DNA of 32,000 nucleotides from the NCBI GenBank assembly GCA_047651235.1, contig CP178758.1, positions 1,470,001 to 1,502,000 on the forward strand. The letters run 5' to 3'. Under the pieces are notes generated by a model. The model had not been told where the DNA came from and did not search any database. It saw only the letters and a program-made list of their open reading frames with translations. This document shows positions 1 to 32,000 of the stretch, piece after piece. Numbering within the stretch: position 1 is the stretch's first letter; each line of letters starts with the position of its first letter. The translations under genes and the position numbers were made by a program. The stretch comes from Candidatus Electrothrix yaqonensis. Lineage in GTDB: Bacteria > Desulfobacterota > Desulfobulbia > Desulfobulbales > Desulfobulbaceae.

Positions 1-12
1 CGGGTCATAGCG

Positions 13-2601
13 TCATACCGGCAGTTTTATGGCAAACAGGGTGGCGTCCAGATTGGTTCCATTCAGTAGGGTATGTCGGAGGGCGGCCTTATACAGATCA
101 GCACCGTAGAAGTTGGCATCGCAGCAGTTACTTCCTTCAAGCCGGGCATGACGGAAGCGGGCCTTGAAGGCGTTGCTTTTGTACAGCGAACTCTGGCGCA
201 GATCACTGTGCATCAGGTTGGCCTGCCGCAGCGAGGTGCGGCTGAAATCTGCCCGGCGGAAATCACATTGAGCCAGCATGGCCCGGTCAAGCATCCCGTG
301 CCGGAGAACGGCATCCGGAAACGCGGATTCGCTCCAGGCAAGCTGTGCCATTTCCGCCTCACTGAAATCAGCCCTGAGCAGCGAGGTGCTGTTGCATTTG
401 GACCGGCTTAACTTGGCTCTGCAGAAGATCACCTCTTCGCCTTCAGCCTCGGCAAACCAGGCGCCTTCCAAATTGCCGCCGGAGAAATCCGCTCTATCCA
501 GCAAAGCCCGGTTGAAATTTACCCGGCGCAGATCCGCCTCCGCACAACGGACTGCGGTGAGATCGGCTCCCTTGAAACCGGCCTGCTGCAGATCGGCTTT
601 GCGGGCATCGACCTCTGTCAGCATACAGGCATCAAATTCAGCCCGAATTCCCTTGACCTCTGCCAAACAGGCGCGGCTGAAATCACTTGTATCAAACCGG
701 GCTTTGCGCAGATCAGCTCCGGTAAAATCAGCACCGCTCGCCAGCATTGCCGTAGCAACGCAATCTTGGAGACGGATGCCGGTCAGCACGGCATCGGAGC
801 AGTCTGCCCTGCTGAGCAAGGCTCCGCTGCAGTCCGCCCTGCGCAGCGAGGTTCGGCTGAAGTTTACCCCTTCAAGCACAGCCCCCCGAAAATCAGCCCG
901 GTCCAGCTTCACGCCGGAAAGATCCAGGCCACTCAGATTCAGCCCGGCCAGAGACCGGCCACAGGCATGGGCCGCCAGCACCTCCTCTCTGGTCATGACC
1001 GCAGTCAGGGGTAGATTACTGCCCGGCCTGTCCGGCTGGTTTTTAGGTTCCGCACCGCCGCTCTGCTGCGCTTGGCGTTCAAGGGCCTGCATTTCAGCAA
1101 ACAGTGCCTTATCCTCAATGCCGTAGGATTTCATGGCGGCAATGGCCGTGGCAATGCGGGCACTGCTGTTTTTCTTTGCAGGTTTGCCTGCCTGTGCGAG
1201 GATGCTGTCTGGCTGCAGATCTTTCGGGTTCAGCCCTGTCCGCAGCAGCATGGTATCCAGCTTCTTATGCAGATGCGCGGACCGTTGGGCAAGGCGGGCC
1301 GGGGTCAGCGGTTTAGCTCCCTTTCCGGCTTGGGCAGCAGCCGACTGTCCGAGCAGCTCATCTGCCGAGATGCCGAAGGCAGCCAGCAGCGGGGTCAGTT
1401 TTGTCTTGGCTGCTGCTGTTTTTTCCGCAATGGCAGCAGCAACCGGGTCGAATTCCGGAGTACCACCTTTGGCCTCAGCAGCTGTTGCTGCTTCCTCTGC
1501 TTTTGACGATGAGTCAGATTCCGGTTCCGGCTCATCAACGGCTACCTCTTCTGCCTCTGCATCCGGCAGCCCGAAGATACCGGCATAGCAGATACCTGCC
1601 TCGGCAGGTGGTTCAGCCAGCGGTTCCAGGGCAGCGGCAAGATAATAGGCATCCGTGTCCCATTCCGGCAGGTGAGCCAGTCCGGCCCGCCAGATCAGGA
1701 TGCCGGTTTCATGGTCGGGAAACAGCCAGAGCGTATCCAGGCGGCATTGCAGCTCAACAAAGGTGTGCTCTGCGGCATGATTGCCCAGAAAACAGCGGCA
1801 ACGGCGACCGGGGAGCTGTGACTCTATGCGGGAACGCTCAGGGTGCAGATTGTGCAGCAGCACCGGTTCATCCCCCTGGAAGAAACCGGGAAAGCGCTGA
1901 TCCAGCGGGGCCAGCTGGAACAGCCGGGGAGAGGCATCCGCAGGCGGTTTGGGCCAGCGGCGGGCAAGCCAGTTTTTGTCGAGGCCACCGACAAGAGCGC
2001 GGCGGGAGGGCCAATCCAATCCCTCCGGGCCGAAACCCACCGGTCGTTGCTGCTCAGAGGGGAAACCGATCAATCTGTCCGGATGCTGGATATTGGGCAG
2101 GGGTTTTCGTCTTCTGCCGTCCAGACAGCGGACCGGCATCCTGCCCCGACCGGCCGGATTGTCGTATCCGGGGGCACCGCCGAAGGACCGTTCCCAGTCC
2201 AGCTCCATCTTTTTGAACGGAACCGGAAAGGTAACCTTGTCGTTACTGAGCCACCAGCGGTCCCCGAAGACGAGCAGATTTTTTGCCACGCTCCCTACCT
2301 TGGCCCTGACCGGACAGGCCAGCGTAGACTGAGCCTCAGGGGAGTAACATGTTCCGGCCACCAGAAATTCCCCTGTCGGTTTGGGCATCCCCAGATCAAA
2401 AGGGACAGCATCCAGTTCTTTGACCGGCTGCCAGAACTCGCCTTCCTCCAGCAGCTCCGCCTTCGGATCAAGACGGAATCCGGCCAGCATGGTCACGGTC
2501 AACTGCTGTTTGTCCCTGTCCCTGCTCTCCTTGTCCAGGCGGTACAGGAGCGACAGGGTATCCGGTTTGCGGAGGAAAAAATTCGGCTGCTTCACGCTCA
2601 T
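13..2601 (-). CDS. T6SS-associated DUF2169-domain protein fused to a long C-terminal pentapeptide-repeat domain
   Basis: 862-aa ORF. The N-terminal ~330 aa resemble DUF2169 proteins as I remember them (GEFLVAGTCY, LLVFGDRWW). An Ala/Glu/Pro-rich acidic linker follows, then ~330 aa of tandem pentapeptide repeats (ADLxxAxLxxAxF pattern). It lies 43 nt downstream of clpV on the same strand. Another minus-strand ATG at position 8 suggests the operon continues off-window. Confidence 0.8.
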   Translation of the reverse strand: MSVKQPNFFLRKPDTLSLLYRLDKESRDRDKQQLTVTMLAGFRLDPKAELLEEGEFWQPVKELDAVPFDLGMPKPTGEFLVAGTCYSPEAQSTLACPVRAKVGSVAKNLLVFGDRWWLSNDKVTFPVPFKKMELDWERSFGGAPGYDNPAGRGRMPVRCLDGRRRKPLPNIQHPDRLIGFPSEQQRPVGFGPEGLDWPSRRALVGGLDKNWLARRWPKPPADASPRLFQLAPLDQRFPGFFQGDEPVLLHNLHPERSRIESQLPGRRCRCFLGNHAAEHTFVELQCRLDTLWLFPDHETGILIWRAGLAHLPEWDTDAYYLAAALEPLAEPPAEAGICYAGIFGLPDAEAEEVAVDEPEPESDSSSKAEEAATAAEAKGGTPEFDPVAAAIAEKTAAAKTKLTPLLAAFGISADELLGQSAAAQAGKGAKPLTPARLAQRSAHLHKKLDTMLLRTGLNPKDLQPDSILAQAGKPAKKNSSARIATAIAAMKSYGIEDKALFAEMQALERQAQQSGGAEPKNQPDRPGSNLPLTAVMTREEVLAAHACGRSLAGLNLSGLDLSGVKLDRADFRGAVLEGVNFSRTSLRRADCSGALLSRADCSDAVLTGIRLQDCVATAMLASGADFTGADLRKARFDTSDFSRACLAEVKGIRAEFDACMLTEVDARKADLQQAGFKGADLTAVRCAEADLRRVNFNRALLDRADFSGGNLEGAWFAEAEGEEVIFCRAKLSRSKCNSTSLLRADFSEAEMAQLAWSESAFPDAVLRHGMLDRAMLAQCDFRRADFSRTSLRQANLMHSDLRQSSLYKSNAFKARFRHARLEGSNCCDANFYGADLYKAALRHTLLNGTNLDATLFAIKLPV

Positions 2602-2644
2602 GCCTCCATCGGTATAACCGACCTTTGCACAACCTGCTCAGGCA

Positions 2645-5425
2645 TCAACTCTTATCCTGAACATCCTGAAACTGCATGGTGAATTCTCCCTGCTCATCAA
2701 CATCCAACGTTACCCCGGCAGGGAGCTGACCGCCGCTCATCTGGGTAAGAATTTCTCTGGAAAGCCGGGGCAGGACATTGCCGTTCAGGATGTATTCGAT
2801 ATTCCGGGCCCCGGTTTCCACCTCGGTACAGCGGGCCGCGATCTGCTGCACCACCTTGTCGCCCCAGCTGAACTCCATCCTGTTGTTGTTCATGAGCATT
2901 TCGCGCAGACTCTGGAGCTTGATCTCCACAATATTTTCCATAGCATCCCGATCCAAGCTGAAAAAGGGAATCACGGTGGTCCTGGCCAGCAGGGCCGGTT
3001 TGAAATACTGCGAGAGCAGCGGCCGCACCGCCCCCATGACCGCCTCCATCGGCAGGCGGTCCTCCCCGCCGGTCATCTCCTGGATCACATCGGTGCCCAG
3101 GTTGGAGGTGAGGATGATAATGGCATTGCGGAAGCTGATTTCCTTGCCCTCGCCGTCAGTGAGCGTCCCCTTATCAAAGACCTGATAAAACAGGTTCATG
3201 ATATCGATATGCGCCTTTTCCACCTCATCGAGCAGGACAACGCAGTAGGGCATTTTCCGCACTGCCTCGGTGAGCATCCCGCCCTCGCCGAATCCCACAT
3301 AACCGGGAGGAGAACCGATCAGGCGGCTGACTGTATGGCTTTCCTGAAACTCGCTCATATTGATGGCCACCACGCTTTTTTCGCTGCCGAAGATCAGCTC
3401 GGCCAGCGCCAGACCGGTGGCTGTCTTGCCCACCCCGGACGGCCCGGCAAAGAGAAAAACTCCTTGGGGCTGATGCGGATTCCTGATCCCGGCCTTGGCT
3501 GCCCGGATGACCTCTCCCATCGCAGAAAGCGCGTGATCTTGGCCCTTGATCTTGGTCTCTATGATGGATTCAAAATTGACGATATTGTCGGCCTCGTCGC
3601 GCAGCATTCGGCCCAGCGGGATACCGGTCCAGTCAGCAGCCACATGGGCCACAATATCCGGGTTGACCTCGATCTGGATCAGGGGATGTTCGCCCTGCAG
3701 CGCAGATAGGGCTGCATCGGCCTCGGCAAGATGTTGGCGCAGGGTATCAGGAGAAACGGTTTCTTCGGCTTTAGCAGCAGATTTTGAGGACTCTGCGTTC
3801 TCTGGAGAAAATTCAGGTTTATCGGGTTTATCAGACTGAGGCTCCTCAGGAACATCGGTTTCCGCTGTTTCGGGAGGAGGCTCGGTAGCTGCCTGTGCGA
3901 TAGCGTGCACAGCATCGTGCAGTCGGTTGCGCAAATCAACAACCCGGTTTGCCGCCTCCCGCTCCTGCTGCCAGCGTTCTGTCAGGGCCTGCCGCTGTTC
4001 ATCCAGCCTGCTGATTTCCCCGCCGATCTCTGCAAGACGTTCTTGGTCAATCGCTACATTATTCTCCTGATCCCGCAGCATGGCCTGCTGTTCCCGCTCC
4101 AGGGCGGCTATGGAGCGCTCCAAATCTTCAAGGGAAGGCGGCTTGGTAGCCAGATTGATGCTGATCCGGGCACAGGCCGTATCCAGCAGGTCAATGGCTT
4201 TGTCCGGCAGGAACCGGCCGGAAATATAGCGGTCAGCGATTTCGCTTGCGGCCTGCACCGCATCATCCCGGACAATGACCTTATGGGCTTTTTCATAACT
4301 GTCCTTAATGCCGCGCAGGATCAGGGTGGTGGTCTCGGTGTCCGGTTCATCGAGCTTGACCAGCTGGAATCTGCGGGCCAAGGCCGGATCCTTTTCAAAA
4401 TATTTTTTATATTCGGTCCAGGTGGTGGCCGCAATGGTGCGCAGCTCTCCCCGGGCCAGAGCCGGTTTAAGCAGGTTGGCTGCATCGCCGCTGCCCGCCG
4501 CGCCGCCGGACCCCACCAGGGTATGCGCCTCATCAATAAAAAGAATGATCGGAGTTGCCGACTGTTTAATCTCAGTAATTACCCCGTTCAGGCGGTTTTC
4601 AAATTCGCCCTTCATTCCGGCACCGGCCTCCAGCAATCCCATGTCCAGAACCAGCAGGGAGGTTCCCCGGATCGCCTCCGGCACATCGCCCTCAACAATG
4701 CGCCGGGCCAGTCCTTCCACCACAGCGGTCTTGCCGACCCCGGCCTCTCCCACGCAGATGGGATTATTTTTTCGCCGCCGTGCCAGGATATCGATCATCA
4801 GGCGGATTTCTCGATCCCGCCCGAAGACATGATCAATCTTGCCCTGGCGGGCATTTTCGGTAAAGTCTTGGCAGAAACGGGCCAGAAAGCCTTCCTTGCC
4901 GGTCACGCTCTGCTTCCCTTCCTCCCGGATGCGTTCTTCCCTGCTGACAGCCTCCACTGAGGGTTTGGTAATGGTCCAGAATTCTTTCAGCAGATCTTCC
5001 CGGTTGATGGTCCGGAGCAGGTCCATGTACTGACCGGTTGCATAGTAGGCGGGACGGGAAAGCAGGGCGAGGAGCAACGCGCCGGAACGAATCCGCCGAT
5101 CATCCAGATCAATGGAGGCGATCAGCCAGGCCTCTTGGACAAGGTCCAGCAGCATGGGCGAAAACACCGGCTTGCCTGAATTGCCGCCGGTATAATCTTC
5201 CAGCACCTCGTCCAGTTTCTTGCGGACCTGCCCAGCCTCAATGCCGGAATGCTCAAAGATCAGGGGCCAGTCAGCATGAAGTTCGTCGAGCAGTTTGAGC
5301 AGGAGATGTTCAATGGCCACCTCGTAATGGGTCCGGGAAACAGACAGCCCGGCTGCGGCCTGGAGTGCATTGGTACAGAACGGGTTGAGGTGCAGCAGTA
5401 ATCCCTTGATATCGACGATGACCAT
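2645..5425 (-). CDS. tssH: Type VI secretion AAA+ ATPase ClpV/TssH
   Basis: 926-aa ORF with a ClpV-like N-domain. It has two AAA+ modules (Walker A GEAGVGKTA and GPSGVGKTA) and a coiled-coil middle region. An acidic ~50-aa insertion (EPPPETAETDVPEEPQSDKPDKPEF...) lies before the second module. Confidence 0.9.
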   Translation of the reverse strand: MVIVDIKGLLLHLNPFCTNALQAAAGLSVSRTHYEVAIEHLLLKLLDELHADWPLIFEHSGIEAGQVRKKLDEVLEDYTGGNSGKPVFSPMLLDLVQEAWLIASIDLDDRRIRSGALLLALLSRPAYYATGQYMDLLRTINREDLLKEFWTITKPSVEAVSREERIREEGKQSVTGKEGFLARFCQDFTENARQGKIDHVFGRDREIRLMIDILARRRKNNPICVGEAGVGKTAVVEGLARRIVEGDVPEAIRGTSLLVLDMGLLEAGAGMKGEFENRLNGVITEIKQSATPIILFIDEAHTLVGSGGAAGSGDAANLLKPALARGELRTIAATTWTEYKKYFEKDPALARRFQLVKLDEPDTETTTLILRGIKDSYEKAHKVIVRDDAVQAASEIADRYISGRFLPDKAIDLLDTACARISINLATKPPSLEDLERSIAALEREQQAMLRDQENNVAIDQERLAEIGGEISRLDEQRQALTERWQQEREAANRVVDLRNRLHDAVHAIAQAATEPPPETAETDVPEEPQSDKPDKPEFSPENAESSKSAAKAEETVSPDTLRQHLAEADAALSALQGEHPLIQIEVNPDIVAHVAADWTGIPLGRMLRDEADNIVNFESIIETKIKGQDHALSAMGEVIRAAKAGIRNPHQPQGVFLFAGPSGVGKTATGLALAELIFGSEKSVVAINMSEFQESHTVSRLIGSPPGYVGFGEGGMLTEAVRKMPYCVVLLDEVEKAHIDIMNLFYQVFDKGTLTDGEGKEISFRNAIIILTSNLGTDVIQEMTGGEDRLPMEAVMGAVRPLLSQYFKPALLARTTVIPFFSLDRDAMENIVEIKLQSLREMLMNNNRMEFSWGDKVVQQIAARCTEVETGARNIEYILNGNVLPRLSREILTQMSGGQLPAGVTLDVDEQGEFTMQFQDVQDKS

Positions 5426-5568
5426 AGCGTTCTCCTCCGATAAAGTCGCTATATAATGAAAGATAAAAGGATCAAATAAAGGACATTGTTCTGATATATA
5501 TTTCTTTCTGGCAATAATGAGACAGGGAAATCGTGCGGCCCACTGTGCAGTATCGCAATATTACAGCC

Positions 5569-6585
5569 TTATTCAGCCTGCAGCGTCATATACCGGGTAA
5601 AGCACTCAACCTGACCAGATTGATCAAACTTATCTGCTTCATCAGGTTTATCCGCTTCATCGCCAGATTCATCCTTGGCTTTCGCTTTATTCCGGTACAA
5701 ACAGTGAAGATACTTTTCCGCCCTGTGCAGAGCGATTGACGAGGGGGAGAGAAAGATCTCCACCCGCCTGTTGGCCGCTGATTTCTTTTCCTGCTCAAGA
5801 TATTCTATCGGCTGTGTTTCTCCGACGCCCAGACTTTCTATCTGCAATGCATTGGGAGAACCGCCCGCTTTTTCGATTTCCTTCTGCAGTTCAGCAACAG
5901 TGGCGTCAGAACGCTCCTTGCTGAGGGTCATGTTGTCCCTGTCCGTCCCCACACTGTCCGCATGTCCGATCACAGTAATATTTTTATACGCAGTGGCTGC
6001 GGCAAGAACATCATGGACAAAATGCTGCGTAATGATCGAGCCTATTTCTTTCAGCTCGCTGGAATTAAAGTTAAAATATAAATCCTTCTTAAACCGGACA
6101 AGCAGTACAGGTACAATGTCGGCTTGCTGCTGTTCTGTGGATTTTTCTGCAGAATGCTCTGGATTTTTTTTATCTGCTGCCTGCTTCTCTTCTTTTTTAT
6201 TTTGTACAATCTTGTTCACCGGCACATAAAGCAATGCAGCAGCAAAAGCTTCAAACGGATCAAAGTCAACTTCGATTTCAGCAAATGATTTCTCTACAGA
6301 GACAGACAGTGCTGAAAGGATTTTTACGACTTCCTCTGCAGTTTCTTTCCCGGCAGAACATGAATCGCCGACCACAATTATATCATCTTTGAACCCTTCA
6401 TCCTCTGCAAGCCGGATGCATTTTTTTCTCTTGTCTCTGCTCTGATTGTCCGGAATTGTGCAATTTTCGTCAACGAGACAGGAGGCTGTCTCCTGCTGCC
6501 AGAGGTAATCCGGCGGCTCATTAGCATAAGCAGAACTGAGCAAAAGGAAAAACAGTATGACTGTGAGAAAAAGTATTTTATGCAT
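5569..6585 (-). CDS. Exported OmpA-family protein (C-terminal OmpA/MotB peptidoglycan-binding domain)
   Basis: 338-aa ORF. It has an N-terminal signal peptide (MHKILFLTVILFFLLLSSAYA/NE). The C-terminal motif is TVIGHADSVGTDRDNMTLSKERSDATV...NRRVEIFL. The gene looks AT-richer than the flanking T6SS genes by eye. Confidence 0.8.
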   Translation of the reverse strand: MHKILFLTVILFFLLLSSAYANEPPDYLWQQETASCLVDENCTIPDNQSRDKRKKCIRLAEDEGFKDDIIVVGDSCSAGKETAEEVVKILSALSVSVEKSFAEIEVDFDPFEAFAAALLYVPVNKIVQNKKEEKQAADKKNPEHSAEKSTEQQQADIVPVLLVRFKKDLYFNFNSSELKEIGSIITQHFVHDVLAAATAYKNITVIGHADSVGTDRDNMTLSKERSDATVAELQKEIEKAGGSPNALQIESLGVGETQPIEYLEQEKKSAANRRVEIFLSPSSIALHRAEKYLHCLYRNKAKAKDESGDEADKPDEADKFDQSGQVECFTRYMTLQAE

Positions 6586-6684
6586 GACAGTCGGTTTGGG
6601 GTTGGTTTTTCGTTCAAAAAAATTCTGAAAGGATAGTCTCCTGCATTCGAAAAGGCACGGTTTTTCCCCGAACCGGGCAATAGG

Positions 6685-7407
6685 TTACCGCGCCGCAAGC
6701 CCTTCAGTCAGCTCCTGCTGCAACGATCGGATCAGGGCAATCGGATCGTTGCTGTTACGGATAGGTCTGCCGATGACCACATGATCCGCACCGTTGATGA
6801 TGGCCTGTTTTGCCGTGGCGATTCGTTTCTGGTCATCCGAGCCGTCATCCACATTGGCACCCGGTCGGATCCCCGGCGTGACAACCAGAAAATTTCCTCC
6901 CAGATCGTTACAGAGCGGTTCCGCTTCCAAGGCAGAGGAAACAACGCCGTCGCAGCCGATCTCCAGAGCCTTGCGTGCCCGGTGCAACACCAAGTCCCGG
7001 ACGCTCCCGGTCATGCCCATAGCCCGCATATCCTCCTCATCAAAGCTGGTGAGCACGGTCACGGCAAGAATCTTCAGCTCACTGTCCTTATCCTGCACAG
7101 CAGCCCGGAGAATCGGATCATTGCCGTGCACCGTGGCAAAGGTGACGCCCCGATTTTTCAGCTGCTCCACTGCGAGCCGCACGGTTTCCGGGATATCAAA
7201 AAACTTAAGGTCCACCATGACCTTGTTGCCGCGCCGGATAATGGCATCAATGGTGTTGAACCAGCTGGCCAGAAAGAGCTGCAGCCCCACCTTGAAGAAT
7301 TTTATCTCGCTGTCTAACTGTTCAACCAAGGCCATTGCTTCGTCATACGAGGTGACATCAAGGGCAAAAATGATCCGTTCGTTCAGGGGAATGTTTTTCG
7401 GTGTCAT
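6685..7407 (-). CDS. pyrF: Orotidine 5'-phosphate decarboxylase
   Basis: 240-aa ORF with the hallmark motifs IFALDV, DLKFFDIPETV, VVTPGIRPG, DDQKR and ADHVVIGRPI. Confidence 0.9.
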   Translation of the reverse strand: MTPKNIPLNERIIFALDVTSYDEAMALVEQLDSEIKFFKVGLQLFLASWFNTIDAIIRRGNKVMVDLKFFDIPETVRLAVEQLKNRGVTFATVHGNDPILRAAVQDKDSELKILAVTVLTSFDEEDMRAMGMTGSVRDLVLHRARKALEIGCDGVVSSALEAEPLCNDLGGNFLVVTPGIRPGANVDDGSDDQKRIATAKQAIINGADHVVIGRPIRNSNDPIALIRSLQQELTEGLAAR

Positions 7408-7598
7408 AGAAGAAAGGAAAACTACCCCGCCATAAAAGACAGGGTATTAAACAGAAGTGATTTTCACAATACGCCACAGGCAGCTGGGTTTTGCCGAGCC
7501 TTCATCAGGAGCAGCCTGGCTCCAAGCCAAGCCGCAAAGGGGGCGCGGCAGACCGGGCCGTGATTCGGCGGTGCCGCTCAACCGTCCCACAGTTGCCG

Positions 7599-8060
7599 CT
7601 ATTGACACTCCCAGCCCCAATACCCGGCACAGGTCACCTGCGGGATGACCTTGCCGCCGCAGGACTGGTAGCAGTACCGGTATTCCTCGTTGCACTGATC
7701 AAATTTCGGCTCAGGGCAGGGCTCCGTGGTATCCAGACAGGGAGCAACCCCGGCGGCAAGGCAGTTCTCAAGTTTCAGACCGGCCATTTCGTTGCGGTGC
7801 CTGCAGTCCTTCTGGTCAGACTCCAAGTCATCCTTGCAATCCGATCTTTTCTGGGCACACTGCATAATACACATCCGTCCCTGCTCCGTGTCAGGAGGCT
7901 CCAGGGTATAATCGGTCTTGTACACCGGGCCGCAGGCGCTCAGCCCGGCCGCGATCAGTACCGAGATGCCTATGCTCTGCAGAAATCGTCTGCTGCATAT
8001 CCGGCTGAATCTGTTCATTGAATCTGCTGTGTTCATAACTGTGTTCATAACTGTGTTCAT
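7599..8060 (-). CDS. Cysteine-rich putative lipoprotein
   Basis: 153-aa ORF. An SD-like aaggaagg lies 5 nt upstream of the ATG at 8060. A signal sequence ends in the lipobox-like LSAC. The mature part has more than 12 Cys. I recognise no family. Confidence 0.55.
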   Translation of the reverse strand: MNTVMNTVMNTADSMNRFSRICSRRFLQSIGISVLIAAGLSACGPVYKTDYTLEPPDTEQGRMCIMQCAQKRSDCKDDLESDQKDCRHRNEMAGLKLENCLAAGVAPCLDTTEPCPEPKFDQCNEEYRYCYQSCGGKVIPQVTCAGYWGWECQ

Positions 8061-8063
8061 AAC
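8028..8063. repeat. Perfect 12-bp tandem repeat x3 (tgtgttcataac)
   Basis: Read directly from the sequence. On the minus strand each unit encodes MNTV and carries an in-frame ATG (8060, 8048, 8036) at the 5' end of the lipoprotein gene. Confidence 0.9.
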
Positions 8064-8099
8064 ACCCTTCCTTTTATTATTTGTTTATAGCAATAGAGA

Positions 8100-8600
8100 T
8101 TACCTGTTCTGCAGCTTTTCCGTTATCAGATCGTAAAGACAGTTGCTGGTTTCCCGGACAACCTGCACACAATGCCTGCGCGTGCTGTTCGGGTCGTTGC
8201 GGAACGTATGGACAGCTTTCCAGTCCTTCCAGTCCACTCCGGCAATATCAGAGCAGTTGATCCCGCCGTACTGCTCCGTAATTTCTGCAAACTTCTGCAC
8301 CATCGCATGACTGATACCGCCCATCTTCGGATGATTATCCTGCTCAGGTGCTGTCTTTCCCAAAGTGAACCCGATGGCTGCCAGGGCACCGGACAAGGCC
8401 CCGCAGACCTGTCCGCTGCTCCCCATGCCTCCGGCAAAGGGCGCCATCGCCGCAATCAGCTCTGGAGATGGCGCTTTCTCCTGAAAAAGCTCCGCACAGG
8501 CGCAGAGCACGGCCTGGCTGCAGTGGAACCCCTGAGCAAACAGCTCAACGGCTCTGGCCGCCATTCTTTCCCGCTCTGTTGTGATTTTTATTGCTGTCAT
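8100..8600 (-). CDS. C_GCAxxG_C_C family protein
   Basis: 166-aa ORF with HCSQAVLCA near the N-terminus, VCGALSGA (CGAxxG) in the middle, and a C-terminal NCSD/HCVQV Cys pattern. Confidence 0.8.
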   Translation of the reverse strand: MTAIKITTERERMAARAVELFAQGFHCSQAVLCACAELFQEKAPSPELIAAMAPFAGGMGSSGQVCGALSGALAAIGFTLGKTAPEQDNHPKMGGISHAMVQKFAEITEQYGGINCSDIAGVDWKDWKAVHTFRNDPNSTRRHCVQVVRETSNCLYDLITEKLQNR

Positions 8601-8736
8601 TGTTTCTCCTTATCGGCTTTTCTGACTTCCTGAAAAGGGACGTGTTCAACTTAAGTTAAATACATCACTCCGTCGTTTATCTTAACACGTCTTGCCGGAA
8701 AAGCTCAAAGAAGAATTTGTCCCGCAGGAATCGCGG

Positions 8737-8766
8737 CTATTCCTCCTCCGCCTCTTGTTCAGCAGG
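8737..8766 (-). other. Possible ghost of an AI-2E transporter 3' end (stop codon plus acidic tail)
   Basis: The sequence ctattcctcctccgcctcttgttcagcagg aligns to 14315-14356, the last codons plus stop of the transporter CDS. The match is 26/29 aligned positions with one 12-nt gap. Its order relative to the 86-bp repeat is the same as at the intact gene. The sequence is low-complexity, so this is tentative. Confidence 0.3.
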
Positions 8767-8792
8767 TGAAGGCACCAGGATTCGGCCTGCTC

Positions 8793-8878
8793 CTGTTTTA
8801 TTCAGAAGTATGGTGAAATCCCGGCAAAGTGTCAACCTGTTTCTTTGACTTCTTATTTTGTATTGACACAAGGCGGGC
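8793..8878. repeat. 86-bp direct repeat, copy 1 (partner at 15560-15645)
   Basis: Manual alignment gives 82/86 identical positions in the same orientation. Weaker similarity continues ~13 nt to the left. The track ORF starting at 8829 begins inside this repeat. Confidence 0.9.
8807..8835 (-). promoter_or_regulatory. Putative sigma70-like promoter inside repeat copy 1, reading toward the C_GCAxxG_C_C gene
   Basis: On the minus strand: TTGACA (8835-8830), a 17-nt spacer, then CATACT (8812-8807). An inverted repeat GTGTCAA(8829-8835)-N27-TTGACAC(8863-8869) and a third TTGACT box (8845-8850) overlap it. Confidence 0.4.
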
Positions 8879-8957
8879 GGTGTGCTATGTCGTTTTATCA
8901 GGTAATTGTCATTTGCGGAAGGCGGAGCTGAAGATATCTGAAATCGGACCTCATCTC

Positions 8958-10664
8958 ATGATCAGAGTACTGCGAAGAAATAACGAAACCCTCCAGATAG
9001 GCACGTTACAGGACAGGCCCTCTATGAAGTCGGCAGCCCCTTTTGCAGGTTACGAAGCTACAGTTGTTTGTCTTCGTCGCTTTATGCATGATGCCTATAA
9101 TATGACGGTGCTGCGGAAAGTACTGTATGAGGATTCATATCAGTTCGGTATTCATTCACTGAGTGATCAGGAGGTTATTTCTCAAGTCGCCAGGAAGGCT
9201 GTCCGGGGTCAGATATTTATTGCACGGGGAAAAGCGGCTCAATATGGTGGCGGTTCTTCATCTCCTTCGGTGAAAGAGGTTGTACCGGTTGAAGGGAAGA
9301 AGTGGAGCAAGAAAGAGTATGTCAAGTCATTCGTAAAGGAGCATGAGGTTGAGCATTCTGTGCCGCCGGAAGAAAACTGGGTGGAACTCGAACATTGTGT
9401 TGAATATCCGGAAGACTGGAGCGATATAGAACCAGCGTGTGATGTACCTTACACGATTACCTTTGGCGATGGCAGTGTAGATAAAGGTTATCTTGACGAG
9501 AATGGATACGCACGGCATGACGGAATACCACCAGGGCAAGTCACCGTAGAGTACGAAAAGGATGTTGACAAGGAAATAGCGGAACTACACGCACAGTTGA
9601 AAGCCGAGCTCAATAAAATTCTGGAGATAGAAAGAGAAGAGGCTCGGAATTTAGAACAATCTTTGCAGGAAAAAGGCTCCTTCGGCAAGGCGTGGGAGTA
9701 TACAAAGAGCTTTGGTGGAGGAGCCTGGAAGGCTACAAAGGACCTTGCCGAGTTTGCCTATGAAGGATATAAACGCAACCCTATTGTTAACCCAATAGGT
9801 GCGCCATTACTGTGGATCGAGGACTTGAAGAATGGAAAAAAGGTTTACGATCAGCTCGCAGCGATTCCAGATGAGGATATAGAAGCTATTGTAATCTTAC
9901 TTCAGGATGCAGCTACTTACGATATACTTTATGATTTTGCGAAAGATTACATTGCTGCGCAGCACAGCCTCGAATGGAGTGAGACTGCGGGAACCGCAAT
10001 ACCGGAAATAATTATTGCTGTACTTACAGCGGGCATCGGAACTGCTGTAAGCGGCGCATCAAAAGCACGGCATGTCAGCAAACTTCGAAAACTTAAAGGA
10101 TTGTGGCAGAGGCTTGTCAAAGCGCTTAAGCGACGAAGATTTCGTCACAAAAAATCAGGCCCTCATAAAACACGCATTAAGTCAAAGAGTACCCCAACTT
10201 CCGGGGAGAGCCCAAGACGCAAACTGCACACGTCGCCAAAGGGGCCGAGCAGGACGACGCCGAGCAAGGCAAAGGGAGGGAAGCCGCGCGGCGATCGGAC
10301 ACCTGAGACCGGCTCACAGAAACGAAAACACAAGCGCGAGAACGAATCGGCCAACACGCTTGCTGACGCCGGTTATGATATCGACCAAGGACCTCACAAG
10401 AAACCCAACGGCAAGAAGCCGGACTACAAGATCGAAGACGAGTATTTCGACTGCTTGGCACCGGATACGGACAACGTCGATCAAGTACGAAAAGGCATCT
10501 CAAGAAAAGTAAACTCGGAACAGGCGGACCGTATCGTGCTGAACTTGGATGACACGAGCTTGGAACCGAGCGACATCAGCGAGATGCTGCGGCGAAAGCC
10601 AAAAAATGGTCTTAAGGAAGTGATCGGCGTCAAGAACGGAAAGATCACGCAGATATTTCCATAA
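8958..10664 (+). CDS. Polymorphic-toxin-like protein with a C-terminal CdiA-CT (tRNase-type)-like domain
   Basis: The last 108 aa (10338-10661) fit the pattern I recall for CdiA C-terminal tRNase-type toxin domains: ENESANTLADAGYDIDQGP..KKPDYKIEDEYFDCLAPDTDNV...QADRIVLNLDD...GLKEVIGVKNGKITQI. A hydrophobic TAGIGTAVSGA segment and a ~75-aa Lys/Arg/Pro/Ser-rich linker precede it. The start is uncertain: 8958 or 9024, and 8829 lies inside the repeat. Confidence 0.6.
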   Translation: MIRVLRRNNETLQIGTLQDRPSMKSAAPFAGYEATVVCLRRFMHDAYNMTVLRKVLYEDSYQFGIHSLSDQEVISQVARKAVRGQIFIARGKAAQYGGGSSSPSVKEVVPVEGKKWSKKEYVKSFVKEHEVEHSVPPEENWVELEHCVEYPEDWSDIEPACDVPYTITFGDGSVDKGYLDENGYARHDGIPPGQVTVEYEKDVDKEIAELHAQLKAELNKILEIEREEARNLEQSLQEKGSFGKAWEYTKSFGGGAWKATKDLAEFAYEGYKRNPIVNPIGAPLLWIEDLKNGKKVYDQLAAIPDEDIEAIVILLQDAATYDILYDFAKDYIAAQHSLEWSETAGTAIPEIIIAVLTAGIGTAVSGASKARHVSKLRKLKGLWQRLVKALKRRRFRHKKSGPHKTRIKSKSTPTSGESPRRKLHTSPKGPSRTTPSKAKGGKPRGDRTPETGSQKRKHKRENESANTLADAGYDIDQGPHKKPNGKKPDYKIEDEYFDCLAPDTDNVDQVRKGISRKVNSEQADRIVLNLDDTSLEPSDISEMLRRKPKNGLKEVIGVKNGKITQIFP

Positions 10665-10752
10665 GCCCTTGCGATACCTTTGACGCAGCTCGATCTCATT
10701 TATGACGAGTGAAGGATCCGGCAAACCTTTTTTGCAAACGGGAGCAGACACA

Positions 10753-11166
10753 ATGGCAATTGATTATTTTCTTACGCTTCACCGGTTCGGCTCGGACGCC
10801 AACGAGGTGCGGGTTCGGGAGTTCCTGCTGCACGAATTCCCGCTTACCGATCATGTGGATACCGGGATGCTGACCGGACCCGGCCTGAGCGTGAACGTGT
10901 TTATCGATGACGACAACGTTGACGGTACGACCGAGGGACCGAAGCACCCAGATCTGGTAATCAGCTTTCGCATTTCGAAGCATGAACTAGATACCCACCT
11001 TGGGTACCAAGGCATGCGGCGTATCGTAGATCGGGTAGTACGCTCGTTCGATGTGGAACTGCGTGTTGGTGATGAATTTGATCAGTATTTCTACTTGACG
11101 AAGACGGTCGGAAAAGTGGTAACCGAGCACCGGGACCATGACTTTTGGACGGTGGGCACCGATTAG
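10753..11166 (+). CDS. Putative cognate immunity protein
   Basis: 137-aa ORF starting 89 nt after the toxin stop, with a GGGAG box 8 nt upstream of the ATG at 10753. The call is positional only, and I recognise no family. Confidence 0.45.
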   Translation: MAIDYFLTLHRFGSDANEVRVREFLLHEFPLTDHVDTGMLTGPGLSVNVFIDDDNVDGTTEGPKHPDLVISFRISKHELDTHLGYQGMRRIVDRVVRSFDVELRVGDEFDQYFYLTKTVGKVVTEHRDHDFWTVGTD

Positions 11167-11209
11167 GGAATAAATAGGGGACATTTATGCATCATATTCC
11201 GGCAAGATC

Positions 11210-11238
11210 AAATCAAAAGGGTCAGACTCTATTGATTT
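11210..11238. repeat. Island palindrome copy A (aaatcaaaagggtcagactctattgattt)
   Basis: The outer arms AAATCAA/TTGATTT are reverse complements. The copy sits between the immunity gene stop (11166) and the stop of the convergent vapC fragment (11241). Confidence 0.85.
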
Positions 11239-11240
11239 TC

Positions 11241-11501
11241 TTACGGCCCGAAAGGATCGATTAACTCAATCCCACAACTCTCAAAGTCACGTATGTTGCG
11301 GGTCGCCAAACTCAGATGGCCAGCTTGAGCAACAGCGGCGATTTGACCGTCAGGAAGACTCATGGGACGGCCCTTCTCTTTGCACCGGCCCATAATTTTG
11401 GCATAAACACGAGCTGCGGACTTATCAAACACAATGATACGCCCTGCAAAGCCTTGGGCGATAAATTACTCAAAGCGTGTCTCAAGTATATCTTTTTCCA
11501 T
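11241..11501 (-). pseudogene. 5'-truncated VapC/FitB-like PIN toxin fragment with an in-frame stop
   Basis: The translation is MEKDILETRFE*FIAQGFAGRIIVFDKSAARVYAKIMG...DGQIAAVAQAGHLSLATRNIRDFESCGIELIDPF. This matches only the C-terminal half of FitB/VapC proteins. The N-terminal PIN residues are absent and a TAA stop occurs at codon 12. Confidence 0.6.
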
Positions 11502-11720
11502 AATAGTATCCTACAGGAATGAGAAGTACTGTCAATACTTCTCCCTCTGTGTTCTGCCATTCTCCTTCTCTCCCGCCGCTAGTTCGGTCGATGGAAAAAT
11601 CAATAGGGTCATCTAAGTAAACAGGAAAAGCACGGTTGCTTGCATAATGATGAAAAATGCATTACTCTCAAGAGAGGCGTTAAATAACAGGTTGAAAATA
11701 CGTTTTTAGGGAGAAATGCC

Positions 11721-11972
11721 ATGCCATCTTTACAAGTGAGAGAGTTGCCGGTAAATATTTATCACCGTTTGCAAAAAAGGGCGAAAGCGGAACATCGCAG
11801 TCTTGCTCAGGAGGCTATCGTTACCCTGGCAAGAGGCATGGAGACCGCTGTTTCCCATAAAAATCGCAGGAGAAAATTGCTTCGGACTATTGCTGAACAA
11901 ACATGCTTTGTAGGCGAAAAAATGGCATCTGTGGATCCTGTTCAACTTGTCAGGGAGGATCGTGAGCGATGA
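11721..11972 (+). CDS. FitA/Arc-type ribbon-helix-helix antitoxin (VapB-like)
   Basis: 83-aa ORF with the N-terminus MPSLQVRELPVNIYHRLQKRAKAEHRSLAQEA, typical of FitA-like antitoxins. Its stop overlaps the downstream PIN gene start (ATGA). Confidence 0.8.
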   Translation: MPSLQVRELPVNIYHRLQKRAKAEHRSLAQEAIVTLARGMETAVSHKNRRRKLLRTIAEQTCFVGEKMASVDPVQLVREDRER

Positions 11973-12370
11973 TCGCTGTCCTTGATGTAAGTGCGGCAGT
12001 GGAAGTTGTTCTGCAACGCCCTATAGCAGGGCAGTTGAATAGGTATCTCAGTGAGGCGGACTGGGTGATCGCACCGACTCTGTTTATTTCGGAAGTCACG
12101 AATGTTTTTTGGAAATATCAGCGGTTGACAGACCTTTCTTTGCAGGACTGTGAGCGAGGCCTTGAACAAGCTATTGCTCTGCCTGATGATTTTATTGATG
12201 AACATGATTTCTTTCGAGAGGCTTTCAAGCTATCATCTACCTTGGGTCACAGTGTTTATGATATTATGTATTTGATCGCGGCTCGAAGAAATAATGCTGT
12301 CCTTTTAACCTTAGATAAAAAATTAAGCAGAACTGCCAAGGAATGCTCCATTGAGGTAGCTGAATTGTAG
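11969..12370 (+). CDS. vapC: PIN-domain toxin VapC
   Basis: 133-aa ORF with IAVLDVSAAVE near the N-terminus and YDIMYLIAA...LLTLDKKL at the C-terminus. It is translationally coupled to the upstream antitoxin. Confidence 0.8.
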   Translation: MIAVLDVSAAVEVVLQRPIAGQLNRYLSEADWVIAPTLFISEVTNVFWKYQRLTDLSLQDCERGLEQAIALPDDFIDEHDFFREAFKLSSTLGHSVYDIMYLIAARRNNAVLLTLDKKLSRTAKECSIEVAEL

Positions 12371-12374
12371 AACG

Positions 12375-12403
12375 AAATCAAAAGAGTTAGACTCGATTGA
12401 TTT
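12375..12403. repeat. Island palindrome copy B (aaatcaaaagagttagactcgattgattt)
   Basis: It starts 4 nt after the vapC stop. A second ttgattt follows at 12411-12417. Confidence 0.85.
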
Positions 12404-12454
12404 AAAAATATTGATTTCTCTCCCCCTTGGATGCCGTACCTGCGGTGGCGCTCC

Positions 12455-12483
12455 TTGACAAACCCAACGACCAAGCATATGCT
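12455..12483 (+). promoter_or_regulatory. Putative promoter/operator of the second vapBC operon
   Basis: TTGACA (12455-12460), a 17-nt spacer, then TATGCT (12478-12483). A perfect 10-bp palindrome AGCATATGCT (12475-12484) overlaps the -10 box, as expected for an autoregulated TA operator. Confidence 0.5.
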
Positions 12484-12533
12484 TGAGTATATGCAGGCAA
12501 CTCCGATTCCGCTTAAAACAAAGGGAGGCTCAT

Positions 12534-12770
12534 ATGCAGACAGAACGACACGTCCGCCTGTTCCGTAACGGAAGCAATCAGGCAATTCGTATTCCGCGTG
12601 AATTCGAGTTGGAAGGAAATGAAGCCGTCATCCGCAAAGAAGGTAACAGGTTAATCATAGAACCGGTGATAAAAACCGGCTTGGCCGCCCTGCTGGCCTC
12701 CTGGAAGCCCCTTGATGAGGATTTCCCGGAAATAGACGATACTCCTGTCACACCGGAAGATATCTTTTGA
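12534..12770 (+). CDS. vapB: AbrB/SpoVT-type antitoxin VapB
   Basis: The ATG at 12534 is preceded by AAGGGAGG. The sequence MQTERHVRLFRNGSNQAIRIPREFEL is typical of VagC/VapB antitoxins. The track start at 12483 (TTG) is probably too far upstream. Confidence 0.8.
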   Translation: MQTERHVRLFRNGSNQAIRIPREFELEGNEAVIRKEGNRLIIEPVIKTGLAALLASWKPLDEDFPEIDDTPVTPEDIF

Positions 12771-12771
12771 A

Positions 12772-13182
12772 ATGAACGAATACAGATACCTGCTGGATAC
12801 CAATATCCTTTCAGACATCATAAAAAATCCCGCCGGATCTGTCGCACAAAAGGTGACCCGTCCTCATATTGAACCGGCCTGCTGCACCAACCTGATCGTG
12901 GCCTGTGAGCTGCGCTACGGAGCCTGTAAAAAAGGGTCTCCCCGACTCACGGCAAGAATCGAACAGCTCCTGAACACCCTGCCAGTACTTCCTCTGGAAG
13001 AAAATGTCGCCCATCAATACGGGGAAATCAGGACTACCTTGGAGCGTGTCGGTCAGCCCATCGGGGGCAACGACCTGTTGATCGCCGCTCATGCCCTTAC
13101 CCTGCAGCTGACCGTTGTTACCGCAAACCTGCGAGAATTTACTCGGGTTCCGGGTCTGGCGGTGGAGAATTGGCTGGATTGA
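12772..13182 (+). CDS. vapC: PIN-domain toxin VapC
   Basis: 136-aa ORF starting 1 nt after the antitoxin stop. It has YLLDTNILSD, GGNDLLIAAHAL and VVTANLREF motifs. Confidence 0.85.
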   Translation: MNEYRYLLDTNILSDIIKNPAGSVAQKVTRPHIEPACCTNLIVACELRYGACKKGSPRLTARIEQLLNTLPVLPLEENVAHQYGEIRTTLERVGQPIGGNDLLIAAHALTLQLTVVTANLREFTRVPGLAVENWLD

Positions 13183-13211
13183 GAGGCACCGGAAACCGAC
13201 AGGGCCGAGGA

Positions 13212-13345
13212 ATGACCATGCACAGAATAATCCATGACAATCTGGATAAAATTACAGCATTGTGTAAACAGCATAATGTCAGGTCGTTGTTTGCATTCGG
13301 CTCGAAAATCAAAGGCTCAGACTCGATTGATTTCAACACAATAAT
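13212..13345 (+). pseudogene. N-terminal fragment of a MNT-type nucleotidyltransferase (type VII TA antitoxin family)
   Basis: The translation (MT)MHRIIHDNLDKITALCKQHNVRSLFAFGS matches the N-terminus of minimal nucleotidyltransferases up to the catalytic GS motif. Similarity then ends inside palindrome copy C, and no HEPN partner is present. Confidence 0.5.
13316..13343. repeat. Island palindrome copy C (aaatcaaaggctcagactcgattgattt)
   Basis: It has a 1-nt deletion relative to copies A, B and D. Similarity to copy A extends ~12 nt to the left (attcggc vs attccggc). Similarity to copy D extends ~12 nt to the right (gatttSaacacRa). Confidence 0.85.
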
Positions 13346-13549
13346 AGATCGAAATGGGAGCCGTACGTTTTTTGTGACCACTCCATCCGCCTGCGCAATG
13401 ACGATTATTCACAGGCCGGGGCCTGTTTCGTTACCATCAGCACCCAACACCAGGAGTACCTACTCACTGAGATCTCTTGACGCTGTGAATGAAATTGAAT
13501 ATTATATATTCATAGTTCTTCCCCGCCTCAAAAAAACAGGAGGACGAAA

Positions 13550-13786
13550 ATGAAAACAGTGACTATGCGGGTTGATGATGCGGTCTACCGGATGATAAAA
13601 ACAGCAGCGGATGGGCAGAAGAGGAACCTTTCCAATTTCATAGAATTTGCCGTGATGCAGTATCTTTCCTCTGTACAGTATGTCGATAATGATGAAATGG
13701 ATGAAATACTCCGGGATACCGAGCTGGTACAGAGTTTAAAGGACGGCATCAAAGAGCTTGAACGAGGAGAGTACACTCTTGTTTGA
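13550..13786 (+). CDS. Ribbon-helix-helix (CopG-like) antitoxin
   Basis: 78-aa ORF preceded by an aggagg box. The sequence TMRVDDAVYRMIKTAADGQKRNLSNFIEFAV is typical of RHH antitoxins. It overlaps the downstream RelE/ParE gene. Confidence 0.75.
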   Translation: MKTVTMRVDDAVYRMIKTAADGQKRNLSNFIEFAVMQYLSSVQYVDNDEMDEILRDTELVQSLKDGIKELERGEYTLV

Positions 13787-14048
13787 GTTCAGGATTGCGG
13801 AGTCCAAAAAATTTGAGAAACGCAAAAAGAAGATTGATCTGTCTCTGTATGCGAAGATAAAGAATATTGTGTATCCTCAGCTTCGAAAAAATCCCTACTT
13901 CGGAGCGAATATCAAAAAACTGAAAGGAGACCTCTCAGGATACTATCGCTTCAGGATTGGGAATTACCGCCTTTTTTATCTTATTGAGGAGGAAAAAGTG
14001 ATTGTTCTTGTCGTGGATATTCAACATCGGCAGAATGCCTATAAATAA
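13779..14048 (+). CDS. RelE/ParE-family toxin
   Basis: It carries the YYRFRIGNYRLFYLIEEEKVIVLVVDIQHRQNAY signature. I prefer the TTG start at 13779, 9 nt after GAGGAG, over the track start at 13758. Either start overlaps the antitoxin 3' end. Confidence 0.75.
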   Translation: MFEFRIAESKKFEKRKKKIDLSLYAKIKNIVYPQLRKNPYFGANIKKLKGDLSGYYRFRIGNYRLFYLIEEEKVIVLVVDIQHRQNAYK

Positions 14049-14079
14049 TAAGTTTCCCTATTTATCCAGTCCGATTTTA

Positions 14080-14108
14080 TGATCAAAAGGGTCAGACTTG
14101 ATTGATTT
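14080..14108. repeat. Island palindrome copy D (tgatcaaaagggtcagacttgattgattt)
   Basis: It lies 32 nt after the RelE/ParE stop. The left arm is slightly degenerate (gatcaa instead of aatcaa). About 200 nt of non-coding DNA follows before the convergent transporter gene. Confidence 0.8.
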
Positions 14109-14314
14109 GAACACGACAACAAACAATATAGACCCCATCGTTGATATTGATGACGCTGGCCCTTTGCCCTGCGCAAATAAGCCTTCCATCGGGCGAAATC
14201 TGACCGACCGAATCTCAACCTGTTTACGGACTTCGGCTTCAAAAAACTCTTCAACACCCAAAACCCGCAGCCCTAAAAGTTACTTTTCCACGCCCTTAAT
14301 ATCAATACGGTTTC

Positions 14315-15481
14315 CTATTCTCCCTCCGCCTCCTGTTCAACCTGTTGCTCAGCAGATACATCTTCCTCTATAACCTCTTCCGGGGCACTGTCTTCCATGC
14401 CTTGAGACAGGCGGGCCAGTGAACCCACTTCCGGCAGGTACTCCTGAAAGGTATCACCGTAAATCTCCCAGATGGTGATAAAGAGCGCCGCGATGATCGG
14501 CCCGATGATAATGCCGAGCACGCCGAACAGGGTGATGCCGCCAAGGGTACCGAACAGGACAAACAGATCATGCATTTCCGTATCCTGGCCCACAAGCCTG
14601 GGCCGGAGCAGATTGTCCAGATTCCCGGCCACGGCGCCGCAGAGCACACCAAGGATAACCGCCCCGGACACATCACCGCCGACTGCAAGGATAATCAGGG
14701 CAGGCACCCAGACGATAGGTGTTCCCACAGCCGGAATAGTCGAGAGCACCGCCATGATGGTTCCCCAGAAGGCTGCTCCCGGTATTTCAGCCAGAAAAAA
14801 CGCAAACCCGCATATTCCGCCCTGCAGCATACCAATAATCAGGGTGCTTTTCAGCGTCGCCCTGGTCACCGAGGTGAAACGAAGCAACAGACGTTCCTCA
14901 TCTTCATGCGTCATCGGCAGATAATACAAGATTTTTTTCAGCAGCACATCGCCCATTGTCATGAAATAGAACATTACATAGAGCATGATCACTATGTTGA
15001 ACAGGGCGTTGAGCGTGACTTTGGTCAGCGAGGACAAAGAGTTGATCAGTAGGTTAGAGACAAGTCCGACAACCTGTCCTGCTTTTTCCAGGATCGTATC
15101 ACGGTAGGGCAGCACCTCCTTATAATACGGCATTTTGGCTATATATTCCGAAAGAACACCGGGTTCTTTAATAAAAGATTCAATCCAGGGGGTGACAGAC
15201 TGCGCCACATGCACGGCCTGATTGATCACCACGCCGATGAGAAATCCCAAGGGAACAAGAATCAGGCAGACAATCGCGATAATAATCAGGATGGAGGCAA
15301 GGTTCTCCCGGTCATGAAGGCGTCGGGTCAGCCGGTTGTGGATGGGTGCGGTCATGGCGGAAAATAGCCCGGCCATAAAAATCGCCATCAGGAACTGCCG
15401 GATCATGGTCAGGAACAGGGCTGAAATCGCCGTGACCATGAGCAGGAGGACTATCGTGTTGACCTGCTGGTGCTTCACCAT
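14315..15481 (-). CDS. AI-2E family transporter (PerM/UPF0118-like permease)
   Basis: 388-aa polytopic membrane ORF with a family-typical layout (…LKSTLIIGMLQG…, GTPIVWVPA, LLRPRLVG) and an acidic C-terminal tail. Confidence 0.8.
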   Translation of the reverse strand: MVKHQQVNTIVLLLMVTAISALFLTMIRQFLMAIFMAGLFSAMTAPIHNRLTRRLHDRENLASILIIIAIVCLILVPLGFLIGVVINQAVHVAQSVTPWIESFIKEPGVLSEYIAKMPYYKEVLPYRDTILEKAGQVVGLVSNLLINSLSSLTKVTLNALFNIVIMLYVMFYFMTMGDVLLKKILYYLPMTHEDEERLLLRFTSVTRATLKSTLIIGMLQGGICGFAFFLAEIPGAAFWGTIMAVLSTIPAVGTPIVWVPALIILAVGGDVSGAVILGVLCGAVAGNLDNLLRPRLVGQDTEMHDLFVLFGTLGGITLFGVLGIIIGPIIAALFITIWEIYGDTFQEYLPEVGSLARLSQGMEDSAPEEVIEEDVSAEQQVEQEAEGE

Positions 15482-15559
15482 ATTCTGTTCCTCTGTTGCC
15501 GGATTCCGGAGAGACGGCGAGGTATTGCAGCATCGGTCCGGCCGCTGTCCGGTCCGCTT

Positions 15560-15645
15560 CTGTTTTATTCAGAAGTATGGTGAAATTCCGGCAAAGTGTC
15601 AACCTGTTTCTTTGACTCCTCATTTTGTATTGACACAAGGCAGGC
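15560..15645. repeat. 86-bp direct repeat, copy 2 (partner at 8793-8878)
   Basis: 82/86 identical to copy 1. It lies 78 nt upstream of the transporter start codon on the minus strand. Confidence 0.9.
15574..15602 (-). promoter_or_regulatory. Putative sigma70-like promoter inside repeat copy 2, reading toward the AI-2E transporter
   Basis: It has the same TTGACA-17-CATACT arrangement as copy 1 (15602-15597 and 15579-15574). A GG-N10-GC (caGGttgacactTTGCc) sigma54-like alternative overlaps it. GTGTCAA-N27-TTGACAC sits at 15596-15636. Confidence 0.4.
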
Positions 15646-15649
15646 TTGA

Positions 15650-15889
15650 CGCTCCCTGCCTGTACACCCTGTACAGAATGAGAAAGTCCGGGCCAATGCC
15701 TCCATTGACTGAACCGTCAAGGAGAATGTCCGGGCAAAGCTGAAGGTGATGGTCAAGCGCACTCTGCGGAAATACCGTTATCCGCCGGACATGCAGAAGC
15801 TGGCCACCGAGACTGTGCTGAAACAGGCGGGGAAGATTGCCGAAAAACTGGCCGCAAACCCCGTACTGAAGCCGACCTTGGCAGGATGA
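15650..15889 (+). pseudogene. hsdR: C-terminal stub of a type I restriction enzyme R subunit (HsdR)
   Basis: The translation is ...[59 protein letters not shown]. This matches the conserved HsdR C-terminus (..DW..E.VRAKL...VKR.LRKYGYPPD). TGA occupies the conserved Trp position. The frame opens only 5 nt after the 86-bp repeat, and no upstream hsdR sequence is present. Confidence 0.65.
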
Positions 15890-16101
15890 GCAAGGTTAGC
15901 GGGGGGAGCGGGATAAAATGGGTTTCAGATGATCAGAGCGGAATGCTGTTGTCGGTTTGTCGGTATTGTTCGAAAATATGAGTAATTGAAAGTAAATATA
16001 TTTTACGGTTAATTTCAACTGGCTGTTTTTGCGTTGGCGGATCTTAAAACACCTAATGGTTTGATAATAATTCTAATAAAATATTAAAAATCAAGATTCA
16101 T

Positions 16102-16140
16102 GTGCGGAATGTCGGGATAAGACCGCACTTTTACTTTTGA
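16102..16140 (+). terminator. Hairpin plus T-run (possible orphan terminator)
   Basis: The stem is gtgcgg (16102-16107) paired with ccgcac (16123-16128), followed by ttttactttt. It lies in an AT-rich non-coding stretch downstream of the hsdR stub. Confidence 0.3.
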
Positions 16141-16273
16141 TCGTACCCTTCCGGGGGTGTGATTAAAAATGCGGTTTGCTCGATTATCCGGTGTATGATT
16201 GTCCATATTTCTGTTACAGTGATTTCTTTGCGAGAAACAGTAACACTTTACTTTACTTACTTTGTCAGCCTTT

Positions 16274-17500
16274 ATGTCCTTTGAACGCTTTGTCAGCTTC
16301 CGCTATCTGCGGGCTAAACGCAAACAGAAGTTTATCTCTCTGATCTCGGTCATCTCCGTACTCGGCGTGGCCGTGGGCGTGATGGCTCTGATTGTTGTCC
16401 TGTCCGTGTACACCGGCTTTACCGAGGGGCTGCGGGATCAGATCATCGGGATCAATGCCCATGTGCTGGTGAACCGGCCCGGCAGCAGCATCGGGGAGCC
16501 CTACCGCCTGCAAGAGGAGGTGGAGGCGGTGGACGGGGTGACAGCGGCAACGCCGTATATTTACGCCCAGGCCCTGATCACCTCCGGCCAGTCATCTTCA
16601 GGAATCGCTGTCCGGGGCATTGACCCGCTCGGTGCGGGTAAGGTTCTTAATCTGGAGAAGAAAATGCTCAGCGGCAGCCTGACCGATCTTGCCGATGATG
16701 CCGGGCTGCCCCTGATTGTTCTCGGTCGGGATCTGGCAGCGCAGCTGCGGGTGGATATAGGCTGGAAGATCAGGCTGCTGTCGCCCAACGGTACTCTTAC
16801 CCCGATGGGGGTGCTGCCTAGGGTGCAGACCTGTGTGGTCGGCGGTATTTTTGCCACCGGCATGTATGAATACGATTCCTCAATGGGCTTTGTCAGTCTG
16901 GAGACCGCCCGGAGCCTTGCCGGTCTTGATGGAGACCGCGTACACGGCCTTGAACTGCGGGTGGCATATGTTGATAAGGCGGACAGTATTGCTGCTACTG
17001 TCCGGCAGCGCGTCGGGCAACATTATCTGGTACGGGACTGGATGCAGATGAACCGGAATCTGTTTGCCGCTCTGAAACTGGAAAAGATCGGTATTTTTAT
17101 CGCCCTGGATCTTATAATTCTGGTTGCATCCCTGAATATCATCAGTGCCCTGGTGATGGTGGTGATGGAAAAAAATAAAGACATCGCTATTCTGAAATCA
17201 ATGGGTGCCACCACCGGCAGCATTATGCGGATTTTCTTCTATCAGGGCGCCGTAGTCGGTTTTACAGGTACTCTGCTCGGTATCGGTGGCGGAATTGGTC
17301 TCTGTTCCCTGCTCAAACGCTATAAAATTATTGAGCTGCCCAGCAATGTTTATCCCATGTCCACCCTGCCGGTCAAGGTGGTGCCTGCGGATGTCATTGT
17401 TATCGCCATTTCCGCCATTGTCATTACTCTGCTTGCGACTCTGTATCCTTCCTGGAAGGCATCAGGGGTCCGGCCTGCTGATGCCCTGACCTATGAATAG
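16274..17500 (+). CDS. Lipoprotein-releasing system permease (LolC/LolE family, FtsX-like)
   Basis: The N-terminus MSFERFVSFRYLRAKRKQKFISLISVISVLGVAVGV is typical of LolC/E. It has a large periplasmic domain and a C-terminal FtsX-type 3-TM bundle. I prefer the ATG at 16274 to the TTG at 16262. Confidence 0.85.
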   Translation: MSFERFVSFRYLRAKRKQKFISLISVISVLGVAVGVMALIVVLSVYTGFTEGLRDQIIGINAHVLVNRPGSSIGEPYRLQEEVEAVDGVTAATPYIYAQALITSGQSSSGIAVRGIDPLGAGKVLNLEKKMLSGSLTDLADDAGLPLIVLGRDLAAQLRVDIGWKIRLLSPNGTLTPMGVLPRVQTCVVGGIFATGMYEYDSSMGFVSLETARSLAGLDGDRVHGLELRVAYVDKADSIAATVRQRVGQHYLVRDWMQMNRNLFAALKLEKIGIFIALDLIILVASLNIISALVMVVMEKNKDIAILKSMGATTGSIMRIFFYQGAVVGFTGTLLGIGGGIGLCSLLKRYKIIELPSNVYPMSTLPVKVVPADVIVIAISAIVITLLATLYPSWKASGVRPADALTYE

Positions 17501-18191
17501 TATAAATAAAAGTTCCATGCTGCTGCAGGCTGTTAATATCCATAAGGACTATGGCACAGCGGAAAATCCGATCCGGGTGCTGCACCGGGTAGATCTGGAG
17601 ATCTATCCCGGTGAGATGCTGGCCATTGTCGGTGCGTCCGGGTCGGGAAAGACCACCCTGCTGCAGATCCTCGGCTGCCTTGATGTCCCGGACAAGGGAA
17701 CCCTGAGTTTTGCCGGTCAGGAGCTGACCCAGCTGCCGGAAAATAAACTTGCGCGGCACAGAAATAAACATATCGGTTTTATCTTTCAGTTTCATTATCT
17801 GCTGCCCGATTTTTCAGCCTTGGAAAATGTGATGATGCCGGGCCTGATCGCCGGACAGACCGGGCAGGCCGGAAAAAAGCTCAGGCATGAAGCAGAAGAC
17901 CTGCTTGGCCGGGTCGGCCTGAGTCATCGGCTCAGTCATCGGAGCGGTGAGCTGTCCGGCGGGGAGCAGCAGCGGGTGGCCCTGGCACGGGCCCTGATTA
18001 TGCGTCCGGCCCTGCTGCTGGCCGATGAACCCACCGGTAACCTGGATTCAGTCAGCGGTCGGCAGGTCTTTGATCTGCTGACTGATATCTGCCGGACCCG
18101 GTCCATGTCCGTAGTCATGGTGACCCATAATCTGGAACTGGCCAAGTCCATGGACCGGTGTTTGACGTTGAAGGATGGGCAGTTGGCTTGA
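17493..18191 (+). CDS. lolD: Lipoprotein-releasing system ATP-binding protein LolD
   Basis: 232-aa ABC ATPase with Walker A GASGSGKTT, signature LSGGEQQR and Walker B LLLADEP. It overlaps the permease gene by 8 nt. Confidence 0.85.
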   Translation: MNSINKSSMLLQAVNIHKDYGTAENPIRVLHRVDLEIYPGEMLAIVGASGSGKTTLLQILGCLDVPDKGTLSFAGQELTQLPENKLARHRNKHIGFIFQFHYLLPDFSALENVMMPGLIAGQTGQAGKKLRHEAEDLLGRVGLSHRLSHRSGELSGGEQQRVALARALIMRPALLLADEPTGNLDSVSGRQVFDLLTDICRTRSMSVVMVTHNLELAKSMDRCLTLKDGQLA

Positions 18192-18242
18192 AAATTGAAA
18201 TTGCAATCAAGGGCTGATTTTCCGGTTTAGAGAGAGGTAACA

Positions 18243-18277
18243 AAAAAAGCGGGACCGACCTTCGATCCCGCTTTTTT
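18243..18277. terminator. Bidirectional Rho-independent terminator
   Basis: The stem aaaaaagcggga (18243-18254) pairs with tcccgctttttt (18266-18277). It lies between convergent lolD and the minus-strand ORF at 18361. Confidence 0.7.
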
Positions 18278-18360
18278 GCTTACAGGCTTCCCTCACCGTT
18301 TGTGCCCCACACTGCTGCGTAAGAGGTAATTACATTACAGGGGGGCATCCAAGGTATTGA

Positions 18361-18939
18361 TCAGTAACACCTGTCATCTACATAAGGGTCCATTTTTTCG
18401 CAGCCGTCAGAGCATTGCTCCCGCACCTGATAGTCGCCGTACTGGCAGTAATACAGTGTATCATCATCCAACGAGGAATGGATACTGCTCCAGCTATAAC
18501 TAACAGTATCAGGCATGCAAAAGTCCAAGAAACACTCTCCTGGATTTACAATTTCTGGAACGTTCTCTTTTGCTTGCATTTTAGCAAAATAATCCAGATA
18601 GAGGTCATTACAAGATAAAGGCCAATAGAAGATTCCAATCTTTGAGCATAAATCTTCTATCTTTGACTCCCATTCTTTTTTATACCAAACTGTATCATCG
18701 ATATCTTTCCCGTCAGCCCCTTCTGGAGTTTCTACCCAATCCTGTACATCACTTAGTGTCACACAGTTATTGTATATAGCGGAGCCAGTGCTATACCTGT
18801 GAGCAGCCCGTTGAGTACGAAGACCGCAGACTTCATGCTCGTCACTATTTCTACTTTGGCACTCACAAAGGCTGTGGTAATAATTTGCAATTCGGTTGTT
18901 TCTCATATGCGAAATCAATCGAAGCTTGCCTCTTTTCAT
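18361..18939 (-). CDS. Hypothetical Cys-rich protein, possibly 5'-truncated by the adjacent IS remnant
   Basis: 192-aa ORF in AT-rich DNA. Its first ~25 codons overlap the transposase C-terminal frame, so the true start is unclear (an alternative Met is at 18906). I recognise no family or signal peptide. Confidence 0.3.
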   Translation of the reverse strand: MKRGKLRLISHMRNNRIANYYHSLCECQSRNSDEHEVCGLRTQRAAHRYSTGSAIYNNCVTLSDVQDWVETPEGADGKDIDDTVWYKKEWESKIEDLCSKIGIFYWPLSCNDLYLDYFAKMQAKENVPEIVNPGECFLDFCMPDTVSYSWSSIHSSLDDDTLYYCQYGDYQVREQCSDGCEKMDPYVDDRCY

Positions 18940-19675
18940 GCCGTTGACGAAGCTGTCTTATAACTTCATCTTCGTTTACATCTCGACGTGGAAGAATTGA
19001 CTTGAGTAATGTTGTTATATCAGCGCAACTCAATAACGGGACACCGACTTGATGGTATAATCGTTGCTCGACCATAAACAACATGGCCATCATGACCATA
19101 GTCATATGATGATGCCAAGCCAGCCATCCCCGAGCCCTTAGCCTTAAGACAACGTTCCTTGTCATCCGTCCAGCTTTTCGGTAAATACAGCCGACAGTCG
19201 ATCGGCGTTGAAAAGCGACCATATCCCAAAGTTGCAAACACTACTACTTGACAGTTGTCGGTTTTACCAAGCTGCCCGCACCATTGACGAGAAACCCCAA
19301 CAGACATTTTACCCTTTTTGGGTATCCCGGATTCATCAATAAAAAGAGCGCTATCTTCCTTTCCTCCAAAAATGTTATCCGCATCTTTAGCTACTTGGTT
19401 GTTTACAGGACGCCAATCCCAGTTCGAGTCGGAAAGAAAATACTGGAGGGGCTCATATTTAACGCCCGGAACCTTTTCCTCCATACGTTCCATGTTTTTT
19501 TGTCAGCCTGGAATAAACCTTTCAAGTATTGGAATGCTTTATCTGACAAACTTACCGTATGTCTCTTAAAAAAATGATGATATCTTTCGTGAAAAGACGT
19601 AAGTTGCCGGGCGATGCCGGTCAACTCAAAGAATTTGTCATGGGGACTTCTTTTTTCGGGGCTGGGAGCGTTCAT
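18863..19675 (-). mobile_element. Decayed IS701-family insertion sequence (transposase pseudogene)
   Basis: Three minus-strand ORF pieces lie in three frames (19675-19403, 19493-19020, 19237-18863). They carry IS701-like motifs (YLKGL, LQYFLSDSNWDW, GVSRQWCGQLGKTDNCQVVVF, RGWLAWHHH). The frames meet near 19135-19145, where roughly 200 aa of the DDE core are missing. Confidence 0.7.
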
Positions 19676-19821
19676 AAAAAGAATAAAGTTATAATCAGGG
19701 CGATTGACGGGTATTTTTTTGATAGCTGTTATCAGGTGCTATCTTGATCAAAAAGCGATAAAATCTTCCTAATGAAAGATACAACTTTATCCGGATATTG
19801 CAAGAAGTTTTTACAAATAGA

Positions 19822-20088
19822 TCAAAAGGTTATGGTTGACAAAGTAGAAGTAATAACGGCAGCGACTATATCAATATTATGCTGGGCAGACAATTTATCT
19901 TTTTTCCACCCATCATACCACGATCGAAGGCTTTTTGATAAGCTTGGCCCTAAGGATATTATTACCCATAGGTTAGCAAGTAAAAAAGCACCTTTTTTTT
20001 CAGCATTAATTATTTTTTGTAATCTATCTCGTTCTTTTGTTAAGCTCTCAATCTTTCTGGATAACTCGTTGTTTTCTTGATGATTCAT
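19822..20088 (-). CDS. Hypothetical small protein (coiled-coil N-terminus, hydrophobic C-terminus)
   Basis: The ORF runs from the Met at 20088 (MNHQENNELSRKIESLTKERDRLQKIINAEKK...). It lies in AT-rich DNA, and an overlapping plus-strand ORF of similar length makes coding uncertain. Confidence 0.25.
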   Translation of the reverse strand: MNHQENNELSRKIESLTKERDRLQKIINAEKKGAFLLANLWVIISLGPSLSKSLRSWYDGWKKDKLSAQHNIDIVAAVITSTLSTITF

Positions 20089-20385
20089 ATTGAGTTTCTG
20101 ATCGTTTTTGATTAAACGAACTAAGATCGTTAAGATCAACTATCATTCTATATTATTCAGACAGCGCATTGACGGAGATTTCGTTCAAATTATGCCCGTA
20201 TCTTCAGGCAGGCACGATCTTCAGCCTGGTTATATGTCGTTCCGCCCGGACATTGAACTGGCATTTCACCCCACAAAATGGTAGTATTTGAGAGTCGGGG
20301 TGCCTGTCATCCGCCCTGTTCCCGTCTTTCTGTTGTACAACGTAGTTGTTTTTATACCGAACAGACCAATTCTGACTATAAAAAT

Positions 20386-22143
20386 ATGCAAAAAAATACT
20401 ATCCGTCTGCACAGTTGTCTGAAACAGTACACCTATGATCAGGACAAGGCCTGCACTCCTGAACAGACTGTGGAGCTTTTTCAGGAACGGCTGAAGGCCA
20501 CCGGGCTGGACATCCTCAAAGAGGTGAAACGTATTGATACGGGCCGGCTGGATATCCCGGTCTTTTTCAGCGTCTGCGGCAAAGATGCTGCGGCAACCAT
20601 CGGCACGAAAAAGCAGATGGGCAAAGGCTCCACGCCGGAGCAGTCCAAGGCCAGTGCCTGTATGGAGCTGGCCGAGCGGTTCAGTTTTTTCTCCTTTCTC
20701 AGGAATCCGGATAATTTTATCGTCGGTGATTATGCGGCCATGCAGGAGGCCGGATATCCGGTCCTGCCGATGTCAGCCCTGCTCCATTCCGTCCATGATA
20801 CGGAACGCAGGCCGGAACAGCTGGAAGCCCTGCTTGCCGGGTTACCGTTGCGCTGGACTTGGGCCAGGAATATTACCAAGGATGAGGATGTCCTGATCCC
20901 CTTTTCCTGGTTTTACGCCATCAATGAGTTCAATGGCCCCTGTGCAGGCAATACTGTTGAAGAGGCCGTACTTCAGGGCGTCAGTGAGGTGGTGGAGCGG
21001 CATGTCTGCGCCGTGATTGCCCGGGAGCAGCCCCGCATTCCGAGCATTGATCTGGGGTCGGTCACAGACCCGGTGGCCCGTTCCCTGATTGATAAATTTC
21101 AGCGCAACGGCATCAGTTTGCAGGTTAATGATTTCTCCTTGGACACCGGCATTCCGACTGTCGGGGCACTTGCCTGGGATCCGGCCAGCTTTCCGGAAAA
21201 AAGCGAGCTGGTCTACACCGCCGGAACAACTCCCGGCCCGGACAAGGCCTTGATCCGCGCCCTGACCGAGGTGGCCCAGCTGGCCGGTGACTTTGAATCC
21301 GGATCCAATTACGTGGCCTCCGGTTTACCCAAGCCGCTCAGTCTGGACGAGGCGGAATATCTGTTTTCCGAGCAAACCGTTGCCATCAATCAGCTACCTA
21401 ATCTCGGTGCCGAGGATATGCTGCAGGAACTGCACAACTGCCTGTCTGCTCTGCAAAAAATTAATCTTGAGGTGCTGATGATCAACACCATGCATCCTGC
21501 ACTGCAGATTCCGGCGGCCTATACCATTATTCCCGGGGCTCATTTCCGCGAGCGGGCCGCCTCCGGTGATGCCCCGCTGTTTGCCGCCAAGCTGGCCGCC
21601 GAGCTGCTGTCCCCTGCTGCTCTGGAAGAAAAACTGGCAGCCATGCAGGAGGAGCTGCCTGATGCCTATTATCTGGAGTTCTACCGGGGCCGTAATTTTT
21701 ATGACCAGGATCTGGTTGAACCGGCGTTAAGCTGCTTTCAGCAGACTCTGACCATGCAGCCCAATAACGAGGACAAACCGTATATTTATTCCTACCTCGG
21801 CAGCTGCCTGCGGGATCTGGAGCGTTTTGAAGAGGCTGTACCGGTGCTGGAAAAAGGACTGGAGTGCGACGAGGAGCGGCCTGACCTGCACAACATCATC
21901 GGGGTCTGTCATTTCAGGGCGGACCGCTTTGAGCAGGCTGCGCATCATTTTCAGCGGGCTGTACAGCTTAATCCGGTCTCCGCTATTGATTACGCCAATC
22001 TGGCCCTGAACCAGCAGCGCCTCGGCCGGAAAGAGGAGGCGATCAGTAATTACCAGATCGCCCTGGGCCAGGATTCCGGTATCGCCTTTGCCGCAGAGAA
22101 TCTCGCTCTGCTGCTGGAGGAGGGCTCGGCGAGAACGGTATGA
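20386..22143 (+). CDS. YcaO-domain protein with C-terminal TPR repeats
   Basis: From the Met at 20386, the YcaO ATP/Mg-binding region reads GKGSTPEQSKASACMELAERFSFFSF. The C-terminal ~150 aa are TPR-like (FEEAVPVLEKGLE..., FEQAAHHFQRAVQLNP...). The track extension to 20278 lacks support. Confidence 0.8.
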   Translation: MQKNTIRLHSCLKQYTYDQDKACTPEQTVELFQERLKATGLDILKEVKRIDTGRLDIPVFFSVCGKDAAATIGTKKQMGKGSTPEQSKASACMELAERFSFFSFLRNPDNFIVGDYAAMQEAGYPVLPMSALLHSVHDTERRPEQLEALLAGLPLRWTWARNITKDEDVLIPFSWFYAINEFNGPCAGNTVEEAVLQGVSEVVERHVCAVIAREQPRIPSIDLGSVTDPVARSLIDKFQRNGISLQVNDFSLDTGIPTVGALAWDPASFPEKSELVYTAGTTPGPDKALIRALTEVAQLAGDFESGSNYVASGLPKPLSLDEAEYLFSEQTVAINQLPNLGAEDMLQELHNCLSALQKINLEVLMINTMHPALQIPAAYTIIPGAHFRERAASGDAPLFAAKLAAELLSPAALEEKLAAMQEELPDAYYLEFYRGRNFYDQDLVEPALSCFQQTLTMQPNNEDKPYIYSYLGSCLRDLERFEEAVPVLEKGLECDEERPDLHNIIGVCHFRADRFEQAAHHFQRAVQLNPVSAIDYANLALNQQRLGRKEEAISNYQIALGQDSGIAFAAENLALLLEEGSARTV

Positions 22144-22242
22144 AGCAGTCTGCCCGCATTCTACTTGTTGCCTGCTGCCGGGCTGATGTTCAGCGTCTTT
22201 CGTGAAAGATGAAAGAACCGTTCATTTTGAGAAAGAAAATAA

Positions 22243-22272
22243 TTGACAACGAACCGCAGGTCATGGTATTAA
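22243..22272 (+). promoter_or_regulatory. Putative sigma70 promoter of tRNA-Phe
   Basis: TTGACA (22243-22248), an 18-nt spacer, then TATTAA (22267-22272), about 22 nt upstream of the tRNA 5' end. Confidence 0.55.
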
Positions 22273-22294
22273 TTGCGCCCAATTGATCTGAAGT

Positions 22295-22370
<76 letters not shown>

Positions 22371-22379
22371 TGAAATACG

Positions 22380-22427
22380 AAAGGGTTTTAGGTAGATACG
22401 AAATATTCTACTTAAATCCCTTTTTTC
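22380..22427 (+). terminator. Rho-independent terminator after tRNA-Phe
   Basis: A long hairpin forms between aagggttttagg (22381-22392) and cttaaatccctt (22411-22422), with one mismatch. A run of tttttt follows. Confidence 0.6.
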
Positions 22428-22793
22428 TTGCCTTGCGCTCCAGTCCCCACACTGCCCCCACCTTTTTCTTGCCATCAATACGGTGTGTTTCCGTTTCCGC
22501 AAGCTGTTTTAACAGATTAACTGTCAATTACAGCCGCAGTCGGTTCGGGTTGTTTTCCGACTCCCATAGCTGATTTCAGCTTCCTCCTTCATTGTAGCCA
22601 ATTACTCATCCTGCGAGCCTGCTTGCCGAACATCCGGAAGCAGAACCAACTGTATCAGCAGATCAGCGGAAAAATCAACAAATTTCCCATAACGGCATTT
22701 TGATTTTCTTCAGGAGGCATGTATAATTACACCAGCTCAAGGGTTGTCCCGACAGCCCTCAATATCCAAAAAAGACGCAACAGAGGCAGGCAG

Positions 22794-24767
22794 ATGGCGG
22801 ACGGTCAACAGAACTGCACAATAACTTTTCTTCCCTCCGGACAGACAGTCCGGGTTGCACCGGAAACCGAGCTGCTGCAGGCGGCCCGGACAGCCGGACT
22901 GCATATCAATGCCTCCTGCGGCGGTGCTGGTGTGTGCGGAAAATGCCGGATTCTTGTCGAGCAGGGAACGGTACAGGGCGGCAGCAGTGAAAAAATCACT
23001 CCGGAAGAATACGCGGAAGGCTGGCGGCAGGCCTGCAGCGCTCAGGTGGACAGCGATGTCACCGTGCATATTCCGGAGGCGACGGGTCGGCGGAAAGGCG
23101 GGCTTGGTACCGACATCCCGCTACGGAATTACGCCCGCCGACATATTTTTGATATGGAGGAACTCAAACGGGAGGGCGTCTGGTCTCCACCGGTTGAGAA
23201 AGTCTGCGTGGAGCTTTCCCGTCCCGGCAGTAATGACAACAGGGCAGATGCCAGCCGTCTGCTGCAGGGGCTGGCTCACCAGTACCACAGAAACTGCAGG
23301 CTGAGCAGCCTTGCCCTGCTGCAGAAACTCGGTTATGCCCTGCGTCAGGATGATTTTCGGGTCACAGCGACCCTGGAAGTACCGGTGAATCAGGCGGGAA
23401 AGTATCAACTGCTGGATATCCAGCCGGGTTACTGGTGTCACCGCAATTTCGGGCTGGCTTTTGATATCGGCACCACAACGGTCTACGGGGTGCTGATTGA
23501 TCTTGAAACCGGAAAATTTCTCGCCGAGGCGTCCTGCTACAACCCGCAGATAAGTTACGGCGAAGATGTGATTTCCAGAATTGTCTATGCTGAAAAACCC
23601 AAAGGGCTGGGCGTGATGCATGACCTGGTAGCAGAGGCCATGAACCGGCTGATTACCGAAATGCTGGATAAGGCCGAGCCATCAGATGATAGAGCTCATG
23701 ATCCCATAACCAGGGAGGAAATCAACTCCATTTCCATTGCTGGCAACACCACCATGACCCATCTTTTTCTCCAGCTGGAGCCGGCCAATATCCGAAGGTC
23801 ACCGTATGTGCCGGTCACCACGCTGATTCCCTCTTTCCGGGCTCCTGAAATAGGGTTGGATCTGTCAGAGACCTGCGCAACCCTGGTCTATCCCGCTATT
23901 TCCAGTTACGTGGGCGGGGATATCGTGGCCGGTGTCATGGGATCAGGCATGTACCGCACCGAACAGCTGACCCTGTTTATTGACGTGGGGACCAATGCGG
24001 AAATCGTGATCGGCAACCGGGACTGGCTGGCCTGCGCTGCCTGTTCAGCCGGACCCGCCTTTGAGGGCGGCGGTATTACTCACGGGATACGGGCGGTGGA
24101 AGGGGCGATCAGCGATTTCAGCCTCAACCCGGAGACTCTGGAGCCGATGAATGTCACCGAGGGCGGTAAAGCACCCATCGGCATCTGCGGTTCCGGCCTG
24201 CTGATCATCGTGGCTACCCTGTTTGAGCACGGTGTACTGAACCGGGACGGAAAATTCAATCACATTGATCATCCCCGGATCAGGCAAGGACGCAGCGGCC
24301 AGGAATATGTGCTGGCCTGGGAGGATGAATGTGCTGCTGACCATGATATTGTGATCAATGAGGTGGACATTGAAAATTTTATCCGGGCCAAGGGGGCGAT
24401 CTTTGCAGGTATCACCACGGTGCTGGAACAGGTGGGGCTTCAGGTCAGTGACCTGGAACAGATTATTCTCGCCGGCGGCTTTGGTTCCTATATCGATCTG
24501 GACAGTGCCGTCAGTGTAGGGCTGCTGCCTGAGGTGGATCCGGAGAAGATCCGGTATGTGGGCAACGGTTCCCTGACCGGAGCCTGGATGTGTGAACTTT
24601 CCAACGCGGTCCGCAGAGACGTGGTGGAAGTGGCGCGTAGAATGACCAGCTTTGAACTCTCGGAAATTCCCGGATTCAAGGATCAGTACATGGCCTCCAT
24701 GTTCCTTCCCCATACCGACCTCAGCCTCTTTCCCTCAGCCGCCCGACGCAGCCGCGTGAACGGATGA
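22794..24767 (+). CDS. 2Fe-2S ferredoxin domain fused to an ASKHA/DUF4445 ATPase (RACo-like corrinoid/metallo-protein reductive activator family)
   Basis: From the Met at 22794, the N-terminus reads TITFLPSGQTVRV...INASCGGAGVCGKCRILVEQG. A large ASKHA-like body follows (GLAFDIGTTTVYG, FIDVGTNAEIV, ICGSGL). The architecture matches RACo-type activators as I recall them. Confidence 0.75.
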   Translation: MADGQQNCTITFLPSGQTVRVAPETELLQAARTAGLHINASCGGAGVCGKCRILVEQGTVQGGSSEKITPEEYAEGWRQACSAQVDSDVTVHIPEATGRRKGGLGTDIPLRNYARRHIFDMEELKREGVWSPPVEKVCVELSRPGSNDNRADASRLLQGLAHQYHRNCRLSSLALLQKLGYALRQDDFRVTATLEVPVNQAGKYQLLDIQPGYWCHRNFGLAFDIGTTTVYGVLIDLETGKFLAEASCYNPQISYGEDVISRIVYAEKPKGLGVMHDLVAEAMNRLITEMLDKAEPSDDRAHDPITREEINSISIAGNTTMTHLFLQLEPANIRRSPYVPVTTLIPSFRAPEIGLDLSETCATLVYPAISSYVGGDIVAGVMGSGMYRTEQLTLFIDVGTNAEIVIGNRDWLACAACSAGPAFEGGGITHGIRAVEGAISDFSLNPETLEPMNVTEGGKAPIGICGSGLLIIVATLFEHGVLNRDGKFNHIDHPRIRQGRSGQEYVLAWEDECAADHDIVINEVDIENFIRAKGAIFAGITTVLEQVGLQVSDLEQIILAGGFGSYIDLDSAVSVGLLPEVDPEKIRYVGNGSLTGAWMCELSNAVRRDVVEVARRMTSFELSEIPGFKDQYMASMFLPHTDLSLFPSAARRSRVNG

Positions 24768-24903
24768 ACAAGTGAATTCAGATGCACTGCGCAGCGCCGG
24801 ACCGGTAGAAAAATTACGCAGTTCTGCTGTCATTCACTTGACATTCTTCATGCGGCATACAATATTGAGCAACCCCGGCCAGGAAGCAGGGGGACGTCGG
24901 AAA

Positions 24904-24967
24904 TGTATGTGAAATGTATGCGGGTATGCGGCGGCTCGGCTGACATGACCATACAGACGACCATACA
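24904..24967. promoter_or_regulatory. Phased TGTATG/CATACA hexamer boxes upstream of the FMN-protein gene
   Basis: TGTATG occurs at 24904 and 24915, and GGTATG at 24923. The inverted CATACA occurs at 24950 and 24962. These sit within two short tandem duplications (gaaatgtatg x2, gaccatacaga x2), 57-120 nt upstream of the ATG at 25024. Confidence 0.3.
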
Positions 24968-25023
24968 GAACCGGAGACCGCATTCGGTTCAGGTTCCGAC
25001 GGATTCTCTTGAGGAGGAGTGAG

Positions 25024-26358
25024 ATGACCACCTTTCGGTGCCCGGTATGCGGGCATTTGCACTCGGGAAGCATTGACTTTCATTTCTGTCCGGTCTGCAG
25101 CGCCCCGGCTGCCGTGTTCATCCACGACCTTCCGGTAGATCATGCCGGATACGGTCATTGGAAGACCGGTACCAGAAAAATGATCAGGGCAATGGCCGAG
25201 ACTGGGGAGTCATACGTGCTGGGCAAAGGCACTGCACAGGCTTTTCTCAATATGGACGGCCTGATTTTTCTGCCTGCCATGCTCGCCCGCCTGCCTCTAA
25301 CCGAAGAGGCAGAAGTGGACACGGAGGTCATTCTCGGCAAAAAAGCAGAACAACCGGTCCATCTGCAGACCCCGGTTCTGCATGCGGCCATGTCCTATGG
25401 CGCGTTAAGCAAGGAAGCAAAGATGGCACTTGCTTTGGCATCGTCACGGGCCGGAACCATTGCCAATTCCGGCGAGGGAGGTATGCTGAAGGAGGAACGC
25501 GAGCTTGCCGATTATCTCACGCTGCAGTATGGTCCGGGGCGGTTCGGTGTCAGGGATGAACAGCTGAGGCTGGCGGATATGGTGGAAATCAAGATTGCCC
25601 AGGGCGCTGCACCCGGCATAGGCTCTGCTCTGCCTGCCGCAAAAGTCAGCTTGGAAATCGCAACAGTCCGACGGATTCCCATGGGAATAACTTCCAGAAG
25701 CCCGGCAATTCATCCGGATATACGAAGCGCGCTGGACCTTTCCGAGAAAATCATTGAACTGCGTGAGCTGACTGAAGGAAAACCCATTGCCGTGAAACTG
25801 GTCGGCGGTCATCTGGAAGACGATCTGCAGGCAATCTTTAGCCAGAAATATATTCCCGATGTGCTGGTTATCGACGGCGGTGAAGGCGGTACAGCCGGTT
25901 CCCCGGTCCTCTTCAAAGATCATGTCGGCCTGCCGCTGATCTATTCGCTGCCGAAAACCGCTGATTTTCTCCGCCGTGAAGGACTGACTGACCGGGTTAC
26001 TCTGATCGCGGCCGGAGGCATGCGGCATGCCGGAGACATAGCCAAGGCTATCGCCCTCGGAGCAGAAGGGGTATACATGGGAACAGCACTGAAGATCGCG
26101 CTGGGATGCGCCTATCTCCGCCAGTGTCACCTCGGCAACTGTCCGCATGGTATTGCAACGCAGGACAAACGGCTGCGCAAACGGCTTGATGTTGAACAGG
26201 GAGCGGCAAAAATTTCCAGCTTTATCATTGCAGTGACAGAAGAGGTCAAAGCACTCACCCGTGCCTGCGGCAAGGAAGCAGTTCATACGCTTGACCGCAC
26301 GGACCTGGCCGCGCTGCAGCCTGAGCTGGCCAGAATTACCGGAGTGGATATGGCCTGA
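25024..26358 (+). CDS. Glutamate-synthase-related FMN/Fe-S oxidoreductase with an N-terminal rubredoxin-like zinc ribbon
   Basis: The ATG at 25024 follows GAGGAGGAG. The N-terminus has CPVCGH...CPVCS. The GltB FMN-domain body includes VIDGGEGGTAGSP and the 3Fe-4S-type motif CAYLRQCHLGNCPHGIATQD (C-x5-C-x4-C-P). Confidence 0.8.
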   Translation: MTTFRCPVCGHLHSGSIDFHFCPVCSAPAAVFIHDLPVDHAGYGHWKTGTRKMIRAMAETGESYVLGKGTAQAFLNMDGLIFLPAMLARLPLTEEAEVDTEVILGKKAEQPVHLQTPVLHAAMSYGALSKEAKMALALASSRAGTIANSGEGGMLKEERELADYLTLQYGPGRFGVRDEQLRLADMVEIKIAQGAAPGIGSALPAAKVSLEIATVRRIPMGITSRSPAIHPDIRSALDLSEKIIELRELTEGKPIAVKLVGGHLEDDLQAIFSQKYIPDVLVIDGGEGGTAGSPVLFKDHVGLPLIYSLPKTADFLRREGLTDRVTLIAAGGMRHAGDIAKAIALGAEGVYMGTALKIALGCAYLRQCHLGNCPHGIATQDKRLRKRLDVEQGAAKISSFIIAVTEEVKALTRACGKEAVHTLDRTDLAALQPELARITGVDMA

Positions 26359-26440
26359 CCGGAGCCGGACCACTGCGTATCAAAATCAGACAGCACAGAA
26401 TCTTCCGTGCAGACGAAACAGGAACAACAAGGGAGTGATC

Positions 26441-27811
26441 ATGTATCCTCAATTCTCAACCATCATAGCGACATTACTGGTTGTTATCGGCGGAGTCACT
26501 GTTCTTATCATGCTGGAGATGACCGGCAAGGTGGAGGACGCTCCGAGAAGAAAAGGCTGGATTCTGCTGCACCGCATCCTCGGTTACCTGTTTCTCGTTC
26601 TTTTTGCCACCATGCTGGTGATCATGGTTGTGAAAGCAGGGAGCTTCCAGAACGAGCTGCCGGCCAGAGCCATGCTCCATATCGTTCTGGCGCTGCTCCT
26701 GATTCCTCTGATTATGATCAAGGTCGTCATTGCCCGGCGTCATGCCCAGCTCAGCACCAAGCTGATCATGTTAGGGATTGCCATATTCGGTCTTTCCTTC
26801 GGCCTGACCGGCATTACAGCAGGCTATTATGCGCTTCACCGCTCAAGTGCGCGCTATGCGGTTCTGTCCGAAGTGGATGAGGATATCCTGAATGTTGAAC
26901 TGGGACAGAAAATTACCAACAGAAAATGCAGTAAATGCCACAGCCTTGAACGGGTATACCAGAACTACAAAAGTGATATTGCCTGGACTGAAACCATTCA
27001 TAAAATGGCGGAACTGGACTATCCGAACATTACCAGTTCTGACGTGAAGCAGATCGTCGGCTATCTGGTGCGGCAGCAGGAAAAACGACAGGGAGAAGAA
27101 AAAGAAAAGCTGCGCCTGAAGATCGGCCGTACTCTGGTCCAGCAGAAATGCAGTATGTGCCACGAACTGGACCGGGTTTTTGTGGCTGACAAAACGCAGG
27201 GGGAATGGACAGAGACAATCGGCAGAATGACCAGAACCAGCGGTGATCCGGAATTTCTTTCCGAGCATGAGGCCGAAGATATTATTTTTTTTCTCAGCAG
27301 ACTGAGGGGGGACAGGGGAAATCAGCCGGGAAATAAGCCGATTGTTGCCTTGCCCCCGGATGATCCTTTGGAAAAAATAAAGCCTCTTGTTGCACGCAAA
27401 TGCAGTGCCGGTTGTCACGCGCTGGACAGAGTGCTTCGGCCGGTGGGCGAAAAAACAGAGGAGGAATGGACGGAAACAATCAACAGCATGATCGAGATAA
27501 CAGGCAATCCCGACTATCTCTCGGAACAGGAGAGAGAAGATCTTATCCATTATCTCAGCACTCTCAAACCGGACGACAGCAGGCTGCAGGCCTGGAGCCA
27601 CCCGGATTCGACCCATATTCATCCGCTTGTTGAGAACAAATGCCATGTCTGTCATGATCTGCAGAGACTGCAGATGCAGGAGCGGAACAAGGAAGAATGG
27701 AAAAATATTGTCGATACGATGGTGGAAAGCACCGGCGATCCCAATTATCTTTCCGAGCAGGAAAAAGAGAAAATCATCAACATTATCAGCAGCTGGAGTA
27801 CAAAAAAATAA
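26441..27811 (+). CDS. Membrane protein: 4-TM His-containing N-terminal domain plus four tandem mono-haem c-type cytochrome modules
   Basis: The ATG at 26441 follows AAGGGAG. Four hydrophobic helices come first, then four ~75-85-aa repeats. Each repeat has a haem-c motif followed by a conserved EW(T/K)ET(I)..M...TG(D/N)P(D/E/N)(Y/F)LSE.E...II..L pattern. The haem motifs are CSKCH at 26927, CSMCH at 27149, CSAGCH at 27401 and CHVCH at 27641. Confidence 0.75.
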   Translation: MYPQFSTIIATLLVVIGGVTVLIMLEMTGKVEDAPRRKGWILLHRILGYLFLVLFATMLVIMVVKAGSFQNELPARAMLHIVLALLLIPLIMIKVVIARRHAQLSTKLIMLGIAIFGLSFGLTGITAGYYALHRSSARYAVLSEVDEDILNVELGQKITNRKCSKCHSLERVYQNYKSDIAWTETIHKMAELDYPNITSSDVKQIVGYLVRQQEKRQGEEKEKLRLKIGRTLVQQKCSMCHELDRVFVADKTQGEWTETIGRMTRTSGDPEFLSEHEAEDIIFFLSRLRGDRGNQPGNKPIVALPPDDPLEKIKPLVARKCSAGCHALDRVLRPVGEKTEEEWTETINSMIEITGNPDYLSEQEREDLIHYLSTLKPDDSRLQAWSHPDSTHIHPLVENKCHVCHDLQRLQMQERNKEEWKNIVDTMVESTGDPNYLSEQEKEKIINIISSWSTKK

Positions 27812-27838
27812 GTTTTTTCGCCCTTTTGTCGATCTTGG

Positions 27839-29035
27839 TTATGCAAACAGGCTGGAAAAAATTCGGTATCCGCCGACCCAGGTTCCAATGGAGGAACCCA
27901 GACCTGTCATGATAAAAACCAGAAAAATCCGCAGCAGCCTGTTCTGCCACCAGCCGCGCAGAGAAAGAATATCACCGGACACGGTCTCAAATTCCCGCAC
28001 CACGGGTGGACAGGTCATGACCTGGACAAAGGCGCAAACATATCCGGCCCCGATCACCGGGGTCAGGCTGGTTATCGGAGCAGCGGCAAAGGCGGAAAAA
28101 ATCGTGGCCGGATGGGCAAAGGCAAGCACGGCTCCGATGGCCGAGGGGATGCCGTTGGCCAGAATCCAGTACAGAGCATTGGCCCCGGCTTCCCCGGCCC
28201 CCTGACGAAGGCCGATTATTCCGAGAGACAGCAGGATGGCTATGGGGATTGACCAGCCGAAAAATTTCCAGCCTTTTGAAATCGGCGGGATCGTGCTGAT
28301 TTCTGCCATTCTGCTGCTGTTGTTGTTCGGGAGCACCTGCCGGATTCCCTCCATATGCCCGGCCCCGACCACGGCGACAATGCGTTGTCCACTTGCCTGT
28401 TTGATTTTCTCGGCCATAAAAATATCCCGCTCATCAATCAGGGCCTGTTTGGCGGCCGGCAGGGCTGTACCGATTTCCTTCATCAGCTCCGAGAGCACAT
28501 CCTGCTGCCGCAGTTCCGCCAGTTTCTCCTCATCAAGCTCGGTATCATCAAACAGAGAGGCCAGCAGGCTGGCCAACATGTAGCCTTTTTTGTACCAGGA
28601 TGTTGACTTCCAGGCCCGACGCAGGGTGATCCGCACATCCCGGTCGCAGAGTTCCACCGGAATGCCGTATTCTTCCGCTGTCTTGGCCGCAGTCAGCAGT
28701 TCGGTTCCCGGCTGAATTCCCAGTTTCCCGCCCAGTTTTTTCTGATACGAAGCAAGAACAAGGCTGACCAGCAGGGTGGATAGCTGTTTTTTCCGGATAA
28801 CCTGCTTCAGATCCAGATTCTCCCATTGCTGAGGATTCGCCAGTGCCGTATATCGTTTTTCATCCAGTTCGATACACACGGTGTCCGGCTGTTCCTGCTC
28901 AATGACTGCTCTGACCAGATCAGCAGACTCCTGTGAAATATGGGCGGTCCCGACCAGCAGAATGGTTTTGTTCTGCTGCTGAAGAACAGCGACATCATCG
29001 GGATACTCCCGGGACGGAAAATCTGTTTCGCTCAT
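27839..29035 (-). CDS. TraB/GumN family protein
   Basis: 398-aa ORF with ILLVGTAHISQESADLVRAVIEQEQPDTVCIELDEKR at the N-terminus, GAGHMEGI, and a C-terminal multi-TM region. Confidence 0.8.
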   Translation of the reverse strand: MSETDFPSREYPDDVAVLQQQNKTILLVGTAHISQESADLVRAVIEQEQPDTVCIELDEKRYTALANPQQWENLDLKQVIRKKQLSTLLVSLVLASYQKKLGGKLGIQPGTELLTAAKTAEEYGIPVELCDRDVRITLRRAWKSTSWYKKGYMLASLLASLFDDTELDEEKLAELRQQDVLSELMKEIGTALPAAKQALIDERDIFMAEKIKQASGQRIVAVVGAGHMEGIRQVLPNNNSSRMAEISTIPPISKGWKFFGWSIPIAILLSLGIIGLRQGAGEAGANALYWILANGIPSAIGAVLAFAHPATIFSAFAAAPITSLTPVIGAGYVCAFVQVMTCPPVVREFETVSGDILSLRGWWQNRLLRIFLVFIMTGLGSSIGTWVGGYRIFSSLFA

Positions 29036-29079
29036 GTAAGTATTTTTTAAAAAAAAGGGGGAGGTAACGAGATAAAGGT

Positions 29080-30816
29080 TCAGCCGGCGGCAGTGGAAGG
29101 CTGTGCAAGGTGCTCCTGAACACTGCGGAAGTATTCCTGTGCCCTTGCCAGCTGTCCGGCGGAGAGGTTCTGTTCAACTGCTTTTCTGCCTGTTTCTGCT
29201 TTATGTTTTTCCTGTTCGCTCAGGTCATTATCAGCAGCCGCAGCGACGGAATACCAGGCATGCGCCAGAGCCGGATCAGGTCTGCAGCCTTTTCCCTGCC
29301 GACAGCAATCTGCTGTCTGCAACTGAGCCGGGCCCCAATTCAGCTGGGCCGCATAGGCCAGCCATTCAAAAGCCAATTTCTGGTCAGAAGGAATACCTTT
29401 TTCTCCCTGCTGATACAGTTCAGCCAGATGATAGGCTGCAGGGCCGTGCCCGGCATTGGCAGCTTCTGTCAGCCGGTGCACAGCTTCCGGCAGGTTCTGC
29501 TTCACTTCCCAGAGTGGATCACCTGTACGATACGTACAGGCAATCTCCGTCTGCGCCCGAAGATCACCGGCTGCTCCTCTCTGCAGCAGATTTTTCCAGG
29601 CAGAAGGCCGGAATTCCGCCCCAGCAAACATCTTCTGCAGCGCAGCCCGGTAGCAGTGCAGCTCGTCCGCTGTCACAGGCAGAACACCTGCAAACACGGC
29701 ATCCTGGGCCAGAAAGGCATCCGTATCGCCGCTGACATGGGACAGGGCAACCGGCTGTTGTCCTGCTGAGGCCTGTTCAATCAGGCGGACCGGATTCAGT
29801 TCTGTCGGACGCCGAACAAGCGCCGCAGGAAAAATGAGCTGCTGCACGCCATGCCTGTCTTTGAGCACCACTTTGGAAACGCCCCACTGCCCGGTCTCTG
29901 TCGGCCAGACATAGATACCGCCGGTGAAAATCTGCTGTTCTTCCCTGACCGATTCTCCTGAGTGTACAGAATTTCTGCCTGCTTCTACAAGCCGATTTAA
30001 CCAGTAAAGAGATTTTCTGCTGTCCCTGGGCAAATCAACGCCGACAAGATAGCGGTCGGCAAGAGCAGCCATAGCATGATGATCGTTGCGCCAGGCCGCA
30101 TAATGCCCGGCTCTTTTCAGCCATTCAGGAGCATATTCATCCAGACAGTCGAAAATCGAATCAACATAGAGCTGATACCCCCGGATATCAGCTTCCGACA
30201 GGGGTTCCTGACGGAGGAGGACGCTGTGAGCGACAAAACAGGCGCGCGGTATCGGCAGATGCTCTGTGCCGAAGGCACCGTCCTCTGCGTTCACGGCAAC
30301 AGAGAGTGCTTCTTTAGGCATATCGGCTATATCGGATGAAAGCTGCTCAAGGCGGGCGGCATATCGGATAACATGGACAACCTGCTCGTCCTGCTCATCC
30401 ACATACATCACCTTGACAAGCTGATACAATGCTTCTTTCTGCTCTTTGAGAGCGTAAACTCCCCCGGCAATCGGCTCCTTATTGTTATGAAGCTGCTGCC
30501 CCTGACCGTTTTTTTCATGGCCCTGCTTTTGAAGAAAAACAGCAGTACCGGCAGGATCAGCAGAATTTTCCTTCTCAACAGCATCCAGCTTCGGCCCTTT
30601 TTCTGCTGTATCGGCGCAGAGAAAACCTGCTTCGATCTGGAGTGATGTTCTGTTCTTTTTGATCTTTTTACTCATTCCATCTGCGGCAGCAGGGGCAGCC
30701 CTGTTCTGTTCCGGCTGCCGAGCATAAAATATCTTCCTGAACTTTCCGGCGATCTTAAAAAGATTGAGTTTAAAGAAAGACATAAAAATATCCCTGCTGG
30801 GGAAATTGGCTGACAA
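29080..30816 (-). CDS. Sel1-repeat (TPR-like) protein
   Basis: 578-aa ORF with several Sel1-type repeats (AMAALADRYLVGVDLPRDSRKSLYWLNRLVEAG; AAYHLAELYQQGEKGIPSDQKLAFEWLAYAAQ; ALAHAWYSVAAA). The start codon is uncertain. It lies upstream of and co-directional with the TraB gene. Confidence 0.7.
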   Translation of the reverse strand: MSANFPSRDIFMSFFKLNLFKIAGKFRKIFYARQPEQNRAAPAAADGMSKKIKKNRTSLQIEAGFLCADTAEKGPKLDAVEKENSADPAGTAVFLQKQGHEKNGQGQQLHNNKEPIAGGVYALKEQKEALYQLVKVMYVDEQDEQVVHVIRYAARLEQLSSDIADMPKEALSVAVNAEDGAFGTEHLPIPRACFVAHSVLLRQEPLSEADIRGYQLYVDSIFDCLDEYAPEWLKRAGHYAAWRNDHHAMAALADRYLVGVDLPRDSRKSLYWLNRLVEAGRNSVHSGESVREEQQIFTGGIYVWPTETGQWGVSKVVLKDRHGVQQLIFPAALVRRPTELNPVRLIEQASAGQQPVALSHVSGDTDAFLAQDAVFAGVLPVTADELHCYRAALQKMFAGAEFRPSAWKNLLQRGAAGDLRAQTEIACTYRTGDPLWEVKQNLPEAVHRLTEAANAGHGPAAYHLAELYQQGEKGIPSDQKLAFEWLAYAAQLNWGPAQLQTADCCRQGKGCRPDPALAHAWYSVAAAADNDLSEQEKHKAETGRKAVEQNLSAGQLARAQEYFRSVQEHLAQPSTAAG

Positions 30817-31150
30817 GCATCTGACAGTATCTGAAAATATCGCAACGGTTCCGGCTGACGGGTCAGAACCGAATTAATGTAGGAGAAAAAACATCCTCTG
30901 TCAATCACTTCAGGTTTGCTGATACAGCAAACAAGGATATTTTATGCCCGAAAAAAAAGGCGTGGCAGATAAGAACAGAATAAAAAGATCCGACCTTGCA
31001 GCCGTGCCCTGTTGAGATTTCAGTCAATTACTGAGTAGACTTGATCGGCGCTTCGTTATAATATAGATTGTCCTGCGCAATCTCGGCGGCCAGCTCGTCA
31101 TACCCCAGCACGGCTCGCGGAACATAGCGGACACTGGCTGCAGCGCGGCG

Positions 31151-31327
31151 CACTGGCTAAGGCATAAGGCAGAAAAGGACGGTCTTGCCAAAGGAATCCA
31201 ACAGGGACTGCCCCAGGGAAAAATAGACGCAGCCCGGAACATGCTGGCAGACAATCTTCCTATAGAAACAATCTGCAAGTACACCGGACTCGACAACGAG
31301 GCGATTAAGCAACTACGGAACGCATAA
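31151..31327 (+). pseudogene. C-terminal stub of an Rpn/YhgA-like PD-(D/E)XK recombination-promoting nuclease
   Basis: The frame is open with no start codon: ...HKAEKDGLAKGIQQGLPQGKIDAARNMLADNLPIETICKYTGLDNEAIKQLRNA*. This matches the repetitive (G.QQG) C-terminal tail and the TGL..E.I..L ending of that family as I recall it. Confidence 0.45.
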
Positions 31328-31498
31328 CCCTTCCTCTCTCCTCGGAAATACGTTCAAAGCAGAGAAAAATAAGAGATGAATATGAATCAAGTTGCAAAAA
31401 ATGCATTTCTCGTGCATTAATTCGGTTAAGATTAGACCTGAAAAGTTATCTTTCCCGTCCACCTCCATCTCAGCCGGACCGAAAAACGAGAACGTTTT

Positions 31499-32000
31499 AT
31501 GCTTATCGAATTCAGTGTCAAAAATTATCGTTCCTTCTGGGAGTCTGGGAGTCCCAAACCTTGAGCATGGCTGCCGGGGCAACAAAGGATTTCAGGAAGA
31601 AAATACCTTTATTCCGCCTGCAGAAGGACTGCCGAAGCTGCTTAGGTCGTCTGTTATTTATGGGGCCAATGGAGCCGGCAAGAGCAATCTTATTAAGGCG
31701 CTCGATTTCATGCAGGAGTTTGTCTCGCGTTCCTCCAAGGAAAGTCAGGAAGGTGAACATATCACAAGCAAACCTTTTCTTCTGCATCCGGACGGAAGAG
31801 ATACTGCAAGTGAATTTGAGGTGTTTTTTCTTCAGGATGACATTCGTTATCAATACGGTTTTGCTGTTACGAAAAAACGGGTGACCCATGAATGGCTCTT
31901 TGCCTATCCCGTCGGCAAACCTCAACGATGGTTCGAGCGGGCATATAATCCGGAAACAGAACAGGAAGAGTGGTATTTCGGCCCCAAGTTTTCCGGCCAG
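31499..32000 (+). pseudogene. AAA-family ATPase (abortive-infection/defence-type AAA_21-like), frameshifted, 3'-partial
   Basis: The N-terminus MLIEFSVKNYRSFWE lies in one frame and stops at 31562. SQTLSMAAGATKDF lies in a second frame. QEENTFIPPAEGLPKLLRSSVIYGANGAGKSNLIKALDFMQEFV... (Walker A) lies in a third frame, which stays open to the window end. Confidence 0.65.
31538..31553 (+). repeat. 8-bp tandem duplication (tgggagtc x2) causing the first frameshift in the AAA ATPase gene
   Basis: Read directly from the sequence. Deleting one copy joins ...NYRSFWE to SQTLSMAAGATKDF in frame. Confidence 0.85.

Follow-up and report, generated by a model that had tools for sequence, protein, structure and literature searches.

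How does a toxin of the CdiA C-terminal type reach its target when the gene that encodes it carries none of the usual delivery modules? The question is raised by a gene pair in a 32,000-nucleotide stretch of DNA from Candidatus Electrothrix yaqonensis (the window), in which an effector gene with such a toxin at its 3' end is followed by a candidate immunity gene. We conclude that the toxin and immunity modules are themselves ordinary and that it is the build of the carrier that appears to be new.

The effector gene and its surroundings

The features on which the argument rests are as follows:
13-2601, minus strand: T6SS accessory protein of the TvpAB type, a fusion of DUF2169 with pentapeptide repeats
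2645-5425, minus strand: ClpV-like AAA+ ATPase of the T6SS (Pfam)
8783-8878, plus strand: direct repeat of 96 nt, left copy, with 80 nt between its end and the start of the effector gene
8958-10664, plus strand: effector gene built from three modules, 568 aa and a stop codon
8958-9335, plus strand: N-domain, aa 1-126, an α/β fold over aa 1-93 and then a Gly/Ser-rich linker
9372-9545, plus strand: small β-sandwich, aa 139-196, with AF2 strands at 141-199
9546-10151, plus strand: helical pre-toxin domain of an unnamed family, aa 197-398, with AF2 helices at 203-398
9996-10058, plus strand: hydrophobic Gly/Ala-rich helix AIPEIIIAVLTAGIGTAVSGA, aa 347-367, holding the T-G-G-x-G signature
10119-10337, plus strand: hyper-basic, disordered stretch, aa 388-460, its 3' half (starting near 10251) being already part of the toxin cassette
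10251-10661, plus strand: toxin cassette, aa 432-568, with the catalytic domain from aa 461 (10338)
10753-11166, plus strand: immunity gene, 137 aa, a distant SitI3-family member
11211-11238, plus strand: hairpin element of 28 nt, close behind the 3' end of the immunity gene
15550-15645, plus strand: right copy of the 96-nt repeat, 93% identical to the left copy

The effector is assembled from an N-domain (aa 1-126), a core (aa ~139-398) and a toxin cassette (aa 432-568), and in sequence comparisons the joints are sharp, with identity to relatives changing abruptly between modules. Because DNA identity of ~95% with a Ca. Electrothrix marina gene (L004) begins exactly at the ATG at 8958, and because the first 22 aa are kept in homologues, we place the start there rather than at 9024. 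Only 10 full-length or partial homologues were found among 5.8e9 proteins. The AF2 models used below are of medium confidence (pLDDT 68-70). Pfam and NCBIfam searches over all 568 aa returned no match besides CdiA_C, and VgrG, Rhs and PAAR/DUF4150 domains were not found in the polypeptide (Pfam, with regular expressions for PAAR and prePAAR). Among 185 pooled sequences including the effector, regular expressions for the prePAAR motif and for the MIX central motif, reportedly hRxGhhYhh, gave no match at all, and the few PAAR and VENN strings all belonged to three proteins other than the effector. The N-terminal part therefore carries none of the T6SS effector markers covered by Pfam, NCBIfam and the MIX, prePAAR and PAAR expressions, and the original prediction was right that the usual delivery modules are missing; it overlooked two unnamed, putative delivery modules, which are linked to the T6SS elsewhere.

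The window itself contains T6SS genes. The 862-aa product of the gene at 13-2601 matches DUF2169 (E 2e-74) and Pentapeptide (E 5e-43) in Pfam, a fusion (TvpAB) that is a marker of the class III Tvp spike-assembly system (PMC13373197); the remaining tvp operon would lie beyond the left end of the window. The effector starts 3.5 kb from clpV, 2.4 kb from an OmpA-like gene and 6.4 kb from tvpAB, is divergent from the T6SS genes, and is separated from them by pyrF, a lipoprotein gene and, directly upstream and likewise divergent, a gene of the C_GCAxxG family, all three on the minus strand. The closeness to a clpV/DUF2169 module that had been pointed out is thus real, but the tie of the effector to these genes is one of proximity only. 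In the window the effector lies outside any vgrG operon, and no adaptor gene adjoins it.

The 96-nt repeat, at 93% identity between its copies, bears out the proposal that the pair sits at the edge of a repeat-bracketed island. The segment that holds the pair is lower in G+C and contains TA pairs and a VapC fragment, with a transposase fragment nearby. This setting, and the detachment from a vgrG operon, could be taken to mean that the effector is a decaying remnant in a variable island in which only the immunity gene is still useful, as an orphan defence. We consider this improbable, as the 568-codon reading frame is intact, all catalytic and family-invariant residues are kept, and the DNA of the N-domain is ~95% identical to the in-operon copy of Ca. 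Electrothrix marina (L004) up to near aa 125, where the identity ends, with no frameshifts. Likewise, the gene is a full-length gene of three modules, which speaks against the earlier suggestion of an orphan module awaiting recombination onto a delivery gene.

The toxin cassette and its immunity gene

The C-terminus of the effector matches PF18451 CdiA_C at aa 486-563 (Pfam; E 3.9e-15; 56.2 bits against a curated cut-off of 26.6 bits; profile positions 1-81 of 81) and PDB entry 4g6v_A, the CdiA-CT tRNase of Burkholderia pseudomallei 1026b (E 3.4e-18). The AF2 model superimposes on 4g6v_A with a target-normalised TM score of 0.82 (E 3e-8; rmsd 2.8 Å over 130 columns; 41% identity), and the catalytic residues E187, D214, D223 and K242 of 4g6v align to E461, D489, D498 and K517 of the effector, the spacing differing only by a single residue inserted between E461 and D489. 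Sequence and model thus agree with the original assignment of the C-terminal 108 aa and identify the last 108-137 aa as a predicted Mg-dependent PD-(D/E)xK tRNase of the Bp1026b CdiA-CT/SitA3-CTD type. Both of these toxins cut the tRNA-Ala acceptor stem and stop growth (PMC5562445), and SitA3-CTD, likewise a PF18451 toxin, has tRNA-Ala(UGC) as its cleavage substrate and SitI3 as its neutralising partner (PMC5562445; PMC8546572); by analogy, the tRNase domain of the effector would be toxic.

A source in contact-dependent inhibition (CDI, type V) has to be considered at this point, with the pair as an orphan CdiA-CT/CdiI module kept as a silent reserve for recombination onto cdiA. The toxin family and the best structural relative both come from CdiA, Bp1026b CdiA-CT(II) (PDB 4g6v) sharing fold and family with the effector toxin at 41% identity over ~130 aa with E/D/D/K kept, and CDI loci are known to harbour orphan CT/immunity pairs. 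We nevertheless regard this source as highly improbable. Bp1026b CdiA is a two-partner-secreted filament, whereas the effector is a T6SS-type modular carrier without VENN; it also lacks FHA/TPS regions and haemagglutinin repeats, and neither cdiB nor cdiA is present among the ORFs of the 32-kb window. Moreover, the effector gene begins with a start of its own, and the 430 aa before the toxin are homologous to VgrG-, PAAR- and Rhs-fused or T6SS-adjacent proteins, and the toxin family is already found on non-CDI carriers such as SitA3.

The basic stretch that precedes the catalytic domain comprises 73 aa with 27 K+R against 3 D+E (86% K/R/S/P/T/G/H), and AF2 pLDDT is below 50 over aa 399-431. 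The first 50 aa after the core have a net charge of +13 in the effector compared with a family median of +2. Over residues 432-460 the effector shows 76-90% identity to relatives with which it shares only 17-35% further upstream, and because identity jumps there we assign these residues to the conserved toxin cassette. The basic linker of ~75 aa described originally is therefore present, but about half of it (aa 432-460) is part of the toxin cassette.

The 137-aa ORF in the immunity position has the ribosome-binding site ascribed to it (GGGAG, ~10 nt before the ATG) and follows the toxin gene after a gap of 89 nt; 10 homologues, at 63-100% identity, all begin with MAIDYF, and the same gene follows homologous toxins in four other loci (L001 and L005-L007), in support of its proposed role. 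Its match to the NCBIfam SitI3 model (NF040657) is weak (14.9 bits against a cut-off of 31 bits; E 0.028), and the Pfam search of the protein itself gave no match. The SitI3 model is matched by five of 11 close relatives (best E 0.0014), and several relatives and syntenic genes bear precomputed PF28107 SitI3 matches, some at E<=1e-5. No PDB match was found, and the protein is unrelated to CdiI-1026b. Between the window and L001 the toxins are 83% and the immunity proteins 75-76% identical; between the window and L005 the values are 71% and 36%. Toxin and immunity protein thus appear to diverge in step in these two comparisons, and the toxin cassette appears to travel together with its immunity gene. 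From synteny and by analogy to SitI3, we infer that the 137-aa SitI3-like protein acts as the cognate inhibitor in the producer and would neutralise the toxin.

The toxin family PF18451 and the immunity family SitI3 are common to the window pair and Myxococcus xanthus SitA3/SitI3, the SitI3 match in the window being weak, and this would fit a SitA-like lipoprotein toxin moved by outer-membrane exchange. The carriers differ, however. SitA3 is an outer-membrane lipoprotein with a ~375-aa escort domain that is exchanged by TraAB, whereas the effector N-terminus (MIRVLRRNNETLQIG...) is hydrophilic, with no signal-peptide-like hydrophobic stretch and no lipobox, and is part of modules linked to the T6SS. 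In addition, there is no sitB-like gene upstream of the effector, and SitA escort domains have been reported only in Myxococcales (PMC5562445). Transfer by outer-membrane exchange is to us the most improbable of the routes discussed here.

N-domain and core are associated with the T6SS in other genomes

Relatives of the N-domain are scarce: only 12 word candidates and six matches were obtained, the named ones all from Ca. Electrothrix, and the domain was found at one locus in 185,579 species genomes. In two of the five loci with context (L004 and L008) it lies directly after a vgrG–DUF2169/pentapeptide (tvpAB)–DUF3540–PAAR-like operon; in a third (L013) it is ~1.4 kb upstream of a vgrG-Rhs unit, and in L008 and L014 the N-domain gene precedes a DUF4123 gene. 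The domain is found on at least three unrelated C-termini as well as in a stand-alone protein. Its AF2 model reaches a pLDDT of ~80 over aa 1-93 and has no fold match in the PDB. Based on these contexts, our working hypothesis is that the N-domain is probably a spike- or adaptor-binding loading module. In being N-terminal on unrelated C-termini it is similar to the RIX, PIX and MIX domains and the RIX secreted adaptors and, as with the latter, there are also short stand-alone proteins encoded beside an adaptor gene and further genes. By description the N-domain and RIX are separate, the N-domain being restricted to Ca. Electrothrix and longer than RIX, an Arg-rich domain of 55 aa from Vibrionaceae; WHIX is likewise set apart by description, being bipartite, ~450 aa in length, marked by a WHxxxH motif and joined to toxins of the periplasmic kind. 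Compared with the class III Tvp system of Serratia marcescens (TvpAB/TvpB/TvpC/Paar1), the window has a TvpAB-type protein adjoining clpV, and in related Electrothrix loci the N-domain genes come after a complete vgrG-tvpAB-tvpB-DUF3540-PAAR-like set. For the Serratia class III spike no separate cargo effector was found and toxicity tracks with VgrG1, whereas in Electrothrix cargo genes come after the PAAR-like gene.

The core is, by contrast, the conserved part of a widespread architecture. Its N-terminal part, the β-sandwich, aligns with the N-termini of three related proteins and resembles one that comes after the N-domain in four others. The helical domain, for which no Pfam, NCBIfam or PDB match was found, combines a coiled coil with a helical bundle, the hydrophobic TGGxG helix and a long amphipathic helix of basic character. 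A profile of the core (A3) detected 435 clusters at E<=1e-3, of which 300 reach E<=1e-10. Throughout the family F327 and G359 do not vary, and L218, T357, E339, D317, G361, G255 and P279 are conserved at >=92%. The hydrophobic Gly/Ala-rich segment had been noticed from the beginning upstream of the toxin; its position (9996-10058) stands, and it is no local peculiarity, as together with TGGxG it is the most conserved motif of the family across ~435 clusters. Specifically, the core is fused to the C-termini of VgrG in three proteins, to PAAR-...-Rhs in one and to Rhs in two; its gene is preceded by a DUF4123 gene in L002 and by a KS-like (TvpD/PRK06147-like) gene in L005, L006 and L010, and one member lies inside a vgrG-DUF2169-KS-like-PAAR-like cluster (L001). 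Both upstream modules of the effector thus belong to the T6SS by their associations in other genomes, which agrees with the proposal of a T6SS cargo effector of undescribed build and from which we infer that the effector is secreted by the T6SS.

About one third of 91 core members scanned had any recognised Pfam domain. The recognised toxins among them all act in the cytoplasm and are nucleases, NADases, deaminase/deamidase types and one metallopeptidase toxin. LysM was recognised in a single member, whereas cell-wall hydrolases, lipases and pore-formers did not occur, nor did any DUF4150 fusion. Some members of the family carry Ntox15. To our knowledge, few devices are known that take T6SS toxins over the prey inner membrane, namely prePAAR transmembrane helices and the Tde1 glycine zipper, and we speculate that the core possibly carries the tRNase across this membrane. 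The core would then be a compact, strongly conserved and unannotated candidate for such a device.

The hydrophobic helix can also be read differently. Because it is only moderately hydrophobic (Kyte-Doolittle hydropathy 1.1-1.5) and has a conserved Glu, it may be a buried core helix or a chaperone-binding element and not one that enters a membrane. Accordingly, the core could be a loading or chaperone-binding module of what would still be a T6SS effector, its helix being gripped by DUF4123 or KS-like proteins for attachment to VgrG. Core genes lie immediately after DUF4123 genes or after KS-like genes, whose stop codon overlaps the start codon of the core gene; the N-terminal Gly-zipper region of Tde1 also binds Tap1 (DUF4123) (PMC10240207); Eag chaperones shield hydrophobic helices of T6SS effectors; FIX, MIX, RIX and WHIX are precedents for secretion or loading domains; and the position of the core N-terminal to Rhs cages fits loading as well as translocation. 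However, the core is also covalently fused to VgrG, where loading is unneeded, and neither the window gene nor L011 has an adjoining adaptor gene. Pairing with cytoplasm-acting toxins, moreover, is predicted by entry into the cytoplasm and not obviously by loading, although FIX shares this bias. We take a loading function of the core to be a serious possibility, though less likely than not.

Two known systems are close to the candidate entry module. FIX effectors (for example V12_14465 FIX-PoNe, VP1415 and Chromobacterium violaceum RhsF) follow a like logic, with an unnamed domain of ~200-280 aa before swappable cytoplasm-acting toxins; FIX shares with the core a predicted hydrophobic helix, the occurrence both as cargo and in fusions with PAAR-like proteins or VgrG as well as in Rhs proteins, and preceding VgrG or DUF4123 genes. 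The FIX-listed Ralstonia protein WP_058908675.1 (L012:2908-3912), taken as a single FIX representative, aligned to profile A3 with an hhalign probability of 0.1%, and phmmer of this protein against 185 family sequences found nothing below E 0.1. Agrobacterium tumefaciens Tde1 (Ntox15 DNase, adaptor Tap1/DUF4123) is, like the effector, a cargo nuclease with a small-residue-rich hydrophobic helix before the toxin, and the Tde1 helix permeabilises the prey inner membrane, translocation depending on it (PMC10240207). Similar to Tde1, some core family members have Ntox15 and use DUF4123. We do not claim homology: Tde1 has a run of GxxxG repeats at its extreme N-terminus, whereas the core has a single helix and, after it, an invariant T-G-G-x-G turn within a conserved helical domain of 200 aa.

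A working model for delivery and exchange

Taken as a whole, we are fairly confident in reading the gene as that of a T6SS cargo effector with a tRNase, a SitI3-like immunity protein, an N-domain for loading, a core for translocation and modular exchange among these parts. The N-domain would dock the effector, directly or via an accessory protein, onto a VgrG/PAAR-like (DUF4150) spike, which may be assembled by the class III Tvp system (tvpAB being 6.4 kb away), and the effector would be fired with this spike into a neighbouring cell. There, the helical domain would use its amphipathic basic helix and the hydrophobic helix with TGGxG to insert into the prey inner membrane, and once inserted it would give the tRNase, together with the disordered basic linker, access to the prey cytoplasm. 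A precedent for such a step is the glycine zipper of Tde1, which is needed for permeabilisation of the prey membrane and for translocation and not for secretion (PMC10240207). Finally, recombination at the sharp joints would swap modules together with the immunity gene and so diversify the arsenal.

More tentatively, and with doubts of our own, we propose jointly that the helical domain is an unnamed, T6SS-specific cytoplasm-entry module and that the N-domain is an Electrothrix-only loading marker for class III Tvp spikes. If so, the helical domain would be a functional counterpart of the CdiA-CT entry domains, of the prePAAR transmembrane helices and of the Tde1 glycine zipper, taking nucleases, NADases and deaminases over the prey inner membrane from cargo, VgrG-fused and Rhs-encased effectors alike, and cable bacteria would provide the first family of detachable cargo effectors to be identified for the class III Tvp spike. 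The core would then mark T6SS effectors for mining in marine Gammaproteobacteria and Desulfobulbales, and the N-domain would tie a discrete cargo family to this recently defined spike type, which has so far had no reported cargo effector separate from it. Cable bacteria are uncultured filamentous organisms of sediments, and the finding indicates a recombining T6SS arsenal in them.

One minor feature of the locus may be added: the 28-nt hairpin element found just 3' of the immunity gene has three further copies, which lie 3' of the cassettes that follow.

A predicted tRNase toxin and its probable immunity protein

The plus strand carries one long open reading frame ending at 10664 and, after it, a 137-codon frame at 10753-11166. 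Three candidate starts are available for the long frame, GTG 8829, ATG 8958, and ATG 9024, the last of which is used in the database gene call of the window effector (P0001). ATG 8958 adds 22 residues, MIRVLRRNNETLQIGTLQDRPS, which are kept in relatives of only 60% identity, and a DNA identity of ~95% to a Candidatus Electrothrix marina gene sets in within a few bases of this codon. Because the added residues are conserved and the DNA identity begins there, we take ATG 8958 as the true start. The product has 568 aa and a hydrophilic N-terminus in which no signal peptide or lipobox was found.

8958-10664, plus strand: effector gene (N-domain, aa 1-126; core, aa ~139-398; toxin cassette, aa 432-568)
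10753-11166, plus strand: immunity gene, 137 aa

The proposal that the C-terminus is a CdiA-type tRNase was borne out when the effector was compared with toxin-family profiles: PF18451 (CdiA_C) is its sole Pfam domain, matched at aa 486-563 with E 3.9e-15 and a score twice the curated cut-off, and among solved structures the Burkholderia pseudomallei 1026b CdiA-CT tRNase (4g6v, chain A) comes closest, with E 3.4e-18. The AlphaFold2 model of the whole effector superimposes on this chain with a target-normalised TM of 0.82, and a PDB fold search with the full model returned a match for the toxin part only. According to a review (PMC9086364), 4g6v has E187, D214, D223, and K242 in its active site, its cofactor is Mg2+, and its substrate is tRNA-Ala; counted along the alignment, all four have counterparts in the effector (E461, D489, D498, and K517). 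For the immunity protein, PDB sequence searches, including one with an immunity profile, gave no solved relative. It matches the NCBIfam SitI3 model below threshold, five of its 11 close relatives match that model, and precomputed matches to Pfam PF28107 (SitI3) are found on several of its relatives and on syntenic genes of other contigs. Myxococcus SitA3-CTD, a member of the same Pfam family as the toxin, cuts tRNA-Ala(UGC) and is inhibited by SitI3 (PMC5562445; PMC8546572), and across loci toxin identity and immunity identity drop in parallel. Because of the SitI3 matches, the SitA3/SitI3 precedent, and this parallel drop, the reading is as solid as sequence analysis permits, and we consider it very likely that the pair is a tRNase with its immunity protein. 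The alignments show a predicted tRNase that is intact and belongs to a proven-toxic family, with a cognate-type immunity gene; both modules are ordinary members of known families.

Several other identities were rejected. A CDI orphan module does not fit an effector that has no VENN motif and no FHA/TPS region, in a window that has no cdiB. A SitA-type lipoprotein toxin was set aside on the missing lipoprotein signal and because SitA families are reported from Myxococcales only (PMC5562445). The effector ORF is intact with all key residues present, which speaks against a dead remnant and against the suggestion that the module is awaiting recombination onto a delivery gene.

Mosaic build and the N-terminal domain

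Searches with the whole effector recovered 10 relatives among 5.8 billion proteins, each sharing different pieces of it.

Identity of effector segments to homologous proteins
aa 432-568 (toxin cassette): P0002-P0005, 71-90%; P0007, 24-29%, with a different C-terminal domain
aa 139-431 (core and linker): P0002-P0005, 17-35%; P0007, 59% in the middle part
aa 1-125: the only part shared by P0006, P0008, and P0009, 89-90%, followed by unrelated C-termini

The N-terminal homology breaks off sharply at the DNA level near codon 125, and by these comparisons the effector is a three-part mosaic. Residues 399-431 form a variable joint predicted to be disordered (AlphaFold2 pLDDT <50). The hyper-basic linker of the original prediction is real as a basic stretch (27 K+R vs 3 D+E in 73 aa; charge +13 in 50 aa vs a core-family median of +2); its half at aa 432-460 belongs to the mobile toxin cassette, because of the segment identities across P0002-P0007.

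Searched alone, the N-domain yielded six proteins out of 12 candidates, the named ones being from Candidatus Electrothrix, and a scan of one genome per species across 185,579 species located it only once, in Ca. Electrothrix marina. Its AlphaFold2 model is an α/β fold (pLDDT ~80 over aa 1-93) for which the best match in a PDB fold search was no better than E 0.5. At two loci (L004 and L008), the N-domain gene is the first after vgrG–DUF2169/pentapeptide–pentapeptide/unknown–DUF3540–PAAR-like (Tox-PAAR-like/DUF4150); this set matches exactly the spike-assembly system of class III ("Tvp") that was recently described in Serratia (PMC13373197), and DUF2169/PIPY proteins are treated in PMC11883445. 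At a third locus (L013), a vgrG–TPR–Rhs unit lies ~1.4 kb downstream of the N-domain, and at L008 and a fourth locus, L014, a short stand-alone N-domain precedes a DUF4123 adaptor gene. On the 5.9-kb contig of the fifth locus with context (L015), which is cut on the upstream side, no T6SS gene was found. In its behaviour, including the stand-alone "adaptor-like" form, the N-domain resembles the N-terminal marker domains MIX, RIX, and PIX. We infer that it docks cargo onto the VgrG/PAAR-like spike or spike accessory proteins, which would make it a lineage-restricted putative loading domain.

The stand-alone N-domain proteins (P0011, P0013, and P0014; 161-181 aa; L008, 10001-10546, and L014, 1277-1762) end in a conserved L-x2-L-K-x-A-A-x2-G-x-P-F-C-E-I-C motif, and in L008 and L014 the DUF4123 gene is followed by more unknown genes. 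These proteins may be secreted adaptors or tethers, like stand-alone RIX proteins.

The core domain and a proposed route of delivery

Run against 1.84 billion representatives, profile A3 of the core, which covers aa 191-398 (the β-sandwich tail and helical domain) and was built from seven relatives, matched 435 clusters with E<=1e-3 and 300 with E<=1e-10, and searches of Pfam, NCBIfam, and PDB sequences gave no match. F327 and G359 are invariant in the family, and L218, T357, E339, D317, G361, G255, and P279 are at least 92% conserved. The signature reads D-x9-F-A-x-D-Y-x2-A-Q-H-x2-E-x2-E-x2-G-x3-F-E-x-L-L-x3-T-G-G-x-G, and a basic amphipathic helix comes after it; the hydrophobic Gly/Ala-rich segment noticed in the effector (aa 347-367) is present as described and turns out to be this family-wide conserved signature. 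Cellvibrio, Corallincola, Exilibacterium, and gammaproteobacterial MAGs supply the named members, whose annotation is limited to the toxin domain or reads hypothetical; a tblastn search of plasmids with one member gave a single match, weak and irrelevant.

Three proteins (P0083, P0101, and P0129) carry the core domain behind a complete VgrG, fused to its C-terminus; in P0057 the core domain has a PAAR domain before it and an Rhs cage after it, and in P0020 and P0033 it precedes Rhs. Cargo-type core genes are directly preceded by DUF4123 in L002 and by a ketoacyl-synthase-like gene in L010 and L005/L006. The ketoacyl-synthase-like protein, 43% identical between loci and related to that of the vgrG–DUF2169–PAAR-like cluster in L001, is a TvpD/PRK06147-type accessory protein. 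Among 91 core members scanned, only about a third carry a recognised Pfam domain. The toxin families recognised among them are Ntox46, RES, Endonuclea_NS_2, Colicin-DNase, GH-E, WHH, Tox-REase-5/7/9, TNT, DddA-like, Ntox15, Ntox43, Gln_amidase, ADP-ribosyl cyclase, and one metallopeptidase toxin; a LysM domain occurs in one member, and no cell-wall hydrolase, lipase, or pore-former is among the recognised domains. L005 holds two core-family members in tandem (2812-6035 and 6694-8600), P0017 with a SUKH-3 immunity gene and the upstream ketoacyl-synthase-like gene and then P0003 with a SitI3 gene, which together are an effector array.

This architecture recalls FIX, a domain with a Phobius-predicted helix that precedes cytoplasmic nucleases and is often encoded after VgrG or DUF4123 (PMC6688995); RhsF is an example. 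A single representative from the FIX list of that study, the megaplasmid-encoded Ralstonia protein WP_058908675.1, gave a probability of 0.1% in a profile-sequence comparison with A3 and no phmmer match to 185 core-family sequences, and the core was rejected as FIX on this one test. MIX and prePAAR motifs were absent from the effector and 184 related sequences in a pattern scan, and WHIX is set apart by its description. The core is a widespread, unnamed T6SS pre-toxin domain.

For both upstream modules, relatives are tied to T6SS spikes by domain fusion or gene linkage, so that the statement that the protein lacks a delivery module no longer holds, and the suggestion of a T6SS cargo effector gains support. 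We consider the window pair likely to be a T6SS effector-immunity pair. What is new here is the carrier, in which a lineage-restricted putative loading domain is combined with the widespread pre-toxin domain. The N-domain would load the effector on a Tvp-assembled VgrG/PAAR-like spike; tvpAB and clpV lie 6.4 kb and 3.5 kb from the effector gene. After firing, the hydrophobic helix of the core, together with the amphipathic helix, would interact with the inner membrane of the prey, after which the tRNase and the basic disordered linker would pass into the prey cytoplasm. A precedent for the translocation step is Tde1, whose glycine zipper is required for membrane permeabilisation and translocation and dispensable for secretion (PMC10240207); we hold this role of the core tentatively. 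Adaptor binding and loading by the core, the main rival, seems about equally possible: the tight coupling to DUF4123 and ketoacyl-synthase-like genes favours it, and the VgrG fusions and the loci without an adaptor gene speak against it. Translocation and loading could also both be true, as in Tde1.

Genomic surroundings of the pair

13-2601, minus strand: TvpAB-type DUF2169 and pentapeptide fusion
2645-5425, minus strand: ClpV
5569-6585, minus strand: OmpA-family protein
8783-8878 and 15550-15645: 96-nt direct repeat, 93% identical, sharp ends, bracketing a 6.8-kb stretch
11211-11238, 12376-12403, ~13306-13333, and 14081-14108, plus strand: 28-nt imperfect-palindrome element AATCAAAAGGGTCAGACTCGATTGATTT
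11241-11432, minus strand: VapC C-terminal fragment
11721-12370: FitA-like/PIN pair
12483-13182: MazE/PIN pair

The first three genes form the border of a Tvp class III type T6SS cluster, in a genome whose closest relatives are cable bacteria; the downstream partners in this cluster (tvpB, DUF3540, PAAR-like, and perhaps a second N-domain effector) would be encoded to the left of the window. pyrF, a lipoprotein gene, and a C_GCAxxG gene separate the effector from the T6SS genes, so that it shares no operon with them here. The Cys-rich putative lipoprotein between the T6SS genes and the effector (7599-8060, minus strand) has no Pfam match, and its ORF starts with a tandem MNTV-MNTV-MNTA.

The effector pair opens the bracketed 6.8-kb stretch, which is lower in G+C (44-52% vs 55-60%) and holds, besides the pair, two toxin-antitoxin pairs, the VapC fragment, and an AI-2E transporter gene; no integrase was found within it. 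Both copies of the 96-nt repeat lie in divergent intergenic regions. The repeat has no Rfam match, no significant RNA fold, and only one promoter-like site, weak and on the minus strand; an Rfam scan of the window returned nothing but tRNA-Phe. The first two copies of the 28-nt element stand directly 3' of a gene cassette and the others in intergenic gaps. Zero copies are expected by chance, and a hairpin is predicted (z about -3 and -2); the element may be a cassette boundary of an attC-like, REP-like, or terminator-like kind. Downstream of N-domain genes elsewhere are MazE-like genes (L014, L015, and L004), PIN partners (L014 and L015), and a FitA-like gene (L014), the same toxin-antitoxin families that follow the window pair, which suggests a variable locus common to Electrothrix strains with swappable effector cassettes.

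Farther along, a DDE_5 transposase fragment (19020-19493, minus strand) adjoins an unannotated 192-aa ORF in a G+C trough (39-43%), and this region (18361-20200) is probably a decayed insertion sequence. A YcaO-TPR fusion (20278-22143, plus strand) and a RACo-type corrinoid activase (22719-24767, plus strand) lie either side of tRNA-Phe (22295-22370); these are typical anaerobe housekeeping genes, unconnected with the effector pair.

Follow-up and report, generated by a model that had tools for sequence, protein, structure and literature searches.

Solo copies of a repeat that is very probably the TIR of a TIRtron in a toxin–antitoxin array of a cable bacterium

The inverted repeats (TIRs) of TIRYT elements, or TIRtrons (Di Nocera et al., 2013, PMC3733652), are associated with a class of transposases that corresponds to subclass 2.1 of TnpA_Y1 (Quentin et al., 2018, PMC6006769) and to group 1 of the RAYTs (Bertels et al., 2017, PMC5581495). 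The transposases of subclass 2.1 are about 238 amino acids long and carry the signatures NHVH, W[EQ], and YIELNP (PMC6006769), and the TIR core of TIRYTs has the signature GGGGWSAS (PMC3733652). The repeat described here, which occurs in a 32-kb stretch of Candidatus Electrothrix yaqonensis DNA (the window), resembles these TIRs in several respects: inverted copies surround a Y1 transposase of similar length with the same three signatures, the consensus core GGGGTCAG agrees with GGGGWSAS, the gene end and the 3′ repeat overlap, copies are solo, dimeric, or clustered and low to moderate in number, and the distribution is patchy yet wide across taxa, plasmids included. Unlike those of described TIRtrons, the copies in the window are orphans concentrated in a toxin–antitoxin (TA) array of a cable bacterium. 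The repeat is very probably the TIR of a TIRtron, an element of ~805 bp encoding one Y1 transposase, of which solo copies are scattered in the TA array, rather than a cassette-recombination site. The class itself is already known, this repeat being a further member, and neither the exact 28-nt TIR sequence nor experimental work on TIRYTs was found in the searchable literature (for the sequence, supplements included).

In a scan of species-representative genomes with the exact pattern, which leaves degenerate copies outside the genome-wide count, the consensus AATCAAAGGGGTCAGACTCGATTGATTT was found at 94 loci in Alpha-, Beta-, Gamma-, and Zetaproteobacteria and in Electrothrix, and the 28-nt consensus was identical in 57 of 174 copies. 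An earlier note on this DNA had described the motif as specific to the island, which these loci in diverse bacteria contradict. A Pfam Y1_Tnp ORF lay between two inverted copies, in constant geometry, at 20 of the 94 loci; the flanked gene encodes an HUH/Y1 transposase of ~240 aa, and a Y1 transposase was the commonest downstream neighbour of the motif (16 of 79). Among ten units, the 5′ TIR lay 47–55 nt ahead of the transposase ATG in nine and the protein measured 236–243 aa in nine, while in seven the 3′ TIR overlapped the final 16 nt of the ORF, coding ..INRV-stop, and in seven the complete unit spanned 801–813 bp. NHVH, LWEGRY, and YIELNP were present in an alignment of 12 of the motif-linked proteins, in agreement with the signatures of subclass 2.1 (PMC6006769), and judged by its sequence the transposase belongs to the TIRYT, TnpA_Y1 subclass 2.1, or RAYT group 1 class. 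The NCBIfam model REP_Tyr_transpos scored 79.7 bits against a motif-linked transposase (cut-off 80). In plasmid-borne relatives with 50–57% identity, the TIRs co-vary and the GGGTCAGAG core is kept.

Outside the window, the motif showed no specificity for TA genes. Upstream it adjoined genes such as those for PhoH, pilin, KdpD, and ResB; of 176 neighbours, no more than a few belonged to TA families; and in Electrothrix marina it adjoins an ORF that we take to be ResB-like. A preference for toxin genes, which the earlier note had suggested testing, is not seen among copies elsewhere; those in the window do lie in a TA array. The same note had regarded a similar density in ordinary intergenic regions as the mark of a generic element; the repeat comes close to this, occupying ordinary intergenic regions of many genomes, but at a low number per genome, with 1–4 loci of the exact pattern in species representatives, Mb-scale contigs included. 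The repeat is no new junction element but the TIR of a Y1-transposase element of wide occurrence.

Two further Y1-linked systems are comparable. The REP/REPIN-RAYT systems of E. coli and Pseudomonas likewise consist of short imperfect palindromes that are intergenic, often lie just downstream of genes, and flank a domesticated Y1 transposase, and inverted doublets, as in REPINs, were found in other genomes (loci L018, L026, L053, L069, and Deefgea loci), though none in the window. Unlike REPs, the repeat lacks a GT[AG]G foot (the consensus begins (A)AATCAAAG, with GTAG or GTGG at neither foot), its sequence is common to several bacterial classes whereas REPs are lineage-specific, and its copy number, counted by the exact pattern at 1–4 loci per genome, is apparently far below that of REPs (around 100 copies per genome or more). 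With IS200/IS605 elements such as IS608 and ISDra2, it shares hairpin ends, presumably recognised as ssDNA by an HUH/Y1 enzyme, and a compact unit; however, the motif-linked transposase is of another class (longer, with Y---NP rather than Y---Q), and the unit has inverted rather than one-strand repeats and no tnpB.

The window contains four solo copies, all on the plus strand, where shuffled sequence gave a chance expectation of 0.00. Copy A (11210–11238, AAATCAAAAGGGTCAGACTCTATTGATTT) has two changes relative to the 28-nt consensus, which together form one compensatory A–T pair in the hairpin, and lies 44 nt past the stop codon of the immunity gene; a convergent PIN fragment has its stop 2 nt away from the copy. 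Copy B (12375–12403, AAATCAAAAGAGTTAGACTCGATTGATTT) lies 4 nt 3′ of the vapC-1 stop, copy C (13305–13333, AAAATCAAAGGCTCAGACTCGATTGATTT), whose core is one G shorter through a one-base deletion, lies 122 nt past the stop codon of vapC-2, where an MNT 5′ fragment ends, and copy D (14080–14108, TGATCAAAAGGGTCAGACTTGATTGATTT), with three changes, lies 31 nt 3′ of the ParE stop. The earlier note had correctly seen four copies in one orientation but had placed the third at 13316 and given unit lengths of 1165, 941, and 766 bp; the start-to-start spacings are 1165, 930, and 775 bp. Its statement that no full copy lies elsewhere in the 32 kb holds at ≤7 mismatches, but it had missed a left half-copy on the plus strand at 11598–11611 (exact AATCAATAGGGTCA), which stops at the hairpin apex 14 nt 5′ of the vapBC-1 block. 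The TIR core is slightly degenerate in the window copies (AGGGTCAG, AGAGTTAG, GGCTCAG), which represent an Electrothrix-specific subtype with AAAAGGG in place of AAAGGGG.

The TIR forms an imperfect hairpin with a 7-bp A/T outer stem (AAATCAA/TTGATTT), an inner stem of 4–5 bp, and a 3-nt loop, consistent with the outer and inner pairing already recognised in the earlier note. As ssDNA, copies A and B give good hairpins (z = −3.7), their departures from the consensus being compensatory, whereas copies C and D fold poorly (z about −1).

The array is headed by a polymorphic toxin gene with a CdiA_C C-terminal domain (8958–10664), paired with a candidate immunity gene (10753–11166; pair 8958..11166). 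These and all features that follow are on the plus strand. The vapBC-1 block (11625..12370), encoding a FitA-like RHH antitoxin and a PIN toxin, extends from promoter through stop codon and recurs with 84–98% identity in five other contexts, its ends always identical. The vapBC-2 block (12424..13185) encodes a MazE/AbrB antitoxin and a PIN toxin, with a predicted promoter at 12455–12483. It is followed by a 29-codon 5′ fragment of an MNT nucleotidyltransferase antitoxin gene (13218..13304), cut at the edge of copy C; it shares 85% identity with the opening 87 nt of the MNT gene in L195 and gave a BLASTP E of 7e-4 to the L103 MNT (L numbers denote loci of our comparison). A different Y1 transposase gene, RAYT-like, is represented by an N-terminal fragment (13352..13477) that starts 18 nt after copy C; Pfam returned nothing for the fragment itself, but HUH motifs occur in its phmmer matches (E from 3e-7 to 1e-4), one of which hits NCBIfam REP_Tyr_transpos at 2e-12. 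The RHH-ParE block (13475..14052; RHH 13550–13786, ParE 13779–14048) has a predicted promoter at 13477–13505, and at 14196..14273 a PDDEXK_2 (Rpn-like) gene is represented by an N-terminal fragment.

The junctions of the array are polymorphic between strains. The 5.6-kb island is missing at the orthologous locus of two relatives, in which no motif copy occurs in 12–21 kb. The earlier note was right to see a cassette array here: vapBC-1, vapBC-2, RHH-ParE, and MNT form a strain-variable array behind a polymorphic toxin/immunity pair, and other Electrothrix strains carry them in another order, likewise downstream of polymorphic-toxin genes. The toxin/immunity pairs that precede the window array and its relatives are of the CdiA_C, Rhs-WHH, and PAAR types. 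Such strain-variable order is also typical of the orphan toxin/immunity and TA arrays behind CDI, Rhs, and T6SS toxin genes, but the motif is not a conserved part of those arrays, being present in some strains and missing in others. At the position of copy B, L136 and L106 have other repeats, L103–L105 keep only the first ~13 nt, and L102 has nothing. The L191 array has only a half-copy, after which the similar sequence TCTA..AAGTAAA follows, and copy D is absent after the homologous ParE genes of L191, L195, and L196.

A dedicated cassette-recombination site, attC-like or an orphan-toxin-array junction, through which TA cassettes are inserted, excised, and exchanged, would explain a copy at every module junction of the window in one orientation, the almost wholly motif-derived vapBC-1/vapBC-2 junction, and the presence of copies on both sides of vapBC-1 in L105. 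It would also fit the homology to other strains, whose limits fall exactly on a copy or at the apex within one (11211, where homology of the L136 variant array begins at copy A, 12383, and 13304), and attC/CALIN arrays likewise carry short structured repeats 3′ of promoterless or small cassettes with TA cassettes as common cargo. However, the overlap of breakpoints and copies was not significant when breakpoints were confined to intergenic spacers (P = 0.1–0.17). In the L195 array, moreover, the same cassettes have been rearranged: vapBC-2 joins RHH-ParE directly, to within 1 nt, and neither a copy nor a half-copy is present in 7 kb; vapBC-1 occurs without the motif in L102, L106, and L107, and in L136 vapBC-1 and vapBC-2 are adjacent as in the window with different repeats at the junction. 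In other genomes, the motif is found on both sides of a Y1 transposase gene and between housekeeping genes. As the earlier note had recognised, the motif is not an attC site: it measures 29 nt against 55–140 nt and by inspection has neither the R″/L″...L′/R′ arrangement nor RYYYAAC/GTTRRRY cores, an Rfam scan was empty, and Pfam detected no tyrosine recombinase or integron integrase (IntI) among the annotated large ORFs of the window, whose cassettes, unlike those of integrons, have their own promoters and are mobile without the motif. The cassette-shuffling role assigned to the junctions in that note is thus unlikely, and the repeats do not define or exchange cassettes. A Xer/dif-like core site (11 + 6 + 11 bp), at which successive integrations by a tyrosine recombinase left direct repeats as in IMEX arrays and pdif modules, would suit the direct repeats flanking each module and a 28-bp motif that by inspection has two partly palindromic 11-bp arms and a 6-bp centre. 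It is highly improbable, however, in view of several dispersed loci per genome, no GC-skew switch in the window, and a Y1 transposase gene rather than a Xer-type gene between the repeats; to our knowledge, the motif does not resemble known dif sequences.

The copies could alternatively act as co-opted 3′-UTR RNA hairpins that stabilise or terminate upstream TA transcripts, like some REP elements. All four share the orientation of the upstream gene, with A, B, and D 4–44 nt past its stop and C at 122 nt, the RNA hairpins of copies A and B are stable (z = −3.1 and −2.3), and REPs have been reported mostly downstream of genes (PMC3733652). Such a role is nevertheless quite unlikely: copies C and D fold as RNA no better than shuffled sequences, the stem is A/U-rich and a terminator scan called no copy, homologous cassettes function without the motif, and in other genomes 53 copies have the same and 45 the opposite orientation to the upstream ORF. 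The earlier note had also considered the repeats relics of decayed MNT genes, or a hotspot inside them. Although copy C directly follows the MNT 5′ fragment and one frame reads KGSDSIDF, resembling the MNT motif SDIDLLV, the homology to the L195 gene ends exactly at 13304, the edge of copy C, where the intact gene goes on with VCTDTFGKKSDIDLLV, unrelated DNA, and this origin was rejected on that ground; with no MNT sequence adjoining copies A, B, and D, and the motif preserved base for base in dozens of contexts other than MNT, its probability is practically negligible.

Returning to the TIR of a TIRtron, we propose the following most likely history. The repeats would have secondarily invaded dispensable spacer DNA and one MNT gene through a Y1 transposase that probably worked in trans on the hairpins in single-stranded form, a mechanism that has been proposed for REP/RAYT and demonstrated for IS200/IS605. 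The copies may then have decayed, with local breaks at the hairpins, presumably at the apex. Counting against this account, no TIRYT gene was detected in the 32-kb window (tblastn best E 0.085; Pfam), and the orientation shared by the four copies with their upstream genes also speaks against it. Against the low copy number per genome, four and a half copies within 2.9 kb stand out as a striking local excess, which plain random invasion does not explain. Some rearrangement breakpoints fall exactly on copies, and a local role of the copies in breakage is therefore possible, though not statistically established; the exact coincidence at the three positions fits an active junction role better than passive residence. 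By extension, hairpin repeats of Y1 transposases might be no passive residents but portable break-and-rejoin points that remodel the TA arrays of cable bacteria downstream of polymorphic toxin genes, which we regard as unlikely. If so, genes would be truncated exactly at the repeat edge and apex-truncated half-copies left behind, and repeat-flanked cassettes might be mobilised in trans as cargo of non-autonomous elements.

Two minor sequences remain to be mentioned. Mismatch scans of the window gave no match at 18205–18221 (plus strand, AATCAAGGGCTGATTTT), 13 nt 3′ of the lolD stop; read by inspection as AATCAAGGG joined to CTGATTTT, this sequence could be an internally collapsed copy of the repeat, which is unproven. 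Furthermore, a stuttered ATTGATTT is found 3′ of copy B at 12409–12416, and the junction between vapBC-1 and vapBC-2 in the window consists of nearly nothing but motif-derived sequence.

The palindrome of about 28-29 nt occurs in four copies on the + strand of the window, namely copy A at 11210-11238, copy B at 12375-12403, copy C at 13305-13333, in which one core G is missing, and copy D at 14080-14108, with successive spacings of 1165, 930, and 775 bp. The sequence scan confirmed all four copies reported in an earlier note, with zero matches in dinucleotide-preserving and block shuffles, but the third copy had been placed at 13316, about 10 nt from its true start. The Hamming scan at up to 7 mismatches detected no further full copy in the 32-kb window, in agreement with that note; however, an exact left half-copy, AATCAATAGGGTCA, at 11598-11611 had been overlooked. 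The echo at 18205-18221, directly past lolD, in which AATCAAGGG abuts CTGATTTT, may be an internally collapsed copy of the repeat. The local density of 4.5 copies per 2.9 kb is unusual; for comparison, the other Electrothrix DNA examined, about 130 kb in all, contained approximately three full or near-full copies. This excess may stem from local hopping of an element since lost, from repeated cycles of breakage and repair, or from copies hitch-hiking with cassettes.

The earlier note regarded the palindrome as island-specific, which the motif scan contradicts. Using one genome per species and the pattern ATCAAAN{3,4}TYAGACTNNATTGATTT, we detected 94 motif loci in Alpha-, Beta-, Gamma-, and Zetaproteobacteria, a Desulfocapsaceae MAG, Candidatus Electrothrix aarhusensis, and E. 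marina, and 57 of 174 copies were identical to the 28-nt consensus AATCAAAGGGGTCAGACTCGATTGATTT. Clustering of all ORFs within 1.5 kb of the motif at the 94 loci yielded one dominant family, present at 20 loci, a Pfam Y1_Tnp (IS200-like) protein, which scored 79.7 bits on NCBIfam REP_Tyr_transpos against a cut-off of 80 and bears NHVH, LWEGRY, and YIELNP. The geometry of the unit was constant across the 10 full-length units: the 5' repeat lay 47-55 nt before the ATG in nine of them (185 nt in the tenth), the transposase ORF encoded 236-243 aa in nine, the inverted 3' copy overlapped the final 16 nt of the ORF in seven and the final 25 nt in two more, and the whole unit spanned 801-813 bp in seven. 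The stop codon is embedded in the 3' terminal inverted repeat (TIR), and the repeat itself encodes the transposase end ..INRV-stop, often KINRV (e.g., L011, L035, L060, L065, L080, and L082; L numbers denote loci of other genomes). The transposases are mutually just 56-90% identical, while the repeat stays nearly base-for-base constant.

TnpA_Y1 subclass 2.1, defined by NHVH, W[EQ], and YIELNP in proteins with a median of 238 aa, has been equated with RAYT group 1 of Bertels and with the TIRYTs of Di Nocera et al. (2013) (Quentin et al., 2018, PMC6006769). TIRYT genes between TIRs are called TIRtrons, the repeats of which often have GGGGWSAS, may overlap gene ends, and make up families of moderate abundance whose members occur singly, as dimers, or in groups (Di Nocera et al., 2013, PMC3733652). 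RAYT group 1 has the widest distribution of the groups, is found on plasmids, and may transfer horizontally (Bertels et al., 2017, PMC5581495). The present consensus includes GGGGTCAG, which fits GGGGWSAS. It differs from canonical REPs in having no GT[AG]G foot and in its low copy number of 1-4 exact-pattern loci per genome. We conclude that the motif belongs among the known TIRYT/TIRtron repeats and that the apparent new "cassette junction" signal is a known, barely studied class of mobile DNA. The TIR sequence is not in the supplements of the two key TIRYT papers (PMC6006769 and PMC3733652), a full-text literature search with the 11-mer core returned only unrelated eukaryotic and primer matches, and no Rfam family matched 8000-16500 at E <= 1. 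No experimental work on TIRYTs was found in the searchable literature. With its 28-nt hairpin TIR, unit of approximately 805 bp, and TIR-embedded stop, the element is a clean, well-conserved example of the TIRYT class, and because the TIR is nearly identical across bacterial classes, it would be a good substrate for a first biochemical test of this transposase class.

The exact TIR is absent from the plasmid collection, and plasmid-borne relatives bear related, co-varying TIRs, TCAAAGGGTCAGAGTTGTTGATTTT in a Pseudoalteromonas plasmid relative (57% identity) and AATAACTGGGGTCAGAGCAAATTAAA in an Iodobacter plasmid relative (50% identity). The TIRYT element of the mobilizable Iodobacter fluviatilis plasmid pl1 (L190, 5004-5708), which has its own TIRs, adjoins a HipA toxin gene and shows one route of horizontal spread for the element class. 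Tandem runs of three or four repeats lie beside the transposase gene at L085 (1459-1825), L060 (6509-6604), and L189 (1108-1240). In the Methylophaga-like L085, the same terminator-like hairpin follows each repeat copy, and a repeat run with a period of about 30 nt is present on the Pseudoalteromonas plasmid.

The window copies are orphan copies of the Electrothrix subtype AAAAGGG, which is common to copies A, B, and D, to L105, L087, and L136, and to half-copies. The window contains no recombinase or Y1 transposase gene, only a DDE_5 transposase fragment at 19020-19493, bearing out the earlier remark that no recombinase is present; in a tblastn search using 12 TIRYT proteins as queries, the lowest E was 0.085. 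The region between the permease and C_GCAxxG_C_C genes of the window (about 8762-14314) is a strain-specific island, because at the corresponding loci of E. communis (CP130629) and an ENA contig the C_GCAxxG_C_C and Aq_678 genes come immediately after the permease gene; the 12-21 kb of these orthologous loci hold no motif copy. The AI-2E permease of the window has homologues of 75-81% identity in named Electrothrix genomes, and its ParE toxin is 100% identical to that of Ca. Electrothrix sp. YB6. The island comprises, in order, a CdiA_C-domain toxin (8958-10664) with a candidate immunity gene, copy A, a minus-strand PIN fragment, the half-copy, vapBC-1 (11625-12370), copy B, vapBC-2 (12424-13185), a 5' fragment of an MNT gene, copy C, a fragment of a second kind of RAYT-like gene, RHH-ParE (13410/13475-14052), copy D, and a PDDEXK_2 N-terminal fragment (14196-14273). 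The CdiA_C protein has 568 aa with the domain at its C-terminus, and Pfam detected no secretion or delivery domain in its N-terminal ~500 residues. The N-terminal fragment of the RAYT-like Y1 transposase (13352-13477, containing RLRNDDYSQAGACFVTISTQ) begins 18 nt past copy C, and a diverged version lies at about 4600-4700 of L191, downstream of a half-copy. Pfam and NCBIfam gave no match to the short MNT, RAYT-like, and PDDEXK fragments, which were instead assigned with phmmer or from their similarity to complete homologues at related loci. Gene debris around the island includes a C-terminal HsdR fragment (type I restriction, T1RH-like_C) at 15746-15889, together with the PDDEXK_2 and DDE_5 fragments.

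Host sequence is duplicated on the two sides of the island. At 8737-8761, 25 nt repeat the 3' end of the permease gene, with 88% identity to 14315-14339; at 8783-8878, 96 nt repeat the promoter region of that gene, with 93% identity to 15550-15645; and the ancestral spacer toward C_GCAxxG_C_C comes after the left copy, not after the intact permease gene. The island looks like the product of integration by recombination at the permease 3' end, or of a tandem duplication losing one gene body.

Each cassette is a discrete block running from promoter to stop, and these blocks are found again, at 84-98% identity, elsewhere in Electrothrix: vapBC-1 in an E. laxa toxin-antitoxin (TA) island (L102), in L106 and L107, and upstream of a T6SS vgrG cluster (L103-L105), and both vapBC-2 and RHH-ParE in L191 and L195. 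The position of the CdiA_C toxin is taken by Rhs-WHH or PAAR toxins in relatives' arrays. In L191, an Rhs-WHH toxin and SUKH immunity pair is followed by ParE and then vapBC-2, and in L195, a PAAR toxin and TsiV precede vapBC-2, ParE, and MNT-HepT. This recurrence in differing orders indicates that the array is truly modular and variable between strains, like the orphan arrays at polymorphic-toxin loci, so the shuffling cassette array envisaged in the earlier note was right. In Electrothrix, TA cassettes with promoters of their own form arrays that differ between strains and follow CdiA, Rhs, and PAAR toxin genes. An exact-sequence look-up of VapB-1 returned only contigs arranged like the window, and a look-up of the same kind gave no recorded match for the RHH antitoxin.

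The same note proposed the motif as the shuffling site, which the data do not require. L102, L106, and L107 carry vapBC-1 with the repeat absent, and in L195, where 7 kb are free of both copies and half-copies, vapBC-2 is joined to the RHH-ParE promoter within 1 nt. L136, a variant of the window array, retains the vapBC-1 to vapBC-2 order and has 156 nt with two GGGGACAG-type repeats in place of copy B. Compared with L136 565-1042, the window lacks 478 nt at 11486-11488, which presumably encoded the antitoxin and the N-terminus of the minus-strand PIN protein; this loss left a 63-aa PIN fragment (11241-11432), and there is no repeat at the deletion junction. The repeat is not part of the array's modularity. 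Among the 176 nearest ORFs on both sides of the motif at the 94 loci, few belong to TA families (Phd 3, HicA 1, SymE 1, and HTH_3 2), arguing against TA enrichment. The top downstream family is the Y1 transposase (16/79), upstream neighbours include PhoH, pilin, peptidase S41, MFS, KdpD, ResB, TamB, and similar, and the motif is oriented as the upstream ORF in 53 cases and opposite to it in 45. The E. marina copy adjoins a putative ResB-like ORF, with an ORF without assigned family on the other flank. In general, the motif is not tied to TA genes. The earlier note's alternative that the repeats are relics of a hotspot in MNT genes is disposed of by the intact MNT gene of L195, which reads on from FGS into VCTDTFGKKSDIDLLV, the MNT homology of the window being cut exactly at the edge of copy C. 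A dif/terminus site was rejected, the window having no GC-skew switch, as was a terminator role, the terminator scan having called none of the copies.

Folded as ssDNA, the consensus gives a hairpin in which a 7-bp outer stem and an inner stem of 4-5 bp enclose a loop of 3 nt. Folding is strong for copies A and B (z = -3.7) but for C and D does not exceed that of shuffled sequences. Compared with the consensus, G8A and G20T in copy A create an A-T pair and G10A in copy B converts G-T to A-T, both compensatory. Only these compensatory changes are reported, since for covariation the sample is biased by a search pattern that fixed most paired positions.

Several breakpoints coincide with copies. 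The homology of the window with L136 begins precisely with the first base of copy A; left of this point, L136 has a vapC-2-like gene, another GGGGACAG repeat, and a stuttered half-copy in the place of the window's toxin/immunity pair. Past the vapBC-1 block, L103-L105 have about 13 nt from the start of the repeat, beyond which the DNA is unrelated; L105 also carries a full inverted pair immediately upstream of vapBC-1. In L191, a half-copy lies 9 nt past the immunity gene, and the sequence after it resembles that after the window half-copy. Across the 94 loci, truncated copies mostly retain the left half, with ends clustering after GGGGTC(A) at the hairpin apex (54 left partials of 12-16 nt vs 15 right partials), and full copies commonly have stuttered left halves upstream. 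Such truncations would predict strand-specific cleavage close to the apex, at GGGGTC(A)^G. These breakpoints and truncations fit breakage or template switching at the hairpin, though the statistics are weak: 3-4 of 12 distinct breakpoints lie on or within 5 nt of a copy, with P = 0.004-0.014 against the whole array and P = 0.10-0.17, not significant, against spacers only. If the repeats caused the breakpoints, they would provide a mechanism remodelling defence and addiction gene arrays, at present only a possibility. Most likely, the copies invaded a horizontally acquired TA array, entering its dispensable spacers and one of its genes, and subsequently decayed in place.

A second short repeat, with the core GGGGACAG, also fits GGGGWSAS (e.g., ATAAATAGGGGACATTTAT and TTAGGGGACAGACCACGTTTTTAAG) and occurs at 11176-11195 of the window, at 243-268, 1943-1975, and 2034-2058 of L136, at 666 of L106, and in L068 and L013. 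It sits at Electrothrix TA-cassette junctions, substitutes for copy B in L136 and L106, and resembles sequences present in the gammaproteobacterial loci. This second repeat may serve as TIR to another TIRYT lineage.
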